A DNA stretch of 64,000 nt from a virus. The stretch spans positions 64,001-128,000 of the IMG/VR virus record IMGVR_UViG_3300030202_003006; one strand, given 5' to 3'. Every line of letters starts with the position of its first letter. Position 1 is the stretch's first letter. This document shows positions 1-64,000 of the stretch, in pieces. Position numbers and translations under genes: made by a program. Below the pieces are notes generated by a model. That model had not been told where the DNA came from and did not search any database. It saw only the letters and a program-made list of their open reading frames with translations.

Positions 1-416
1 GGTCGATGAGAAAATTCCTTAAAATCTACTTTAATGTCTGGACTAGACCTAGGTACTATTTGATTTTTTGGTACCCAGAAAGAATTTAGGTTTTCCGAAT
101 CAATAACCTTACCCCAAACATGATAGGCTTTATCAGTCTCACTTAATAATTTTTCAATCCATATAGATTTAGGTGGTGATTGTAAAAATTTAGTGGTCAT
201 ATACTCTTTAGCTAGATAATCCTCAATCTCCATCCATAACCTAACTACTTTGGGTTTGTTATTATAATTTTTATTAATATACTCAGCTTGTGAACGTGTT
301 AAAGTAAAGGTTTTACTATTAAGCATATTATTTTTTAGGCCTATAATATAGTTATTGGCCCCACAATATTCACTAAGTGAATTTTTAGCTTTAATTTCCG
401 GTAAGAAATTTTCCAT
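1..416 (-). CDS. Partial CDS running off the left edge; probably the N-terminus of a SNF2/DEAD-like helicase
   Basis: Not in the ORF track. ATG at 416(-) reads MENFLPEIKAKNSLSEYCGANNYI...FWVPKNQ...VDFKEFSHRP with no stop before the edge. The helicase call rests only on recalled similar N-termini; no helicase motif lies inside the window. Confidence 0.55.
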   Translation of the reverse strand, partial: MENFLPEIKAKNSLSEYCGANNYIIGLKNNMLNSKTFTLTRSQAEYINKNYNNKPKVVRLWMEIEDYLAKEYMTTKFLQSPPKSIWIEKLLSETDKAYHVWGKVIDSENLNSFWVPKNQIVPRSSPDIKVDFKEFSHR

Positions 417-422
417 AGGTAT

Positions 423-451
423 AATATAATAAAAAGAGAAAAGAAAGACAA
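423..451 (-). promoter_or_regulatory. Sigma70-type promoter TTGTCT-N17-TATATT, probably leaderless
   Basis: On the - strand, -35 at 451..446 and -10 at 428..423; the ATG at 416 follows 6 nt later. Confidence 0.5.
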
Positions 452-455
452 ATTG

Positions 456-463
456 TATTTATA
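456..463 (+). promoter_or_regulatory. Putative late promoter TATTTATA
   Basis: Recurrent motif, 18 nt upstream of ATG 482. The context TGTATTTATAATAAAA is identical to that at 2374. Confidence 0.6.
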
Positions 464-481
464 ATAAAAGGACATATTAAT

Positions 482-997
482 ATGGCAAATAAAAAAATAC
501 CAATTACACGAATATCTAAGTTTTTCGGAGCGGAAGATTTTGATTTAGAACAGAATATTGGAATGGAGTGGTTACATGGTGACATGCACTTTACATTAGT
601 TTTATTTAGGGTAGATAGTAAATTGTCTGATGTTGATGATGTCTATGGTGAATCAGGACCCGAAGAAATTAGATTTAAGGTACCGGTTGAGTTTAATGCA
701 TATGTAAAAATAGACGAACCAAGGTTAGATAGTTATGCTACAGGATTGGTTAAAGACTTAGAACCGGGAAACATGACCTTAGGGGTTTACCTAAAACATT
801 TAGAAGAGTTAGATATAGATATTAATTACGGTGATTATATCGGTTATCCAGAAAAAGAAAATAAGATGAGGTACTATACAGTAACTAATGACGGTAGAGT
901 TACATCAGACAATAAACACACAATAGGTGGGTATAAGGCTTTTTACAGAACAATTACATGTTCTTATGTAAGTCCAAATGAATTTAAAGGAATATAA
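482..997 (+). CDS. Neck/head-closure protein (T4 gp14-like)
   Basis: 171 aa with a DDVYGE motif and GDYI beta-barrel signature; lies upstream of the tail terminator and sheath. Confidence 0.55.
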   Translation: MANKKIPITRISKFFGAEDFDLEQNIGMEWLHGDMHFTLVLFRVDSKLSDVDDVYGESGPEEIRFKVPVEFNAYVKIDEPRLDSYATGLVKDLEPGNMTLGVYLKHLEELDIDINYGDYIGYPEKENKMRYYTVTNDGRVTSDNKHTIGGYKAFYRTITCSYVSPNEFKGI

Positions 998-2094
998 TGT
1001 CATTACCAAAAAAAGTAAAAAAACATTTAAATATAGCACCTGGACCTATACAAGGACATTACCCAGATGGGTACGATGGCCGTACAACACCTAATAGGAG
1101 AAGAGAACTTGCTGATTTAATTAATGATGATGGTACATTTTTACCTAAGTCACTTTTACACGCAGATTTAGATAGGGGTATGTTAGATTTTGTACAGACA
1201 CAATTAAAGACCGTAACTAGTGGAAAGGCTATAAATGTTATAGATAGGATTTTAACTTTACAAAGATGGGCAGAATTTTCACAGACTTGGAAGTTTAGTA
1301 CTTCTGATAAAAATGTTAATTTACCATTTATAGTGGTGGTAAGAAAACCAGACGTACAGTACGGTAGTAACCCAGCTTTACAATATACTATACCAGATAG
1401 AAAACAATTCCATTATGCGAAAGTACCTACTTGGGATGGGAATAGAAAGGGATACGACATATACACAATACCACAACCAGTACCTGTAGACATAACTTAT
1501 GATGTCAAAATAATTTGTAATAGGATGAGAGAGTTAAATAACTTTAATAGAAAAACATTACAAACGTTCACATCTAGACAAGCTTATACATTTGTAAAGG
1601 GACACTACATTCCTATAGTACTAGAATCTATAGGGGATGAAAGTAAGATAGACACAGAAGACAGAAGATACTACCAACAAACATATCAACTCCAACTACA
1701 AGGATTTTTATTAGATGAAGAGGAGTTTGAGGTTAAGCCAGCTATTAGTAGGGAATTGGTTATGTTTGGTTTCGATAAAAAAAATAGAAAAAAAGAAAGA
1801 AAGAATTTAGATGTTCACAACCCAGATAAAGTAAGGACTAATGTAGATTTTCCACCTGGACAATCAAGCCAAACAATAATTTACGATTATAAAAATAATA
1901 TTAGAGTAAGGAGATTAAATAATATATCAAGTGTTCAGTTTGAAATAACAACCCTAGAAAATAATTACCCATTAACTAAAATAGTTACAGAAGAACCTTT
2001 TTTAATAAACAGTGGTGACACGTTAAAAATAACAGTAGTAAAAAATAACCCAGGAGCAGCAAGATTAATTTTAGATGAAAAGTTAGTTAGATAA
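997..2094 (+). CDS. Tail terminator / sheath stabiliser (T4 gp15-like)
   Basis: 365 aa with LPFI and PQPVPVDITYDVKI motifs; TAATG stop/start coupling with the upstream gene; precedes the sheath. Confidence 0.6.
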   Translation: MSLPKKVKKHLNIAPGPIQGHYPDGYDGRTTPNRRRELADLINDDGTFLPKSLLHADLDRGMLDFVQTQLKTVTSGKAINVIDRILTLQRWAEFSQTWKFSTSDKNVNLPFIVVVRKPDVQYGSNPALQYTIPDRKQFHYAKVPTWDGNRKGYDIYTIPQPVPVDITYDVKIICNRMRELNNFNRKTLQTFTSRQAYTFVKGHYIPIVLESIGDESKIDTEDRRYYQQTYQLQLQGFLLDEEEFEVKPAISRELVMFGFDKKNRKKERKNLDVHNPDKVRTNVDFPPGQSSQTIIYDYKNNIRVRRLNNISSVQFEITTLENNYPLTKIVTEEPFLINSGDTLKITVVKNNPGAARLILDEKLVR

Positions 2095-2096
2095 CG

Positions 2097-2264
2097 TTAT
2101 TCCCCATATATATCTTTTTTCACCTTACATTTTTCAACAATTAATTTTTCTATAAAAGCAAACATTTTTAATCCGTTTTTATTACAATACTCTTTAAGGA
2201 TAGAATGAGATTCTTCACTTATCTTTAAATTTTTAATTTTTCTTTTTTTACTTTCTGAAGACAT
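2097..2264 (-). CDS. Small ribbon-helix-helix-like DNA-binding protein (55 aa)
   Basis: MSSESKKRKIKNLKISEESHSILKEYCNKNGLKMFAFIEKLIVEKC: strand KNLKIS, helix, G turn, helix. Start moved to ATG 2264, 17 nt downstream of TATTTATT on the - strand. Confidence 0.6.
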   Translation of the reverse strand: MSSESKKRKIKNLKISEESHSILKEYCNKNGLKMFAFIEKLIVEKCKVKKDIYGE

Positions 2265-2281
2265 ATGGGGGGTATTTTTAT

Positions 2282-2289
2282 AATAAATA
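2282..2289 (-). promoter_or_regulatory. Putative late promoter TATTTATT for the RHH gene
   Basis: Motif on the - strand, oriented with the gene. Confidence 0.5.
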
Positions 2290-2296
2290 AGATAAT

Positions 2297-2325
2297 GTAT
2301 GAAAAAAGTATGAAAAATTACATAC
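2297..2325. promoter_or_regulatory. Candidate operator: GTATG direct repeats plus inverted CATAC
   Basis: GTATG at 2297 and 2308 (11 bp apart) and CATAC at 2321, between the divergent RHH and sheath promoters. Confidence 0.45.
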
Positions 2326-2375
2326 AAAGTAGTGAATAACCTATTTTACTACGTAACTTTTCGGTTTAGGGCATG

Positions 2376-2383
2376 TATTTATA
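2376..2383 (+). promoter_or_regulatory. Putative late promoter TATTTATA (sheath)
   Basis: 38 nt upstream of ATG 2422. Confidence 0.6.
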
Positions 2384-2421
2384 ATAAAACTATTAATAAA
2401 ATATTTTAAAAATTATAAAAA

Positions 2422-5400
2422 ATGGCAGACGGTAATAAGGTATTTGTTTCTCCAGGGGTATATACTTCGGAAAAAGATTTAACATTTGTAGCACAGAGTG
2501 TTGGTGTTACAACATTAGGTTTGGTTGGTGAGGCCTTAAAAGGTCCCGCTTTTGAACCTATTTTTATACAATCATATGATGATTTCATAACAAGATTTGG
2601 TGGTACTTCCCCAGCAACATATGTGGATTCACAGATTCCACAATATGAATTAGGGTATATTGCAAAGTCTTATCTAAGTCAATCAAACCAACTATTTGTT
2701 ACCAGAGTATTAGGTATAAGTGGTTATGACGCGGGTCCTTCTTGGACGGTAACTACAATAGGTGAATTAGACCCTTGTAGTTTTTCAGGTGCAAGTACAG
2801 GTATTACTAGTGCAAGTACAGGAAACGTAACTAACGGTACAAGAATAAAGTTCTATGTACCAATGACAGGTTCAAACGTATCACTAACAAGTGTTAGTAA
2901 TGCTTTTACAGATGTACAATTAGTAACAAACTTCTTTGACTCACTACCGGTACCTATTAAACAACACTTTAATGATGAAACCGTAACAAAATGTAATGGA
3001 GACACACTACCAACACTTAATAGTTCGTTTATGGATTGGTTTAGAGCTAGTTTCCAATATAGTGCGGGGACTGGTGCAGATACACAAGCTTTCTCAGCAG
3101 CAGCTTTCTATAACGGTTCCATATATCAATACGGATGTCTACCATTGGCTAACACATACGCTGCCACCGCTACAACCAATACGACATTATCAGCTACGGG
3201 TACAACAGTAATTACAAACGTATTAGATACGGATTGTACTACAGCTCTTGGGTGTCAAAGTACATATTGTAACGATGCTTGGTATTACGCATTATTTGAC
3301 TATTCGGGTGACACAACATGTTGTAGTGGAACATCCTATAGTGGAGTAGCTTACCAAATATATGCAAGTGCTACCACATCAGTTCAAAAAGTATCCACTG
3401 GAACTACAATATTTACAGGAAATACCTACATAAATGGTGTGTTAACTACAGCTTGTACAGTTTATTCAGGTCATGTAGTGGTCGATTATGTAGAATATAA
3501 TGGGGCTAAACCATACGTAGATTATGATGGTATGGCAGTCCTTACATTTAGGTCTAGAGGATTAAGTTCTAAATCTTCTGGTGGACCAGTATATGAAATA
3601 AGTGGTAATACGGTAGGAAATGTTACATTTGATTGTTCAGGAAATTACTACAAAGTATTAGAAAATCCTTTGGCACCATTTGGTGTTAGTGCACTTACAG
3701 ATGCTGGGGTATCATATACGTTTAAAACTTCGTTAGATAGTACAGCTAAAGATTACGCACCTAGAGTATTTGGTATAACACCATTCGATAAGAAAACTCA
3801 AGATGTTCCAATTTTTGTTGAGGAGGCATATCCAAACCTACTAAAAGACGCTTATAGAAGAGGTAAGGTTAGAGGGTTACAATGTTGTATGGTACATTTA
3901 CCAGCAGCAAGATTCAATAACGCTAACTTAGATTCTATAGCTTGGTACATGAATCAATGGCAAACACCTGAAACACCATACGTTGTTTCGGAAATGCAGG
4001 GTACAGACATATTTAGATTATTTAAGTTCATCTCAATATCTGACGGTAACGCAGCTAACAGAGAAATTAAAATATCATTAATTAATTTATCTTTTGAAAG
4101 AGGGGAGTTTGACGTAATTGTAAGAGATTACTACGATACTGATGCGAGTCCACAAGTATTAGAAAAATATACTAGATGTAGTTTAGACCCAACTAAGGTT
4201 TCATTTATTGGTAGAAAAATAGGAACTTCTACTGGTGAGTTTGAATTAAAGTCTAAATATATAATGTTATTCTTAGCAGATGGTGTTTTAGATGGTACAT
4301 TTGTTGGTTCACTACCTTGTGGTTTCGAAGGTTATAGAGTTAGACAATATGGAAATTGTTCAATAAATCCATTTATACAATATAAAACTAAATATTACAA
4401 CCCAGGTGAGATTGTATACGACCCACCTTTCGGTTCTGGTACTGTAAATAACCAAGTTAGAAGTGGTGGTGATAAAATATCAAAAACTTATTTAGGTATA
4501 TCAGATACATTAGGAGCAGCTTACGATACTGATTTCTTTAACTTTAAAGGTAGAATCACACCTTCTAGTGTTTGTAATACTACTACTGGTACAGAATGGG
4601 GTGTAATAACACAAGGTTTCCATATGGATTCAGGAGCTACAATTGCTATAGGTGGTCAAGGAAACTATATAGATTTAGCTGGTACTAATATAGCGGGTAA
4701 ACAAGTATTTGCGGTTGGAGCAACTTCATTTAGAAAAGAACCAACTTTAAGTACTGACCCATATAAAAAACTAAGAGCTCGTAAATTTACTGTAGCACCA
4801 TACGGTGGTTTTGATGGATGGGATATATACAGAAAAACAAGGTCAAATACAGACGATTATAGATTGGGTCTAACAGGTTGGTTAAATGGGGCGTGTGTTA
4901 CAGCAGAATACCCAACAGCTAGTGGGTTAGGGTCATTTAAGAAATTAAGTTCTACTGAAGGTAATAGTGACTATTACGCGTACCTAAGAGGAATTAACGA
5001 ATTCTCTAATCCAGAAGCTGTAGATATTAATGTATTTGCGACACCGGGTATAGATTATGTGGATAATTTAGGTTTGGTAAATGAAGCGATAGACATGGTA
5101 GAAGATGATAGAGCGGATTCACTATATGTTACAACAACACCAGATTATAACATGTTCGTAACTAACACAACAGATACAACAAATCAAGTTACACCGGAAG
5201 AAGCTGTAGATAATTTAGAAGACTCTTTAATCGACTCAAATTATACGGCTACGTATTATCCTTGGATACAAGTAAGGGATACGGCTAATAATAAACAAAT
5301 ATACATTCCACCTACTGCGGAAGTTATGAGAAATATAGCATTAACAGATAATATTTCATTCCCATGGTTTGCGTCAGCAGGTTATACTAGAGGTATAGTA

Positions 5401-5856
5401 CAAGCTACAAAAGCAAGAAAGAAACTTACTTTAGATGAAAGAGACACATTATATGTAGGTAGATTAAATCCAATAGCTACATTTAGTGATACGGGTCCAA
5501 TTATTTGGGGTAATAAAACACTACAAGTTAGAGAGTCAGCTTTAGATAGAATTAATGTTAGAAGATTACTACTACAAACTAGAAAATTAATATCAGCTGT
5601 TTCAGTAAGATTAATCTTTGAACAAAATGATGAAATAGTTAGACAACAATTCTTAGACTTAGTTAATCCAATATTAGATTCTATTAGAAGAGACAGAGGA
5701 TTAACAGACTTTAGAGTAGTACTTTCTAACGACCCAGAAGAAATAGATAGAAATGAAATGAACGGTAAAATATATATAAAACCTACTAGAGCGTTAGAAT
5801 ATATATTTGTAGAGTTCTTAATAACACCTACTGGGGCATCTTTTGAGGATATATAA
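2422..5856 (+). CDS. gp18: Tail sheath protein (T4 gp18-like) with a large insertion domain
   Basis: N-terminal SPGVYTSEKD and KGPAFEP; C-terminal PWFASAGYTRG, WGNKTLQ, RINVRRLL and IKPTRALEYIFVEF are sheath hallmarks. Confidence 0.95.
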   Translation: MADGNKVFVSPGVYTSEKDLTFVAQSVGVTTLGLVGEALKGPAFEPIFIQSYDDFITRFGGTSPATYVDSQIPQYELGYIAKSYLSQSNQLFVTRVLGISGYDAGPSWTVTTIGELDPCSFSGASTGITSASTGNVTNGTRIKFYVPMTGSNVSLTSVSNAFTDVQLVTNFFDSLPVPIKQHFNDETVTKCNGDTLPTLNSSFMDWFRASFQYSAGTGADTQAFSAAAFYNGSIYQYGCLPLANTYAATATTNTTLSATGTTVITNVLDTDCTTALGCQSTYCNDAWYYALFDYSGDTTCCSGTSYSGVAYQIYASATTSVQKVSTGTTIFTGNTYINGVLTTACTVYSGHVVVDYVEYNGAKPYVDYDGMAVLTFRSRGLSSKSSGGPVYEISGNTVGNVTFDCSGNYYKVLENPLAPFGVSALTDAGVSYTFKTSLDSTAKDYAPRVFGITPFDKKTQDVPIFVEEAYPNLLKDAYRRGKVRGLQCCMVHLPAARFNNANLDSIAWYMNQWQTPETPYVVSEMQGTDIFRLFKFISISDGNAANREIKISLINLSFERGEFDVIVRDYYDTDASPQVLEKYTRCSLDPTKVSFIGRKIGTSTGEFELKSKYIMLFLADGVLDGTFVGSLPCGFEGYRVRQYGNCSINPFIQYKTKYYNPGEIVYDPPFGSGTVNNQVRSGGDKISKTYLGISDTLGAAYDTDFFNFKGRITPSSVCNTTTGTEWGVITQGFHMDSGATIAIGGQGNYIDLAGTNIAGKQVFAVGATSFRKEPTLSTDPYKKLRARKFTVAPYGGFDGWDIYRKTRSNTDDYRLGLTGWLNGACVTAEYPTASGLGSFKKLSSTEGNSDYYAYLRGINEFSNPEAVDINVFATPGIDYVDNLGLVNEAIDMVEDDRADSLYVTTTPDYNMFVTNTTDTTNQVTPEEAVDNLEDSLIDSNYTATYYPWIQVRDTANNKQIYIPPTAEVMRNIALTDNISFPWFASAGYTRGIVQATKARKKLTLDERDTLYVGRLNPIATFSDTGPIIWGNKTLQVRESALDRINVRRLLLQTRKLISAVSVRLIFEQNDEIVRQQFLDLVNPILDSIRRDRGLTDFRVVLSNDPEEIDRNEMNGKIYIKPTRALEYIFVEFLITPTGASFEDI

Positions 5857-5864
5857 TATTTATA
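5857..5864 (+). promoter_or_regulatory. Putative late promoter TATTTATA
   Basis: Immediately after the sheath stop, 16 nt before ATG 5881. Confidence 0.55.
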
Positions 5865-5880
5865 AATTAAGTAATAGAAT

Positions 5881-6717
5881 ATGAAATTTAATAAAAAAAC
5901 ATTGTCAGAAAGTTTAAACCGACCTTTATCGGGCAAAAAAGTATTCACTGAGGGTAAAATACAAAATGTTTTACTAAGTGAAGAACAATTAGATAGGTTA
6001 ATTTTAACCCTAAATAAATCTAAAAATACCGCAATAAATAAGATAGTTTTTGAATCTTATGATTTAATAAGAAAAAGTATTGTTAGTGAAGGTTTAGAGT
6101 TAAATATAGATAATTATTCCGATACTATAATGGAACAAGGTCAGTATGATAGAAATCCTGGAGTTGCGGCAGGTGAAGGACTAGAGAACGTAATAAAAGG
6201 AATTCAAAAAGCCTACGAAATGATTAAAGATAGTGATACAAGAAAAAAACTTGCTAACTCTATCACTAAATTAGGTAATTTTATGACTATTACAGCTGAT
6301 GCAATTGCTTCGGGGAGAGACCAAAGAGCGATGTCTAATCCAGATTCTTTAAGAGACCCACTTCCTTATCCAGAATTAGATGAAGGTCACGATAAAGAAA
6401 TGGAAGAAGGTAAGAAAAAAGACCATGATGGTGATGGTGATATAGATTCTGACGATTATTTAGCTGCTAGAGATAAAGCAATCAAAAAAGCCATGAAAGA
6501 AGATAGTGAAGGTGAAGAAACATATAATTATGCTGATAATGAGGGTGAGGATAGAAAACACATTGAAGCCTTAAAAAAGGATATGGCGTATGATGAAAAA
6601 CATGAATACAGAGATGAAAAAGGAACTCACTTTGAATCCGAAGAAGAAAAAGAAAGACTAATCCAAGAGGATATTAAAAAGATGAAACAAATAATAAAAC
6701 CAATTTCAAAAATTTAA
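5881..6717 (+). CDS. Acidic hypothetical protein, probable head-internal protein, with an EF-hand-like DHDGDGDIDSDD loop
   Basis: 278 aa with LSEEQLDRLI and LIQEDIKKMKQII motifs; DxDxDG loop at 6421-6456. Confidence 0.5.
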   Translation: MKFNKKTLSESLNRPLSGKKVFTEGKIQNVLLSEEQLDRLILTLNKSKNTAINKIVFESYDLIRKSIVSEGLELNIDNYSDTIMEQGQYDRNPGVAAGEGLENVIKGIQKAYEMIKDSDTRKKLANSITKLGNFMTITADAIASGRDQRAMSNPDSLRDPLPYPELDEGHDKEMEEGKKKDHDGDGDIDSDDYLAARDKAIKKAMKEDSEGEETYNYADNEGEDRKHIEALKKDMAYDEKHEYRDEKGTHFESEEEKERLIQEDIKKMKQIIKPISKI

Positions 6718-6721
6718 TAAA

Positions 6722-7060
6722 ATGAAAAAAGTAAAAAAAATACAACTAAAAGAATCAGAATTAATAGATTTGATAGAAAAATTAGTTAAGGAAAACTTAG
6801 GTAATGGTAATGGTCAAAATCTAGGAATGATGAATACTCCAACAGCAAAATATAAAGACCTTGTGGAAGACGAGGACGTTGAGGGTATCGATGAACTGGA
6901 AGAAGAAGAGTTAGATGATGAAGGAGGTGATATGGTTGACCCAAAAACTGGTGAAGTGGTAAAAACAGAAAGTAGAAAAATACCAAAAAAGACTTTAAAA
7001 TTAACTGAAAGTGATTTAATTAGAGTTATTAAAAACGTTGTTAAGGAACAAAATAAATAA
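6722..7060 (+). CDS. Hypothetical protein with two KKxxLxESxLxxxIxxxVKE motifs
   Basis: 112 aa; KKIQLKESELIDLIEKLVKE and KKTLKLTESDLIRVIKNVVKE flank an acidic linker. Confidence 0.7.
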   Translation: MKKVKKIQLKESELIDLIEKLVKENLGNGNGQNLGMMNTPTAKYKDLVEDEDVEGIDELEEEELDDEGGDMVDPKTGEVVKTESRKIPKKTLKLTESDLIRVIKNVVKEQNK

Positions 7061-7077
7061 AACTAAAAATTAATATT

Positions 7078-7143
7078 ATGAAATGCGATTGCCAAGTTTG
7101 TGAATGTGGTACAAAATGTGAGTGTAGTTGTTGTGATTGTTAA
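7078..7143 (+). CDS. Metallothionein-like micro-protein MKCDCQVCECGTKCECSCCDC
   Basis: Below the ORF-track cutoff. ATG at 7078, TAA at 7141-7143; 9 Cys in 21 aa in CxC/CC spacing; A-rich leader; terminator directly downstream. Confidence 0.75.
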   Translation: MKCDCQVCECGTKCECSCCDC

Positions 7144-7163
7144 TATACTTAATTAATAAAAAT

Positions 7164-7188
7164 AAAAGGTCCAAAAGGACCTTTTTTT
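7164..7188. terminator. Bidirectional intrinsic terminator
   Basis: AAAAGGTCC-AAAA-GGACCTTTTTTT between convergent genes. Confidence 0.85.
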
Positions 7189-7423
7189 ATTCAACTAATT
7201 TACCCCCATTTAGTAAAATCAAAATTAAAATCATAGGTGATAATATAGGAGCTTTAATCATATGAGTTACTATGTAAAATACATACCACCCACTACTAGG
7301 ATTATCTCCACGACTCTTTTCGAATTTTAAGTACCCACGTTCGATACTTTTTTCATTTATAATTAAAAATATAAACATTAATATCTGTGAGATTATAAGG
7401 TATGTTAATAGTATTTCAGTCAT
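7187..7423 (-). CDS. Small membrane protein with two TM helices
   Basis: 78 aa with two hydrophobic stretches. Confidence 0.65.
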   Translation of the reverse strand: MTEILLTYLIISQILMFIFLIINEKSIERGYLKFEKSRGDNPSSGWYVFYIVTHMIKAPILSPMILILILLNGGKLVE

Positions 7424-7462
7424 AATTTTATTTTTTTTTTTGGTTAAACTCCTATATTAATA

Positions 7463-7492
7463 TATACGGATTTGTTTTAATTTAGTTACGTA
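7463..7492 (-). promoter_or_regulatory. ECF-sigma-like promoter GTAAC-N16-CGTATA
   Basis: On the - strand upstream of ATG 7423; matches the AAC/CGT pattern of ECF promoters. Confidence 0.35.
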
Positions 7493-7495
7493 TTT

Positions 7496-7945
7496 TTACT
7501 CTTTAAATCCCATAAAACCCGTAAATTCTTTTTCTCTACCAGTTTCAGTTAGATAAGAACCCTCAAGAGCAAAAACTAATAAATCATTTTGAACATATAA
7601 AAACCCAACTCTATTTGAGAAGTAGTCAGTAAAGGCGTAAGTCACACACCCATCTTCTAAGTAATTGATATTAGTTATTGTTAAGTAAAGATTTACAGTA
7701 TCTGGTGTAGTAAGTGACGAATACATAATTTGGGTAAAATCCAATGTAAGATTAACCGTATCCAAATCTAATTTAGTGGTGTTAGGACCATAGTTACCCA
7801 AAACAGTCAATTTTCCAAAGTCGTCGTTATTAAAATCTTGTGATAAGTTTTCCCCATTAATGACGGATAAATTTTCCGAAATATTAATAGTTTGAGCAAA
7901 AGTAAATAATGGTAATAAAAATAGTATTGTGATTAATTTTTTCAT
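7496..7945 (-). CDS. Secreted protein with a Sec signal peptide
   Basis: MKKLITILFLLPLFTFA|Q; Gln at +1 is typical of Bacteroidota SPase I substrates. Confidence 0.7.
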   Translation of the reverse strand: MKKLITILFLLPLFTFAQTINISENLSVINGENLSQDFNNDDFGKLTVLGNYGPNTTKLDLDTVNLTLDFTQIMYSSLTTPDTVNLYLTITNINYLEDGCVTYAFTDYFSNRVGFLYVQNDLLVFALEGSYLTETGREKEFTGFMGFKE

Positions 7946-7949
7946 GTTT

Positions 7950-8528
7950 TTAGTTTATTAATTTTTTAAAAAATAGTTTATTGTAGTATCTACAATTATA
8001 CCCATCTATGTTTTCGTAACTTTCTTGTACATAAAAATAAAGAGTATTATTTTGTAGACTGATTATTTCATATTGGATAGGGCGACTAGAACCACCCAAC
8101 TGTAGTGTAGTGCCTACCAAAGATTCTGTTACACTTAAATTATTGGACGTAACATTAAGACCGTAAGGTTGTAGACTGTCATAGTCTAGTATAAAACTAC
8201 CCATACCAGGTATATTATCTGGGATATCAAAAGACCAAGTAGTCGTGTAACGAGTTATTTCTTCAAACTCATACTGAGACCCCCCATACCTTAAACTACT
8301 AGTATTACCAGCATCAAAGTGGTGAAATTCTTCAGTATAATCTAATTCTAGATTTTCTATTATCATTTTTCCACCCATTAATAACCACTCACCTTCTAGT
8401 AAATTATCTTCCACATAAGATACTGGTGGTGGGTTAGTTGGTGGGGTTGGGTTACACTCTATTAGTGGATAGTTCTTTTCACAAGAGTATAGAGATAATA
8501 TAATTAATAGTTTTATAATTTTTTTCAT
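7950..8528 (-). CDS. Lipoprotein, lipocalin-like
   Basis: MKKIIKLLIILSLYS|C lipobox, Pro-rich linker and LEGEWLL (GxW) motif. Confidence 0.7.
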   Translation of the reverse strand: MKKIIKLLIILSLYSCEKNYPLIECNPTPPTNPPPVSYVEDNLLEGEWLLMGGKMIIENLELDYTEEFHHFDAGNTSSLRYGGSQYEFEEITRYTTTWSFDIPDNIPGMGSFILDYDSLQPYGLNVTSNNLSVTESLVGTTLQLGGSSRPIQYEIISLQNNTLYFYVQESYENIDGYNCRYYNKLFFKKLIN

Positions 8529-8532
8529 ACTA

Positions 8533-8564
8533 CAAAGATAATAAATAAAATCGATTAAACCAAA
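8533..8564 (-). promoter_or_regulatory. Bacteroidota primary-sigma promoter TTTG-N20-TATCTTTG
   Basis: On the - strand: TTTG at 8564..8561, 20-nt spacer, TATCTTTG at 8540..8533, ATG 4 nt later. It overlaps a TATTTATT at 8547..8540. Confidence 0.6.
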
Positions 8565-8572
8565 TTAATTTG

Positions 8573-8580
8573 TATTTATA
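8573..8580 (+). promoter_or_regulatory. Putative late promoter TATTTATA
   Basis: 4 nt before ATG 8585. Confidence 0.5.
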
Positions 8581-8584
8581 TTAT

Positions 8585-9439
8585 ATGGCAAAACAAATAA
8601 TCATAACTAAAGAACAATTAAAACTTATTGGTGGTATATTAGAAGAACAATCTAATAATATAAGAGCTTATAGTTTTGATTGGGACGATAATATTCTTAA
8701 AATGCCTACCACCATTAAAATGTTAAAAAATACTTCTGATGGTTGGGAACCTATAGAGGTGGGTACAGATGAGTTTGCTTTAGTTAGAGACGATGAAAAT
8801 TATAAATTAGATGATGGTGCATTTGATAATTTTATAGATGAAGATGCCTTCTTAAATGACTTAAAAATAGCTTTAGAAACAAATTCATTCGCCCCTTCAT
8901 TCGATAAATTTAAGGAAGCGTTAATATACGCCAACCCCATATCTATTATTACAGCTAGAGGGCACGACCCCCAAACCCTAAGAAAAGGGATGGATTTAGT
9001 TATATCACACACTTTTAACGAAACAGAATTATTAGAGATGATGGATAATATACAACAAGTATTTCCAGAGTTAGACGGTAATGACCCAGAATTAATATTA
9101 AAAACATATTTAGATGGTCACGAATATCACCCAGTAACATCCACAAAATTTACTGAAAAATTCGGATTAGAAGGTGGTTCTGCAGCAAATCCAGAAGAAA
9201 ATAAAAAAATAGCTTTAAGAGATTATGTTACAAAAATAGTTCATAAAGCGGGAGAAATGGTGGGTAGTAAGTATAATAAACTATCCGTTGGGTTTAGTGA
9301 TGATGATTTGGGTAATATAAATGCTATAATACCTTTTATACAGGAAGTATTACAGGTGGAGTTTCCTGAAGTAGATTTTATAGTTTACGACACTTCGGAG
9401 GGAATAAATAAAAAAATAGTATTAAAGAAGACGAATTAG
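8585..9439 (+). CDS. HAD-superfamily phosphatase (PNKP 3'-phosphatase / RNA-repair-like)
   Basis: Motif I FDWDDN, motif II IITARG and motif IV GFSDDD. Start moved to ATG 8585 (MAKQIIITKEQL). Confidence 0.7.
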   Translation: MAKQIIITKEQLKLIGGILEEQSNNIRAYSFDWDDNILKMPTTIKMLKNTSDGWEPIEVGTDEFALVRDDENYKLDDGAFDNFIDEDAFLNDLKIALETNSFAPSFDKFKEALIYANPISIITARGHDPQTLRKGMDLVISHTFNETELLEMMDNIQQVFPELDGNDPELILKTYLDGHEYHPVTSTKFTEKFGLEGGSAANPEENKKIALRDYVTKIVHKAGEMVGSKYNKLSVGFSDDDLGNINAIIPFIQEVLQVEFPEVDFIVYDTSEGINKKIVLKKTN

Positions 9440-9460
9440 GTAATTTTTTAACTCTCACTA

Positions 9461-9468
9461 TATTTATA
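9461..9468 (+). promoter_or_regulatory. Putative late promoter TATTTATA (tube)
   Basis: 40 nt upstream of ATG 9509. Confidence 0.55.
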
Positions 9469-9508
9469 GATATATAAAAAGAATAAATTAATATAAAAAA
9501 TAAACAAC

Positions 9509-9997
9509 ATGGCCGATTTATTGATGAAAATGCCGATACCTTATGAACCTAAGAAAAAGAATAGGTTTATTTTAAGATTTGATTCTTCATTAGGTATCAA
9601 CGAGTGGTATGTAGAAAGTACTTCTAGACCACAAATAACTATAAACTCTGTTGAGGTACCATTTTTAAATACATCAACTTACGTTGCAGGAAGGTTTACA
9701 TGGGGTACAATTAATGTAACTTTCAGAGACCCGATAGGTCCTTCAGCTTCACAAGCGTTAATGGAGTGGGTTAGATTACATTCTGAGTCGGTGACTGGTA
9801 GAATGGGTTACGCGGCAGGTTATAAAAAGAATATAGATTTAGAAATGTTAGACCCTACAGGTGTAGTGGTAGAAAAATGGATAATGCAAGGGACTTTCTT
9901 AACAGATGTTAATTTCGATAGTTTAGGGTATAGTGACGATGGTTTAGCTACCATTTCAGCAACTCTAAGACCTGACCGTTGTATATTAGTATACTAA
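9509..9997 (+). CDS. gp19: Tail tube protein (T4 gp19-like)
   Basis: 162 aa with YEPKKKNRF, YVAGRFTWGTINVTFRD, GYKKNIDLEMLDPTGVVVEKW and LGYS motifs. Confidence 0.92.
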   Translation: MADLLMKMPIPYEPKKKNRFILRFDSSLGINEWYVESTSRPQITINSVEVPFLNTSTYVAGRFTWGTINVTFRDPIGPSASQALMEWVRLHSESVTGRMGYAAGYKKNIDLEMLDPTGVVVEKWIMQGTFLTDVNFDSLGYSDDGLATISATLRPDRCILVY

Positions 9998-10019
9998 CAA
10001 AATAAAAAATATCATAATT

Positions 10020-10050
10020 AAAAGTCCTCAAAAGAGGACTTTTATTTTTT
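10020..10050 (+). terminator. Intrinsic terminator after the tail tube gene
   Basis: AAAAGTCCTC-AAAA-GAGGACTTTT followed by a T-rich tail. Confidence 0.85.
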
Positions 10051-10060
10051 TACCCTTTAC

Positions 10061-10089
10061 TTTACTATTATAATTAAGAAGCTTATATA
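10061..10089 (+). promoter_or_regulatory. Possible sigma70-type promoter TTTACT-N17-TATATA
   Basis: Upstream of ATG 10154; the region is very AT-rich, so a chance match is possible. Confidence 0.3.
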
Positions 10090-10153
10090 GCTATATAAAT
10101 AAAAATATTATGCAATATATTTACAATTATAATAATTATATATAAATTAACTT

Positions 10154-10909
10154 ATGCAAGAAGAATTAAAACACCAACCAGAAACAATACTTCCTTATGA
10201 CATGGTATCATTACCATCACAGGGAGTTTTCTATAAAAATAAAAAGAAAAGTGTTAAGGTAACATATTTAAATGCTTCCGATGAAAATTTATTAGCTTCT
10301 GCTGCGACTCAAAAAGGAGATTTAGTAAATCTATTAATCCAAAGAAAATTAGTAGACAAGGACATAAAAGCTGAAGAAATGGCTGATTGTGATAAAGAAG
10401 CTATTTTAATATTTTTAAGAAATACAGCTTTTGGTCCGGAATATACCGTAACACTAAAAGACCCTAAAACAGAGAAAAATTTTGACATCACGATAGACTT
10501 ATCTATTTTAAAGACTAAAGATATAGAGGTTAAATTAGATGAAAATAATGAGTTTGAATTTTTACTAGAAAAATCTAATAAAAAAGTTAAATTATGTTTT
10601 CTGTCTCCTACAGCTCAAAAAGAATTAAAAGAGATTGATGAACAAAACAAGGACAACCTATACAACCCATTTATGACTAAGCAGTTAGAAAAAATGATTA
10701 AGGAAATAGACGGGAATAGGGACCCAATGACAATCGCACAATATATACAAACAATGCCTATCGCCGACTCTCATGCAATTAAAAAAGTAGTGAGAGATAA
10801 TACACCATCACTAGACTTAACTGTAAAGTCCAAAACGCCTTCTGGTGATGAAATAAATGTGTTAATAGCGTTTGGTGTTGAGTTTTTTCGTCCTTTCTAC
10901 GGCATATAG
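10154..10909 (+). CDS. Baseplate hub assembly / tail assembly chaperone (T4 gp26-like)
   Basis: LPSQGVFY, DENLL and AILIFLRNTAFG motifs and an FF near the C-terminus; lies between tube and tape measure. Confidence 0.75.
   Translation: MQEELKHQPETILPYDMVSLPSQGVFYKNKKKSVKVTYLNASDENLLASAATQKGDLVNLLIQRKLVDKDIKAEEMADCDKEAILIFLRNTAFGPEYTVTLKDPKTEKNFDITIDLSILKTKDIEVKLDENNEFEFLLEKSNKKVKLCFLSPTAQKELKEIDEQNKDNLYNPFMTKQLEKMIKEIDGNRDPMTIAQYIQTMPIADSHAIKKVVRDNTPSLDLTVKSKTPSGDEINVLIAFGVEFFRPFYGI
10883..10892 (+). other. Putative +1 programmed ribosomal frameshift site UUU_UUU_CGU_C
   Basis: In-frame TTT(10886) can re-pair on TTC(10887) into the +1 ORF that ends at 11084. Confidence 0.6.
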
Positions 10910-11084
10910 GAATGCCCTATTGCAAGAGTTTTACTATTTAATGAGACACCTCCATATAAGCTGGTCAGACCTACTACAGATGCCAACCTTTGAACGAAGA
11001 TTTTACGTAAACCAATTAATACAAGACTTTACCAAAAAGAATGAACAACTTGAACAAGCTAAAAACCAAAGTAAAATGAGGTAA
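10887..11084 (+). CDS. gp51-like hub-assembly catalyst / 'T' part of a G-GT chaperone, probably made as a frameshift extension
   Basis: YYLMRHLHISWSDLLQMPTFERRFYVNQL resembles T4-like gp51. It is in the +1 frame and has no ATG until 10941. Confidence 0.65.
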   Translation, partial: FVLSTAYRNALLQEFYYLMRHLHISWSDLLQMPTFERRFYVNQLIQDFTKKNEQLEQAKNQSKMR

Positions 11085-11088
11085 TAAC

Positions 11089-11096
11089 TATTTATA
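11089..11096 (+). promoter_or_regulatory. Putative late promoter TATTTATA (tape measure)
   Basis: 16 nt upstream of ATG 11113. Confidence 0.55.
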
Positions 11097-11112
11097 GTTA
11101 AACAACCTAAAA

Positions 11113-13263
11113 ATGTTCAAACTGTTTAAACAACTACTAATTGAGTTTATTTTAACTGGAGCTAAACCTTATATAGCTTCACATCCTGAATTAGGAGTTC
11201 CTATCGGTATTTTTAACTACAAAGATGAACCTAATAGGGAAGCCCGTATTAAATCGATTAAAAAATTAGGTAAAAAAGGTAACCCACATTCAATTAAACT
11301 AGCGAAATTATTAGGGGTTGACCAACCAATTCCTTCATATGCTGATATTATGGTGGATGAGGCCGAGTATAAACAGTTAAAAGCAGATGTAAAAAGACTT
11401 ACTAAGGCAGTACGAGGTATGGGTACCTCTAGTATAGATGAGGATAGGAGAGAGTACGAAGGTACCAATCAGTTATTTAAATTTTTACAACAAGCAGCAC
11501 AAGTTAGAACACCAAGAAGTGGGTTGAGTGTAGGTGATTTAGGTGCTATGAAAGATGCGATGACGGATATATTGGACGGTAGTCTTGATATAGAGAAAAG
11601 TACCGGAGCAATATTAGATGGTCTAGCTTTAGAAGACACACTAAGACTAGATATATCAAAATCATTAGGGTTATCTAACGCACAATTATACGACCAAATA
11701 GAGATTTTAAATGAATCAGCGGTAGAGATGTCTAAATTTGCTATAACAGCAAATGATTTATACGAGACATTTAAAAAGATGACTAGTGAGATAGGTAGAA
11801 ATTTATTTATCCCACCTGAAGTTACAGAAAGAGCATCCCTACTCACCAAAACACTTGCTGGATTTGACGCTGGAAAATTTGCAAAAGCATTTGATACTAT
11901 AGGTTATAGTTTAGGTGATGCAATGGGTGAGGTAGACTCAACCAACAACGCTATGTCAGATATTTTAGAAACCGGGAGAGCATTTGGGGTTGTTATGGAA
12001 GAATTTTTAGGGACAATAGGTGATAATCTTAATTTAATTAATACATTTGGGTTTGAAAAAGGTACCGAGGGTCTAGCTAGAATGGTAGCTAGAGGACAAG
12101 CTTTAGGTTTATCCATGGATAAAGTAACTAGTTTAGCTGATAAGTTCTTTGACCCAGAAGGTGCTATAGATTTTGCCGCACAAATGAATGTAATTGGTGG
12201 TGCTGTGGGTGATTTAGCTGACCCATTCAAACTAATGTATATGGCAACTAATGACCTAGAAGGTCTACAAACCGCAATTGTAGATACAGCAGCAGCGGCA
12301 GTACACTTCGATAAAGAAAAAGGAAAATTTTCTATATCACCTGACCAGAGACGACAACTAAGAGCTATGGCAGAACAAATGGGAATGTCGTACCAAGAAC
12401 TTGCGGACACCGCTATTAAATCTGCAAGAAGAGCTGAAGTCTTTAATAAAATGGAATTTACTGGTTATTCTGATACGGATAAAGAGTTAATTGCTGGTAT
12501 GGCAGAAATAGGTAAAGGTGGTGTAGCACAGGTAAGAATACCTGGACTGGACGCTATGGTAGATGTAGAAGATTTAACCGCCGGACAAGTAGAGGAGTTA
12601 AAGAAAAGTAGTATGAAAGATAGTGATGTCTATAAACAACAACTAACTGTAGCTGAAGCAGCAAACCAATACTTAGCAGCTATGGATGCCGGAATAAGAA
12701 TATTGGTTAGAGATTTGGGTAAAGCTGGAGCTGAAGGACAAATAGACCAGATGGCTTTAAGTCAACAACTCGCAACTCAAGTACCACAATTAACTGACGA
12801 ACAGCGTGATATTATGACAAGTGGTGATAAAGAAGAAATTATGAAAATGATTTCTGAATTATCTACAGCTGCTACGGGAAGTATAGATACAGCATTAGCT
12901 GAAATGTTGAAAAATGCAGCAGGACTTAATGATTTTATTGTCACACCAGACGGGATACATAAATATGCAAAAGGTGATTTGGTTACAGGTGTGGACCTAC
13001 CATCACTAAAAGCAGCAGAAAGTAAAAATAATACTGATATAATTGAAAGAGTTACTAGTATGAATGAAAGTATTAATAATGTTACTAATAATAATATGGC
13101 TGGGGGTAACGGAATGGTGCAGTTGACTGGTTCCATAACTTTAAAATCTGATAACCCTAATGATGGTACAGCGAAGGTAAAGATAGCAGATTTAATTAAA
13201 AACGCGAACGCTAATGAATTACAGGCATTTTCGGACATACTTAAAAAGGCGATAAACGGATAA
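11113..13263 (+). CDS. Tape measure protein
   Basis: 716 aa, Ala/Gly/Met-rich and helical (LRAMAEQMGMSYQELA); follows the chaperone pair. Confidence 0.75.
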   Translation: MFKLFKQLLIEFILTGAKPYIASHPELGVPIGIFNYKDEPNREARIKSIKKLGKKGNPHSIKLAKLLGVDQPIPSYADIMVDEAEYKQLKADVKRLTKAVRGMGTSSIDEDRREYEGTNQLFKFLQQAAQVRTPRSGLSVGDLGAMKDAMTDILDGSLDIEKSTGAILDGLALEDTLRLDISKSLGLSNAQLYDQIEILNESAVEMSKFAITANDLYETFKKMTSEIGRNLFIPPEVTERASLLTKTLAGFDAGKFAKAFDTIGYSLGDAMGEVDSTNNAMSDILETGRAFGVVMEEFLGTIGDNLNLINTFGFEKGTEGLARMVARGQALGLSMDKVTSLADKFFDPEGAIDFAAQMNVIGGAVGDLADPFKLMYMATNDLEGLQTAIVDTAAAAVHFDKEKGKFSISPDQRRQLRAMAEQMGMSYQELADTAIKSARRAEVFNKMEFTGYSDTDKELIAGMAEIGKGGVAQVRIPGLDAMVDVEDLTAGQVEELKKSSMKDSDVYKQQLTVAEAANQYLAAMDAGIRILVRDLGKAGAEGQIDQMALSQQLATQVPQLTDEQRDIMTSGDKEEIMKMISELSTAATGSIDTALAEMLKNAAGLNDFIVTPDGIHKYAKGDLVTGVDLPSLKAAESKNNTDIIERVTSMNESINNVTNNNMAGGNGMVQLTGSITLKSDNPNDGTAKVKIADLIKNANANELQAFSDILKKAING

Positions 13264-13266
13264 GAT

Positions 13267-16200
13267 ATGGTGAAACAAAACACTACAATACAAAACCCTT
13301 ATGGATTAGGTAACTATCAAATTAATATAAAAAGTACCGAAATTCTAAGAAAACATTTATTAGGTAAAAATTTACAAAGCTCTTATCTAGCTGATGGTAA
13401 CCCTTTACCACCACCATATGGTGTGCAAAAACCGGGAGACTTTAGTTACCAAAATCTCTCAGATAATTTCGTGATAGACCAAAAGACTGTTATGGAAATA
13501 GGTGAGAAATACCAAACAAGTTTATTTTTAGACAATAGTTATGGTCCGGAAGGTGGGTACACAGATGTTAAGATGATAGATGTTGAAAAAGTTCTACCGA
13601 GACTAGGGAAAGACTATGTTTCCCCAAATACAATCCAACCAAAAAACTTCGTTTCTGCCACATACACACCTGGAGAAATATTAGACACCGTAAATATTAC
13701 TAATGGTGTTACCAACACTCTAAATTCTAAGATACTAAATGATAGTAGATTGATGAGTGTGTCTTCTGGTTATCTTAGAAGAGGGTTAGCTGCAAAACAA
13801 CAACAATTTTTATTTGAAACTACAGACGGTCCAGGAACTCCACCACCCGCAGAAAAAAACATTAGTACATCCCCTAGTCAATTAATACTTGAAGGTACAG
13901 ATTTTATGTCACGGATTACTGATTTGTATTATGGGTATTCTGAAATTCCAGGTAATTACTTTGATTCGGTTTTTGTACCTGACATTAATGGATTAAAATT
14001 AAATCAAATTAGTTATCAAGGAGGTCTAGATAATTTCCAAGCTACAGCTGAAGCTATTATAAATGGCATTATTGGTAATGACGGAATACCAAACAGTCCG
14101 GGTGCTTTACCAATACCTAGTGATACCTTTATAAATTATATGGGGGTTGAACAACAGTCAGCTCTTTTTAAAGCTTTAAACTACAATATATATAGGCCTG
14201 ATTATAGTAGAACACAAACACCTAGTTCAGTGGAAAAAGCCACACCATTCTACTACGTAGGCTCAAGAGAAAATGAACCAGGTAAAATACAAAGCCCAAT
14301 GGGGGCTGTACCACAAGATGAGTTTGGTAGGAATACAGGTGCTTTAGTATATGGTCCATCGACGGTAGCAAAAGAATTAGAAACGGTAAACGGTACACCA
14401 CTATGGCAATTTTACCAATTTGGTTTACAGGGTAATACTGTAGGTGATGGTGGAGGTCTTGTTGGAGGTTGGACCTGGTTTGGTAATCAGTCGTTTGCGT
14501 CAACAAACGCACCACCAGGAATGTTATTTACTAGGTCATTTACTAAACCTAAAAGAAAAGGTGGTATACTTGACGAAACCCAAAAACTTATAGATTCAGC
14601 ACCATTAATGGGAGGTGCTAGAAGAAGACACGCAGGTCACGCAATAGACCAAACATCAAAAGTATTTAACGATGGTTATTTTAAAATACCTAAGGGTTCT
14701 GGTGCTATGGTTGTAGATGGGGGTGAGGATAGTGTGAATGGTGATTATTGTAGAACATGGACAAAAGATAATCCATACTATAAAATGGTAAACCTACAAA
14801 GATATAGGGGTAATCAGTTAGGTGATAAGAATTCAGTATTAAGTAATACATATGATTTAAATATTGCACCTACAGTAAACGCTAACGGTGAACCGGTAAA
14901 TTTTGGTACAAAAGATGGGGAAAATATAACAAAATATATGTTCTCGATAGAAAATTTAGCTTGGAGAGGTTCGGAAGAATTACAAAGTTTACCACAAGCA
15001 GAAAAAGGACCTAATGGTGGTAGGATAATGTGGTTCCCCCCATACGACATTAGTATTGGAGATACCAATTCCGCTCAATGGAATTCAGTTAACTTTTTAG
15101 GTAGACCAGAACCAGTTTACACCTATAACTATACTGAAAGAATTGGTACACTATCTTTTAAAATTGTAGTAGACCATCCATCGATACTAAACGTGATTGC
15201 ACAAAAAGAATTAAATAATAAAATAGATTATAACGCTGATAGAATCCTAGAGTCATTTTTTGCTGGATGTAAAAAATATGATATATATGAATTAGCAGCT
15301 ACATACTCCAAACTATCTTTAAATGATATTATAGAAACACAAAACGCCATTCAAGCTAATGATATCACTGATGAATATAATGAAAACCCACAAGGAGCCA
15401 TCAATAATAATGGTACCACCGGTACCGATTCACCTATACCCCCAGGTAGTGGTGATGCACCAGGAACTGGAAGTGCGGGAAGTGGGGACGCCCCAATACA
15501 AAGTGCGTCAGCTCAAATATTAGAAGAAATGGCAAGTGGTAACACAAATACCACAACAACGGAAGATGATGAATTACCCAACTTATTTGGTGCTGGTGCT
15601 CCAGGACAAACTATACCACCAGATTCAGTGGCCGCACAAAATAACCAAGGAGAGGCATCAGAAAATGTTAGTGGTTTAAATACAAGAAAAATCCTAGCGA
15701 GATTATTGGGTGAACAAAATTATTTTAAACACTTAGAAAATGAAGATGAATTTGTATTCAGTTCTATTAAAAGACAACTAAAATATTTTCACCCCTCATT
15801 CCATTCTATGACACCAGAAGGTCTTAATAGTAGATTGACCTTTTTACTACAGTGTACAAGACCAGGAAAAACAATACCAACAGAAACAAGAGAAGGGCAG
15901 GTAGAGGTAGATGCGGACAACACCGCATTTGGAGCACCACCAATATGTATTCTAAGAGTGGGTGACTTGTATAACACAAAAATAGCAATAGATTCGGTAA
16001 GTTTTAGTTATGACCCATTAGTTTTCGACATGAATCCAGAAGGTATTGGTTTACAACCAATGATAGCTAATGTACAAATGAACTTTAAATACATAGGTGG
16101 ACAAAGTTTAGAAAAACCAGTATCGGAATTACAAAATGCTTTATCCTTTAATTTCTTTGCTAACACTGAAATGTATGATGATAGAAGCACTAGTTATAAA

Positions 16201-16368
16201 AAAGCTAAACCACTACCTAAAGAACAAGAATTGATAACAGCTATTACAGACGCGGCAAATCAAACTACAGAGCAAAATCAATCAGATTCTTCAGAAGAAG
16301 ATAATAATCTTGATGGGGAAACCAATTTAAATGAGTTAGAGGAATACCCAAATTTATTTGACGAATAA
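13267..16368 (+). CDS. Baseplate tube-cap/initiator-like structural protein (gp48/gp54-type domain with insertions)
   Basis: WNSVNFLGRPEPVYTYNYTER and APPICILRVGD...PMIANVQMNF motifs; follows the tape measure gene. Confidence 0.55.
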   Translation: MVKQNTTIQNPYGLGNYQINIKSTEILRKHLLGKNLQSSYLADGNPLPPPYGVQKPGDFSYQNLSDNFVIDQKTVMEIGEKYQTSLFLDNSYGPEGGYTDVKMIDVEKVLPRLGKDYVSPNTIQPKNFVSATYTPGEILDTVNITNGVTNTLNSKILNDSRLMSVSSGYLRRGLAAKQQQFLFETTDGPGTPPPAEKNISTSPSQLILEGTDFMSRITDLYYGYSEIPGNYFDSVFVPDINGLKLNQISYQGGLDNFQATAEAIINGIIGNDGIPNSPGALPIPSDTFINYMGVEQQSALFKALNYNIYRPDYSRTQTPSSVEKATPFYYVGSRENEPGKIQSPMGAVPQDEFGRNTGALVYGPSTVAKELETVNGTPLWQFYQFGLQGNTVGDGGGLVGGWTWFGNQSFASTNAPPGMLFTRSFTKPKRKGGILDETQKLIDSAPLMGGARRRHAGHAIDQTSKVFNDGYFKIPKGSGAMVVDGGEDSVNGDYCRTWTKDNPYYKMVNLQRYRGNQLGDKNSVLSNTYDLNIAPTVNANGEPVNFGTKDGENITKYMFSIENLAWRGSEELQSLPQAEKGPNGGRIMWFPPYDISIGDTNSAQWNSVNFLGRPEPVYTYNYTERIGTLSFKIVVDHPSILNVIAQKELNNKIDYNADRILESFFAGCKKYDIYELAATYSKLSLNDIIETQNAIQANDITDEYNENPQGAINNNGTTGTDSPIPPGSGDAPGTGSAGSGDAPIQSASAQILEEMASGNTNTTTTEDDELPNLFGAGAPGQTIPPDSVAAQNNQGEASENVSGLNTRKILARLLGEQNYFKHLENEDEFVFSSIKRQLKYFHPSFHSMTPEGLNSRLTFLLQCTRPGKTIPTETREGQVEVDADNTAFGAPPICILRVGDLYNTKIAIDSVSFSYDPLVFDMNPEGIGLQPMIANVQMNFKYIGGQSLEKPVSELQNALSFNFFANTEMYDDRSTSYKKAKPLPKEQELITAITDAANQTTEQNQSDSSEEDNNLDGETNLNELEEYPNLFDE

Positions 16369-16369
16369 T

Positions 16370-17464
16370 ATGGCTAAACAAATTAATTATAAAAATTTAT
16401 TAAATGGTTTTGTTGACACTAGTAACGCATACACTAGTGATGTAAATAATAGACTAAAAAGTTTATACTTTTATTATAATATGGGTTGTGTTGAAGAATA
16501 CTTACATAATAGAAGATTTAATAGTGGTAGTGTTGGAAATAGTGGTAATACTAAACCATTTGTGGGTATCCCTAGTCAAATATTCCAAACTATAACTACT
16601 TATTATGAAAATTTAAAAAGTAATATAAGTGGTGAGACCACCGATATACAAACAAAGTTTAACAGTGTGACACCAACACCAACTAACGAAGAAAAGACAT
16701 ATATAAAAAATATATTAAACCAATATCTAGAGGAGGCTTTAAGTAATATAACATCTGAAATTATATCAATAACTAATAGTTTTAGGGATTTACAAATAAA
16801 AACTACAAAAAATATAGATAAATTAAATTTTATAACTGGACAAGCGTATGATGGTCAGTTTTTAAATAATTTCGGGGGTAGAGTTATTGCTTTACAACTG
16901 ACCAGTTCTACAACTACTCTAACCAATAATTATTACGAGAGTTGTAGAAACCTACTTGAGTTTATTGGTGATAACATAGAAAATAAATTCATTAAAAACT
17001 ACCCGACAGGAAACGAATATTTTTTCTTTACACATAAAGTCTATACAAATGATGTATTAACATTTAATTTTGGTGAAGGTCTACGTAAACAATTACTAGT
17101 ACTTTTACAATATAGAGATGGTGAATTATACGATGACCTATTAAAAGTAGATGAGACGGGTGTTAATGGTATTAAAGCATATACGAAATATAGATTTAAA
17201 CCCTTATTAGATAATATTATAATACCTTGGATAAAATATGATGCCAGACTACAAGATAGTAGGTTTACTAACGGACTTGAAACCGGATACGAAACATATT
17301 TAGGTAAATCCATAAACTACCAGAATAGTTATAACGTAGGTTATAATCTTAATACTGGTTTTACAGCTGATAATTTGGTTAGAACCGAGTTAAGAAATAG
17401 AAATATAGGGTTGGATAATGAACTATTCAATTATAAAAGTATTTCACAATTATATATTAGTTAA
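16370..17464 (+). CDS. Hypothetical structural protein
   Basis: 364 aa from ATG 16370 (MAKQINYK), within the baseplate operon. Confidence 0.6.
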   Translation: MAKQINYKNLLNGFVDTSNAYTSDVNNRLKSLYFYYNMGCVEEYLHNRRFNSGSVGNSGNTKPFVGIPSQIFQTITTYYENLKSNISGETTDIQTKFNSVTPTPTNEEKTYIKNILNQYLEEALSNITSEIISITNSFRDLQIKTTKNIDKLNFITGQAYDGQFLNNFGGRVIALQLTSSTTTLTNNYYESCRNLLEFIGDNIENKFIKNYPTGNEYFFFTHKVYTNDVLTFNFGEGLRKQLLVLLQYRDGELYDDLLKVDETGVNGIKAYTKYRFKPLLDNIIIPWIKYDARLQDSRFTNGLETGYETYLGKSINYQNSYNVGYNLNTGFTADNLVRTELRNRNIGLDNELFNYKSISQLYIS

Positions 17465-17466
17465 AT

Positions 17467-17784
17467 ATGAGTTATTATAATAGATATAATGAATTTGTTG
17501 TAAATGGAGACTTTATTATGGTACCATATATTACCCTAACGCCAAAATCTAGTGATAGACAATTAGTATATAAGGTAGGTAAAACTAGACTAGACAAACT
17601 ATCCCAACAATTTTATGGTTCACCTTATTATGGTTGGTTGATTTTACAAGCCAACCCAACTTATGGTGGCCAGGAGTGGAATATACCAGATAACGCTATT
17701 ATAACATTACCATTTCCTTTAATGCCTTCACTAGAAGAGTATAAATCTAAACTAGACCAACACTTCTTATATTATGGCAGATAG
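17467..17784 (+). CDS. LysM-like baseplate protein (T4 gp53 / P2 gpX-like)
   Basis: TRLDKLSQQFYGSPYYGWLILQANP motif. Confidence 0.85.
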   Translation: MSYYNRYNEFVVNGDFIMVPYITLTPKSSDRQLVYKVGKTRLDKLSQQFYGSPYYGWLILQANPTYGGQEWNIPDNAIITLPFPLMPSLEEYKSKLDQHFLYYGR

Positions 17785-20700
17785 TATTACACAAAGTGCC
17801 GGGGATGTTTATACTAATCCTGTAGGCGATAATGTAGCGGTAGTAGACCCTAACAAGATAGTTGTTAACGGTGAAATTATAGATAGATTAGTCAATCAAG
17901 AAGATTTGGTCATGTATGCTAATCTTACAGCACAAATATTCCCAAGAAGTAAACTAATAAGTGGTGGGGGTGCTGGTAACTTAATTACCGTCGATATTTT
18001 TAAGGGAGAACTTAATTTTTTAAAACCACAAGATAAAGATTCTTTAGATACTGATTGGACAGAAACTTTTACAAATCCAGATGTTAATAAAAAAGTAAAA
18101 AATGTAAATGAAGCTGGTGTTGTGGTTTCTAGTAAAATAGAAAACGCTACAGACCACCAAGGTTTCGGGATAACTCAAATTAATGTTAAGTTAGATAAAA
18201 GTTATGTACCACAAGTAACCATAAATTTTACTGACATACGTGGTAAGACACTATTTGAACAAGCGAGGTCAAACACCCCCTACACAGCATTTTTTCACCT
18301 ACCATACCCAACTTTCTTTTTAACACTTAAAGGGTATTATGGTAAAGCTGTAAGATATCAGTTAATCTTACAAAATTTTGTATCTAGGTTTGACCCCTCT
18401 AGTGGTGACTATTTAATAACTTGTACTTTTAAAGGTAATCATATAGCACTATTAAGAGACATCAACATGCATGAGGTTATTACAGCACCATACATGTTTC
18501 CTAATAGAGTAGATACTACTGATGGGGAAAGTGATGTGGTAACATCTACTAGAGGTAGACAGACAATGGTTGAAGTTTATAAGACTTATAAACAACTGGG
18601 GTTAATAGATGAGGATTTTCCAGAAATGACATTACTAGAGTTGGTTGAGATGGTTAAATCTATGGATAATGATTTAGGTAAGGTATATGGTAAAGTTAAT
18701 TTATCTATGACTACCGATAAATTAGAATATGGACAAATATTAAAAAAATTTAAAGACGCAGTAGTTGGAGATGGTGAAGGGTCGTGGAAAAGTCAGTATT
18801 TAGACCAATCTAAAGGTCCAATAACTGTAACTAAAAATATACCAGACCCAGATGGTGGAACTGGTAAGACAGCAACCATAAGAGTTTACCCATTAAAAGG
18901 TATTAGTAGTAGTGATGAAGATGGTACACCAGACCAAGCAGCTAGAAAAAAAGTTGTTGAAGAAGCACAAAACGCTTTAAACAGTGTAGTATTCAAGTAT
19001 ATGAAACTACTAAACAATAACCCAACATTTAAAGAATTTGGTGGGAAATACCCAGTACAATCAAAATTTAATAATATGAATTTTGACCTTTTTGATAGTT
19101 CTTTATTAAATACACCTGGTGGTGTGTACGCGGATAGTACTAAAAAGATAGATGATTTTAGAACAAAAACAGGTTTAGACTTAAAACCTTGGATATTTTT
19201 AGATGGTAGTGAAGATACATTTTTACCTCTATGGAACCAACAGAAAAAACTTTTTGAGGAACAAGGAGAAAAAATGACTACAGAAATAAGTAAAGAACTT
19301 AATACTCGTGTGAACGCAGCATTAGGATTTAAACCAACCATAAGAAACGTTTTTGCTATATTACTAGCGGGAGCAGATACTTTCTTAAGACTATTAGATG
19401 ACGTACACACTAAAGCAATGGATGTTAGTAGTAATAATATTAGGTTGGGTCTAGCGTCGGAGTCTAACGATGTAAAACAAACAGGTAAGAAAGATAGTGA
19501 AATTGTTTATCCTTGGCCACAGTATTTTAAAATAGAAACTAAAGCGGACAAAAATAATTGTCCTAAAATAAAATCAATCCTAACATATCCAGGAGCAAAA
19601 GATGTTATTGAAACCACACAAGCAAAAAATAAAATTATATGGCCTGAAGTAGATTTTGTAGAAGAATACACTAAAACAGCAGCATATAAGTTTTCAATGT
19701 TCAAATTTCCAACCTCTAATCTAGGAATTAATAAACAGTTTACACCTATAAGTGTAAAAGACTACCCTAAACCTGTAGTTGTAGCACCTTATGGTGATTT
19801 AGTAGTTGTTGATTTATTATTTGAAATCTTAGAAAGAGCTAAAAGATTATATATAACAGGTGGGTTATTTACCAGATATGATTTTATATCTAACCCAGGT
19901 ATGCCTATACAAAACGCTTTATTTGAATTGGCTGAATACGACGCTAATAACCTCTATTTACAAATAAAAGGTTTTCCCCGTCTCCAAAGTTTATTTAAAG
20001 ATTTTACAACCTCCCAGAGTCTAAAGGTAGCACTAATGGGTGCCGACCCAATTAATTGGGACCTCTACGAACAAGGAATACCGATTGGTACGCAAATTAC
20101 AAATGAATTGGTAAGTAAAACTATGTTTAGTGATTCCACTTTTGAAATACTTTTTGCTCCATTACCATACACTGTAGTACCACAATCTTTTACAGAAAAT
20201 ACTTCAGCACTTAAACTTACAAAAACATTTGGTTTATATGATTTAGCCCCTAGTTCTTATGGTCCGTGGGTTCGTGCAAATTATGCAAATGGGGACAATT
20301 TAGAAGAACAACCTTTTTATCAGATTTATGATACCTTACAATATGATGTCACCGAAAGTAATGTACTTAAAGATGAAATTACCGTACAGTATTATACAGA
20401 TATTATGTATTGTGCAATAGGAACACTTGAACGTGGTAAAATAGCACAAATGATTAATAGGAATATGAGTAATGCCACTATGTTAAGTAGTGAACCTACA
20501 GCAACACAATTCTATGAAGAAATTACCACACTCAACCACAATTTGTCTCACTCTAATTATTTTTTAACTGAAGGGCCTATACATGCTACACCAACAGAAA
20601 TAACTGTACAGACACCAAACACATCACTAAATCCAAATACCTCTATATATACTAATCTAGATGACGCAAAAACTAGAGTAACATCAATGTTGAATACCCC

Positions 20701-23700
20701 ATATTTTGCTAATGCATTAGTTGAGGGGGTAACAAATGATAGAGCAGGAGTACAAAGTCCATACACAAACGCGGCATATTTATTTTTAAATTCTTTACCA
20801 TTACCTACATTTAGAGAAAAATCTCTACTAAAAAAAGACGGTAATTATGATTATGGGGACTACATATCACAAATGTTCAACCAAATGCCTGCAGTACATA
20901 ACGTACCAGAATCTTTGTTATTAAAATTAGGTTCTATATGGTGGAGATATAAACAAACTGTTAGGTCTGCAACCGGTACCCAAGACCCTTTAAGTAATGT
21001 TTTTAATGATTTAGGAAATATTGGTGGTATACCAGGTGCTACTGGACCAGGGTTTGTTTATGACGAAGTAAACGTAAACACTAACGGTGTGTACACCTAT
21101 ATAGACCCACTAGGGGTTTCAGTTAACTACCAAACAGAACAAGTTGCTAATAATATAATGCAAGTTGGGGTTTATCCAGCATTAATAGATACCATACATT
21201 ATATTGTAACAGGGAAAAATAGTTATGCAAATGCGGGTGCTGGTACTGTACAATTAACTGATTTAATCGGTGGTCCAGGTGCTTCCATTTTAGATATCAT
21301 TAGTAATAATGAGATAGCCTACCAAGATGCTAACGGAACTACAGTTAATTTTTATGATGTTTTCCTTTCATCTAGTAACATATTTGGTCCTGTAGGTATA
21401 GACTTTAATACTAGTGTTGCACCTGACGAATATTTTATTTTATACCCTAGTTCGGGTGGGTTATTAGATACTGATGCCAGTACGTACACTAATACACCCG
21501 CTTTCGCAAATAACTCCTTACACAATGGAGGGTGTAGAATTTTATGGGGAGCATCTAACTACGGATACTTCCAACATAACCCCGCTTTCCAAGCAGGAAG
21601 TAATCAATACTTCAAAAAGATAAAAACAGACATCAATCATCAAACAGCTTGGGAATTTAATGAAGAAGGTATATACTCTACTATTGATGAATTAAGAGCA
21701 GTATTCAATACATCACAATTAGATGCATTTGAACAAATGTTCTTGAATTTTAGTTCTTTAAATAATGGAACATCAACCACACTCAAAGAAATTATGGCTA
21801 AAATTATGTATGTAGAAGATACTTGGATTTCTGAAGCAGACACTAAGTTAGGTATATCAAATAAATTTAGTAATAAATTGGCTCAAGGACAGATGCTTAA
21901 ATTTTATGATGTGATGGAGTCATTCTTGTTTAAAAAACAGACATATGTACATAAATCAATAACTAATTTTGATGCAGTTGTGGATGGTTCAACATTATTA
22001 CAAAAAATGAGAATATTAGCTGGACCCCCATACTCCGACCAAATAGATAATTTTGGTTTATATGGAACTAACCCTATAATACCACCTGGTGGAATGGGGC
22101 CATTTTTGGGTAACCCACAAGAATTACAAGATATCAAAATATTTGTGGGTGAATATTATTCCCAATTAGACCCACAATATTCATTACTCACAATGGAAGA
22201 CGCTTCAAACCCAATATACAGCTTTTTTATTACCACAAGAGAGGTAGGACAAGATGGGATTGAATTTAATTCTAAAAATATAGAAAATTTTGCACCACTT
22301 ATTAGATTATATGCTTCTTACGTAGTAAACTTCGGTTCTATAAGAGCTAGCGATTTTATAAATTTAATATTAAATTCTTTAGAAACTAACACTTTAAATC
22401 AAGCAGATTTATATACCGACCAATTAATAACTAAATTAAATTCATTAATAAAACAAGAAGAAAAAGTAGAAGAGGATGTTGAATTAAATATAAGTGATGA
22501 AAGGTCTGAAATACAAGCTGATTCTTTAAAATTAGAATTATATAAAAGCTTTAAAACGTTAAATGATAGATGGGTAGCAGGTACTGACCTACTAGCTGAA
22601 ACACTATTTGAAAGATTTTTATTTTATGATAGAGCCAATAGAGACATAGGGGATGACCTAATAATTAATATATGGGATATATTACAATTAGATTCTCCTT
22701 TTGGTGGTGGTAACTCTAAAATATTAACACAAAGTATTTCTAGTTTTGTTAGTCAAATAACTAATAATAATAAAATGAATCTATTAGCTTTACCAGCTTA
22801 TATAAATTTTCATGGTATTGAAGGTGATAATGTACAACAACAAGGAAATGCAATGTTCGGGACATTCCAAACAGTAGACTATTTAAAATCTAAACCAGTA
22901 TTTTTATGTCAATATGTGGGGGAACCATCTTCACAATTAGATGTCAGAACACCCGACAATGGATTTAGTTCGGATGGATTTAATCTAAACCTACCAAGTC
23001 CTAACCCACTAATTTCACCAGACTGTGGAGACCCTAACCTATCTAATAAAGTTATGGGATTCAATGTAGACTTCGGTATCCCAAACCAAAATATATTTGA
23101 ATCGGTAACATTAGACCAAACTCAATATCAAGATACTTCTGAAAGTTTTAAAATTTTACAAGAAATGGCAGATTCCGGTGGTGGAGGTACAACATCTATG
23201 GCTTCTGTTTCATTATTTAATATATACGCAAATCGTTCATACACAGCAAAAATAACGTGTATGGGTAACGTAACAATACAACCAACACAATACTTCCAAC
23301 TAAGGTATCTACCTATGTTTAATGGAGCCTATCAAATAATAAATGTGGAACATAACATAACACCAAATAACATAGAAACAACATTCGATGGAGTAAGACA
23401 ACCAATCCCAGAACTACCAGATATAGAAGACCTAGTACAAAAAATTAATGAAAAGTTATATCAACAAGCCGAAGAACATATAAAAGACCAAAATTTAACG
23501 GATTTATTTTTAGACCAACATAATTTTTCAGCTAGAGAACTTAATCTACTACCTAAAAATAATGGATTTTTAGATAAATTCTTTGATGCTGGAGATGATT
23601 GGGGTAATGTGGTTGATGCAAAGTTTAGTCAAGCACCTATTTTTGACCCAGAAATTGTACATAAAGGGATAGATATAGCTCCAAAAAGTGAATACATTAA

Positions 23701-24226
23701 AAAATCCGAATCAGTACCAGGTATTGAAATTTTTCCAGTACTAAACGGAGTGGTAACCAAAGTAGTTAGCGGTTGTAAACCACTACAAAAAACAAATGAA
23801 TGTGCAGACTATGGTAATTATATTGAAATAAAATCTAAAAATGTGGGTATTTATGTCGACGCTAACGGAGTAGAATCCAGTGAAGGTGAATTTAGCCAAT
23901 TAGTGGGACCAATATCAAATATAGAAATAAATAAATCTTTAGCCGAAATAGAAGTAGGGGATACCCAAGAATTACCAACAATATATTATTTAACTAGATA
24001 CGCCTTTTTAAGAGAAAATATTCAGGTTAAACAAGGTGATAAAATAAGTATTACCGACATAGGAAATAGGCCTATTGGGTATATGGGTAATTCTGGTCCA
24101 TCCGAAGATACACATATACATTTAGAAATCAAAAGAGCGGTTAGTATTAAGGTTGGAGCCAACAATAGATTTGTAGAACATTATTTAGACCCACTTAATA
24201 TATTACCAGCTTATAAACCACAATAA
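17774..24226 (+). CDS. Large baseplate hub protein with a C-terminal M23 peptidase-like domain
   Basis: gp27/VgrG-like elements (GITQINVK; CMGNVTIQP; GAYQIINVEHNI); M23 motifs HKGID (23660), GYMGNSG and HIHLE (24113). Confidence 0.75.
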   Translation: MADSITQSAGDVYTNPVGDNVAVVDPNKIVVNGEIIDRLVNQEDLVMYANLTAQIFPRSKLISGGGAGNLITVDIFKGELNFLKPQDKDSLDTDWTETFTNPDVNKKVKNVNEAGVVVSSKIENATDHQGFGITQINVKLDKSYVPQVTINFTDIRGKTLFEQARSNTPYTAFFHLPYPTFFLTLKGYYGKAVRYQLILQNFVSRFDPSSGDYLITCTFKGNHIALLRDINMHEVITAPYMFPNRVDTTDGESDVVTSTRGRQTMVEVYKTYKQLGLIDEDFPEMTLLELVEMVKSMDNDLGKVYGKVNLSMTTDKLEYGQILKKFKDAVVGDGEGSWKSQYLDQSKGPITVTKNIPDPDGGTGKTATIRVYPLKGISSSDEDGTPDQAARKKVVEEAQNALNSVVFKYMKLLNNNPTFKEFGGKYPVQSKFNNMNFDLFDSSLLNTPGGVYADSTKKIDDFRTKTGLDLKPWIFLDGSEDTFLPLWNQQKKLFEEQGEKMTTEISKELNTRVNAALGFKPTIRNVFAILLAGADTFLRLLDDVHTKAMDVSSNNIRLGLASESNDVKQTGKKDSEIVYPWPQYFKIETKADKNNCPKIKSILTYPGAKDVIETTQAKNKIIWPEVDFVEEYTKTAAYKFSMFKFPTSNLGINKQFTPISVKDYPKPVVVAPYGDLVVVDLLFEILERAKRLYITGGLFTRYDFISNPGMPIQNALFELAEYDANNLYLQIKGFPRLQSLFKDFTTSQSLKVALMGADPINWDLYEQGIPIGTQITNELVSKTMFSDSTFEILFAPLPYTVVPQSFTENTSALKLTKTFGLYDLAPSSYGPWVRANYANGDNLEEQPFYQIYDTLQYDVTESNVLKDEITVQYYTDIMYCAIGTLERGKIAQMINRNMSNATMLSSEPTATQFYEEITTLNHNLSHSNYFLTEGPIHATPTEITVQTPNTSLNPNTSIYTNLDDAKTRVTSMLNTPYFANALVEGVTNDRAGVQSPYTNAAYLFLNSLPLPTFREKSLLKKDGNYDYGDYISQMFNQMPAVHNVPESLLLKLGSIWWRYKQTVRSATGTQDPLSNVFNDLGNIGGIPGATGPGFVYDEVNVNTNGVYTYIDPLGVSVNYQTEQVANNIMQVGVYPALIDTIHYIVTGKNSYANAGAGTVQLTDLIGGPGASILDIISNNEIAYQDANGTTVNFYDVFLSSSNIFGPVGIDFNTSVAPDEYFILYPSSGGLLDTDASTYTNTPAFANNSLHNGGCRILWGASNYGYFQHNPAFQAGSNQYFKKIKTDINHQTAWEFNEEGIYSTIDELRAVFNTSQLDAFEQMFLNFSSLNNGTSTTLKEIMAKIMYVEDTWISEADTKLGISNKFSNKLAQGQMLKFYDVMESFLFKKQTYVHKSITNFDAVVDGSTLLQKMRILAGPPYSDQIDNFGLYGTNPIIPPGGMGPFLGNPQELQDIKIFVGEYYSQLDPQYSLLTMEDASNPIYSFFITTREVGQDGIEFNSKNIENFAPLIRLYASYVVNFGSIRASDFINLILNSLETNTLNQADLYTDQLITKLNSLIKQEEKVEEDVELNISDERSEIQADSLKLELYKSFKTLNDRWVAGTDLLAETLFERFLFYDRANRDIGDDLIINIWDILQLDSPFGGGNSKILTQSISSFVSQITNNNKMNLLALPAYINFHGIEGDNVQQQGNAMFGTFQTVDYLKSKPVFLCQYVGEPSSQLDVRTPDNGFSSDGFNLNLPSPNPLISPDCGDPNLSNKVMGFNVDFGIPNQNIFESVTLDQTQYQDTSESFKILQEMADSGGGGTTSMASVSLFNIYANRSYTAKITCMGNVTIQPTQYFQLRYLPMFNGAYQIINVEHNITPNNIETTFDGVRQPIPELPDIEDLVQKINEKLYQQAEEHIKDQNLTDLFLDQHNFSARELNLLPKNNGFLDKFFDAGDDWGNVVDAKFSQAPIFDPEIVHKGIDIAPKSEYIKKSESVPGIEIFPVLNGVVTKVVSGCKPLQKTNECADYGNYIEIKSKNVGIYVDANGVESSEGEFSQLVGPISNIEINKSLAEIEVGDTQELPTIYYLTRYAFLRENIQVKQGDKISITDIGNRPIGYMGNSGPSEDTHIHLEIKRAVSIKVGANNRFVEHYLDPLNILPAYKPQ

Positions 24227-24268
24227 ATTGATAAATCACATAAAATTGACTATTCTTAAGTTTGGTAA

Positions 24269-24276
24269 TATTTATA
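24269..24276 (+). promoter_or_regulatory. Putative late promoter TATTTATA
   Basis: 26 nt upstream of ATG 24303. Confidence 0.5.
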
Positions 24277-24302
24277 TATATAAACAATAAAAATTCGTAG
24301 AT

Positions 24303-24542
24303 ATGATTAGTGAAAATTTAAAACAAAAATTAGGTAATTTTTTAGGTAAAAATACTAATAATATTGTAGAAAACGGCCAAACTGAGGACGGACAACAAGT
24401 TTGTGATTTAGATACTGGTATATGCTATACTATTAGAAGTAGAGATGGTTTAATAGAAAGAGTAGAAAATAGTATTAGAGTAAATAGAAAAGTTCAGGTA
24501 GAATCACCTAATGGGGACGTAAAACAATTATTAAATGGGTAA
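24303..24542 (+). CDS. Hypothetical protein (79 aa)
   Basis: Clean ORF containing VCDLDTGICY; overlaps the next start. Confidence 0.7.
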   Translation: MISENLKQKLGNFLGKNTNNIVENGQTEDGQQVCDLDTGICYTIRSRDGLIERVENSIRVNRKVQVESPNGDVKQLLNG

Positions 24543-25305
24543 ATTAGAAAAACAATTATTAGAGGAATTATCCAGATTTAATCAGATTAAACACAATAGT
24601 GAAAATCTAGAAGAACAAATGGTTGGGGCTATTGCTAGTTTAGGTATGGGCAGTAAAGTAGATGAGTTATTGGAAAAAGCAAAAAAATTAGAGGAATTAG
24701 AAACTTTAGGTGAACAAGAAGATGCCGAATTACCAGATGCTGGTGAAGAAGTTGCTGATGAAGACGCTGAAGCAGACGCCACTCCACCAGATTTAGAGGG
24801 TGGTGATGAAATAGGTGCTGACATAGAAGATATAGATGTAGACGTTACCGACGTGGGTGATGAACCAGCTATTGAACCGGTTGGTGGTGAAGAAGGGACT
24901 GAAGAGTTGGACGTAACAGATTTAGTAACTAAACAAGAAGAGGTTGGTGACGAATTAGCTGACCAAAAAGATATACTATCAAAAAATACTGAAAGTTTAG
25001 ATGATTTAATGGATAAATTGTCAGACTTAGAAACACAACTATCTTCTATGGAAGATGTCGCTAGTAAGATAAGTAGTTTAGAAGATAAACTTGAAGAATA
25101 CAGACCACGTACACCCGAAGAACAAATAGGTTTAAGAAAGCATGATAGTGGACCATTCAATAAAACACTAAGTGATTTTTTTACTGACAAAGAAGAAGTT
25201 TTTGATAAAACTGGTAAAAAACAATATATTCTAACACCAGAAGATGTCGAAGACTATAGTGAACAAGATATTAAAAAAAGTTTTGATACAGAAGACGAAG
25301 ATTAA
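24535..25305 (+). CDS. Acidic coiled-coil protein (scaffold/head-internal-like)
   Basis: LLEELSRFNQI N-terminal motif, D/E-rich linker and heptad repeats. Confidence 0.6.
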   Translation: MGKLEKQLLEELSRFNQIKHNSENLEEQMVGAIASLGMGSKVDELLEKAKKLEELETLGEQEDAELPDAGEEVADEDAEADATPPDLEGGDEIGADIEDIDVDVTDVGDEPAIEPVGGEEGTEELDVTDLVTKQEEVGDELADQKDILSKNTESLDDLMDKLSDLETQLSSMEDVASKISSLEDKLEEYRPRTPEEQIGLRKHDSGPFNKTLSDFFTDKEEVFDKTGKKQYILTPEDVEDYSEQDIKKSFDTEDED

Positions 25306-25317
25306 GCCTTTCTTTGT

Positions 25318-25346
25318 TTGACATCCACCCATTATATTATTATACT
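25318..25346 (+). promoter_or_regulatory. Near-consensus sigma70 promoter TTGACA-N17-TATACT
   Basis: TTGACA at 25318-25323 and TATACT at 25341-25346; heads the replication island. Confidence 0.8.
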
Positions 25347-25386
25347 TACATAGATATTAATTAATTAATTATTAAAAAAAAAATTT

Positions 25387-26259
25387 ATGAGTAATAGTTT
25401 AGATGCAGTTTTAGCTCAATATGAGAAAAACAAACAAAGTGGTGGTTCCACAAAACCACAGATGACATCAGAAGAAAGAATGAAACAATACCTTTCTATT
25501 ATGTTACCAAAAGGAACAAAATCAGGAGAAAAAAGAATTAGAATAGTACCAACTACAGATGGTTCCTCACCATTTAAAGAAGTATTCTTCCATAATGTAC
25601 AAGTACAAGGGAGATGGCAAAAACTTTATGACCCAGGAAAAAATTCAGACGGAAAACCTTCCGGTGAAAGAAGTCCATTAAATGAGGTAGAGGAAGCTTT
25701 AAGATTAGCTGGTGACGCACAATCAAAAGAATTAGCACGTTCTTATCGTTCACAAAAATTTTACATTGTAAAAGTTGTTGATAGAGATAATGAAGAAGAC
25801 GGTGTAAAATTCTGGAGATTTAAACATAACTGGAAAGGAGACGGACCAATCGATAAGATAATTCCAATTTGGAGAAATAAAGGAGATGTTACCGATATTA
25901 ATGAAGGTAGGGATTTAATTCTTATTTTACAGTCAGTACCATTACCTGGTGGTAGAGGAGAGTATACAACAGTATCTTCTGTCATGTACGAAGACCCAGG
26001 AAAATTATCAGAAGATGAGACTAAAGTAAAAGAATGGACAACTGACGAAAGAACTTGGAAAGATGTTTATTCACAAAAACCAGTTGAATACTTAGAAGCA
26101 ATTTCTAAAGGATTAGACCCAGTTTGGGATTCAGAACAAAAAAAGTATGTTTACGACGACCCAAACAGTGTTAGTAAAGCTACAACTACAAGTACATTAG
26201 GTTCTACCTCTACTGACCCACAAGCAAACGACCCACAAGACGAAGATTTACCATTTTAA
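25387..26259 (+). CDS. gp32: Single-stranded DNA-binding protein (T4 gp32-like)
   Basis: IRIVP, VVDRDNEEDGVKFWRF and EGRDLIL motifs; acidic C-terminus DEDLPF. Confidence 0.8.
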   Translation: MSNSLDAVLAQYEKNKQSGGSTKPQMTSEERMKQYLSIMLPKGTKSGEKRIRIVPTTDGSSPFKEVFFHNVQVQGRWQKLYDPGKNSDGKPSGERSPLNEVEEALRLAGDAQSKELARSYRSQKFYIVKVVDRDNEEDGVKFWRFKHNWKGDGPIDKIIPIWRNKGDVTDINEGRDLILILQSVPLPGGRGEYTTVSSVMYEDPGKLSEDETKVKEWTTDERTWKDVYSQKPVEYLEAISKGLDPVWDSEQKKYVYDDPNSVSKATTTSTLGSTSTDPQANDPQDEDLPF

Positions 26260-26268
26260 TTAGGGGAT

Positions 26269-27273
26269 ATGGCATTGAAAAAAAGAACATTCTCGGAGTT
26301 AAAAAACAAATTTTCAAAGAAAGCTAACTTTAAACCAGAAAGATTTTTTGATTTAGGGAAAGCTTTCCTTGATGCAACAGGGTTACCTGGACCAGCAATG
26401 GGCCATTTACAAATGTTTCTTGGCCATTCTGACACAGGAAAAACTACCGCATTAATTAAAGCTGCGGTAGACGCACAGAAAAAAGGTATACTTCCAGTTT
26501 TAATTATAACGGAACAAAAGTGGGGTTTTGAACATGCTAAACTTTTAGGTTTTGACTGTGAAGAGGTTGTGGATAAAACAACTGGTGAAGTGGATTGGGA
26601 TGGATTCTTCCTATTCAATAATGATTTTCAGTACATAGAAGAAATTACTGACTATATTAACACATTATTAGATGCACAAGATAAGGGTGAATTACAATAT
26701 GATTTACTATTTTTATGGGATTCTGTTGGTTCAGTACCTTGTAAAATGACTTTTGAAGGTAAAGGTGGTAAAATGCATAACGCAGCAACTTTAGCAGATA
26801 AAATAGGTATGGGTCTAAACCAAAGGATAGGTAAATCAAGAAGACAAGATTCAAAGTATACAAATACACTTGTAGTGGTAAATCAACCATGGGTAGAATT
26901 ACCAGATAATCCGTTCGGACAACCTAAAATTAAAGCAAAAGGTGGGGAGTCTTTATGGTTAAACTCTACGTTAGTGTTTAGATTTGGTAATCAAAAAAAT
27001 GGTGGAACAACAAATATTACGGCCGTAAAAGAAAAACGAAAAGTAAAATTTGCCACTAGAACTAAAATTACCATTATGAAAAACCATGTTAATGGTTTGG
27101 GTTATGAGGATGGAAAAATACTTATAACACCTCATGGTTTTATAGCTGGTAGAGAAGCTAGTGAAGAAAAAAAATCAATAGAAAAGTATAAACAAGAAAA
27201 CGCTACCTTTTGGTCTGAGCAATTAGGGGTTGGTGGTGATTTCGATTTAAAAATAGAAAAAGAAAATGACTAA
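26269..27273 (+). CDS. recA: RecA/UvsX-like recombinase
   Basis: Walker A GHSDTGKTT, Walker B LFLWDSVG, VVNQ and KGGESL. Confidence 0.88.
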   Translation: MALKKRTFSELKNKFSKKANFKPERFFDLGKAFLDATGLPGPAMGHLQMFLGHSDTGKTTALIKAAVDAQKKGILPVLIITEQKWGFEHAKLLGFDCEEVVDKTTGEVDWDGFFLFNNDFQYIEEITDYINTLLDAQDKGELQYDLLFLWDSVGSVPCKMTFEGKGGKMHNAATLADKIGMGLNQRIGKSRRQDSKYTNTLVVVNQPWVELPDNPFGQPKIKAKGGESLWLNSTLVFRFGNQKNGGTTNITAVKEKRKVKFATRTKITIMKNHVNGLGYEDGKILITPHGFIAGREASEEKKSIEKYKQENATFWSEQLGVGGDFDLKIEKEND

Positions 27274-27700
27274 ATTAAAAACAGGAGACAAAGTAAAAGT
27301 GCATTATGTTGGCACATTAAAAGACGGTACAGAATTCGATAGTTCAAGAACAAGAAATGAAGAACTAGAATTTTCTATCGATGATGGAAAACTACTAAAA
27401 GGATTTAATGATACAGTTAAAGAGTTAAGTGTAGGTTCTAAATCTACCGTAGAACTACCAGCAAAAGAAGCGTATGGTGAGTATGTGGAAGAGGCGGTTA
27501 TGGAAGTTAACAAAAAAGACTTTCCAGCAGACATGAAATTTGAACTTAATAGTTTTGTACAAGGACAAGACAATAATGGAAGACCAGTACAAGCACAGAT
27601 AATTAAAATTAATGAAGAAACTGTTAAATTAGATTTGAATCACCCATTAGCTGGAGAAGATTTAAAATTTGAAATAGAATTAGTTGAAATAGTAAAGTAA
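27266..27700 (+). CDS. FKBP-type peptidyl-prolyl isomerase with insert-in-flap domain (SlyD/SlpA-like, no His-rich tail)
   Basis: VKVHYVGTLKDGTEFDSS, AYGE and DLNHPLAGEDLKFEIEL. Confidence 0.93.
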   Translation: MTKLKTGDKVKVHYVGTLKDGTEFDSSRTRNEELEFSIDDGKLLKGFNDTVKELSVGSKSTVELPAKEAYGEYVEEAVMEVNKKDFPADMKFELNSFVQGQDNNGRPVQAQIIKINEETVKLDLNHPLAGEDLKFEIELVEIVK

Positions 27701-27729
27701 AAAATTGTTTAACCTTTTAGACCTATACT

Positions 27730-28758
27730 TTGACAAGAACATTATTAGTTGACGGAAACTCCTTATTAAACACTGGTTTTCACGGAATAAAAAATCTGTA
27801 TAATGGTGACGACCATATTGGTGGTTTGTATCATTTTTTAAATACACTGAGAAAACATATTGACGGTTATTTAATAACTAAGATAGTAGTTTTTTGGGAC
27901 GGTAAAGAAAACACCCACCCAAGAACAAAGTTTTATCCGGAATATAAATTAAATAGGAGGTTAAAAAAGAAATCTACAGATGAACTACAGTCTTATGCCC
28001 GACAAAAATTAAGGGTACAAGAATATCTTGAAGAATTATATGTTAGACAATCTACGTTTGATTTATGTGAAGCCGATGATTGTATAGGTTATTATATAGA
28101 AGAGTCTAAGAACGAAGAAATTATAATTTTAACTTCAGATAGAGACCTACTACAACTAATATCTGACCATGTATCAATACATATATTATCACTAAATAAA
28201 ATATTTAAGAATGGAGATAAAGTACCATTAAATGGTATTTATATACCACCATGTAACGTTAGGGTTGTTAAAACTATTTGTGGTGATTCTTCAGATAATA
28301 TATATGGTATAAAAATGGTTGGCGTTAAATCCCTAATAAAAATAATACCTGAAATCCTAGAAGAAAAAATAACCTTAGAAGATATTATAAATAAAATAAA
28401 GGTAAAAGATAAAATTACCAAAAAAGAAAGTAATATTTTAGAAGGCGTGACCCAAAAAGAACCAAAATTATTAACTAATGAGGTAAAAAATATCACCACA
28501 TTAGAAATAAATTACAAAATAATAGGTTTGGGAAAACAATTCTTAACTCTAGAAGCAATAGAAGGAATAAAAGAATTGTCAAAAGAAGCGATAGACCCAG
28601 AAGGAAGACACTGGAAAAACGCTTTAGACTTGATGATGTCAGATGGAATTCTTAATATTTTACCTAAGAAAGATGATTCTTGGGTGGATTTTGTAAGACC
28701 ATTTTTAAGATTAACTAGAATAGAAAAAGATTTTTATAAAAATAAAAAAGATGAATAA
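27730..28758 (+). CDS. 5'-3' exonuclease / flap endonuclease (PolA N-terminal, T4 RNase H-like)
   Basis: LLVDGNSL, VFWDG, YKLNR, EADD, TSDRDLLQL and GDSSDNIYG motifs; TTG start. Confidence 0.9.
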   Translation: MTRTLLVDGNSLLNTGFHGIKNLYNGDDHIGGLYHFLNTLRKHIDGYLITKIVVFWDGKENTHPRTKFYPEYKLNRRLKKKSTDELQSYARQKLRVQEYLEELYVRQSTFDLCEADDCIGYYIEESKNEEIIILTSDRDLLQLISDHVSIHILSLNKIFKNGDKVPLNGIYIPPCNVRVVKTICGDSSDNIYGIKMVGVKSLIKIIPEILEEKITLEDIINKIKVKDKITKKESNILEGVTQKEPKLLTNEVKNITTLEINYKIIGLGKQFLTLEAIEGIKELSKEAIDPEGRHWKNALDLMMSDGILNILPKKDDSWVDFVRPFLRLTRIEKDFYKNKKDE

Positions 28759-29209
28759 AATAAAACACAAAGGAGACAACACACAAAAATGTGAATTTGT
28801 ACTAACACTAGGAAAAAATATCGTATGTCAAAGATTTTTTTCTGTCAGAAACTTTAACCCAAAAGCTGCACAATCTTTAGATTTACATTATATGGTAAAA
28901 GATATTATGGTAGATTTAACAGAAGATTTAAAGTGGAAAACTTTATTATTACTAGAAAGTAGTTTTAGAGAAAGTAATAATGAACTCTCTAGAGACTCAG
29001 AAGAGGAATATTTTACAATAACAATCAAAAAGGGTAATAAGATTATTTTGACAAGAAGTTTACAAGCTACAATGTTCCCACCCAAAGTTAGATATACAGT
29101 TGACATAAGACCTAGAATTACTACAATTCTAAGAGAATTAACAGATGTACTATCCAGTAAAAAAGTTGACAATTACTACCAAGATTATTGTCTAATTGTT
29201 AACGAATAA
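28751..29209 (+). CDS. Hypothetical protein in the replication island
   Basis: 152 aa, coupled to the exonuclease stop. Confidence 0.7.
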   Translation: MNKIKHKGDNTQKCEFVLTLGKNIVCQRFFSVRNFNPKAAQSLDLHYMVKDIMVDLTEDLKWKTLLLLESSFRESNNELSRDSEEEYFTITIKKGNKIILTRSLQATMFPPKVRYTVDIRPRITTILRELTDVLSSKKVDNYYQDYCLIVNE

Positions 29210-29211
29210 TG

Positions 29212-29219
29212 TATTTATT
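29212..29219 (+). promoter_or_regulatory. Putative late-type promoter TATTTATT
   Basis: 17 nt upstream of ATG 29237. Confidence 0.4.
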
Positions 29220-29236
29220 ACAAAACAGATTTATAG

Positions 29237-30616
29237 ATGAGTGAAAATAAGAATTTTGGATACCTAGGATATAGTTTTCAGTTAAAATTACTTAATTTAA
29301 CAATTACTGATAATGCATTTTTTCAGTCAATAATAGACGCTATATTACCTAAATATTTTGATAATCAATATTTTAAATTAATTATGCAATTAATTAAAGA
29401 ATATTATGAAAAATATAACACCGCACCATCGTTTGACGCTTTAGACCAATTAACTAGAATTGAGATTTCTTCTGAAATGGCAAGAAAATATATATTTGAT
29501 ATGTTAAAAGAGATAAAAGACGCTGATTTTGCTGACCATTTATTTATTAAAGAAAAATCCATTAAATTTTGTAAACAACAAGAATTAAAAAAGGCCATTA
29601 AAAAAGTTGAAAATATAATGGAAAAAGGTGATTTTGAGAGTTACGATAAATGTGAGGAGTATATTAGAGATGCTATTAAAATAGGTGATGGTGATTTAGG
29701 TAGTTTTGAAATTTTTACAGAATTGGAAAAACTATTAGAAGATGATTATAGACATCCGATACCTACTGGTGTGGATGGGTTAGATAATATATTGAATGGT
29801 GGACTAGCTAAAGGTGAAATAGGGGTTGTATTAGCACCTACTGGGGTAGGAAAAACAACTATGCTAACTAGATTTGCAAATACCGCATTCAACATGGGAT
29901 ATAATGTTCTACAGATATTTTTTGAAGACAATCCAAAAATTATACAAAGAAAACATTTTACTTGTTGGACGGGAATACCAAATGACGAATTAAGTAACCA
30001 CAAAGAAACTGTATTAGATAAAGCAGATGAAATGAAAAAAACTGGAGGTAAATTAATATTAAAAAAATTACCATCAGATGAAATGACAATGTTACAAATT
30101 AAAAACCAAGTAAGAAAAATTATTTCTGAAGGTACGAAAATAGACATTGTTCTTATAGATTATATAGATTGTATATTACCAGACCGTTCATTTAATGATG
30201 AATGGAAGGGAGAAGGTTCTGTCATGAGAAAATTCGAAGGTATGTGTCACGAGTTAAATATTGCTGGTTGGACAGCAACACAAGGTAATAGGAGTTCAAT
30301 ATCATCAGATGTTGTAACTACTGACCAAATGGGAGGCTCAATTAAAAAAGCACAAGTTGGACACGTAATAATATCTGTAGCTAAAACTTTACAACAAAAA
30401 GAAATGGGATTAGCTACCATAGCAATCGTTAAATCCCGATTAGGAAAAGATGGTGTTATATTTGAAAATTGTAAATTTGATAATGGAACTTTAGAAATAG
30501 ACACCGAAACTACACAAACTTTCTTAGGTTTTGAGGAGGAAAAAACAAATAGAAATAGAGAGAAAATTGCTCGTGCTCTACAAAGACGACAACAAGTAAT
30601 AAACAAAAATAATTAA
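29237..30616 (+). CDS. dnaB: Replicative helicase (DnaB / T4 gp41-like)
   Basis: Walker A APTGVGKT, VLIDYID, WTATQGNR and KSRLG; no intein. Confidence 0.92.
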   Translation: MSENKNFGYLGYSFQLKLLNLTITDNAFFQSIIDAILPKYFDNQYFKLIMQLIKEYYEKYNTAPSFDALDQLTRIEISSEMARKYIFDMLKEIKDADFADHLFIKEKSIKFCKQQELKKAIKKVENIMEKGDFESYDKCEEYIRDAIKIGDGDLGSFEIFTELEKLLEDDYRHPIPTGVDGLDNILNGGLAKGEIGVVLAPTGVGKTTMLTRFANTAFNMGYNVLQIFFEDNPKIIQRKHFTCWTGIPNDELSNHKETVLDKADEMKKTGGKLILKKLPSDEMTMLQIKNQVRKIISEGTKIDIVLIDYIDCILPDRSFNDEWKGEGSVMRKFEGMCHELNIAGWTATQGNRSSISSDVVTTDQMGGSIKKAQVGHVIISVAKTLQQKEMGLATIAIVKSRLGKDGVIFENCKFDNGTLEIDTETTQTFLGFEEEKTNRNREKIARALQRRQQVINKNN

Positions 30617-30630
30617 TAAAAGAAAAAAAT

Positions 30631-32535
30631 ATGGAAGTATCAAATAAGATTCTGTCGGATATTACTGTCTACATGAAGTACGCAAAATATATACCGGAAC
30701 TAAATAGAAGAGAAACGTGGGAAGAATTAGTTACCCGAAATAAAAAAATGCATCAGAAAAAATACCCTAATTTAAAGGAAGAAATAGAGCAAAAATATAA
30801 GTTAGTGTATGATAAAAAAGTACTGCCATCAATGAGAAGTATGCAATTTGGTGGTAAACCAATTGAGATTAGTCCAAATAGAATCTATAATTGTGCTTAC
30901 CTACCTATTGACCATATAGATTCATTTCCAGAAACTATGTTTCTACTATTGGGAGGAACAGGTGTTGGATACTCAGTTCAAAAGCACCATGTAAAAAAAT
31001 TACCAGTAATCCAAAAACCATATCCAAAAAGAAAAAAAAGATTTTTAATTGGTGATAGTATTGAAGGATGGGCAGACGCTATAAAAGTTTTAATGAAAAC
31101 ATACATGAATGGTGGTGGTAGTAGAGTAGAATTTGATTATTCAGATATAAGACCTAAAGGGGCAAGATTAATAACATCAGGTGGTAAAGCACCGGGACCT
31201 CAACCACTAAAAGAATGTTTAGTTAAAATAGAAGGTCTATTAAATCAAAAAGAAAATGGAGAACAACTTACAACTATTGAAGTACATGATATTATATGTC
31301 ATATCGCAGACGCGGTACTTGCCGGTGGTATTCGTAGAGCAGCTCTTATTAGTTTATTTAGTGCTGATGACGACGCTATGATTTCTTGTAAAGCAGGAAA
31401 TTGGTGGGAATTAAATCCACAAAGAGGTAGAGCAAATAATTCAGCTTGTTTAATGAGACATAAAATTACTAAAGAATTTTTTATGGACTTATGGAAACGT
31501 GTTGAATTATCAGGAGCAGGAGAACCAGGAATTTATCTAAATAACGATAAAGATTGGGGTACAAATCCTTGTTGTGAAATCGCATTAAGACCAAACCAAT
31601 TCTGTAATCTTTGTGAGGTAAATGTTTCAAATATAGAATCACAAGAAGATTTAAATGAAAGAGTAAAAGCAGCAGCCTTCATTGGAACACTTCAAGCAGG
31701 TTATACAGCTTTCCACTATCTAAGAGAAATATGGCAAGAAACAACTGAAAAAGATGCTCTCATTGGTGTATCAATGACAGGTATTGGTTCAGGAAAAGTA
31801 TTAAAATATGACATGAAAAAAGCTGCTAGTTTAGTTAAACGAGAAAATACCAGAGTATCTAAACTAATAGATGTTAACCCATCAGCAAGATGTACAACTG
31901 TTAAACCAGCTGGTACCACATCATTAACATTAGGAACATCATCAGGTATTCATGCGTGGCATAATGATTATTATATTAGAAGAGTTAGGGTAGGTAAAAA
32001 TGAAGCAATTTATACTTACTTAAATATTAATCATCCAGAGTTAGTAGAAGATGAATATTTTAGACCACATGACACAGCTGTAATTAGTATACCACAAAAG
32101 GCACCTGTAGGGTCTATATTACGAACTGAATCTCCATTTGATTTACTAGAAAGAGTAAAAAAGGTAGCTACAGAATGGGTAAGGTCCGGACATAGAAATG
32201 GGTCTAATTCTCACAATGTATCCGCAACAATTTCATTAAAAGAAAACGAATGGGATAAAGCTGGGGAATGGATGTGGGATAATAGAAAAGCTTATAATGG
32301 GTTATCGGTTCTACCATATAATGGAGGTACTTACACACAAGCACCATTTGAAGATATCACTGAAGAACAATATCACGAGATGATGAAATCTCTTAAAGAA
32401 GTTGATTTAAGTAAAGTTGTTGAATTAGACGACAATACCAACCTAACTGGTGAACTTGCATGTGCTGGCGGTAGTTGTGAAGTGGATATCGATGTAAAAA
32501 CTATGAAAAAAGAAAAAGAATTGAATGAGGCATAA
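30631..32535 (+). CDS. nrdJ: Class II (adenosylcobalamin-dependent) ribonucleotide reductase
   Basis: GGIRRAA, TNPCCEI, CNLCEV, TTVKPAGT and C-terminal CAGGSC; no small-subunit gene nearby. Confidence 0.88.
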   Translation: MEVSNKILSDITVYMKYAKYIPELNRRETWEELVTRNKKMHQKKYPNLKEEIEQKYKLVYDKKVLPSMRSMQFGGKPIEISPNRIYNCAYLPIDHIDSFPETMFLLLGGTGVGYSVQKHHVKKLPVIQKPYPKRKKRFLIGDSIEGWADAIKVLMKTYMNGGGSRVEFDYSDIRPKGARLITSGGKAPGPQPLKECLVKIEGLLNQKENGEQLTTIEVHDIICHIADAVLAGGIRRAALISLFSADDDAMISCKAGNWWELNPQRGRANNSACLMRHKITKEFFMDLWKRVELSGAGEPGIYLNNDKDWGTNPCCEIALRPNQFCNLCEVNVSNIESQEDLNERVKAAAFIGTLQAGYTAFHYLREIWQETTEKDALIGVSMTGIGSGKVLKYDMKKAASLVKRENTRVSKLIDVNPSARCTTVKPAGTTSLTLGTSSGIHAWHNDYYIRRVRVGKNEAIYTYLNINHPELVEDEYFRPHDTAVISIPQKAPVGSILRTESPFDLLERVKKVATEWVRSGHRNGSNSHNVSATISLKENEWDKAGEWMWDNRKAYNGLSVLPYNGGTYTQAPFEDITEEQYHEMMKSLKEVDLSKVVELDDNTNLTGELACAGGSCEVDIDVKTMKKEKELNEA

Positions 32536-32710
32536 GGTATCTAAAGAGATACTATACCATTTTAATTGTGGTAAATGTAATAAATGGTGGTCAATAGCTG
32601 ACTACCATTTATTGTCTTTAAATAATACTAAAGATTTGACTTATGAACAAAAAATAGTATGTCCTCATTGTGAACATAAAGAAAAAGTAATAGATATAAA
32701 AAATGAATAG
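32525..32710 (+). CDS. Zinc-ribbon protein
   Basis: CGKC...CPHC. Confidence 0.65.
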   Translation: MRHKVSKEILYHFNCGKCNKWWSIADYHLLSLNNTKDLTYEQKIVCPHCEHKEKVIDIKNE

Positions 32711-32912
32711 AAAAGATGATTGGATTTCGGAATTACATTATAAAGAATTTTTGAAACCAAAACTACAAGCAAATGATTTTTATTGGGAAAACGGAAGAAT
32801 GGTTATGACAGCAGAATACCATAAAAGAAGAGGGTTTTGTTGTGGTAATGGTTGTAAACACTGTCCTTATTCCCCACCACACACCAAATTAAATAAAGAA
32901 TATGGAAAGTAA
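32703..32912 (+). CDS. DUF5522-like Cys-rich protein
   Basis: YHKRRGFCCGNGCKHCPY. Confidence 0.75.
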   Translation: MNRKDDWISELHYKEFLKPKLQANDFYWENGRMVMTAEYHKRRGFCCGNGCKHCPYSPPHTKLNKEYGK

Positions 32913-32952
32913 TTTAATATAATACCCGTATACCATAAACTAAATTATCAAG

Positions 32953-32960
32953 TATTTATT
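32953..32960 (+). promoter_or_regulatory. Putative late promoter TATTTATT
   Basis: 10 nt upstream of ATG 32971. Confidence 0.55.
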
Positions 32961-32970
32961 ATAAAAAACT

Positions 32971-33420
32971 ATGCCCAATCAAAAATATGGTATAAAATTT
33001 CCTTTTACTCAAAGTAGTGAAGGCTTCTTTCTAGGGTTAAATTCTAATCCTGATGCTGAAGTTAGGTCAAATTTAATGCATTTAATATTAACCCAAAAAG
33101 GTTCTAGATATTTTTTACCAGATTTTGGCACTAATTTGATGAGGTTTTTATTCGAACCACTAGACTCAGGAACAATATCCTCGATAGATAAAGAAATAAG
33201 AAAATCCGTAGCAAAATATATACCTAATCTGGTAATTAACAATATAGAAATCAAAAATATGGATGAGGTTAGAGAAGAGGATACACTTCTAATTGGAGAA
33301 GATAATAGTTTTAGTTTTGCTGGTGAAAAAGAACAAGAATATACAGTAAGAATAAGAATAGATTATAGTATAGGTAGTTCGGTTTTCGAAACTAAAGATT
33401 TTGTTATAATAAATTTATAA
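32971..33420 (+). CDS. gp25: Baseplate wedge / sheath initiator (T4 gp25-like)
   Basis: NLMHLILTQKGSRYFLPDFGTNLMRFLFEP. Confidence 0.9.
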   Translation: MPNQKYGIKFPFTQSSEGFFLGLNSNPDAEVRSNLMHLILTQKGSRYFLPDFGTNLMRFLFEPLDSGTISSIDKEIRKSVAKYIPNLVINNIEIKNMDEVREEDTLLIGEDNSFSFAGEKEQEYTVRIRIDYSIGSSVFETKDFVIINL

Positions 33421-33421
33421 T

Positions 33422-35263
33422 ATGGCAGATAAAAAAGTAGCATATACGGAAAGAGATTTTTTAGGTATAAGAAATGAATTATTAAGAATAACCAATACCT
33501 ATTACCCCGATTTAATACAAAATGCTAATGATTCGTCTATATACTCTATTTTTTTAGATTTAAACGCTGCCGTAGCAGACAATCTAAATTTCCAAATAGA
33601 TAGGACATTTCAAGAAACAGTACTACAATTTGCTCAAGAAAGAAGTTCTCTATATAACTTAGCAAAAACATATGGATTAAAAGTGCCAGGTAATAGACCA
33701 TCAATAACCGTAGTTGATATTTCTGTTGTAGTACCGGTCCTAGGAGATAAAGAAGATTTTAAATATTTGGGGTTATTAAGGAAAGGTTCACAATTTAAAG
33801 GTGGTGGTAACATATTTGAATTAGTTAATGATTGTGATTTTTCATCTATCTATAGTATTGATGGTGTAAGAAATAGATTTAAAACACCAAACTATGACTC
33901 AAACGGAATTTTAAATAATTACACCATCACAAAAAGAGAAGTGGTTGTTAATGGAGTTACTAAAGTATTTAAAAAAGAAATTACAGATGTAGATAGTAAA
34001 CCATTTTATAAATTGTTTTTACCAGATAAAAATGTTATAGGGGTTACATCTGTTATACAAAAAGATGGCGTAGGGTATCAGTCTCTACCACCAAACAGTG
34101 AGTTCATGTCTAACTCTAGTAATAAGTGGTATGAAGTAGATGCTTTAGCTTTAGAGGATGTTTTCATAGAAGACCCATCATCTCCACCAGATAAAAGCGG
34201 TATAAAAGTAGGTAAGTATATACAAGCACCTCAAAGATTTGTCACTGAGTTTACGCCAGAAGGATTTTTCTTTTTAACATTTGGTGCTGGAAATCAAACG
34301 TCTCAAGACCTTTTAGATTCATTTACAAGTTTAGGTGTTAAGTTAGATATGTCTAATTTTATGAATAATACATCATTAGGTAATATGGTGAAAGGAAACA
34401 GTACAATATTTGTACAATATAGAGTTGGTGGGGGTAGAGCTTCTAATGTTGGTGCGGGGGCGATTAATGGTATAGGTACTATAGATTTTGTTGTTGCTGG
34501 ACCTAGTCAACAAATAAATCAAACAGTGGTTAACAGTTTAGCGGTAAGAAATGTTTCAGCAGCTATTGGTGGTGCCGACCCAATGAGTACAGAAGAAATT
34601 AGAAATTATATTTCTTTTAATTTTGCTGCACAACAAAGAGCTGTTACAATTAACGATTATGTAAATAAACTTAGAACTATGCCCGCTACTTTTGGTGCAG
34701 CGGCAAAAGTAGGTGTCACAGAAATTGAAAATAAAGTTGAGGTTAATGTGTTGTCCTATACACCAGATGGTAAATTAACTTCTAGTGTTAGTAATACATT
34801 AAAAAATAATATAGCTAATTATCTTTCTAATTATAGGATGTTAAATGATTATATTATGGTAGGGGCAGCAAAAGTAATAGACTTGGGTTTTGATATCGAT
34901 TTAATTTTAGAACAATCCGTAAATCAGGGTTCTATTATAACTGAAGTCATAAATAAAGTAACGGATTATTTTGATACTAATAAGATAGAAATGGGACAAG
35001 ACCTATCTTTAGGTGATTTAAGGGGTCAAATAATGAATCAACCAGGAGTTGTAAATATAGTAGACCTTAGAGTACATAATAAAGTAGGTGGACAATATTC
35101 CCAATCGGTAACAAATCAACCATTCACTAATGACTTAACCAACCAAATTGGTTTAATTAATGATACAGTTTACGCTCAACCAAATGAGATTTTACAGATA
35201 AGATTTCCACAAAAAGACATCTCAATACGAGTCCAAAGGCCTGTTAAACCAGTATTCGCGTAA
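33422..35263 (+). CDS. gp6: Baseplate wedge subunit (T4 gp6 / baseplate J-like)
   Basis: YTERDF, AQERSSLYNLAKTYG, YRVGGG, GGADP and QQRAVTINDY. Confidence 0.88.
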   Translation: MADKKVAYTERDFLGIRNELLRITNTYYPDLIQNANDSSIYSIFLDLNAAVADNLNFQIDRTFQETVLQFAQERSSLYNLAKTYGLKVPGNRPSITVVDISVVVPVLGDKEDFKYLGLLRKGSQFKGGGNIFELVNDCDFSSIYSIDGVRNRFKTPNYDSNGILNNYTITKREVVVNGVTKVFKKEITDVDSKPFYKLFLPDKNVIGVTSVIQKDGVGYQSLPPNSEFMSNSSNKWYEVDALALEDVFIEDPSSPPDKSGIKVGKYIQAPQRFVTEFTPEGFFFLTFGAGNQTSQDLLDSFTSLGVKLDMSNFMNNTSLGNMVKGNSTIFVQYRVGGGRASNVGAGAINGIGTIDFVVAGPSQQINQTVVNSLAVRNVSAAIGGADPMSTEEIRNYISFNFAAQQRAVTINDYVNKLRTMPATFGAAAKVGVTEIENKVEVNVLSYTPDGKLTSSVSNTLKNNIANYLSNYRMLNDYIMVGAAKVIDLGFDIDLILEQSVNQGSIITEVINKVTDYFDTNKIEMGQDLSLGDLRGQIMNQPGVVNIVDLRVHNKVGGQYSQSVTNQPFTNDLTNQIGLINDTVYAQPNEILQIRFPQKDISIRVQRPVKPVFA

Positions 35264-35311
35264 CCTTTACTAAAAATTAGTAGTATCTATTATTAGTTTT
35301 ACTACAATAAA

Positions 35312-35319
35312 TATTTATT
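35312..35319 (+). promoter_or_regulatory. Putative late promoter TATTTATT
   Basis: 13 nt upstream of ATG 35333. Confidence 0.55.
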
Positions 35320-35332
35320 TAGTAAAGCACAT

Positions 35333-38300
35333 ATGCCAAAATCATTTAGAGTAAGGACAGAAATAGGTAAAGAAAAAAACTTAACATTTGAATTAAAACA
35401 AGATTTTGATTTATTAGAAATATTAAGTTTGTCTTTAACACAACAAGATGTGTATAGTAGGATGTGCTCAGATTTTGGAGTTGTGGTCGGTAGAGTTATA
35501 TCTAATGGTGGTTTCGGTATACCAAACGCTAAAGTTTCTATATTCGTACCTTTGGACTCTGAAGATGAAACCAACCCAATCATAAAACAACTTTATCCTT
35601 ATACTCAACCATATGACAAAGATGAACAAGGTAAAAGATATAATTTATTAAGTTCGGAAGAAAATTTTGACTGTCACGTTCCAGTAGGAACTTTTCCAAA
35701 ACTTAGAAATGTTTTGAGTAATCAAGATGTTAGGTATGTCTATGACAAATATTATAAATTTACGGTAAAAACTAATGAGTCTGGTGATTTTATGATATAT
35801 GGTGTTCCTACCGGAGACCAAAATATTGTGATGGATGTTGACCTAAGTGACATAGGTTGTTTTTCTTTACTACCTGAAGACTTTAAACAGATGGGTTACT
35901 CATCAACAGACTTTGATGGCCCCAAGTTTAAAAGTGATTCTAGTATAGACAGTCTTCCCCAAATATTAAATCAAACAAAATCAATAGATGTCAGACCTTT
36001 TTGGGGCGATGAAGAATTATGTAATGCATCAATAACTAGAGTAGATTTTGATTTACAAGATAGTGGATTTAAATTAAAACCTATGTCTATTTTTATGGGT
36101 AGTACAGCTACCGATACTGATAAAGACGCAGTTAACTTCTCTTGTAGACCCAGAAGAGCACAAGGAAATCTATGTAGTTTAGTTTCTCAACCAGGTCTGA
36201 TAGACGCAATCAGATATACACCATTTTTTAAGCAAGATTCTAACGCTTATACCTCAACCACATCACCAGGACTTGCTGCTGGAGGTACAGTACCGATATT
36301 AGAAAGATACTATTTAGAGGATGGTGGTAGAGTTATTGATAGTACAGGAGCTTTCTTAGTCCATTTACCGATGAATTTAGACCATGTAATTACTGACGAA
36401 TTCGGTAATTTGGTTAAGTCACAAGACCCTGAAAAAGGTGTGCCTACGAGAGGTAGATATAGATTTAGAATTAGACCGGAACAGTCAGCAGGAACAGCAA
36501 GAAATAGAAGAAGAGGGAGTTACCTAGTCCCAAACATTAGAGAGTATAATGATGATGTTGGGGATAGTTCAGATGGTAACTGGACAAGCATAGACCCAAA
36601 ATCCTACGCCTTTTCCATAGAATATAGTGATTATCACCCACACGCACAAACTAATTTACTGCCTGGAGCATTAGATTATTTTTATGACATGACTTTTAAT
36701 AGGGTTTATACGGTGTCACAATTTCATGACCATGTTAAACATAATGGTAGGAGACAATTTCTAGGTGTTAAAGAAATATTGCCAGAAGAAGAACAACAAT
36801 GTTCTACAACAGCAGTTCACTTTCCAGTTAACAGTGCTGTTAGAAGGGCAAAATTTATTATCTATTTAAATAATTTATTAATAGATTTAATGGGTATTAT
36901 TTTTATGGCTGTGTCATTAATAGTAGGTATTCTATCTTTTATATTTGGAATAATACTATTACCCATACTTTTATTTTTATATGCTTTATGTGCCATTTTA
37001 ATATTAATTAATGATGTTATTAGTAGTTTACCTTGGGTAAGTGGACCTTTGGATGGTTTAATAGCAGGATTAGGTTGTGATTGTATTTGTGTTAGTGGTA
37101 GTGGCTGCTTTGCTTGCGGGCCAGGAAATGTTAACTGTGCTTATTTTGGTTTCCCACTAGGGTTTGTATTATTTACTCTTAGACAAACCAAATATCCCGA
37201 ATGTGAAAAATGTACATGTCGTAATACCGCAAATAGTGAAATGCAAGCATTAGCAAATAACTTCCCATGTCCAGGTGCTCCCCCAACTTATGACTCATCA
37301 GATTGTGAAGGTGGATTCTTTAGTAGTTTAGCTCAATGGGGTGGTAATGATTGTTGTGGAGCACAGGACGAGGCAAGAGTATGTTGTCCAGATTGGTATG
37401 GTTTTGACTCTACAACTACTGTAGGTGGATTGGGTGATGTTGATGGACCAGCAGGTGGGGGATGTTATGTTAAAGTAATGTGCTTTAACCCAGCATGTAT
37501 CCTCGCAAATCTAAGTATGACAACATTCTTCCAATGGGCAAGAAGACAAAAAATAGCAAGTGCTTTATGTAATGGTGTGATGAATTATTTCTGGGAAAAC
37601 GCATGGGTAAGTGGATTTTTATATCAATTCCAATTTAAAATGAAATTAAAATATAGTGTCGCAGATGATAGTTATAATGCAGATTCTAAATGGTGTAAAA
37701 AACTAGTTTACATACACCCATCAGAACATGTTGTATATTATAGGTCTACACCTTTTAAATGGGACTCAGCGACCAATACAGGATACTTTTTAGGTGATGA
37801 AGATGGTGTGAGAGGTGGTAACTCTAGTTCAGATAAACATTCTGATGGTGACATGAGAAGACACATCCTTTTTCCGACCACAATAGTAGATATGGGTTCT
37901 AGAAATCAATGTATACAACAAATATGTTTAGACCCAAACTTTGCTGAAGAATGTTCAGTTACCGACCAGATAGGACATACCAGTTTCCAAGACTTTACAG
38001 AACTAGTTTCAGACATATATAATTTAAAAGCTAATTATTCATTAGCTGCCTTAGGTAGTTTCTTTACAAGACCAGAAAACGAAATAGGTGGAGATGTCGC
38101 ACAAGCTATTATGCAAAACTGTATGGTGGGTGTTGTTGGTTATGAAAGTAATATGAGTACTACCGGTTGTGTATGTCTTGATGATAATGGAAATTCCGGT
38201 ATAAATACAGGTACTACACTTGGTGAGTTAATGGAATACCCATACCCTGGTGATGGTAATAGTCCATTTAATGACCCCTATGTACAACATGGTGTTTATG

Positions 38301-38824
38301 GTGATGGTGCTAGAAGATGGATTCAATGGGAACCTATGTTATTTACAGCAGCTACACAAACTATTATGTCCGGTGTTGATTTAATAGAATGTTTAACAGA
38401 AGATTTAAGAGCCTCTTCACAACCAGTACCTTATTATATATGGAATTTAGACGGTGCACCTGGAACACCATTCGGTAGTGATTATAATGATTGGTCAGGA
38501 ACTTACGGAGACTATAGAAGAAAAACAGCTATTCCTATGAGTCCACTTGGGGCTATAAATTTAGGACCAGTATCTACGAATATATGGCCAGAACCTAACC
38601 CCCTAACTAGCGATTACTTCCAAGGTTCAAATGCAGGAACTATGGGTGTTAACAATAGTTTATTACAACCAGCTAATTACCCACCACTAACACCAACTAG
38701 TGCACCAACAATAAACATGACACAACCATTATTTTATTATTTTGGTTTAAGACCTGGACAAACATCTTACAATACGTTTTTAAGGTTATATGTCGATGAA
38801 GAATTAGCAGACGCGGTATTATAA
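35333..38824 (+). CDS. Structural protein with a carboxypeptidase-regulatory-like N-domain, a long hydrophobic segment and a Cys-rich region
   Basis: GVVVGRV...GIPNAKVSIF and TNESGDFMIYGVPTG; hydrophobic run at about 36854-37015. Confidence 0.6.
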   Translation: MPKSFRVRTEIGKEKNLTFELKQDFDLLEILSLSLTQQDVYSRMCSDFGVVVGRVISNGGFGIPNAKVSIFVPLDSEDETNPIIKQLYPYTQPYDKDEQGKRYNLLSSEENFDCHVPVGTFPKLRNVLSNQDVRYVYDKYYKFTVKTNESGDFMIYGVPTGDQNIVMDVDLSDIGCFSLLPEDFKQMGYSSTDFDGPKFKSDSSIDSLPQILNQTKSIDVRPFWGDEELCNASITRVDFDLQDSGFKLKPMSIFMGSTATDTDKDAVNFSCRPRRAQGNLCSLVSQPGLIDAIRYTPFFKQDSNAYTSTTSPGLAAGGTVPILERYYLEDGGRVIDSTGAFLVHLPMNLDHVITDEFGNLVKSQDPEKGVPTRGRYRFRIRPEQSAGTARNRRRGSYLVPNIREYNDDVGDSSDGNWTSIDPKSYAFSIEYSDYHPHAQTNLLPGALDYFYDMTFNRVYTVSQFHDHVKHNGRRQFLGVKEILPEEEQQCSTTAVHFPVNSAVRRAKFIIYLNNLLIDLMGIIFMAVSLIVGILSFIFGIILLPILLFLYALCAILILINDVISSLPWVSGPLDGLIAGLGCDCICVSGSGCFACGPGNVNCAYFGFPLGFVLFTLRQTKYPECEKCTCRNTANSEMQALANNFPCPGAPPTYDSSDCEGGFFSSLAQWGGNDCCGAQDEARVCCPDWYGFDSTTTVGGLGDVDGPAGGGCYVKVMCFNPACILANLSMTTFFQWARRQKIASALCNGVMNYFWENAWVSGFLYQFQFKMKLKYSVADDSYNADSKWCKKLVYIHPSEHVVYYRSTPFKWDSATNTGYFLGDEDGVRGGNSSSDKHSDGDMRRHILFPTTIVDMGSRNQCIQQICLDPNFAEECSVTDQIGHTSFQDFTELVSDIYNLKANYSLAALGSFFTRPENEIGGDVAQAIMQNCMVGVVGYESNMSTTGCVCLDDNGNSGINTGTTLGELMEYPYPGDGNSPFNDPYVQHGVYGDGARRWIQWEPMLFTAATQTIMSGVDLIECLTEDLRASSQPVPYYIWNLDGAPGTPFGSDYNDWSGTYGDYRRKTAIPMSPLGAINLGPVSTNIWPEPNPLTSDYFQGSNAGTMGVNNSLLQPANYPPLTPTSAPTINMTQPLFYYFGLRPGQTSYNTFLRLYVDEELADAVL

Positions 38825-40659
38825 TGAGTACAGATAAAAACATAAGAGCTCTTAGAGGTTCCGCGAGATTTGCGGGGTCAACAGATAAAGATGTTGGGTT
38901 ACAAGCTTTTTTGGAGTCAGACAAAAGAAATTTAATAGAAGGGGATAGAAATTTAGTTTTAAATCTACAAGACCAGTTTAATTTTGAAAGACAGTATTCT
39001 ACAACATATAGATTATACGGTAAAATAGATATGTTGTATCATAATGTAATTAGTGGTGAAACGACTAATGCAAACACCATAAAGAATATGTATTTTATAC
39101 CGGATTTTAGGGGTTGTCCAGATTGTCTATTATATCCTGGACCATTTTGTGGGCCACCATGTAGTGGGTTACCACCAGCAGTTACTTTTGACATGATACC
39201 TAATAGAAGGTATGGTCCGGGTGGTGGAGCTGGTATAGGACCATTTAATTTCGCTACTGCGTACCAAGATAATTGGGTACTATATACCTCTTATATTTAT
39301 TCCCATCAATCCGGACAAACAATGCAATTTCACATAGATTATACTGGTGGAACATCTGGTTTAGATTTTGTTGCAGGAGATGGAATCCCATTTACATTAG
39401 AAACAGTAGTGATTGATGGTAAAGACACTTTAAGGTTTAGAACTAGAGCACGTCACGGTATACAACCAGGTGAATATATAGAGATACAGTCCACAGCAAC
39501 AAGTTTCGGTGGAGCCAATTTAATTACCACCATCCCGTTAACCTATTCTTTAAATCTAGTGCCAACAACAAGATTTGAGACAATTTTTAAAATAGATTCC
39601 TTTGGTGATGGTACAACAAATTCAGAAGACTATGTTTTAAATGTGAATGTTAAAGGTATAGATAGCGGAAGTATACCTTCAAAATGTGTAGGTACCTTTA
39701 AAAGAATTATAAATATAGATAACATAGCCGAAACAAAATCACAATATTACGTACATCAACACAAATTAATAAGTAGGTCTAATGACTATACTTTAGATAG
39801 AACGGGATTCGAATTTGGTATTTACAATAGAAAGGGTAGAAATTTTAGTGATAAAAAAACACCTGACAGTATAGCAAAAACTGTTATTAAAGAAGAGTTT
39901 AAATCTTATGTGTATTGTTTTACACGAGATTTTGACGCGGAAAAATATTTTGATAATTGGAATAGACCTGTATCAGAATTTTATCTTACCATGCTACCAA
40001 CTAATAGAAATGCTATGTGGGACTATGAAGGTGATTCTGGGTTCGCCGCGGATTCTCCAGCTACCTATGGATGGAATTGGAATTTCCAACCTAACGGATT
40101 CCTAGACCCTTTTATCGATATAGATACTTTACCACACAACAAAGTAAATTTATTTCAAAGTACCCCCACAAATGGGGTAGACCCACTACCAACGAGTGGA
40201 GCTACATTTAGAGGTGCATTTGTAGAATGGAACCCTTATGAAATAAAAGAAAGAATAATTTCAGAGATAGGACATGCCTTAAAACTTAATCCAACGGTAT
40301 TAGTGGAAGGGGTTACCACCCAGGTCCCACCTGAAAAACATTCAATATACAAATATAAACCACATCACAGAATACTAATAAGGCCCTTCTCTAACACTAT
40401 AAATTATAGTGATAGTTTAGAAAATTCACCACAATATGCTAGATATTTAGTTAGTGAAGAAACTTTTAGATGGAGAAATCAATTACCGGTTGAAATGTAT
40501 GAGGATAATGGTTACGGTGTAAGTTATCCTTATTTAAATGACGCACATTACCCACATCTTAGTGTTGAGTTTAAACACATACCAGTAGGACCGATTTTAA
40601 ATAAAATAGAACCAATGTCAGCAATGACAATGTTAAATGAAATGATAGATGTCTGTTAA
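38824..40659 (+). CDS. Hypothetical structural (baseplate/fibre) protein
   Basis: 611 aa; TAATG coupling; RARHGIQPGEYIEI beta-barrel-like motif. Confidence 0.6.
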   Translation: MSTDKNIRALRGSARFAGSTDKDVGLQAFLESDKRNLIEGDRNLVLNLQDQFNFERQYSTTYRLYGKIDMLYHNVISGETTNANTIKNMYFIPDFRGCPDCLLYPGPFCGPPCSGLPPAVTFDMIPNRRYGPGGGAGIGPFNFATAYQDNWVLYTSYIYSHQSGQTMQFHIDYTGGTSGLDFVAGDGIPFTLETVVIDGKDTLRFRTRARHGIQPGEYIEIQSTATSFGGANLITTIPLTYSLNLVPTTRFETIFKIDSFGDGTTNSEDYVLNVNVKGIDSGSIPSKCVGTFKRIINIDNIAETKSQYYVHQHKLISRSNDYTLDRTGFEFGIYNRKGRNFSDKKTPDSIAKTVIKEEFKSYVYCFTRDFDAEKYFDNWNRPVSEFYLTMLPTNRNAMWDYEGDSGFAADSPATYGWNWNFQPNGFLDPFIDIDTLPHNKVNLFQSTPTNGVDPLPTSGATFRGAFVEWNPYEIKERIISEIGHALKLNPTVLVEGVTTQVPPEKHSIYKYKPHHRILIRPFSNTINYSDSLENSPQYARYLVSEETFRWRNQLPVEMYEDNGYGVSYPYLNDAHYPHLSVEFKHIPVGPILNKIEPMSAMTMLNEMIDVC

Positions 40660-41533
40660 TAGAATACAAATAAAAGCTTCACTAGGGGAAAAACAAATTA
40701 CTATCCCAATAGGACAAACCTTTGATGAGGTAGGTCGTGAACAATTAATACGTGATTATGAAGTAGTAGAACAACAAGATAATGTAAATATTATACAAGA
40801 TTATGAAACTACTAGATATTCTTTTAGTGGTGGTTCATTTATTCATTATGAATTTAAGTTTTATTCTGGTGGAACTTATTTTGATAAATTTAAACCACTA
40901 GGGTATAAAGACTACGAATTAGCTAAAAATAAAAAATCTTTTGTTAATAGTTTTTTTAAGTTTGATTATTGGGACTCACCATTAAGAAAAGAACAAAAAT
41001 TAATGTTTTCTATAGTTATTCCAGCTAACAATTGTGATAAAGATTACCCAGCAATGGTTAATATTGATGAAGACCCCTTAGAATACTTCTCACAACTAGC
41101 TTCTGGTGATTTAGCTCCTGGACAATTACCAGAATATGATATATACCACCCATACATTACGGTAGGTCCCACTCAAGTTAGAAATGAGGGTTACTATATA
41201 CAATGGTTAAAGGAAAGAAATTTGTTAGAAATAGATACATTTTATATGTCGTGTAATTTTTTTAATGCGGGTACAGGACAATCAACACGAATGATAAATA
41301 AAAATCCTTTAATTCCCTCAGGTAGTTGGGACCCAACAACCGACTTAGGAACTTATGATTATCCAGAATGGTTCTACTACCAAGTTAAATTAACCATAAG
41401 AGAAGGTACAGAAACACCAAAGTATTACTATAATGTATATAACTATAGTAATATGAATTTACAATACGGTATACAGGGTAGCTCAATAGGTACCCTAACC
41501 CCGATAATTTTTTATGAATACATTGAACCATAA
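40649..41533 (+). CDS. Hypothetical structural protein
   Basis: 294 aa, aromatic-rich, in the baseplate operon. Confidence 0.6.
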   Translation: MSVNRIQIKASLGEKQITIPIGQTFDEVGREQLIRDYEVVEQQDNVNIIQDYETTRYSFSGGSFIHYEFKFYSGGTYFDKFKPLGYKDYELAKNKKSFVNSFFKFDYWDSPLRKEQKLMFSIVIPANNCDKDYPAMVNIDEDPLEYFSQLASGDLAPGQLPEYDIYHPYITVGPTQVRNEGYYIQWLKERNLLEIDTFYMSCNFFNAGTGQSTRMINKNPLIPSGSWDPTTDLGTYDYPEWFYYQVKLTIREGTETPKYYYNVYNYSNMNLQYGIQGSSIGTLTPIIFYEYIEP

Positions 41534-44500
41534 TGGAAGTAAATAAATATGTAATAAGAAGGTCCAACCCAGACGTGAGTTGGTCGATACCATGTTCAGG
41601 AGCTACTAATATGTGGCCTATTAATTATAGTACTAATTGTTCCGGTTCTACAATGTATAGTTCTACAGCTTCACAAGTACTTAATGCGTTGAATGGAAAT
41701 ATGAATAATTTCCCAATGGAGTTAAGTGATTGTAGCCCTACAAACCCTTGTGTAATATTATGGGACGTGAACCCACAACCTATTGGTACTGTAGGTAGAT
41801 GTCAAGTCAATGACTTTGCATACATAGAATATAAAGGTTTTTGGTTAACTACACCAGGGCCAGTAACACAACAAGTAAGTTATTCAGAACTTATAGGGTA
41901 TTATGAAAGTAATAATTTTGATTTATCAACAAGTTTACAATCACAATCATCTTCTTACGCACAAATGAATAGAGCATGGTGTCTATGTGACAATCCACTA
42001 GGTGAATTCCTATATGATATTACATTTTCTTTACACCAAGATTTCAATGATATCGGTCATTATTCCCTATGGGATGGAAATATTGACCAAAAAGAAATAT
42101 TCCAAAACTTTGTTGTTAGTGCAACTACAAATCCGGGGGGTATATACGACGGGTATTATATACAAGTTTGGAATACCACAGATTTTGGATTCTACAAAAC
42201 ATTCCAAGACTCAGCTTATGTTATAGATTGGGGTGACGGTACACAATCTACATTACAGTATCCTACTCTTATAGGAAACCATCAATACGCAGCAACAGCA
42301 GTACCAACATATAAACAAATAAAAATAACATATAACGCTCCTTGGGGACCAGTTAGTACTACCAAAACTATAGTAGTACCTAATTTAGATTTATTGGGGA
42401 TAGTATCCCAACCCCCAGGACCATCACCTTTATTGGGTGGTATGCCACCTCAACAAGTAAATTTAACAGGACCTACTAATACAGGCGGTCTACCTGTAGG
42501 TTCATCAACCGCGGGACATGCTGTATATGGTAATCCAGGTACGATGAGTTACATGCCTTTAGATTCAGCAGTAGACATTAATGAATTTAGTGGGTTATCA
42601 CCAATGCCATGTTTTACAGTGACTGGTATTACTGAAAGTATACTAGGTAGTTTCCAAACCTATTCAAATACCACTAATGCACCTGGATTATTAGAACCAG
42701 GTATGAACATTAGTAATACACCAGGACAATATGTAGTACCTATAGGTGGTGATGTTATCGACCCCGTAAGTAATGAACCCACACCAGGGTTAATGGGAGA
42801 AATAACAGCTGCGAACGGAGGTTATACAGCATACACAGTTTATGCACCTACTGTAGCTGGTAATATAACCCCTATAGAATACTACGATTTTGTTAACGGT
42901 ATAACAATTTTTGTGGCGGAAAGTTGTGGGTTACCAGGTAATACTTTTCTAGATAGTGCCGACTGTTTTCAATGTGAAATAGATGATTGTACTTATTGTG
43001 AAACCAAAGACGAATACTTTAATAGGGAGAGTGGTGTATTGGGTGGACCAACAGCAATTTCTGTAGGGACTAATTACGCAAATTTAGTTCCACCACAACA
43101 ATGGAACTCTTTTACAAATTATAATATTGGTGATATAGTTTTTGACCGAACTTATAATTTATGTTGTTGTTATATGGTAGTAAAAGATATTATACAATCT
43201 GGTGCTACTCCATCAGATTGGGCGGGTGTACCCCCAGCTATAACTGATGATGGTATGTGGTATCCAGGATTAGATATTAATGGTAATACTTTACCTGGTC
43301 ATCATATTTATGAACCATGTTGTAGACAACCAGATTGTGATTGTGGAACATGTCCACCAGGAACAGCAACACCATGTAATGACCCAACTAATCCTTGGAA
43401 TTCTTATCCGTTAACATTACCTGTTGGACCAGCAGGACCGTGGGTAAATGGAAATGTTTATAATGTGGGGGAATTTACCGAAGGTCCAAATGGTGGTTGT
43501 TATAGAGCTTTATCTACGGGTGCTCACCCATCACCAGTTACTGGTGCAGGAGCATCCACCTATTGGGATTATGTAACCTGTGCAAGTTGGGCATGTCCGA
43601 TAGACCCAACCGCTACTGGATGTCAGATGTATACGGGGTTAACCCAAGGAATACCAGGAGCTTTTCCATTTTATAGTGATTGTGATACATTTTTTGCGGC
43701 AGGAGAATGTTTTGATACACAGTGGATTTGTGAAGACCAATATAATTGTAGTGGTTGTATAGAGATTAATTCTTCTCATAGTGGTTATACATTACCTATC
43801 GCACCACCAGTATTTTCAGCACAGGCAGAGTGTGAAGCTTGGTGTGACCCACCACTATATTCTTGTGCAACCCCAACAACTAGTCCATGTTGTCTGTTTA
43901 TGAGTTGTGATATACTACCAAACCTATATACCGCAGCTATGAATGATTATTTCACTGCTTTTGGAGGTGGAGCACCAATAACAATACCTAATCTAAATTC
44001 TTTAGATTTATATTTAGATTCTTCCATTTGTGAAAGTGCATGTTGTGAAACACTAGGATACCAATGGACTTGTACCTATGGATGCCAAGAATTTCCTGGT
44101 TTAACACAAAGTTTAGCTGATTGTGTTGCTACATCCCCAGCTGGTACTTTTGGTTTATCAGCAGAGTGTGGGTATGATTGTGTAAATCCTTGTGTACCAT
44201 ATGTTCCGGGTGTTTCTAGTCCTTGTATGTCATGTACTGATTTAGGTATATTTAACACCCCTGGTTGTGCACCATTCCAAACTGACGCTCAATGTGCTCA
44301 AAGTTGTACGGCTGATACATCTTGTTACAGATGTGATTGTTATGATACACAACCATGTACTTTAGAATATCCATGTACAACACCTTCTGCCACGGTACCT
44401 GGTTGTACAGGACCTAATCCAGCACTTGGAACTTATGCAACTGCATCCGCATGTACAGCATCTTGTATTTGTGACGCAGGTTGGGATTGTTACATTATAA

Positions 44501-47500
44501 ATAACCCATATGACCCAAATTACGGTCAACCAGACGGTCAAGGATGTCGATATGTACAAGATTTAAACTTATTAGGTACCGGATTTACATTTTCATCTAA
44601 TGGACCATTTTCAGCATTAACAGATTGTTGTTTAGATACTGGTTGTTGTACTGTAAATTGTGATGAAATTGATGCACTATATTATGACCCTGCTATAAAT
44701 GGCTACACCCCAGCCAATTATATTGGGCCACCAAATCCTCCACCACCATTTGGTACTGGTACTTATCCGTGTTATTATGAAACCGTTTCAAACACTAGTA
44801 TAGGTTGTTATTCAGGCCAATCTGGTGGACCATATAATGCTGGATTTAGTTTACCATTTTGTACTATGGCAGACTGTTTAAATTGGATAACTGCTGATGC
44901 TCCATGTCCTCCAGCTGAAGACCCATTGGGTAACCCAACAGGTTTTACATGTTGTGAAGAAGAAATAGAAATTACTTGTGATTGTGCGTGTAGTGGTACT
45001 ACAGCGGCACTAATGATATCCCCACTCCCTTTAAATCATACTGGTGCTTTTGTTGCGAGTGGAACGGAGGGGTATACTATAGGGGATACCGTTACGTATG
45101 TAGATATAGATAGTCCGGTGTGTTGTTATGTTTGTAATTGTCCGGATAATGGTGGTGTTTTAGATTGTAATTCCTACACTCCAGATATGCCTTTACCTCC
45201 AGGACAAATAAATTGTTGGGAATCTTGTGGGTCTACCGAAGGAAGTGCACCGTCAGGGTGTACACCTTGTTTAGGTTATTCCGCAACACAGGATACATAT
45301 CTATGTACAACTAATAATGGTTGTGTTGCTTCTGACGATATAATATTAAATCCAGGAGGTATGGGGGTACCATGTGTTATAAACCCACTGTTCACTCAAA
45401 CACAACAAAATTGTTACACATCTTCTACCTGTGATTACGAATGTCAAGCAGGTTGTTATTGTGATGACCAAGGAACCCCTAACCCATTAGATGATATAAC
45501 TGGTTGTGTTATGTTACAAGATGTCTTGAACGGTTTAACCCCTTTCGCTTCAACCAATTACTTTGCATTATCTTTAGATAGTTGTAACACAGCAATAACT
45601 TTAGGTATGGATTGTTGTACGGGTGAAACTTTTTACTGTGACTATATAGATAATGGGTCAGTTATTAATTGTGATTCTACAGGTACATTAGGTACAGGAT
45701 GTCAATCTATATATGATGGACAACCAGGATATCCAGGACCTTACACATCTTTAACCGACTGTCAACAAGCCTGTACTTGGGAATGTGATAGTAACGGGTG
45801 GCAACAATGTCAGTTCGTTTTAAATTCAACAGCACCAGTTACTTTCCCTAGTGCGAATGCTTGTTACGTGGCTAATACACAACCAACTAATTGTTATTGT
45901 CAACCATCAGCAACCACATCTTGGTATTGTGATAATTCAGGTCAATCCGGTCTATTACCTGGCACAAGTAATTGTGTAACCAGTACCGTAGTTGCTGGGT
46001 ATACTACCGCTCAACAACAACAAGTTTACGGTCAAGGACAAATAACTTATTTTGCTGGTGGAACAGGGTTCTTAAACCAAACATTTTGTGAAGAATTTTG
46101 TAGATATAAATGTTATGATACAAATGTAGGGTTAACCCCACCTAATACTCCTTGTGAATGTAGTTTAGATTGGGGTAATAACGGTGGAACAACAACTTCA
46201 TTTTATGATTGTACCGGGTCTACTTTTTCTAATCTAGGATATTATCCTTGTTGTCCGACAGGAACTACTATATTTTGTTGTGACCCAATATTAGGTTGTC
46301 TAGGACCTTATACTCCTGGTAATCAACCAGCGGGTTGTCTAGGTACTTTTTCAAGTGATGCACAATGTAATACTGAATGTAATTTTGCTTGTGGAGATTG
46401 TTTTGGTACAGATAATTGTTTCTGTGAATTTTATTTTGGCCCACTAGTATGTACCGGTGAAACCATATATAATACTATGGCTGATTGTCAAGCTAATTAT
46501 ACTCTAGGACAATTTAGTTCTACCGGATGTTGTGATTGTTATGATTGTGCTATTAATGGGGGTATAACTTGGACATATACACCATCAGATAATGCTACTA
46601 CATGGATGTCTAATAGTACGTCAGTACCATCACCTCAAAACGGTATTTTAGGTGACCCATGGTCTTCCGGCCAAGTGGGCGTACCTAATGGTGGGTATTT
46701 TGCTGGAGATACGGTTTTATACACTAATAGTGATGGTGTTACTTGTTGTTATGTTTTTGTTAATAAATGGAATACTTCATGGATTGATTTTACCATAGAC
46801 CCACACACTTATTACACTTCTTACGTTAATGCAGTTGCTAATAATGACTTTTATTTAGCATATTACTCACAAGTATGGATTGCGTGTGACCCTAGTTGTG
46901 CACCACCTAGTATAATCACTTGGGATTGTTTCCCAGGTACAGCAACTGATACTTGTCTAAATCTAACTAATTTCTTCCAAAATAGTGTAGGGAACCCAGT
47001 CCCTTATTTTGGTGACGCATTAGATGCTGTTCTAACAGGTTGGGGTAACCCCAACGTAACCAACTCAGGTTTTCAAGCAGCAGTATTCCAAATGGGTCAA
47101 TATGTAACGGAACTAATGGCTCCATTTGCACCACAAACACCAGGACACTGTCAAGGTCCTAATGGAGGTTACTTACATAAAGTTACAGGTATAAATGTAT
47201 CCGGTGTAGCTACAAACCCATCAGCTCCAGCGTATTTACCTACAGTCGCTGCGGGAACACCATTTAGTTCTTGGAAAGGATTGATAGACGCTTTAAATGC
47301 AGACAACTGGATGTTAGGTAACGGTACATCACCAATTTGGAATGTTACAGACCCTCTGGTAGTATACAATGATTTTTGTATCTATAATGAAGGTGATTGT
47401 TTTGGTGCCAAATCAATAGCGTGTATTTGTGGTGGTAAACCATGTGACTGTCAACCAGTATATGGTCCAGGTGGTCAGTACGCAACATCAGCTTCGTGTT

Positions 47501-48897
47501 ATAGTGCATGTTGTGAAACATCCTATAGATGTCATGGTACACTATGTCAATGTATAGATTGTGGTGGACCACAATGGCAAACCGGTTGTGCATATGCAAA
47601 TTTAGGGCAGTGTCAAAATGACCCACTTACTTGTTGTAGTAGTGCTACTACTGAATGGAGTTGTTATAATAATGGAGTTACGTGTGAATGTATACAGGCT
47701 CCAGGACCATATTCGTCTTTAACTCACTGTCAAACAGCTAACAATTGTTGTAAACCACCAGACCCAACTGACTGTACCGATTGTCACGCTTTTTCAGCTT
47801 TAAATGATTGTGGACAATACTTTGTACTAAAAGACATAAACCAATGGATGTTAACTGCATACGGTGGGTTGTATTCAGCATTAACAACACCTCTAGGTGT
47901 AAATCTTCACTGTGACCCTAATTATTATTTATATGACCCAGCCACTCAATGTTGTTGGATATGTGTGATGGACAAAGACGGTACTCTAGCTGGAAATAGA
48001 AACTTCCTAGGAGAAGACCCAAACCAAAGTGCGTGTTGTACAATATGGAAGGGTCAGTTATGGGGTAGTAGTCTCGCGATGGGTAATGGTTGTTGGTGCC
48101 AAGCGGACCAAAAATTTTACGATTCGGGGTGGATACCTTGTGGTGGGTCAGGACAGAATTGTTTACCACCAAACTACGAAGAAACTTGGGATTGTGATAT
48201 GCAAACACAAACGTGTTATGACCCCTTAAATGGTTCAGGTCAATACCATGCTGGAAACGGAGGATACTTGGCTTGTGTTCAAAACTGTATATCTCATGGT
48301 AACTGTAAAGATTGTGAAAATGCATTATCACCATTTTTAGACGCACCAGGAACAATTACTATGATGGGACCATGGGACCCAGCACAATCTTATAGTCATA
48401 ATGATTGTGTTACTATACAACACCATTTTGGGCCGATGCCATTACATGATGACCCAGAATGTTGTTATTGTTGTGTTAGAAAATCAGGAGGACCAGACCC
48501 TCAAGACGACGATGATGTTTTACATGGGTTGACACATAATTTAGATAACTATTATCGTCTTTTAACTCAACAAAGTAACAAATCATTAAAAAGTGTGGAT
48601 GCCTCTTTTGACGATGTTGTGTTATCGGACCCAGACGACCCTTTTAATTGTCCTATAGGGTTTGACCCAAGTCAAGGAGGTAGTATGAATGGTTCACAAT
48701 GGTTACCTTGTGGGATACAACCAAATGGTGACCCATGTGTGAAAAAGTGTAAAAAATGTTGCTGTAAAGGTAATCAACAAATACAATTAGCATCAACTAC
48801 TAATCCTTGTGTATGTCCACAAGGTTGGAATGACTGTAGCTGTAACATTATTATTGGACCTGGTGGCCCTGTAGGAATTGAACCAAGTGATGGATAA
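41533..48897 (+). CDS. Giant Cys/Pro/Gly/Thr-rich modular virion (fibre/decoration) protein
   Basis: 2454 aa; PKD-like IDWGDG motif; CBM5/12-like modules; many WxC...F/YxxxxxCxxxC repeats. Confidence 0.7.
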   Translation: MEVNKYVIRRSNPDVSWSIPCSGATNMWPINYSTNCSGSTMYSSTASQVLNALNGNMNNFPMELSDCSPTNPCVILWDVNPQPIGTVGRCQVNDFAYIEYKGFWLTTPGPVTQQVSYSELIGYYESNNFDLSTSLQSQSSSYAQMNRAWCLCDNPLGEFLYDITFSLHQDFNDIGHYSLWDGNIDQKEIFQNFVVSATTNPGGIYDGYYIQVWNTTDFGFYKTFQDSAYVIDWGDGTQSTLQYPTLIGNHQYAATAVPTYKQIKITYNAPWGPVSTTKTIVVPNLDLLGIVSQPPGPSPLLGGMPPQQVNLTGPTNTGGLPVGSSTAGHAVYGNPGTMSYMPLDSAVDINEFSGLSPMPCFTVTGITESILGSFQTYSNTTNAPGLLEPGMNISNTPGQYVVPIGGDVIDPVSNEPTPGLMGEITAANGGYTAYTVYAPTVAGNITPIEYYDFVNGITIFVAESCGLPGNTFLDSADCFQCEIDDCTYCETKDEYFNRESGVLGGPTAISVGTNYANLVPPQQWNSFTNYNIGDIVFDRTYNLCCCYMVVKDIIQSGATPSDWAGVPPAITDDGMWYPGLDINGNTLPGHHIYEPCCRQPDCDCGTCPPGTATPCNDPTNPWNSYPLTLPVGPAGPWVNGNVYNVGEFTEGPNGGCYRALSTGAHPSPVTGAGASTYWDYVTCASWACPIDPTATGCQMYTGLTQGIPGAFPFYSDCDTFFAAGECFDTQWICEDQYNCSGCIEINSSHSGYTLPIAPPVFSAQAECEAWCDPPLYSCATPTTSPCCLFMSCDILPNLYTAAMNDYFTAFGGGAPITIPNLNSLDLYLDSSICESACCETLGYQWTCTYGCQEFPGLTQSLADCVATSPAGTFGLSAECGYDCVNPCVPYVPGVSSPCMSCTDLGIFNTPGCAPFQTDAQCAQSCTADTSCYRCDCYDTQPCTLEYPCTTPSATVPGCTGPNPALGTYATASACTASCICDAGWDCYIINNPYDPNYGQPDGQGCRYVQDLNLLGTGFTFSSNGPFSALTDCCLDTGCCTVNCDEIDALYYDPAINGYTPANYIGPPNPPPPFGTGTYPCYYETVSNTSIGCYSGQSGGPYNAGFSLPFCTMADCLNWITADAPCPPAEDPLGNPTGFTCCEEEIEITCDCACSGTTAALMISPLPLNHTGAFVASGTEGYTIGDTVTYVDIDSPVCCYVCNCPDNGGVLDCNSYTPDMPLPPGQINCWESCGSTEGSAPSGCTPCLGYSATQDTYLCTTNNGCVASDDIILNPGGMGVPCVINPLFTQTQQNCYTSSTCDYECQAGCYCDDQGTPNPLDDITGCVMLQDVLNGLTPFASTNYFALSLDSCNTAITLGMDCCTGETFYCDYIDNGSVINCDSTGTLGTGCQSIYDGQPGYPGPYTSLTDCQQACTWECDSNGWQQCQFVLNSTAPVTFPSANACYVANTQPTNCYCQPSATTSWYCDNSGQSGLLPGTSNCVTSTVVAGYTTAQQQQVYGQGQITYFAGGTGFLNQTFCEEFCRYKCYDTNVGLTPPNTPCECSLDWGNNGGTTTSFYDCTGSTFSNLGYYPCCPTGTTIFCCDPILGCLGPYTPGNQPAGCLGTFSSDAQCNTECNFACGDCFGTDNCFCEFYFGPLVCTGETIYNTMADCQANYTLGQFSSTGCCDCYDCAINGGITWTYTPSDNATTWMSNSTSVPSPQNGILGDPWSSGQVGVPNGGYFAGDTVLYTNSDGVTCCYVFVNKWNTSWIDFTIDPHTYYTSYVNAVANNDFYLAYYSQVWIACDPSCAPPSIITWDCFPGTATDTCLNLTNFFQNSVGNPVPYFGDALDAVLTGWGNPNVTNSGFQAAVFQMGQYVTELMAPFAPQTPGHCQGPNGGYLHKVTGINVSGVATNPSAPAYLPTVAAGTPFSSWKGLIDALNADNWMLGNGTSPIWNVTDPLVVYNDFCIYNEGDCFGAKSIACICGGKPCDCQPVYGPGGQYATSASCYSACCETSYRCHGTLCQCIDCGGPQWQTGCAYANLGQCQNDPLTCCSSATTEWSCYNNGVTCECIQAPGPYSSLTHCQTANNCCKPPDPTDCTDCHAFSALNDCGQYFVLKDINQWMLTAYGGLYSALTTPLGVNLHCDPNYYLYDPATQCCWICVMDKDGTLAGNRNFLGEDPNQSACCTIWKGQLWGSSLAMGNGCWCQADQKFYDSGWIPCGGSGQNCLPPNYEETWDCDMQTQTCYDPLNGSGQYHAGNGGYLACVQNCISHGNCKDCENALSPFLDAPGTITMMGPWDPAQSYSHNDCVTIQHHFGPMPLHDDPECCYCCVRKSGGPDPQDDDDVLHGLTHNLDNYYRLLTQQSNKSLKSVDASFDDVVLSDPDDPFNCPIGFDPSQGGSMNGSQWLPCGIQPNGDPCVKKCKKCCCKGNQQIQLASTTNPCVCPQGWNDCSCNIIIGPGGPVGIEPSDG

Positions 48898-48941
48898 TTA
48901 AAACTCTTTTACTATTGGTGTAAAATAAAAAGTTATATGGA

Positions 48942-48949
48942 TATTTATA
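48942..48949 (+). promoter_or_regulatory. Putative late promoter TATTTATA
   Basis: 12 nt upstream of ATG 48962. Confidence 0.55.
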
Positions 48950-48961
48950 GTAAAATAAGAG

Positions 48962-49183
48962 ATGGGATTAGAAAAAGTTTATACTAGTGGGTGTATACCA
49001 CCATTAACCAAAGAAGAGGTTTTAATGAATGTATGTGAAAGACCAGAAACTAGGTCTAATATATTTATTGAAAGGGGTAAAGTTACAGTTTTTGAAACAA
49101 CACAAAGATTAGGGCAAATACCTAACTTGGGGGAGTTAACATTACACGGATATGGGTTTTATAAAATTAATAAACAAGCTTAA
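48962..49183 (+). CDS. Small structural protein (73 aa)
   Basis: TKEEVLMNV...SNIFIERGK...RLGQ...GYGFYKI. Confidence 0.7.
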   Translation: MGLEKVYTSGCIPPLTKEEVLMNVCERPETRSNIFIERGKVTVFETTQRLGQIPNLGELTLHGYGFYKINKQA

Positions 49184-49186
49184 AAT

Positions 49187-50113
49187 ATGGCATTAGGAGC
49201 ATACGGAATAAAAAGACCATCAGATGTACTACCTGATGATGTGGAAATTATAGTTCATGGGCAACCAACTAGAGACGCTACATCACAATTTACATTAACC
49301 ACGATTAATCCAGCAAGTAGTGTATTAACACCACATTATCATAATGCACAAACCAATGGTGCTGCTGGTGTGGAAATTTTAGGGGGTTTATATGATTTAA
49401 AATTACCATCTTCTATCTTTGCTAATAAAGGTATATATACTGTCTACATAAGACCAGTAGAGATTAGAACACAAATATTAGACTGTGGTATACTATCATC
49501 ACTACCAAACGTAAAAGGTCTTGTGTTTGACTTAAATAGTGTACCTTCACAATTTAGAAGTAGGTTTAGACCTAATTCATTAGTTGGGTATAGAATAGAA
49601 TATTTACAACAATCTGGTGAAAAAATACATAATTTTTTCAGAATAGTGACATCTAATTTTTATTGTGAGGCAGTGTCAGCAAAATTATCTAACCCATCCC
49701 AAAAATCACCTAGATACATATATACAAATACAGAAACTAATTTAATTTTTTGTACTTTAACACCTACTAGTGCACCTTCTAATAACCCTAACGCTATACC
49801 ATTTATAGGTCAACCAGGACAAAATGTTATAGTTACAAATACCTTCTTTAACCCTATAGTACTAGATATTGAAATGGTAGACCATGATTTCGAAACCCTT
49901 GCATTTGCACTATACGGTAATCAGACTAAATCAATTGATGATGGAATTTATACTCTATATGACTTCAATACCCCTAATCCTAATATTTACGCACAATATG
50001 ACTTATTTGAGGTTAGAGACAACTTCAATAATCAATTATTTGAAGTTAAAAGAAATAGAGGTAACAATATAGATTTTAGTAAAAATTTCACCACTATAAC
50101 CAGTAATCTATAA
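49187..50113 (+). CDS. Hypothetical structural protein
   Basis: 308 aa, in the late operon. Confidence 0.65.
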   Translation: MALGAYGIKRPSDVLPDDVEIIVHGQPTRDATSQFTLTTINPASSVLTPHYHNAQTNGAAGVEILGGLYDLKLPSSIFANKGIYTVYIRPVEIRTQILDCGILSSLPNVKGLVFDLNSVPSQFRSRFRPNSLVGYRIEYLQQSGEKIHNFFRIVTSNFYCEAVSAKLSNPSQKSPRYIYTNTETNLIFCTLTPTSAPSNNPNAIPFIGQPGQNVIVTNTFFNPIVLDIEMVDHDFETLAFALYGNQTKSIDDGIYTLYDFNTPNPNIYAQYDLFEVRDNFNNQLFEVKRNRGNNIDFSKNFTTITSNL

Positions 50114-50119
50114 TTTATT

Positions 50120-53100
50120 ATGGCTAGTAATAGATTTAGATATCCACCAGCACCAGGACACGGAGGTGATACGTTTAGTGATAATCTAGTAGGTAATCAA
50201 TACACAGACGGGTCATCTTTGATGACTTTGGGTACTTTTAGTGTAAGTGAAGAATATAGTAGAACTGTTGCGACACAAACAAAAATTGGTGGTTTTTCCA
50301 GTCCTATTACGTTAGATAGTTTAAGTGAAGCTGACCTAACACTAAATAAAAATTTAAATAGTAACGATTTAAGGGTTTATGTTAATAACGATGTTAATGA
50401 CCTATCTAGTTTTGTTCTTTATGGTTCCGCTAAAAAGAGATTAAATGTTGCGGTTGAAAATGTTATTAATAATTTTCCAGGAGCAATATATGTCGATGGA
50501 ATAGACATATACCAGAACAGCGGTAATACCACAGCATATAATATCCAATATAACCAAACTACAAAAGAAACAACATTTAGGGTTAATGTAAACTACCTAT
50601 CCAATCCATTTAATATTGAGTTTACAACTAATGGTAATTTATTAGATGGTCATTTATCACCAGAACAAGTTTTAAATAATTTAGAAGAATTTGGTAATAC
50701 TGCTAATACCATGGTAAAAATAGCAGAAAATAAAGTTTCATCTTTACGAAATCTAACCAAAGAATTTAAAAAATACTCGTTAACTTTTTCAGGTGGTGTC
50801 GGACAAGTAGAATATGATATTGTAAGTTTACAACCTCAAACCACCACTACTAACTATATAGAAATAACTGTAAAAGGAAAACCGTTTAGTATATTAAACA
50901 CAACGACTAATAAGTTTTATCTTAAACCAAACGCAACTGAAACTGAAATAGCTTTTAAAAATTTTGAAGGGGTAGAAGCTTTTCTGATGAATAGAGATGT
51001 AGCACCTATATATACAGCGACTTTTAATCTAATAAAAGAAACTATTAATGGTAGTACTTACATACAAAAGGTAAAAAAGATGTGGCCTTTACAGGACGCA
51101 ATAAATATAGACACCACCACCCCAAACTATAATATTTATATAAATTCTTTAGCGGATTTAGGTGATGAATTAGACAAACAAAAAACTAATTTGGTTTCTA
51201 GATTTTTAACTACGCCAGCCCTCAAAGAATTTGATACCTCTGACCAAAAAGTAGAAAAAACGTTACAAGTTTATGGTAGAAGTTTTGATGATATTAAATT
51301 ATTTGTTGATGGTATAGCTTATATGACTAATGTTAGTTATGATGGAATTAAAAATATACCTAATAAGTTAATAAAAAACTTTGCTCAAACCTTAGGGTGG
51401 TCAACCCCTAATACACTATCTAATGATAAATTTATGGATAGTATTCTAGGTGTCTCAAAACCTATATATTCAGGTAGTAGTATAAGTAAGACCCCAGCAG
51501 AATTAGATATAGAACTATATAGACGTATATTAATGAATACGGCTTACCTATTTAAATCTAAAGGTAGTCGTAAATCAATAGAATTTTTACTTTCTTTATT
51601 AGGAGCACCTAAAGCTTTGGTGGAGTTTAATGAGTATGTGGTAATAGCTGACGCTAAACTTAATATGGAGAAGTTTGATAGGAATTGGGAACCAATTGAA
51701 GGTGGTAGTTATACTACAGGGAGTATTAAATATAGTGTAATTACGGGGCAATTCTATGTTAGTACCGCTACCACAACACACTCATTTACTAGAAGCGATT
51801 ATCCTGTAAGTTCAATAGGGTACCCCCAAGTACCTAGAGAAAGTAATAACTACTTTTTCCAAAGAGGAGCTGGTTGGTTTGAAAGAACTAGTGAACATAA
51901 GTCAGAGTTAAAAGTTAAAACAGATTTCATAGAAGATTCTACTGGAGCGACCACAACACCAACATCAGTATTGACAGGTTGTAACCCAACCATAATAACA
52001 GAATTTGCTCCTTTTACATGGGGTGGATTTTGGACAATGGGTAAATTTTCTAACGACTTTAAAGCACCGTATTTAGATAGATTTTGGAGATTCCCACATA
52101 TGCATTATGGTTTTGGTTTAAGAAGGATTATAGACGATAAAAAATCTTGGGTAAAGATAGGGGGTGGTAACTTACCTGAACTATTGTTTGATGATACACC
52201 CACATATCGTACCCCACATTCGATAGCAACCGCACCAGTAGGATTCGACCCAAATATATTCCAAGAGAGAGTAGCTTCAGAAGATTGTTACCAACTAAGA
52301 GAGAGAAAAAAATTATTATTAGATAAATTTTTACAATTAACTGCGGCAGGAACCCACCCATTATGGAGAAAAATGTTAATTAGTAGGATTAAGTATATAG
52401 AAAAGATAGAAAAAAGAAGAGATTGTGCACCTGTAGACACTAGAAGTTTTAATTATAAAGATAGAACATCCCACTATCAGACTACTGATGAAAGATTAGT
52501 TATAAATGTTAAAAATGTAGACTTAAATTTAAATGTGGGTCAAGCTTTAGTTTATGATATTTGGGAACAATCTGTTAATTACGATTGTTTGTTTAGTGGT
52601 GGTACACTACCATATCCATACCCATCTACTGGTGGTAGATGGGATTCTACGAATCCACAAATTAACGCTAAAACAATACCTTTTAAATCATTCTTACAAC
52701 ATTTTTGGAAATTTTTTATCGATACTAAAAATAGAATGACCATTAATGATGGTAAAACAGGTGGGTACCCAACCCTACAAAAAATGTATATTGATTATTT
52801 ACAAAATAGTTGTGGTGAAAACAATAAATACACCTACAATAAAATGATTGGGTACGCACAATCAATGGGAGATTATTGGATAAGAATTGTGGAACAAATG
52901 GTTCCAGCAACAACATTATGGACTAGTGGTGTTAAGGTTGAAAATTCTGTATTCCATAGAGATAAATTTGTTTATAGGTGTTTTAGTTTATCGGGTACAG
53001 CAACCCCTTCCGCTACTACAGCATCTATTAATACAGCTTTAAGTGGATTTAGTGCTACTCCCGCACCTCAGTATAGGAATGGTGTGTTTTCTTTCGCACC

Positions 53101-53569
53101 CCCATCAAACCCAACAAATGGTACTACCTACTATAATAATATTCGTAGTGGTGCAACAGCAAACCCACTATCAACTTACGCCAATTCATATAATATAAAT
53201 AATCAAGGTAAAAAGTTTGGTAGTGAGTTAATTAGTATAGAAACAAATAAGTTAGCCAACGGGTACCAAACCAATCAGGATAAATTTACGGCACCTCCAA
53301 CCTTTACAAAACAAGGAAGTACCGATAACCTTTTATGTGTGTACGGTTTTAAAGATTTTGGTAATGAAGGACTAGAATGGGTCTTAAATTACAACTTGGG
53401 AACAAATAACCCACAACCAACATTGACCAACACTAACACTAATACTTCTTCACCACAAACAAGTGCTGTAGGTGGAGGTGGCGGTGGTGCTACAACCACC
53501 ACTACAGGTGGTGGTGGTGGAATGTCTTCTGGTGGTGGAAGCGTCGGAGGTGGCGGAGGTGGGTATTAA
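50120..53569 (+). CDS. Baseplate wedge / tail protein I (gp7)-like protein with a Gly-rich C-terminal tail
   Basis: FAQTLGW and AYLFKSKGSRKSIEFLLSLLG (KG[ST] motif of the P2 gpI / T4 gp7 family). Confidence 0.6.
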   Translation: MASNRFRYPPAPGHGGDTFSDNLVGNQYTDGSSLMTLGTFSVSEEYSRTVATQTKIGGFSSPITLDSLSEADLTLNKNLNSNDLRVYVNNDVNDLSSFVLYGSAKKRLNVAVENVINNFPGAIYVDGIDIYQNSGNTTAYNIQYNQTTKETTFRVNVNYLSNPFNIEFTTNGNLLDGHLSPEQVLNNLEEFGNTANTMVKIAENKVSSLRNLTKEFKKYSLTFSGGVGQVEYDIVSLQPQTTTTNYIEITVKGKPFSILNTTTNKFYLKPNATETEIAFKNFEGVEAFLMNRDVAPIYTATFNLIKETINGSTYIQKVKKMWPLQDAINIDTTTPNYNIYINSLADLGDELDKQKTNLVSRFLTTPALKEFDTSDQKVEKTLQVYGRSFDDIKLFVDGIAYMTNVSYDGIKNIPNKLIKNFAQTLGWSTPNTLSNDKFMDSILGVSKPIYSGSSISKTPAELDIELYRRILMNTAYLFKSKGSRKSIEFLLSLLGAPKALVEFNEYVVIADAKLNMEKFDRNWEPIEGGSYTTGSIKYSVITGQFYVSTATTTHSFTRSDYPVSSIGYPQVPRESNNYFFQRGAGWFERTSEHKSELKVKTDFIEDSTGATTTPTSVLTGCNPTIITEFAPFTWGGFWTMGKFSNDFKAPYLDRFWRFPHMHYGFGLRRIIDDKKSWVKIGGGNLPELLFDDTPTYRTPHSIATAPVGFDPNIFQERVASEDCYQLRERKKLLLDKFLQLTAAGTHPLWRKMLISRIKYIEKIEKRRDCAPVDTRSFNYKDRTSHYQTTDERLVINVKNVDLNLNVGQALVYDIWEQSVNYDCLFSGGTLPYPYPSTGGRWDSTNPQINAKTIPFKSFLQHFWKFFIDTKNRMTINDGKTGGYPTLQKMYIDYLQNSCGENNKYTYNKMIGYAQSMGDYWIRIVEQMVPATTLWTSGVKVENSVFHRDKFVYRCFSLSGTATPSATTASINTALSGFSATPAPQYRNGVFSFAPPSNPTNGTTYYNNIRSGATANPLSTYANSYNINNQGKKFGSELISIETNKLANGYQTNQDKFTAPPTFTKQGSTDNLLCVYGFKDFGNEGLEWVLNYNLGTNNPQPTLTNTNTNTSSPQTSAVGGGGGGATTTTTGGGGGMSSGGGSVGGGGGGY
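53470..53563 (+). repeat. Low-complexity GGN codon run encoding poly-Gly
   Basis: GGGGGGATTTTTGGGGGMSSGGGSVGGGGGG. Confidence 0.8.
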
Positions 53570-53579
53570 AATATAGATT

Positions 53580-56500
53580 ATGGCAGATAAAATATATAGA
53601 AGTAAAATAGATTTAAGAGTTTTAACAGATACGTTAGAATTTGTATTTTATGTTTCCGGTGATTACCCAGGAAGTGGTAAACAAACAGCTAAAGTTAATA
53701 AAAAAAAGTGGGCAACTTTTAAATACAATACCCAATATCCTGTAGAAGCTATTTATAGAATTACAGATACAAATGAAAGATTATTTCTCAGATTTGAATC
53801 CAAAAGATTAAATGTAGTTAGAGATTTAGAGATATTACCACCATCACATACAGATATCATATTAGAAGTTTTTAAGACCAATAAAGGAGTTTTTGGTTTT
53901 GAAACAGTTAAAGGTAGTGGGTGGGGAGCTTTTTTATCACACCCTAATTACTACAACACACAAATATCTCCTACAGAAGATATAGGGGAAGGAGCTTTAA
54001 AATATTTTAAAACAACAGATAGAACAAATAGAGTTGGTAAGGTACATGCGTTACAAATGGTACTTAATGATATGAATTACCCTAGTAATGGTTTTGAAAA
54101 CCTATCATTTGATATGGATATACTAAGTGAAAACTGTGGACAATACGCAAAGTCTTTAGGATTCAAAATAAATTTAGAAAATACAAGTTTATTAGAGGGC
54201 GATGTAATTGATATAATACCTGTACAACAAGTAACTAGTAGACCTACGGATATAAGTTTAACAACTACATATTTGACACTTACTCAAAAAGACCTGGTGT
54301 CTAGAGAAGTTATATATGATTATAAAAAACAATTAACACCACAAGGAGCGGTTCCAGAGGTTATAGAACTAACCAATTCTCAAGTATATACCGTAGAAAA
54401 CCCACTCAACCTAACAACCAATTTGTCTGAGTTAAACCTACCTACTAAAAACATAGTAGAGATACCTTATAATATTTCTAGAGAAGTAGAGGATGGGAAA
54501 ATTAAGGCGTCTAAAGAAATTATAAAGGACGGTAAAAAATTCTTCCCACTTAATTGGGCAAATGAGTTAAGAGATAACGATATATTTTCTTCATCTAGAA
54601 AATGTTTAGACCTTTCTTTCGCAAATAAAGAACAACAGATTTCATTTATAGATAAATTAAAACAACAACAGATAGGGAGTATAGAAACCTTCCCGTTTGT
54701 GAGTGATTCTGGAGAATTACACCACTCTAATAGAAATTATGTTAAGTTAAGTCAATGGATTAATAGAAGTAAATTAGATACATTTAATGATATAGATTTT
54801 TCTTACACAACTGATGGTTTAATTGATAGTGTTACAATATGTCCTAAGAAAAGATGTATGGTAAATAAAGCGGGTGGGAGAGAAAATACACTAAAATCTA
54901 ATGAAGCTCCAAGACCAACCCAATATCCAAATGGTAGTATAATACCTAATAACCTACCCCAATCTTACGGTAAACCTCAAGTAAAGGGTCAAAACTGTAA
55001 AAATTGTATATTCGCGAATGACGGTTATTGTAATAAATGGAGTGCTGTGGTACGTAACAATTACTGGTGTCAATCCTGGGGTGGTGGAGGTACTAATTCA
55101 GGTAATTATGCTCCGATAAGTGCAAATAGTAATTCAGATTTTTGTTTTACAACATATAGTGAGTCAGGTAGTACTACAGTATACTCCTCTTTCACAACCA
55201 ACGCTAGAAGTAAATACAAATCAAATCGTACGTATGATTTACATATAAGTGGTGAAACTTTTTCTGGGAATACTATCATACCTATTAGTGATATAGAGTC
55301 TCAAAAAAATGTAAAATTAATGGGTGATGACACGGAATTATATCGTGCATATGCCTTTAGTAATGTATATAGTAAAAATGGTGGGTATCTAAGAATTAAC
55401 AATAATGATTCTAGTGATTATATGACTTATACGGTGTCAGCTACTGGTATATATAGGTTAACTTATAAAGCTTATCTAGATATAGAATATAAGGATACAA
55501 AATGGTGTGACTACCTCGAAAGAAGCTACCCCACTAGTTTTGTAGGTAACTACCCAGCAACCGACTATCAAATTAAAAGATTAATTAATAAATCAATTAT
55601 CCAAGAAGGGAAAGGAGAGAGAGAAAGAGTAATGCAGGATACTGGTTTTAAATTTAATCCAGGATATAGGTATAAGTCAGATGTACCATCTAGAGAAGAT
55701 AAAATAGATATACCTAATAATACTGGGATAGAAAAATTTACATTTGAAGCCTCTATAAGTAAAAAAGCAGCAACCGGTGGTACACCTACTAATTTAGCTT
55801 CATTTAGTGTATTAAGGTGTTCTTTAGATGGGTCAGCAAATCGTTATTTAACTTTAGAAGTAAATGAAAACGATAAAACTATTAGTGGTAGTAATGTATG
55901 TATTTCGGCTAATACTTCAGCCTCTACGATATTCACTAAAAGATTACCTGTTATCGTGGACACAGGGTTTATAAATTTAAGTAGTGGTGAAACAGTAACC
56001 TTAAAATACGATTCACAATGGATAACAAGTTCCAAAGGAGGTTATTATGGACAAACTGGAACAGCAAACCTTATTTTAAGGTTAGGCCATAAAAAAGATG
56101 ATGAGGGTAATATAATTGAAAAACCATATTATAGAGTAATAAAGTCTTCTGACACACAAGTAGGTAAAAAATTATTTTTTGACACATCTAAAAAATCTAA
56201 ACCATTTAAAATGGTTATAGGGAATTATAGTAGAGAAATTTCTTTAGATGGTTCTTTATATATATCGGATACTTCTTGTGGTAATATAAGTACACCGATT
56301 ATCAACTCTACAACATTTCCACAACAAAAATTTCTAGATACCACAGCTCCAGAAAATAAATTAGTGTGGGACGTAACATCCAATAAAAAACCAGTAAATC
56401 AATGGCAAAGTCTGGTAGAAGGTAATCAAGTTAAAGACTACACTGTAAGTAAAAATAAAGGTAGTATGGTAGAAATGGGAAAAGACGGACTATTTTACTT

Positions 56501-57746
56501 TTATCTACCAACTTATAATGATTCTATAACCCCTACATGTAATTTTAATTTCCCACAAATATCACAATCATATATTATAGTTAATACTTTCAAGAATTAT
56601 TTTGGTAATTTATTGAAGCATTTTATAGTAGTTACACCTGGTTGTGAATTTCATAAACCATGTTCTGGTTCTAAAGTTATTTCAGCTTACGATATAATTC
56701 ACAATACCAGACCTGAAGATTGGAGAGTACAAAATGTAGACAAAAAATTAATGATTAACGGTAGAGAAATTACGGTGGTAAGTAGTAAATCACACTACAA
56801 TCCAGCCCCACTAACTTTACCTAAACAACGTACATGTAAATATTACTGTAGTTGTGGACAATCAGTCGCAGAACAATTAGGTATAAATCCAATATATGGG
56901 ATAAGTAACATATTTACTGATTTAGAGGCTGAAAATTGTAATGACTGTTTAAAAGAAGCCAATATTTACTGTAAAAACTTAAATTCTGTATGTGAACCAG
57001 TTTTAGTTGGTGGATGTAGTCCAACCAATGCATTATTAAGTCAGTTAAATGAAATTAATTCAGACCAAGAAATAAAAGTTAATTATAGTAAAGGTCGTAT
57101 AAGAACTAATAAACCAAGTGTGGTGGTTGAGGGTGAAGGTAGAGGAAGAGGAAGAGTAAGATGTATAGAAGAAGGTGGTGATTTAGCAGGTTGTTGTCCG
57201 TGTTACGCACAAGACACTTTTTCTTTCGGTAGTCCAAGAGGTGGTACAGACCTATCTGATTCATTAGATAGTGGAAGTCCTAGTAATATTATTGGTTGGG
57301 CTATAGAATGTTGTAGGGGTTATTATGATGATGACCCATCTAGGGGGTCAGATTTTGGGAGTGGTAAACCAAATGATGACGGTGACGATAGAGGTCGTGG
57401 AGTTGATAGTGACGACGGTACTACAGAAATAAAGTATTATAGTTGTAATGGGGGCGTGTGTATAGTAGACTCCAATGGTATATACTCTAGTTTAGAATCT
57501 TGTCAAAGAGCTTGTACAAAAGTAAAACCACCATCCGATGTTGATGAAGTGATTGATGAAGTTGTAGATAAGGATGTTGATGAAGTTATAGAAGAGCAAT
57601 CAGAAGCGGTATACGATGAGTATAAAGAAATTTCTTCAATAGAAGAACTAGATTCAGATAAAGGTTTATGTCCAGATGCATATGAGTGGTGTGATGCGTT
57701 AGGGACATGTATACCAAATAATGAACCGTGTGGTAAATATAAGTAA
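53580..57746 (+). CDS. Large structural protein with a HiPIP-like Cys4 motif and C-terminal Cys-rich modules
   Basis: 1388 aa; GQNCKNCIF..C..W......WCQSW; YSCNGGVC...GIYSSLESCQRAC. Confidence 0.6.
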   Translation: MADKIYRSKIDLRVLTDTLEFVFYVSGDYPGSGKQTAKVNKKKWATFKYNTQYPVEAIYRITDTNERLFLRFESKRLNVVRDLEILPPSHTDIILEVFKTNKGVFGFETVKGSGWGAFLSHPNYYNTQISPTEDIGEGALKYFKTTDRTNRVGKVHALQMVLNDMNYPSNGFENLSFDMDILSENCGQYAKSLGFKINLENTSLLEGDVIDIIPVQQVTSRPTDISLTTTYLTLTQKDLVSREVIYDYKKQLTPQGAVPEVIELTNSQVYTVENPLNLTTNLSELNLPTKNIVEIPYNISREVEDGKIKASKEIIKDGKKFFPLNWANELRDNDIFSSSRKCLDLSFANKEQQISFIDKLKQQQIGSIETFPFVSDSGELHHSNRNYVKLSQWINRSKLDTFNDIDFSYTTDGLIDSVTICPKKRCMVNKAGGRENTLKSNEAPRPTQYPNGSIIPNNLPQSYGKPQVKGQNCKNCIFANDGYCNKWSAVVRNNYWCQSWGGGGTNSGNYAPISANSNSDFCFTTYSESGSTTVYSSFTTNARSKYKSNRTYDLHISGETFSGNTIIPISDIESQKNVKLMGDDTELYRAYAFSNVYSKNGGYLRINNNDSSDYMTYTVSATGIYRLTYKAYLDIEYKDTKWCDYLERSYPTSFVGNYPATDYQIKRLINKSIIQEGKGERERVMQDTGFKFNPGYRYKSDVPSREDKIDIPNNTGIEKFTFEASISKKAATGGTPTNLASFSVLRCSLDGSANRYLTLEVNENDKTISGSNVCISANTSASTIFTKRLPVIVDTGFINLSSGETVTLKYDSQWITSSKGGYYGQTGTANLILRLGHKKDDEGNIIEKPYYRVIKSSDTQVGKKLFFDTSKKSKPFKMVIGNYSREISLDGSLYISDTSCGNISTPIINSTTFPQQKFLDTTAPENKLVWDVTSNKKPVNQWQSLVEGNQVKDYTVSKNKGSMVEMGKDGLFYFYLPTYNDSITPTCNFNFPQISQSYIIVNTFKNYFGNLLKHFIVVTPGCEFHKPCSGSKVISAYDIIHNTRPEDWRVQNVDKKLMINGREITVVSSKSHYNPAPLTLPKQRTCKYYCSCGQSVAEQLGINPIYGISNIFTDLEAENCNDCLKEANIYCKNLNSVCEPVLVGGCSPTNALLSQLNEINSDQEIKVNYSKGRIRTNKPSVVVEGEGRGRGRVRCIEEGGDLAGCCPCYAQDTFSFGSPRGGTDLSDSLDSGSPSNIIGWAIECCRGYYDDDPSRGSDFGSGKPNDDGDDRGRGVDSDDGTTEIKYYSCNGGVCIVDSNGIYSSLESCQRACTKVKPPSDVDEVIDEVVDKDVDEVIEEQSEAVYDEYKEISSIEELDSDKGLCPDAYEWCDALGTCIPNNEPCGKYK

Positions 57747-57751
57747 AAAAT

Positions 57752-60700
57752 ATGGTAGATTATAGTATAGGAAATATAAAACTCATTGGATACAATATCA
57801 CACACACCTTAACTGGTTCTTGTGACGGTAGTGTAACCAACGCTTATATATCAGGAGGTACTTCTCCTTATAGTATATATTGGTCTGGAACTAGTAGTTT
57901 TAGTGCTGAAACATTTGATGTTAGGGGTTTGTGTGAAGGGGTATATAGTGCTAAGATAACCGGGCTCAGCGGTAACACAGGTGTTACATACGTAACAATA
58001 AGTGGTTTCACAACACCATCAATAGATGCTAACCTAAGTAATAATGATTGTGTATTGGACCCAAATAAATTAGGTGCCATAACAGTAGTAAGTTCCACCA
58101 CTTCTACAGCAAGTTACAAATACGAATTAAAAAAAGAAGGTAAGTTAATTGATAGACATTTTGGTAACACAGCGGATACCTCATATACATTTGATAAGGT
58201 AGAAAATGGGTTATACACTTTAAGTGTTATTGAAGATAGACCTATACAAACGGAAAAAAGACCAAACAAAACAGGTTGTACATTAGCAGATTATACAGAT
58301 GGTGGAAAATATAGTGGTTTATCACTTTCTAGTTTGTATGCGAAATGGACAGATTATGTACCTTACGCACCTAAAACAATAAGATTTGCTAATGGTCTAG
58401 GTCCAAACAGTAGTGGGGTGATTAGGAGTTATAATAGTGGATTGGGAGGTAACGGTCAAATGTATAGTAATAATCCTTATGTGTGGTTTTACACGGGAGC
58501 TACAGCTAATAGAAAAACTGATAGTGGTAAAGATTGGTATTTGGGTACTAGTGCTATAACAATGGATGAAGGTGATAATCTTGGTTTTGGTGGTTTAGAT
58601 AAAGCGGATGGTAATGTAGGAAGATTTTATTTTAATTCTACATTAGGAAAATATGTGTTATTCTGGAAAAGTATGGGGTGGTCAACTACACCTAGTTTAG
58701 CTTATGGTTGGGTTACCGTTGACCCTAGAAGAGACTATGGGGGTAACGGTCCTATGGCAGTTAGGTCAGTTACAGGGAGTTCATTCGGTATTACAAACGT
58801 AGATTTAGTAGCTACAGACTATACCGTCAATAGTAGTGGAAATGTCGCGGCAGCAACTAACGTAATAGCAAATGCATCCGGAAATGATAAATTTAAAATG
58901 CAAGCTAACAATGGAATACCTGTTGGGTTATTAAGTACTTGCTCCTACAATAACTACACATGGCAACTATCGGTTAATTCTACAGATAATGATGATGATT
59001 ATATAGCGGTGGTTTTAGCAGCTTTTAGAGATGACGAAGGTAAATATGGACCATCGGGAGTTACTCACACTATAGATTTGGTATTAAATGCTAGGTCAGG
59101 TAGTACAGCAGTGTTCCAAAACTGGAATAAAGGTGCGTACGGGTTTAATAAAACCACACCACCACTATTTGATGACTGTAATGGTGGGTGTATCACAGCA
59201 CAAACAACTAACACATTTAATGTTAATAGGGGTAATACTATTATGATGAATACTGGTTCCGCTACACCCTATACCAAAAACTTAAATTGGGACGATAATG
59301 GGTCCACACGTATAAAGATAAAAAGGTGGGGGGAACTAGGTGAACACTTCAAAATCTTCTTCACCGATACCATGTACGAGAACACCACACCAGCTGGAGT
59401 AACTAAAGGTGTGGGTGATGCTAATCCATATAATTCTGACTACGATATAGAATTTAATTTATTTGATAAAATTTCTTGGACAGGAAACACTAATTATTTA
59501 AATAACCCACAACAAGCACCTTCTTGGGCATCTCAATACTCCCTATGTAAATTTTTAGGGTCTAAAAAAATAGGTGTATGGGCATCATCACAAGAAGACA
59601 CCAATTGGTACCACTTCCAGTTTACAGGTAGTTCATATAGAAATGAAGTCATAGCACCACTTTGTGGTTCAGTAGATGGGCCTACAACCACAGTTACTAT
59701 TACCGCAACTACAGGAACAACATTAAATTTAACTGAAAGTAATACATGTAATGCATATTTTGGGTGTGATAAAGGTGTCCCAAAAGTAAAACCTAGAGTA
59801 GTAGCAAAATTACAAAATATGCCATCACCTTCTTTAACGGTAAACGGTCTTTCCAGACCAAAAACCACATTAAAAGAAACACAAGGAGGTGTCCCAAAAC
59901 TTAAAATTTATAATGTTAATGATAGTGAAGGTACAACACTAAAATTCTATTTTGCTGGTAAAACAGGGGACATGGCTTTTGATAATACGTACCCAACATT
60001 TAGAATATATCCTTATATATACCAAACAGAACAAGTTGCTACAATACCAGAATATGAAGCCATATTTGATACACTACCAAGTTATGTAGACCCATTCACT
60101 AAATCTATAGTATTAAGTGCGGAAACTTATATTCCTTTTTCAGGTTTAGTTACTGGAAGTTCCTGGGAATACATAGTTAAACCAAGTTATTTATATAAAG
60201 ATAAAATAGGTGTAGATACGGTTACAAATGTAAATCCAATAAGAAGTAGTATATACGATGTCTTAGGAAAAGAAACAATTAATGATGTTTGGGTTGATTC
60301 AGCAAAATACCCACCAGATAATACAGTCAATAATAATAAAGATTATTATATGGTTGTGGTAAGTAATCCAGAAATGCCTTACATCCAAAAAAGAGATATT
60401 CAAATTCCAGTTGAAGAATACGGTTTAAAAATAGAAAGTTCAACTATTTTTAATATGCCAGAGGTAACAGCAACAACTTATAGTTCTTACACATATGAAT
60501 ACACATTAGAAAATAACCGTGTTGGTGGTCCAGTAGTTGTAGTAAATGGCGTGACTTTAACTGAGGGGGGTAGCGGTAGTACTTTAAGTGGACCACAAGG
60601 AGATTTTAGATTTATTAATGGTCAAACTATTAAATTCTACACCGATACCGTACAAAATGGTGATGTGTTACAAGTAATTTATGACGCGGGTATGGGTTCT

Positions 60701-61351
60701 TATATACAATCTTTAACAGTACCAGCGACTGTACCTAGTACTAGTGCTAATACAAGTATCTATCAGGAAAATGGTTATTACTATATTAAACTAGATAAAC
60801 AAGCAGCAGGTGCAGTAATGGTATCATTAAATGGGGATATGTTATATAATGACAAAGATTACTATAAAGTTAGTGAAAATAGAATATTTTTAACCGGTTC
60901 TGGGTCTACAAAATACAATAGTGGTGATGTAATAAACCTATTTTATAGGACTATATATCAAGTTATTGGATGGTCAGCAACTAAAAACCCTATAGTACCA
61001 GTATATTACACTAAAAAACACCCATTAGAAGAAGAAGTTATAGTTACTTTAATGGACGTTAATGGTAACATCGTAAATACACAAAAAAGGGATATAGAAG
61101 CAACTAGATTAGGGTCGATACAGTTAGAATTTACATTAAGTACACCTACATTTGGAACTTTCTCTTACACAGTAAGTGTAAAGAGAAAATACCCCCTAAT
61201 TAATGGGGAAACAATAAAAACGGAGACTAATTCAGAAAGGATATCATTTGAGATAACCAGAGACGTATTCTATTCTCCAAGCAAATTAACAACTAGAATG
61301 CAGAGAGAACCAGGAAATTCTTCGGTTATGGGTAATGGGGCTGGTTATTAA
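57752..61351 (+). CDS. Tail fibre/adhesin-like protein: SprB-like repeats, lectin-like DDDY domain, C-terminal beta-sandwich repeats
   Basis: CDGSV...GGTSPYSIYWS...GLCEGVY; VNSTDNDDDYIAVV; VVVNGVTL...GDVLQVIY and VSLNG...GDVINLFY. Confidence 0.6.
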   Translation: MVDYSIGNIKLIGYNITHTLTGSCDGSVTNAYISGGTSPYSIYWSGTSSFSAETFDVRGLCEGVYSAKITGLSGNTGVTYVTISGFTTPSIDANLSNNDCVLDPNKLGAITVVSSTTSTASYKYELKKEGKLIDRHFGNTADTSYTFDKVENGLYTLSVIEDRPIQTEKRPNKTGCTLADYTDGGKYSGLSLSSLYAKWTDYVPYAPKTIRFANGLGPNSSGVIRSYNSGLGGNGQMYSNNPYVWFYTGATANRKTDSGKDWYLGTSAITMDEGDNLGFGGLDKADGNVGRFYFNSTLGKYVLFWKSMGWSTTPSLAYGWVTVDPRRDYGGNGPMAVRSVTGSSFGITNVDLVATDYTVNSSGNVAAATNVIANASGNDKFKMQANNGIPVGLLSTCSYNNYTWQLSVNSTDNDDDYIAVVLAAFRDDEGKYGPSGVTHTIDLVLNARSGSTAVFQNWNKGAYGFNKTTPPLFDDCNGGCITAQTTNTFNVNRGNTIMMNTGSATPYTKNLNWDDNGSTRIKIKRWGELGEHFKIFFTDTMYENTTPAGVTKGVGDANPYNSDYDIEFNLFDKISWTGNTNYLNNPQQAPSWASQYSLCKFLGSKKIGVWASSQEDTNWYHFQFTGSSYRNEVIAPLCGSVDGPTTTVTITATTGTTLNLTESNTCNAYFGCDKGVPKVKPRVVAKLQNMPSPSLTVNGLSRPKTTLKETQGGVPKLKIYNVNDSEGTTLKFYFAGKTGDMAFDNTYPTFRIYPYIYQTEQVATIPEYEAIFDTLPSYVDPFTKSIVLSAETYIPFSGLVTGSSWEYIVKPSYLYKDKIGVDTVTNVNPIRSSIYDVLGKETINDVWVDSAKYPPDNTVNNNKDYYMVVVSNPEMPYIQKRDIQIPVEEYGLKIESSTIFNMPEVTATTYSSYTYEYTLENNRVGGPVVVVNGVTLTEGGSGSTLSGPQGDFRFINGQTIKFYTDTVQNGDVLQVIYDAGMGSYIQSLTVPATVPSTSANTSIYQENGYYYIKLDKQAAGAVMVSLNGDMLYNDKDYYKVSENRIFLTGSGSTKYNSGDVINLFYRTIYQVIGWSATKNPIVPVYYTKKHPLEEEVIVTLMDVNGNIVNTQKRDIEATRLGSIQLEFTLSTPTFGTFSYTVSVKRKYPLINGETIKTETNSERISFEITRDVFYSPSKLTTRMQREPGNSSVMGNGAGY

Positions 61352-61374
61352 TTTAAATAAATGAAAATAAAAGG

Positions 61375-61382
61375 TATTTATC
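61375..61382 (+). promoter_or_regulatory. Putative late promoter TATTTATC
   Basis: 16 nt upstream of ATG 61399. Confidence 0.5.
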
Positions 61383-61398
61383 ATAAAACAGAAATATT

Positions 61399-63885
61399 AT
61401 GGGTTATATAATTAAAAACAGTACACAAGGAGCGATAGTCGCTCGATTAACAGACGCAGGTAGAAAAAAATTATCGGAAGGAAAACTAAACATATCACTA
61501 TTTCAACTAGGAGATAGTGAAATGTGTTACGATTGCTATAGGACATTACCTGGAAATCCAACATCACCTAGTACCACTGATGGCATTAAAATTTTGCAAG
61601 CAGAACATAACGCACAGAACTTATTGGGTCTCCCAGAAAAAAATAAAGGACATGTTAAATATCCTTTTTTAGAAGATGATTCGTCAAGTAGTAATAATTT
61701 TGGACCAACAATACCACAACATACTTATGAAGAAGTATTTAATACAGCTACCCCTAGAGGATTCTTTAGTGGTACAACTAATAGTGATGGGTCTTATACC
61801 TCATTTACCGCTAGAACCAGTCAATTATATAATTTAAACCCAAACTGGTTATTTTGTGGTAGTGCAATGACAGGGAGTTCTATTATACAACTTATTAGTG
61901 CAAGTACAGCATGTCATGATATAGTACCGAACTATACACCAGTAAATGGGGACCTACTATCAGTAACTTATCAGTTTTCAGGGACAAATTGTTCCGAATT
62001 AAACTATTTAGGTGCAGCTCAAACTTTGTGGTACCAAGTTATTTCTGGTAATGCAAATAGTGGACAAACTAATGGTAAGGTATTTTTAACTTTAGATAGA
62101 CAACTACCTAACTTTACAGGAGCAAGTTATTCAGCTTTATCAGCGACGTGTGCACATGTAAGAGTTTATCCACCATATTCCGCCAATCCAATGACAACTA
62201 CAAGTATCTATAGTTCAGCAAGTACAATTTCATATTGGTGTAACGATACTTTATCTTTTAATAGTTGTTGTGATATTTCGACAAGTGATGTCAAAATATG
62301 GAATATGAATATAAATTGGACCCATCAAGTCGCGGGTGTATCCAGTCCTTCTAGTGGTATTTACGAAGGCGTAGATTACTACGGTTCAAGTGGATACTGT
62401 GGTTCTAAAGAATATTTTGGTTATGAGAGTAGTAATGGACAAACATTTAGTGATTTACAAGTAGATAGTTATCACGATACAATTGTTAATGGTACATGGT
62501 ATATAGATTCCTTTGGAAATACAAGAGTAGTTGAACCAGAAGAACAAAAATGTATAGGAATTTGTCATTACACTAATAATACTACAACCGATTTTTATGG
62601 TGAAAAATTTGCTTTAAAATACCAAGGAAGTTTACCACTAGGTTCAACAATAGGGGAGGCAAAAAACTTTAAAGTTCATTTACCTTGGTTAATGTGGCAT
62701 AAAAAGAGTAATAATGGTTCGGGTAATGGTACTGGAAAAGGGGATGAAACTATAATGGGTCAAACATTTTATGTAGACCCACCTAATTTCCCTAACGCAT
62801 TTCCAGCACAACCAGAAATTATGTACGCTTTACCTAATGGTGCAAACATGAATGACGATGGATTAAGATATTATCATTTATATGATGATAACCCAGGTAA
62901 CTCAAATTCTAATACACTACCTAATAGAGTTGGTAAAGTTTTTCCAGATTATAAATTGTTTATTATAGACGACCAAGAACTATTGGCAGCGATGTCTTAT
63001 AAGTCTAATAGGAGTTTTACTCTTCCATCACCTAAAACAGCTAAAATACCGGCAGGAACTGCTTGTGTTTCTTCAGCTTGTACAGCAGGTGTAGTATCAG
63101 GTGTGGGTGATAGAATATATTTTTCTTATCTATTTGTTAATAACAGTGGAATACCAACAGGACTACACTGTAATAACTACGTTTGGGAAGAGTACGATGG
63201 GGTAGAACCTTTATTTGATGTAGCAATAACATTTGGGGCTGAATTTCCATATTTAAGACCACAAGGTGTTACAGGACCTGGAGTACCAGCAAATAATGGA
63301 ACAGGTTGGGAAGCTGATAGATTATACCTATTAGTACAAGTAGTAACAAATGGGTCAACAGTAAACATGCAACCAGACCCAAGTAACTGGCAATGGAAAG
63401 ATGTGACCAATCTAATACCTAATCATACTGTAGGAGATAAGATAGTAGCTACAAATTTAGTAGACCATACATTCTATATTAATGGTAATGACACAACTAA
63501 TTCTACTACTTGTCCAGCTTATACAGCTATGACAGCATACACACTTAATGATTTCATCAACGTACCAGTTGCATCTACAGGAGCAAATGATTTACAATTT
63601 GGTGACGAATATTTCTTATATGGTACAGTAGAGACAGATATTATGGCAACCATATATGAAATGAAACATTTAATAAAATTAGACAGTGGACAATATGACG
63701 TATCTACAAATCCAACTTGGGTAGATTATAACACAACAAATAGTACGACAACAACACCTAAATTAACAGAAATAGGATTGTTTGATAACGAGAATGGGTT
63801 TCCAGATTTAATGGCTATTGCAAAGTTCCAATCACCGGTACCAAGAACAGGAACTCAGCAATTTACAATAGCTATTGATTTTTAA
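61399..63885 (+). CDS. Tail-collar-fibre / baseplate-anchor-like protein with a large insertion
   Basis: N-terminal LTDAGRKKL and C-terminal LTEIGLFD...LMAIAK bracket about 750 aa. Confidence 0.6.
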   Translation: MGYIIKNSTQGAIVARLTDAGRKKLSEGKLNISLFQLGDSEMCYDCYRTLPGNPTSPSTTDGIKILQAEHNAQNLLGLPEKNKGHVKYPFLEDDSSSSNNFGPTIPQHTYEEVFNTATPRGFFSGTTNSDGSYTSFTARTSQLYNLNPNWLFCGSAMTGSSIIQLISASTACHDIVPNYTPVNGDLLSVTYQFSGTNCSELNYLGAAQTLWYQVISGNANSGQTNGKVFLTLDRQLPNFTGASYSALSATCAHVRVYPPYSANPMTTTSIYSSASTISYWCNDTLSFNSCCDISTSDVKIWNMNINWTHQVAGVSSPSSGIYEGVDYYGSSGYCGSKEYFGYESSNGQTFSDLQVDSYHDTIVNGTWYIDSFGNTRVVEPEEQKCIGICHYTNNTTTDFYGEKFALKYQGSLPLGSTIGEAKNFKVHLPWLMWHKKSNNGSGNGTGKGDETIMGQTFYVDPPNFPNAFPAQPEIMYALPNGANMNDDGLRYYHLYDDNPGNSNSNTLPNRVGKVFPDYKLFIIDDQELLAAMSYKSNRSFTLPSPKTAKIPAGTACVSSACTAGVVSGVGDRIYFSYLFVNNSGIPTGLHCNNYVWEEYDGVEPLFDVAITFGAEFPYLRPQGVTGPGVPANNGTGWEADRLYLLVQVVTNGSTVNMQPDPSNWQWKDVTNLIPNHTVGDKIVATNLVDHTFYINGNDTTNSTTCPAYTAMTAYTLNDFINVPVASTGANDLQFGDEYFLYGTVETDIMATIYEMKHLIKLDSGQYDVSTNPTWVDYNTTNSTTTTPKLTEIGLFDNENGFPDLMAIAKFQSPVPRTGTQQFTIAIDF

Positions 63886-64000
63886 TGGGATATTTAGGCA
63901 TAAACAATAACGAATTATCTGGTAACACCTTTAGAATTTATCTTTCTGACTACGGTAGAAATTTACTTGCTAGAGGTAGGGGTATTTATCACCACATAGA
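63885..64000 (+). CDS. Partial CDS with an N-terminus paralogous to the 61399 gene
   Basis: TAATG coupling; MGYLGINNNELSGNTFRIYLSDYGRNLLARG compared with MGY...LTDAGRKKLSEG. Confidence 0.7.
   Translation, partial: MGYLGINNNELSGNTFRIYLSDYGRNLLARGRGIYHHI

Follow-up and report, generated by a model that had tools for sequence, protein, structure and literature searches.

A conserved nine-cysteine micro-gene of large marine phages encoding a candidate metallothionein-like peptide

The locus downstream of the tail sheath gene

The window, by which we mean the whole 64,000-nucleotide stretch analysed here (positions 64,001 to 128,000 of IMG/VR virus record IMGVR_UViG_3300030202_003006), is AT-rich (around 32% G+C) and belongs to a record of 155,892 bases with a CheckV completeness of approximately 48%. 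The carrier is best explained as a large AT-rich marine myovirus, and its host is probably a member of the Bacteroidota/Flavobacteriia. The tail sheath gene is followed by a gene for a 278-aa protein of no known family, a gene for a 112-aa acidic protein, a very short open reading frame (ORF) with nine cysteine codons, and a terminator. The features of the locus, together with the most Cys-rich protein of the window, are the following:

2422-5856: tail sheath, 1,144 aa, assigned to PHROG 23 and carrying Pfam sheath domains
5857..5864, + strand: TATTTATA box, putative promoter upstream of the 5881 gene; the unit would include the nine-Cys gene
6722..7060, + strand: 112-aa acidic protein without any family match, upstream neighbour of the nine-Cys gene ('cluster 17')
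7058..7077, + strand: A-rich translation-initiation leader without a Shine-Dalgarno (SD) motif, with A at -13 to -9, -6, -5 and -3
7078..7143, + strand: nine-Cys peptide gene, ATG, 21 codons and TAA, skeleton MK-CxCxxCxC-G-xx-CxCxCCxC-stop
7164..7192, both strands: bidirectional intrinsic terminator with a 9-bp stem, a 4-nt loop and a T-run, closing the sheath-side transcription unit
7187-8528, - strand: three convergent small genes (78, 149 and 192 aa) that share the bidirectional terminator
41533-48897, + strand: giant Cys-rich protein of 2,454 aa, with 199 Cys (8.1%)

The first-pass annotation had reported nine Cys in 21 residues, spaced CxC-xx-CxC-xxx-CxCxCCxC and free of aromatic residues, which is exact for the ORF at 7078-7143 (+). 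Its ATG is separated by 17 nt from the stop codon of the 6722-7060 gene. Considering all six frames of the whole window, this ORF holds the record of Cys density, with 9 per 20 residues; the runners-up reach 7 per 20 residues and all lie in non-coding antisense frames. Because its Cys content is the six-frame maximum of the window, the ORF is not a product of chance. The resemblance of its leader to those of neighbouring genes is also borne out, given that the 29 long genes of the window share the same signature: A is found at -3 in 72% of them and at -13 in 72%, compared with 35-36% for all ATGs, and SD-like motifs precede just 7%. An A-rich leader lacking an SD motif is the initiation style of Bacteroidota.

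The hairpin at 7164-7185 starts 20 nt past the ORF, is followed by the T-run, and is the sole strong terminator-like site nearby, with the form of a terminator on either strand. The ORF is thus, as had been proposed, the last gene before a strong terminator, and the genes beyond are convergent. This hairpin is kept in relatives both with and without the nine-Cys gene. None of the three convergent proteins has a family match; the 78-aa one is membrane-embedded in appearance, and those of 149 and 192 aa have N-termini resembling signal peptides or lipoproteins.

Regarding the proposed promoter of the unit, the TATTTATA box is present at 5857 and several boxes of this type sit 20-50 nt upstream of gene starts in the window, while the total count is that expected by chance (19 copies against 19.4 in shuffled sequences). 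A role of the box at 5857 as promoter of the unit that includes the nine-Cys gene is plausible from its placement. Boxes of the form (G)TATTTAT(A/T) are located before gene starts at 455-463, 2375-2383, 5857-5864, 9461-9468, 11089-11096, 29211-29219 and 32952-32960. The position of such boxes 20-50 nt ahead of genes suggests a phage promoter, the 8-mer total being no higher than in shuffles.

It had also been suggested that the peptide may serve unusually Cys-rich virion proteins in the window. The description as Cys-rich holds for the 2,454-aa protein, which has no Pfam match, and for the large proteins encoded at 35333-38824 and 53580-57746, with around 3% Cys each. The three are probably extracellular parts of the virion, with a Cys level unusual for a phage.

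A family of nine-Cys peptides with a single skeleton

The family was delimited by two scans of IMG/VR. The first used degenerate codons for the nine Cys and required neither the Gly nor a stop codon; it returned 15 small ORFs of the nine-Cys design amid microsatellite noise, and all 15 stop right after Cys9. The second scan added the Gly codon and the stop and left the ATG outside the pattern. At least 119 contigs carry the pattern, and the matches listed comprise at least 87 distinct peptides of 20-23 aa. All 87 listed peptides have the skeleton M(x0-3)-CxCxxCxC-G-xx-CxCxCCxC-stop, and in 87/87 an ATG is found 0-3 codons before Cys1 even though the pattern left it free. Most raw matches of the first pattern and of a metagenome scan were TGY microsatellites, which were removed by the Gly codon and the Cys count.

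Half-pattern scans, in which one half of the skeleton is fixed at a time, remove the circularity of this search. With the C-terminal half fixed, 89 distinct matches had the exact CxCxxCxC N-terminal half and 21 were unrelated noise, without intermediates. When MK, Cys1-4 and the Gly were fixed instead, 61 of 70 distinct ORFs showed the exact xxCxCxCCxC-stop C-terminal half; the rest consisted of four with 1-2 extra residues, one with His in place of Cys6, and four noise matches. This His (CAC, in the ORF at L297:29-94, + strand) requires two base changes and is the sole Cys replacement in the half-pattern scans. The Gly is near-invariant, being absent from three variants, and several non-Cys positions are biased, with Asn/Asp at 2, Lys/Gln at 4, Ser at 11 and Asn/Asp at 18.

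Using the 278-aa neighbour as a query we retrieved 32 related loci. The closest three have the ORF at the corresponding position and retain every Cys; their few replacements fall at non-Cys positions. A tblastn search of GenBank phages with the peptide gave no match, probably owing to the low-complexity filter. Searches with blastn using two family members and their flanks gave only spurious matches, among them one to Acinetobacter phage BS46 that corresponds to an opposite-strand gene which is not Cys-rich.

Sequence evidence for a protein-coding gene

The variation within the family follows the reading frame. Both TGT and TGC are used at all nine Cys sites (TGC share 15-37%), variation is greatest at the third codon position, and the conserved Ser before Cys5 is encoded by TCN in 63 members and by AGY in 18. 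The pN/pS ratio is 0.24 over the core and 0.69 at the non-Cys positions, which are only weakly constrained. The leaders of 101 family loci have A at -3 in 87% and at -12/-13 in 85-86%. The test originally proposed for the ORF, namely a conserved frame, conserved Cys codons and synonymous variation in relatives, thus came out strongly positive. With this outcome, the sequences establish the ORF as a genuine, conserved protein-coding micro-gene, with purifying selection on all nine Cys.

That the stretch could instead be a TGT-rich repeat, or an RNA or DNA element that is open by chance, receives almost no credence from us. TGY-rich microsatellites are indeed common and were the source of most raw pattern matches; against a repeat speak the codon-periodic variation, the switching between Ser codon families and the fixed ATG and stop. 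With the bimodal outcome of the half-pattern scans and at least 87 distinct variants, this explanation is refuted as far as sequence evidence goes.

The gene had been expected to escape standard gene callers. In agreement with this, ten exact family sequences searched in a collection of 15 billion predicted proteins were all missing from it, so the family is not visible to standard annotation.

Distribution

A strict version of the pattern was searched in 185,579 species, each represented by a single genome, giving eight stretches, of which seven are CTG/TGC repeats. The eighth, which is the sole match in a cellular genome, lies on a phage-like contig binned into a Flavobacteriaceae metagenome-assembled genome (MAG). 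This contig matches an IMG/VR contig across the peptide gene and the sequence immediately beside it, and its other genes include those for a phage-type helicase, a dCMP deaminase and a coat-like protein; it hints either at a host among the Flavobacteriaceae or at an artefact of binning. When around 400 Flavobacteriaceae and around 400 other Bacteroidota genomes were searched with a profile built from the 87 peptides, no additional match was obtained. A further 16 canonical members came from the metagenome scan, and the contigs that carry them all have 29-39% G+C. On these sequence searches, the family appears to be essentially virus-restricted and nearly confined to large phages of the ocean.

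In GenBank the contigs that carry the gene have only distant relatives, the nearest being a 462-kb uncultured phage, the Prevotella Lak megaphages and Flavobacterium phage immuto. The pattern is absent from the 462-kb phage, from immuto and from marine virus AG-345-O18, the three genomes covered by this comparison, in which the Lak megaphages were not included.

On contig L190 (3159-3801, + strand), the nine-Cys gene is found 70 nt upstream of a gene for dCMP deaminase, a zinc enzyme family, and of a phage-type helicase gene; the sequence around the nine-Cys gene is the same in L261, the contig of the Flavobacteriaceae MAG.

Genomic contexts and mobility

Clustering of the neighbouring genes revealed at least five different neighbourhoods for the nine-Cys gene. 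In the lineage of the window, the 112-aa gene is followed by the nine-Cys gene and then by the terminator, and the adjacency of the two genes is kept in the window and in L183, L200, L143, L168, L189, L208 and L239; in some more distant relatives the pair formed by the 112-aa homologue and the nine-Cys gene stands beside other genes. Two contexts are T4-like, with the nine-Cys gene amid replication genes (clamp-loader-like and primase-like, as judged from their first residues), and here the next gene often begins 2-12 nt past its stop codon. The commonest context, found in 40/101 loci, comprises the nine-Cys gene, a border element, a gene for a FAD-dependent 'dehydrogenase' (PHROG 12409, with a Pyr_redox N-terminus), a small protein and an AAA_28 kinase.

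A terminator is located within 100 nt downstream in 41/99 copies (around 41%), and in 40/99 a co-oriented gene begins within 40 nt with no terminator between. The late expression that had been assigned to the gene does not hold in general, since in other phages it is part of an operon or of a replication-type module, and a terminator comes after only about 41% of the copies. None of the copies examined had a metal-handling gene (MerR, CopZ, P-type ATPase and the like) as a neighbour, and no obligatory partner gene is conserved across the at least five neighbourhoods.

In four syntenic contigs of the L125-L136 group (L125, L132, L134 and L136), the stop codon of the 112-aa gene is directly followed by the same terminator, without a peptide gene. 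The mini-gene, of around 85 bp, is seen as a clean insertion/deletion difference between syntenic relatives. Comparison of the loci shows the nine-Cys gene to be an accessory mini-gene, mobile between genome neighbourhoods.

These arrangements bear on two other explanations of the ORF. In the first, it would be a Cys-rich leader peptide in which stalling at the nine Cys codons senses cysteinyl-tRNA and controls the downstream terminator by attenuation. A tiny ORF made up to 43% of one amino acid, with a terminator close by in the 41 copies mentioned, is what such a leader would look like, and in one lineage a conserved hairpin and terminator lie between the nine-Cys gene and the FAD oxidoreductase gene. 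However, the window's copy does not classify as a leader of this kind: with convergent genes beyond the terminator it would have no target of regulation, and attenuation is excluded for the window. Moreover, the 40 copies with a close downstream gene have no terminator to control, the hairpin-terminator element is found after other genes too, and leader peptides do not keep an exact Cys spacing, a near-invariant Gly, a fixed C-terminus and a ban on aromatic residues. We therefore regard attenuation as extremely unlikely for the family.

In the second, the ORF would encode the precursor core of a ribosomally made, post-translationally modified peptide (RiPP). Short Cys-rich ORFs with a terminal Cys are known among such precursors, and a FAD-dependent oxidoreductase is encoded downstream in the 40 loci of the commonest context; nevertheless, the peptides do not have the make-up of precursors, with 0-3 residues before Cys1 and, in most copies, none after Cys9. 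No modifying enzyme is conserved over the five neighbourhoods. The FAD enzyme does not neighbour the gene in the window, and elsewhere it is encoded past a terminator, with a border element of its own upstream, all of which makes a RiPP very unlikely.

A functional tie between the peptide and the FAD oxidoreductase (40% of loci) was likewise set aside, since the terminator and the border element intervene. The border element is always located upstream of the module of the FAD 'dehydrogenase'; 33 copies follow a Cys-peptide gene and 18 follow other genes. Because it is also found after other genes, the element is a property of the downstream module.

Resemblance to metallothioneins

An operational definition of metallothioneins asks for the binding of several metal ions in metal-thiolate clusters and, at the level of sequence, takes in the mass (below approximately 10 kDa), a Cys-rich sequence built from CxC, CC and CxxC motifs, and the absence of aromatic residues together with rare His. 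The 87 listed variants have 20-23 residues, and the peptide of the window has a mass of around 2.2 kDa. Nine of its 21 residues (43%) are Cys, arranged in the skeleton recovered by the half-pattern scans. Among 965 variable residues of the family there is no Phe, Trp or Tyr, His amounts to 0.1% and Leu to 0.2%, compared with 7.2% Leu and 10.5% aromatics in the large proteins of the window; the variable positions are occupied by Asn, Lys, Ser, Thr, Gly, Asp and Glu.

In database searches, the sole Pfam family matched at E values up to 10 was PF01439 (Metallothio_2), with 27 of the 87 members and a best E value of 0.33, which is non-significant; none of the 87 reached its gathering threshold, and the window's own peptide gave no match. 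The profile of the family matched a single PDB chain, the wheat Ec-1 metallothionein 2KAK, which displays CxCGxxCxCxxCxC, at a non-significant E value of 7.9. The animal and bacterial metallothionein families PF00131 and PF02069 gave no match to the 87 members at E values up to 10, and NCBIfam gave none to the family. As sequence matches, such weak resemblances to PF01439 and 2KAK do not make the nine-Cys peptides members of those families. In the collection of papers searched, the string CxCxxCxC occurs almost exclusively in those on metallothioneins.

The peptide shares CxCGxxCxC and CxCxxCxC-type blocks with the plant metallothioneins of PF01439 and with wheat Ec-1, as well as the presence of Gly, Ser, Asn, Asp and Lys between the Cys and Cys-rich parts free of aromatics. 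However, the plant proteins have 45-85 residues, with two Cys-rich regions joined by a spacer, whereas the phage peptide is a single block of 19 residues with a CC doublet. The beta domains of animal metallothioneins are likewise dominated by CxC and free of aromatics, and bind metal through nine Cys in a M(II)3Cys9 cluster, in approximately 30 residues. In PF00131 this domain has another Cys spacing and is part of a two-domain protein, while the nine Cys of the phage peptide span 19 residues and stand alone. Closest in size are eukaryotic peptides, namely the Cu metallothioneins of the Neurospora crassa type, single domains of around 25 aa with seven Cys and a Cu(I) cluster, and Magnaporthe MMT1, of 22 aa. 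These resemble the phage peptide in their tiny single-domain size and in having CxC motifs with Gly, Ser or Asn between them, but contain 6-7 Cys without a CC doublet, and share no detectable sequence match with it. The prokaryote world offers SmtA and BmtA (PF02069), small metal-thiolate proteins that differ from the phage peptide in having around 55 residues, His ligands, aromatic residues and a zinc-finger-like fold. Finally, the building block of Tetrahymena Cd-metallothioneins, CxCxxCxCCK (PMC1808422), likewise has the CxCxxCxC block with a CC doublet after it, although it is repeated in proteins of more than 100 residues and its block order is unlike that of the phage peptide.

Proposed function

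The suggestion that the peptide is a metallothionein was accordingly retained in part: it is small, 43% Cys and aromatic-free, and its weak database resemblances are all to metallothioneins, while no threshold of a curated family is reached. The interpretation that we favour, with moderate confidence, is that the translated accessory micro-gene yields a metallothionein-like, metal-clustering peptide. The product would be a 21-residue cytoplasmic peptide whose small size and polar character leave no room for a hydrophobic core; a chain of this length in which 43% of the residues are Cys, and which has neither such a core nor a signal peptide, cannot fold independently in the cytoplasm. Since the nine thiols and their spacing are invariant, they would constitute a ligand set, and the CxC and CC motifs would wrap around a metal-thiolate cluster in the manner of metallothioneins. 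The sole natural replacement of a Cys is by His, which is likewise a metal ligand. The cluster could contain three divalent ions (Zn or Cd, of the M3Cys9 type) or several Cu(I) ions. Given that nine Cys fall within 19 residues, as against the approximately 30 of beta domains, a classical M3Cys9 cluster may not fit and oligomers or Cu(I) may be needed; by analogy with the tiny fungal peptides, a Cu(I) cluster may suit so dense an array better. In the infected cell, a peptide that binds or releases such ions would keep trace metal buffered, sequester it or pass it on.

The conservation of the nine Cys fits another thiol-dependent function equally. The peptide may be real and its Cys serve a role other than metal storage, as a metal-stapled, Zn-knuckle-like or redox-active binder of proteins, or as a thiol buffer; the target of such a mini-module could be a host or phage protein, inhibited or activated in host takeover or counter-defence. 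Hypervariable phage regions carry many small accessory genes, and the nine-Cys gene is patchy and mobile, as those are; the biased positions 2, 4, 11 and 18 could mark an interaction surface. Nevertheless, there are only around ten non-Cys side chains, and these are the weakly constrained ones (pN/pS 0.69), no partner gene is conserved, the composition is that of metallothioneins, and known zinc knuckles bind each ion through 3-4 ligands and retain hydrophobic residues. We consider this alternative unlikely, and the metal-clustering peptide preferable to it.

With support and doubt nearly balanced and doubt slightly ahead, we tentatively propose that large ocean phages carry, as a mobile mini-gene, a metallothionein that is specific to viruses and, with nine thiols in 20-23 residues, would be shorter and denser in Cys than any other known; it would capture or redistribute scarce trace metals (Zn, Cd, Co, Cu) within marine bacteria during infection. 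If true, it would represent a new class of auxiliary gene tying viral infection to trace-metal cycling in the ocean. Our literature search found no description of a phage- or virus-encoded metallothionein, and the small-protein catalogues that it covered, the main paper on small phage genes not being among them, make no mention of Cys-rich or metallothionein families. Should the peptide bind metal, it would be the smallest natural metallothionein and a simple model for the chemistry of metal-thiolate clusters, and the gene would add a new type to the viral auxiliary genes of oceans in which trace metals are limiting. Should it not, it would still be a widespread and strongly constrained phage micro-protein. 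The family is an example of coding sequence overlooked below 30 codons.

Structure of the border element

The border element upstream of the FAD module is a composite, RNA-like element, found at L162:2612-2712 (+) and in 50 further copies, and has no match in Rfam. In one lineage a tRNA was suspected from the sequence downstream of the nine-Cys gene; this candidate was rejected, as neither ARAGORN nor Rfam detected any. The 5' part of the border element is a hairpin with the invariant loop GATTCATAGCC and a covarying stem, followed by an A-rich spacer; compensatory changes are found in four of the five stem pairs (33 sequences). In the 3' part, an invariant CTGTGGC leads into a terminator hairpin of variable sequence with a T-run, after which the conserved CGTATATTAAC is found. 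Judging from the sequence, the loop AUAGC could pair with a downstream GCUGU, forming a possible pseudoknot.

What the first reader, a model, noticed from the sequence alone, without database searches (positions are those of the whole stretch)
41533..48897. 2454-aa Cys-rich modular virion protein resembling an extracellular eukaryotic protein
Seen: after a PKD-like N-terminal part (IDWGDG), roughly one residue in ten is Cys by eye. About 15 or more diverged modules follow the pattern [WYF]xC-x(n)-C-x(n)-G-x-[FY]-xxxxx-CxxxC, e.g. GPYTSLTDCQQAC, FSSDAQCNTEC, GQYATSASCYSAC, PFQTDAQCAQSC. Their ends echo the Kunitz FxSxxxCxxxC motif. The DNA is not tandemly repeated, so the expansion is old. Established: phage virions assemble in a reducing cytoplasm, and their structural proteins are normally Cys-poor. 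Inference: a new class of long fibre that is either disulfide-locked after lysis or metal-stapled. With the metallothionein-like peptide, the FKBP PPIase (this protein is also very Pro-rich) and other Cys-rich tail proteins, it may form a dedicated folding/metallation system.
Basis: partly seen in the sequence, partly recalled or inferred. Interest (0 to 1): 0.78.

Follow-up and report, generated by a model that had tools for sequence, protein, structure and literature searches.

The report
Giant disulfide-bead phage baseplate adhesin
An uncultured ocean jumbo phage encodes, among its baseplate genes, a real 2,454-residue protein that strings sugar-binding-type domains between about twenty small four-cysteine beads of a type not found in the domain libraries searched, and the same beads occur in surface proteins secreted by marine Flavobacteriales, the likely hosts.

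Summary
Window 41533-48897(+) is one 2,454-aa ORF with 8.1% Cys (9.6% after aa 480) and only 1.8% Lys+Arg; neighbouring genes have 0-3% Cys. About 50 marine-metagenome homologues share this composition. Cys is by far the best-conserved residue.

Synteny with a gp6/Baseplate_J wedge gene is strict across related IMG/VR contigs. The gene is the fastest-evolving in the block, with conservation falling from the N- to the C-terminus.

Anatomy: an N-terminal domain, a PKD fold, five distant CBM5/12-like modules, and about 20 beta-hairpin-plus-helix Cys modules. A profile built only from the phage modules finds tandem ~30-aa repeats in T9SS-sorted secreted proteins of marine Flavobacteriales MAGs. 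The reverse profile finds the phage protein. No Pfam, NCBIfam, PHROG or PDB sequence model matches the module.

Extra Cys are gained and lost in pairs, and CxxC is not enriched. Both favour disulfides over metal sites. The Kunitz resemblance is weak and at fold level only. I found no evidence for a dedicated folding or metallation system.

The best reading is a long baseplate adhesin locked by disulfides after lysis. This scan met what looks like the same family before on other DNA (e1-5862980), and analogous cyanophage giants (P-SS2 gp084). Virion presence and the redox state of the Cys are untested.

The parts
41533..48897 (+). Giant Cys-rich ORF, 2,454 aa, with no signal peptide visible by eye in the N-terminal sequence
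   Evidence: full-length homologues
41635..41982 (+). N-terminal alpha/beta domain (aa 35-150), confidently modelled, fold not assigned; probable baseplate-docking end
   Evidence: AF2 pLDDT about 90; conserved; no fold hit reported because the PKD domain filled the lists
42088..42402 (+). PKD/Ig-like beta-sandwich (aa 186-290) carrying IDWGDG
42550..42942 (+). Conserved beta-rich core (aa 340-470). Together with the PKD domain it is the part shared with shorter or differently built phage proteins (L040-L042)
42964..42999 (+). C-x2-C-x4-C-x2-C cluster (aa 478-489); three of its Cys invariant and one nearly so, the only zinc-knuckle-like spacing that is family-wide
   Evidence: poorly modelled
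43084..43212 (+). CBM5/12-like module 1 (aa 518-560)
43423..43602 (+). CBM5/12-like module 2 (aa 631-690), the one that was modelled
   Evidence: VIA Z 5.0-5.8, rmsd 1.2-2.7 A over 44-57 residues, to chitin-binding domains and the Pam1 tailspike receptor-binding domain; Foldseek
43717..44664 (+). Cys-module array I (aa 729-1044, about 6 modules, each a beta-hairpin plus a C-terminal CxxxC helix)
45028..45162 (+). CBM5/12-like module 3 (aa 1166-1210)
45292..46551 (+). Cys-module array II (aa 1254-1673, about 8 modules, including the canonical ones at aa 1366-1415, 1463-1524 and 1580-1617)
46642..46818 (+). CBM5/12-like module 4 (aa 1704-1762)
46960..47376 (+). Cys-poor, poorly conserved island (aa 1810-1948), fold not examined
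47410..48291 (+). Cys-module array III (aa 1960-2253). The module at aa 2219-2252 is the closest to the bacterial T9SS-protein repeat
48346..48495 (+). CBM5/12-like module 5 (aa 2272-2321)
48649..48843 (+). C-terminal Cys cluster (aa 2373-2437), variable among relatives
33422..35263 (+). Baseplate wedge gene (gp6 / Baseplate_J-like) that heads the conserved block
35333..41533 (+). Three unassigned genes (1,163, 611 and 294 aa) always found between the wedge gene and the giant gene. The last one is translationally coupled to the giant gene
48962..57746 (+). Conserved downstream genes (73, 308, 1,149 and 1,388 aa). The 1,388-aa protein carries one canonical Cys module at its aa 1286-1313 (window 57435-57518)

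Best explanation
The gene encodes a very long baseplate-attached adhesin (fibre) of an uncultured marine jumbo myovirus of about 320 kb. The host is probably a marine member of the Flavobacteriales. The conserved N-terminal third (alpha/beta domain, PKD domain, beta-rich core) docks on the baseplate periphery. The rest is a beads-on-a-string shaft. In it, five CBM5/12-like glycan-binding-type modules are spaced by about 20 small modules, each a beta-hairpin followed by a helix. Each small module is pinned by two, sometimes three, disulfides between the hairpin Cys and a CxxxC pair on the helix. This module type is the same one that marine Flavobacteriales use as tandem stalk repeats in T9SS-secreted surface proteins. 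The phage protein shows no signal peptide by eye, so it is made in the cytoplasm. It most likely acquires its roughly 90 disulfides when the particle meets oxic seawater at or after lysis. That would give a protease-resistant, very acidic, nearly Lys/Arg-free filament. The filament would then make multivalent contacts with polysaccharide on the host surface or on particles. Shown: gene reality, composition, Cys conservation, synteny, domain folds, and the shared module. Inferred: virion location, disulfide state, timing of oxidation, ligand, host.
For: The gene is real and conserved: 49 homologues of 1,650-3,000 aa, all with 6-9% Cys and 1-2.5% K+R. Mean column identity is 0.83 for Cys against 0.50 for Trp and below 0.4 for every other residue; 150 of 199 Cys are at least 80% conserved.

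Tail context: the order RNR, o149, Baseplate_J, 1,163 aa, 611 aa, 294 aa, GIANT, 73 aa, 308 aa, 1,149 aa, 1,388 aa is seen wherever the fetched locus extends far enough, in about 38 related loci. The giant gene is the most diverged (31-44% identity against 45-90% for its neighbours). Non-Cys identity falls from 0.45 at the N-terminus to 0.15 at the C-terminus. L040-L042 reuse only the PKD core in another architecture.

Folds: PKD. CBM5/12 at Z 5.0-5.8, with phage tailspike and fibre domains among the hits. Weak sequence support for CBM5/12. Five internal copies linked by hhalign. Cys modules modelled as a hairpin plus a helix at pLDDT 70-85.

Module identity: a profile built only from phage modules finds 41 proteins outside the giant family at E <= 1e-3 among 1.84 billion. 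They carry 1-9 matched stretches (mostly 3-9), which in the sequences inspected are tandem ~30-aa repeats. Thirteen have a Por_Secre_tail; others have M43 peptidase, Big_9, FG-GAP or cadherin-like domains. Related genes lie in marine Flavobacteriales/Bacteroidota MAGs in 25 of 26 loci. The reverse profile scores the giant protein 19.4 bits against a decoy maximum of 5.6.

Disulfide rather than metal: non-invariant Cys are lost or gained as pairs (597/602, 786/838, 901/912, 936/980, 1203/1228, 1541/1574, 1582/1602, 2187/2189). CxxC is not enriched (17 against 17.8 expected) whereas CxxxC is (26 against 18). His is 1.0%. The partner domains of the module in bacteria are all extracellular.

Precedent: disulfide-linked fibres and baseplates in Pam3 and Milano.
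Against: There is no proteomic or structural evidence that the protein is in the virion. The redox state of the Cys is unknown. AF2 confidence is only moderate (mean pLDDT 66 and 61). No phage sulfhydryl oxidase or DsbA was found, but the record is only about 48% complete. The total Cys count is odd (199). The C-x2-C-x4-C-x2-C cluster could bind zinc. CBM5/12 similarity is below Pfam thresholds and no ligand is known. Only 5-12 of the roughly 20 modules are statistically tied to one family. Oligomeric state is unknown, and classical fibres are trimers. The host assignment rests on a shared module and on GC content, not on CRISPR spacer or prophage evidence.
Confidence: 0.6

Rival explanations
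1. The modules are metal-stapled. The Cys quartets coordinate Zn (or another metal) in the reducing cytoplasm, and the fibre stays metallated in the virion, perhaps supplied by the 9-Cys micro-peptide encoded upstream.
For: The protein is made in the cytoplasm, with no signal peptide visible by eye. There are four Cys per canonical module. A C-x2-C-x4-C-x2-C cluster at aa 478-489 is invariant or nearly so. No oxidase gene was found.
Against: CxxC knuckles are not enriched. His is scarce. Extra Cys vary in pairs, not quartets. CxxxC on a helix paired with hairpin Cys is disulfide-type geometry. The same module is used in T9SS-secreted extracellular proteins. The weak fold hits are to disulfide-bonded Kunitz domains.
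Confidence: 0.1
2. The protein is not a receptor-binding fibre. It is a peripheral decoration or 'whisker' that tethers particles to chitinous or polysaccharide marine particles and gels where hosts live, and it is dispensable for adsorption to the cell itself.
For: It has multiple CBM5/12-like and PKD domains, both typical of chitin/polysaccharide-binding proteins. It has a beads-on-a-string build rather than a recognisable trimeric fibre fold. Four further large genes downstream could be the true fibres.
Against: It is the fastest-evolving gene in the block, with an N-to-C conservation gradient, as expected under host-range selection. CBM5/12-like domains sit in bona fide receptor-binding tailspikes and fibres (7eea, 9b45, 8ck1).
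Confidence: 0.18
3. The protein is not part of the particle. It is a phage-encoded mimic of host T9SS surface proteins, released at lysis or acting inside or on the infected cell (for example as a decoy, in superinfection exclusion, or in matrix binding).
For: The module is shared with host-type secreted proteins. There is no virion evidence. Its composition is unlike the other structural proteins in the window.
Against: It is embedded in, and translationally coupled within, a strictly conserved baseplate/tail block on one strand. It has no visible signal peptide and no T9SS C-terminal domain. The analogous P-SS2 gp084 is a proven virion protein.
Confidence: 0.07

Closest known systems
Tandem ~30-aa four-Cys repeats (W-D-C ... 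C-x-D-P-G-x-G-x-G-x-Y-x-S-L-x-x-C-Q-x-x-C) in T9SS-sorted secreted proteins of marine Flavobacteriales MAGs (e.g. P0086-P0090, P0094); not matched by any Pfam or NCBIfam model
   Same: Same module by reciprocal profile search. Same four-Cys pattern, aromatic-x-Cys start and [YF]-x-S ... C-x3-C end. Tandem head-to-tail arrangement. Almost no Lys or Arg.
   Different: The bacterial proteins have a signal peptide by eye and a Por_Secre_tail, are 200-850 aa, and use near-identical compact repeats as a stalk. The phage protein has neither sorting signal, is 2,454 aa, and its modules are old, diverged, loop-expanded and interleaved with CBM5/12-like domains.
Phage receptor-binding fibres and tailspikes that carry CBM5/12-like and PKD/Ig-like domains (cyanophage Pam1 tailspike 7eea; Pa193 fibre 9b45; Carin-1 8ck1)
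   Same: Gene position next to baseplate wedge genes. Conserved proximal end and variable distal end. A small CBM5/12-type fold (Z 4.3-5.8).
   Different: Those proteins are Cys-poor trimers with beta-helix or coiled shafts. Here the shaft is a chain of Cys-knotted beads, and the oligomeric state is unknown.
Disulfide-bonded phage tails: Pam3 (fibres disulfide-linked to the wedge, PMC9942802) and Milano (sheath/baseplate disulfide network, PMC10811340)
   Same: They show that tailed-phage particles assembled in the cytoplasm can carry functional disulfides.
   Different: Those have a few inter-subunit bonds. Milano structural proteins are 2.1% Cys against 8.1% here, where the bonds would be intradomain and number about 90.
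Cyanophage P-SS2 gp084 (2,612 aa as translated here; listed as 2,613 in the paper; virion protein by mass spectrometry, 43 peptides; Sullivan et al. 2009, PMC2784084)
   Same: A giant (about 2,600 aa), acidic, very Cys-rich (10.8%) protein in the tail module of a marine phage.
   Different: No detectable homology: best BLASTP E 0.88, and the module profile finds nothing. It has a different module type, much more Asp+Glu (19.7%), and belongs to a siphovirus of Prochlorococcus.
Kunitz/BPTI domain (PF00014)
   Same: A beta-hairpin followed by a C-terminal helix whose CxxxC pair is pinned to earlier Cys. The F-x-S-x3-C-x3-C ending is shared. Weak structural hits at Z 2.4-3.2.
   Different: Four Cys rather than six, and different spacing. 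No Pfam or PDB sequence match. No sign of a protease-binding loop.

Membership tests
Kunitz/BPTI (PF00014) | Six Cys with the spacing C-x8-C-x15-C-x7-C-x12-C-x3-C (spacing recalled from my own knowledge) | tested here: not met
   Canonical modules have four invariant Cys and a different spacing.
Kunitz/BPTI (PF00014) | Sequence match to the family model or to solved Kunitz chains | tested here: not met
   No Pfam hit at E <= 1. The module profile finds no PDB sequence at E <= 10.
Kunitz/BPTI (PF00014) | Kunitz fold | tested here: inconclusive
   VIA Z 2.4-3.2, rmsd 2.3-3.5 A over 41-46 residues, for two modules of a model with pLDDT 70-85.
CBM5/12 chitin-binding module (PF02839) | Match to the Pfam model above its threshold | tested here: not met
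   No hit for the whole protein. Thirteen of 94 isolated segments hit weakly (best E 0.005), yet PF02839 is by far the most frequent family.
CBM5/12 chitin-binding module (PF02839) | Small three-stranded CBM5/12 fold | tested here: met
   aa 633-683: Z 5.0-5.8, rmsd 1.2-2.7 A over 44-57 residues, with a hit list dominated by chitin-binding domains. The segment profile hits the CBM12 of 3wx7 at E 0.0022.
CBM5/12 chitin-binding module (PF02839) | Binding of chitin or another polysaccharide through exposed aromatic residues | not testable with these tools
   The W ... Y-x-x-G-D-x-V signature is conserved, but no ligand data exist.
PKD domain | PKD beta-sandwich fold with a WGDG-type motif | tested here: met
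   Foldseek prob 1.00 to several PKD domains. VIA Z 7.8 to PrtV PKD1. IDWGDG is present. No Pfam hit.
Phage tail fibre / baseplate receptor-binding protein | Encoded in the baseplate/tail-fibre block, with a conserved proximal end and a variable distal end | tested here: met
Phage tail fibre / baseplate receptor-binding protein | Physical presence in the virion and a role in adsorption | not testable with these tools
   There is no cultured relative: no tblastn hit in 50,697 phage records.
Flavobacteriales T9SS-cargo four-Cys repeat (no model in the libraries searched) | Reciprocal profile similarity of the module | tested here: met
   Forward E 1e-16 to 1e-4 for 41 proteins. Reverse 19.4 bits against a decoy maximum of 5.6.
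T9SS cargo protein | N-terminal signal peptide and a C-terminal Por_Secre_tail sorting domain | tested here: not met
   No hydrophobic leader by eye. No PF18962 or TIGR04183 hit.
P-SS2 gp084-type giant Cys-rich cyanophage protein | Sequence or module homology | tested here: not met
   Best BLASTP E 0.88; module HMM best domain 2.0 bits.

The most novel reading that the evidence does not exclude
A clade of marine jumbo phages has taken a small disulfide-knotted stalk module from the secreted (T9SS) surface proteins of its Flavobacteriales hosts and expanded it into a 2,400-3,000-residue baseplate filament made in the cytoplasm. This would mean about 90 disulfides per chain form without any secretory pathway, either spontaneously on release into seawater or through an unrecognised oxidative folding route in the infected cell. 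The module would be a new domain family shared by phage and host, and possibly a site of homotypic phage-host surface recognition.
Probability: 0.4. Interest if true: 0.75.

Novelty: new variant of a known kind. Interest (0 to 1): 0.6.

Why it matters
If the reading is right, tailed phages can build virion parts from extracellular-type disulfide-rich domains on a scale roughly four to nine times the Cys content of the phage structural proteins compared here (2.1% in Milano, 0.9% in T4). That makes the question of where and when phage disulfides form concrete and testable.

The work also defines a ~30-45-aa four-Cys domain that has no model in Pfam, NCBIfam, PHROGs or among PDB sequences. The domain is shared between an abundant group of ocean jumbo phages and marine Flavobacteriales. 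This gives a host lead for about 40 uncultured viral contigs, and a compact, nearly Lys/Arg-free scaffold that may be of practical interest.

The interest is limited by three things. There is no cultured phage. Disulfide-bonded phage tails and a giant Cys-rich cyanophage virion protein are already on record. This scan has already reported what looks like the same family.

Tried and rejected
Pfam, PHROGs and NCBIfam on the whole protein gave no hit.

tblastn against 50,697 phage records gave nothing.

A PDB sequence search with the family profile and with the module profile gave nothing.

The 1,163-aa and 611-aa neighbours gave nothing against PDB sequences or against PHROGs and Pfam, so I could not name the proteins the giant docks to.

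The ESM Atlas search with the N-terminal 165 aa gave no usable hit.

The fold of the N-terminal domain (aa 35-150) stayed unassigned, because PKD and Ig-like hits filled both lists.

A first local MAFFT run on 49 full-length proteins timed out and was replaced by the alignment tool.

Homology to P-SS2 gp084 was rejected.

Erv1/ALR, DsbA and thioredoxin were not found in the window's own record. One glutaredoxin was found there, and one thioredoxin in the most complete relative; I take these as ordinary nucleotide-metabolism partners. The Erv search has no positive control among the 14 control genomes, so that absence is weak.

A radical-SAM CXXX-repeat reading (raised by earlier scan notes) was not pursued. 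The Cys are not at a fixed four-residue period, and I saw no radical-SAM gene in the block.

A recent tandem-duplication origin was rejected: there are no DNA repeats.


Full report
**1. Is it there?**

Window 41533-48897(+) is a single ORF of 2,454 codons. Its ATG overlaps the stop of the preceding 294-codon gene as TAATG. The product has 199 Cys (8.1%; 9.6% after aa 480), 8.4% Pro, 10.1% Gly and only 1.8% Lys+Arg. The other 32 ORFs of the window that I tabulated have 0-3.0% Cys and 5-18% Lys+Arg. For scale, the Milano paper gives 0.9% Cys for T4 proteins and 2.1% for Milano structural proteins, which its authors already call high. The DNA has no tandem or long direct repeats.

**2. Is it a real, conserved gene?**

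A search of 5.8 billion proteins found 49 relatives of 1,650-3,000 aa at 31-42% identity. None carries a functional name, and several carry Tara tags. All have 6-9% Cys and 1-2.5% Lys+Arg. In a 28-sequence alignment the mean column identity is 0.83 for Cys, 0.50 for Trp and below 0.4 for every other residue. Of the 199 Cys, 150 are at least 80% conserved. The Cys are therefore structural.

**3. Context**

The window lies in a 155.9-kb IMG/VR viral record estimated to be 48% complete. A 210.6-kb relative is estimated at 66%. The genome is therefore probably about 320 kb. The window holds a tail sheath gene and a gp6/Baseplate_J wedge gene at 33422-35263.

In about 38 related viral contigs the gene order is invariant wherever the fetched locus extends far enough: RNR, 149 aa, wedge, 1,163 aa, 611 aa, 294 aa, GIANT, 73 aa, 308 aa, 1,149 aa, 1,388 aa, 1,199 aa. 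The giant gene is the most diverged member, at 31-44% identity against 45-90% for its neighbours. Within the protein, non-Cys identity falls from 0.45 at the N-terminus to 0.15 at the C-terminus. Some relatives share only the first third. Three contigs reuse just the PKD core inside a differently built 1,253-aa protein. A conserved proximal end with a fast-evolving, exchangeable distal end is the usual signature of a baseplate-anchored host-recognition protein. No cultured phage has a homologue.

**4. Anatomy**

AlphaFold2 on family sub-alignments gave moderate models, with mean pLDDT 61 and 66.

- **N-terminal domain.** aa 35-150 form a confident alpha/beta domain whose fold I could not assign.
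- **PKD domain.** aa 186-290 are a PKD sandwich (Foldseek prob 1.00; VIA Z 7.8).
- **CBM5/12-like modules.** aa 633-683 have the small CBM5/12 fold (Z 5.0-5.8, rmsd 1.2-2.7 A over 44-57 residues). The hit list is made of chitin-binding domains together with phage tailspike and fibre domains such as the Pam1 receptor-binding domain. Four more segments carry the same W ... Y-x-x-G-D-x-V ... C-C-Y signature. hhalign ties them together with probabilities of 96, 77, 50 and 34%. At sequence level the relation to CBM5/12 is real but sub-threshold. Thirteen of 94 segments hit PF02839 weakly, and it is the top family. The segment profile hits the CBM12 of Vibrio chitin-oligosaccharide deacetylase at E 0.0022.
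- **Cys modules.** The rest is made of short modules. Each begins with aromatic-x-Cys on a beta-strand, has a second strand with a Cys, then a loop of variable length, often with P-G. Each ends with [YF]-x-[ST]-x3-C-x3-C on a helix. Modules abut each other directly, as in C-x3-C-x-W-x-C.

**5. More than chance?**

The strict end motif occurs 8 times against 1.0 +/- 1.0 in composition-matched shuffles (0 of 2,000). The whole start-to-end pattern occurs 10 times against 0.3. In a leave-one-out test, 10 of 12 hand-picked modules score above 95% of their own shuffles. Profile-profile comparison of orthologous sub-alignments links the module at aa 1367 to those at 731 (95%), 1464 (94%), 1580 (73%) and 2219 (60%). 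Unrelated control segments score 0. Five modules are therefore firmly one family and about a dozen are probably so. My count of about 18-20 rests on pattern only.

**6. The module has relatives, and they are bacterial and secreted**

I built a 42-position profile from 88 instances of five orthologous modules, all taken from the phage family, and ran it against 1.84 billion representative proteins. It returned 49 proteins at E <= 1e-3. Forty-one of them are not giant-family members. They are short proteins with 1-9 matched stretches, mostly 3-9. The eight whose sequences I read carry near-identical tandem copies of a compact ~30-aa repeat, W-D-C-x(3-5)-C-x-D-P-G-x-G-x-G-x-Y-x-S-L-x-x-C-Q-x-x-C.

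Several of those I read begin with a signal-peptide-like leader, judged by eye. Thirteen of the 41 end with a Por_Secre_tail (T9SS type A sorting domain) above cut-off. Other partner domains are an M43 peptidase, Big_9, FG-GAP, cadherin-like and invasin domains, all extracellular. A genome scan with one of these proteins found 26 loci. Twenty-five are in marine Flavobacteriales or Bacteroidota MAGs and one is in a Neomarinimicrobiota MAG.

The reverse test also works. An HMM built from 36 bacterial repeats scores the phage protein 19.4 bits. Two hundred shuffles give a mean of -27.8 and a maximum of 5.6. The best match is at aa 2219-2252. The same HMM picks out one canonical module near the C-terminus of the downstream 1,388-aa protein.

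No Pfam, NCBIfam, PHROG or PDB sequence model matches the repeat.

**7. Disulfide or metal?**

I could not inspect coordinates, so this point is indirect. Four lines favour disulfides.

- The same module is used in proteins routed through the Sec and T9SS pathway to the cell surface.
- Cys that are not invariant appear and disappear in pairs, by substitution and in different subsets of sequences. Examples are 597/602, 786/838, 901/912, 936/980, 1203/1228, 1541/1574, 1582/1602 and 2187/2189. This is what a disulfide predicts. A four-ligand metal site predicts otherwise.
- CxxC is not enriched (17 against 17.8), CxxxC is (26 against 18), and His is 1.0%.
- The only recurrent small-protein fold hits for two modules are Kunitz domains, which are disulfide-bonded, though at only Z 2.4-3.2.

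Three points weigh against. The protein shows no signal peptide by eye. No Erv or DsbA gene was found in this half-genome or in five relatives. The C-x2-C-x4-C-x2-C cluster at aa 478-489 could be a zinc site. Published structures show that cytoplasmically assembled phages can carry functional disulfides (Pam3; Milano). I therefore take oxidation at or after lysis as the simplest route.

**8. The proposed 'folding/metallation system'**

The FKBP gene (window 27266-27700) is conserved in 5 of 5 related records. It lies in the replication block, and nothing ties it to the giant gene. The glutaredoxin and thioredoxin I found are what large phages with ribonucleotide reductase usually carry (from my own knowledge). 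The 9-Cys micro-gene was handled by another agent and I did not test a link.

**9. Comparison and novelty**

The protein most likely works like a phage receptor-binding fibre or adhesin. It is not a member of any library family. Kunitz membership fails on Cys number, spacing and sequence. CBM5/12 and PKD are met at fold level only.

P-SS2 gp084 is a virion protein proven by mass spectrometry. It is 2,612 aa as I translated it (2,613 in the paper) and 10.8% Cys, and it is analogous but not homologous.

This scan has already reported a 2,902-aa, 247-Cys protein 'among baseplate genes of an uncultured marine jumbo phage' (e1-5862980). Relatives here of 2,894-2,918 aa with 246-247 Cys suggest it is the same family, though I did not compare the sequences.

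**10. Verdict**

This is a new variant of a known kind (a phage baseplate adhesin) built from a domain family that the libraries searched do not describe. Interest is 0.6.

Noticed in passing
window 48962-49183 (+); L040:11775-14021: The 73-aa gene just after the giant gene is 70-87% identical across relatives, far more conserved than its neighbours. In L040 the same sequence forms the C-terminal ~70 residues of a 748-aa Cys-rich protein, so it exists in both split and fused forms.
   Followed up: partly
window 57435-57518 (+), inside the 1,388-aa ORF 53580-57746: There is one canonical compact four-Cys module (Y-S-C-x4-C ... Y-S-S-L-x-S-C-x3-C) near the C-terminus of another large tail-region protein. 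The HMM built from bacterial repeats detected it at 13.6 bits.
   Followed up: partly
L040:8003-11764: A 1,253-aa relative carries the PKD core in the middle of the protein and several copies of a different short repeat, C-x-D-P-x-A-x-N-Y. That repeat also appears in P0092 and in the neighbouring 748-aa ORF.
   Followed up: no
L071:8001-14058: A phage-like contig (ribosomal protein S21, ClpP, glutaredoxin, many small ORFs) encodes a 670-aa protein with nine compact four-Cys modules and no signal peptide. Next to it is a 1,326-aa MAM-domain protein with a T9SS Por_Secre_tail sorting domain, so a T9SS sorting signal sits on an apparently viral contig.
   Followed up: no
window 42964-42999 (+), aa 478-489 of the giant protein: The C-x2-C-x4-C-x2-C cluster, with three Cys invariant and one nearly so, is the one place with zinc-knuckle-type spacing. 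It sits between the conserved core and the first CBM-like module and was poorly modelled.
   Followed up: no
window 27266-27700 (+): The FKBP-type PPIase gene (144 aa) is conserved at a matching position in five of five related viral records. It lies in the replication block next to a 5'-3' exonuclease.
   Followed up: partly
whole giant-protein family (P0003-P0050): Lys+Arg is only 1.0-2.8% in every family member, and the bacterial T9SS repeats also look nearly free of Lys and Arg by eye. This could reflect resistance to trypsin-like proteases or avoidance of non-specific sticking. It remains unexplained.
   Followed up: no
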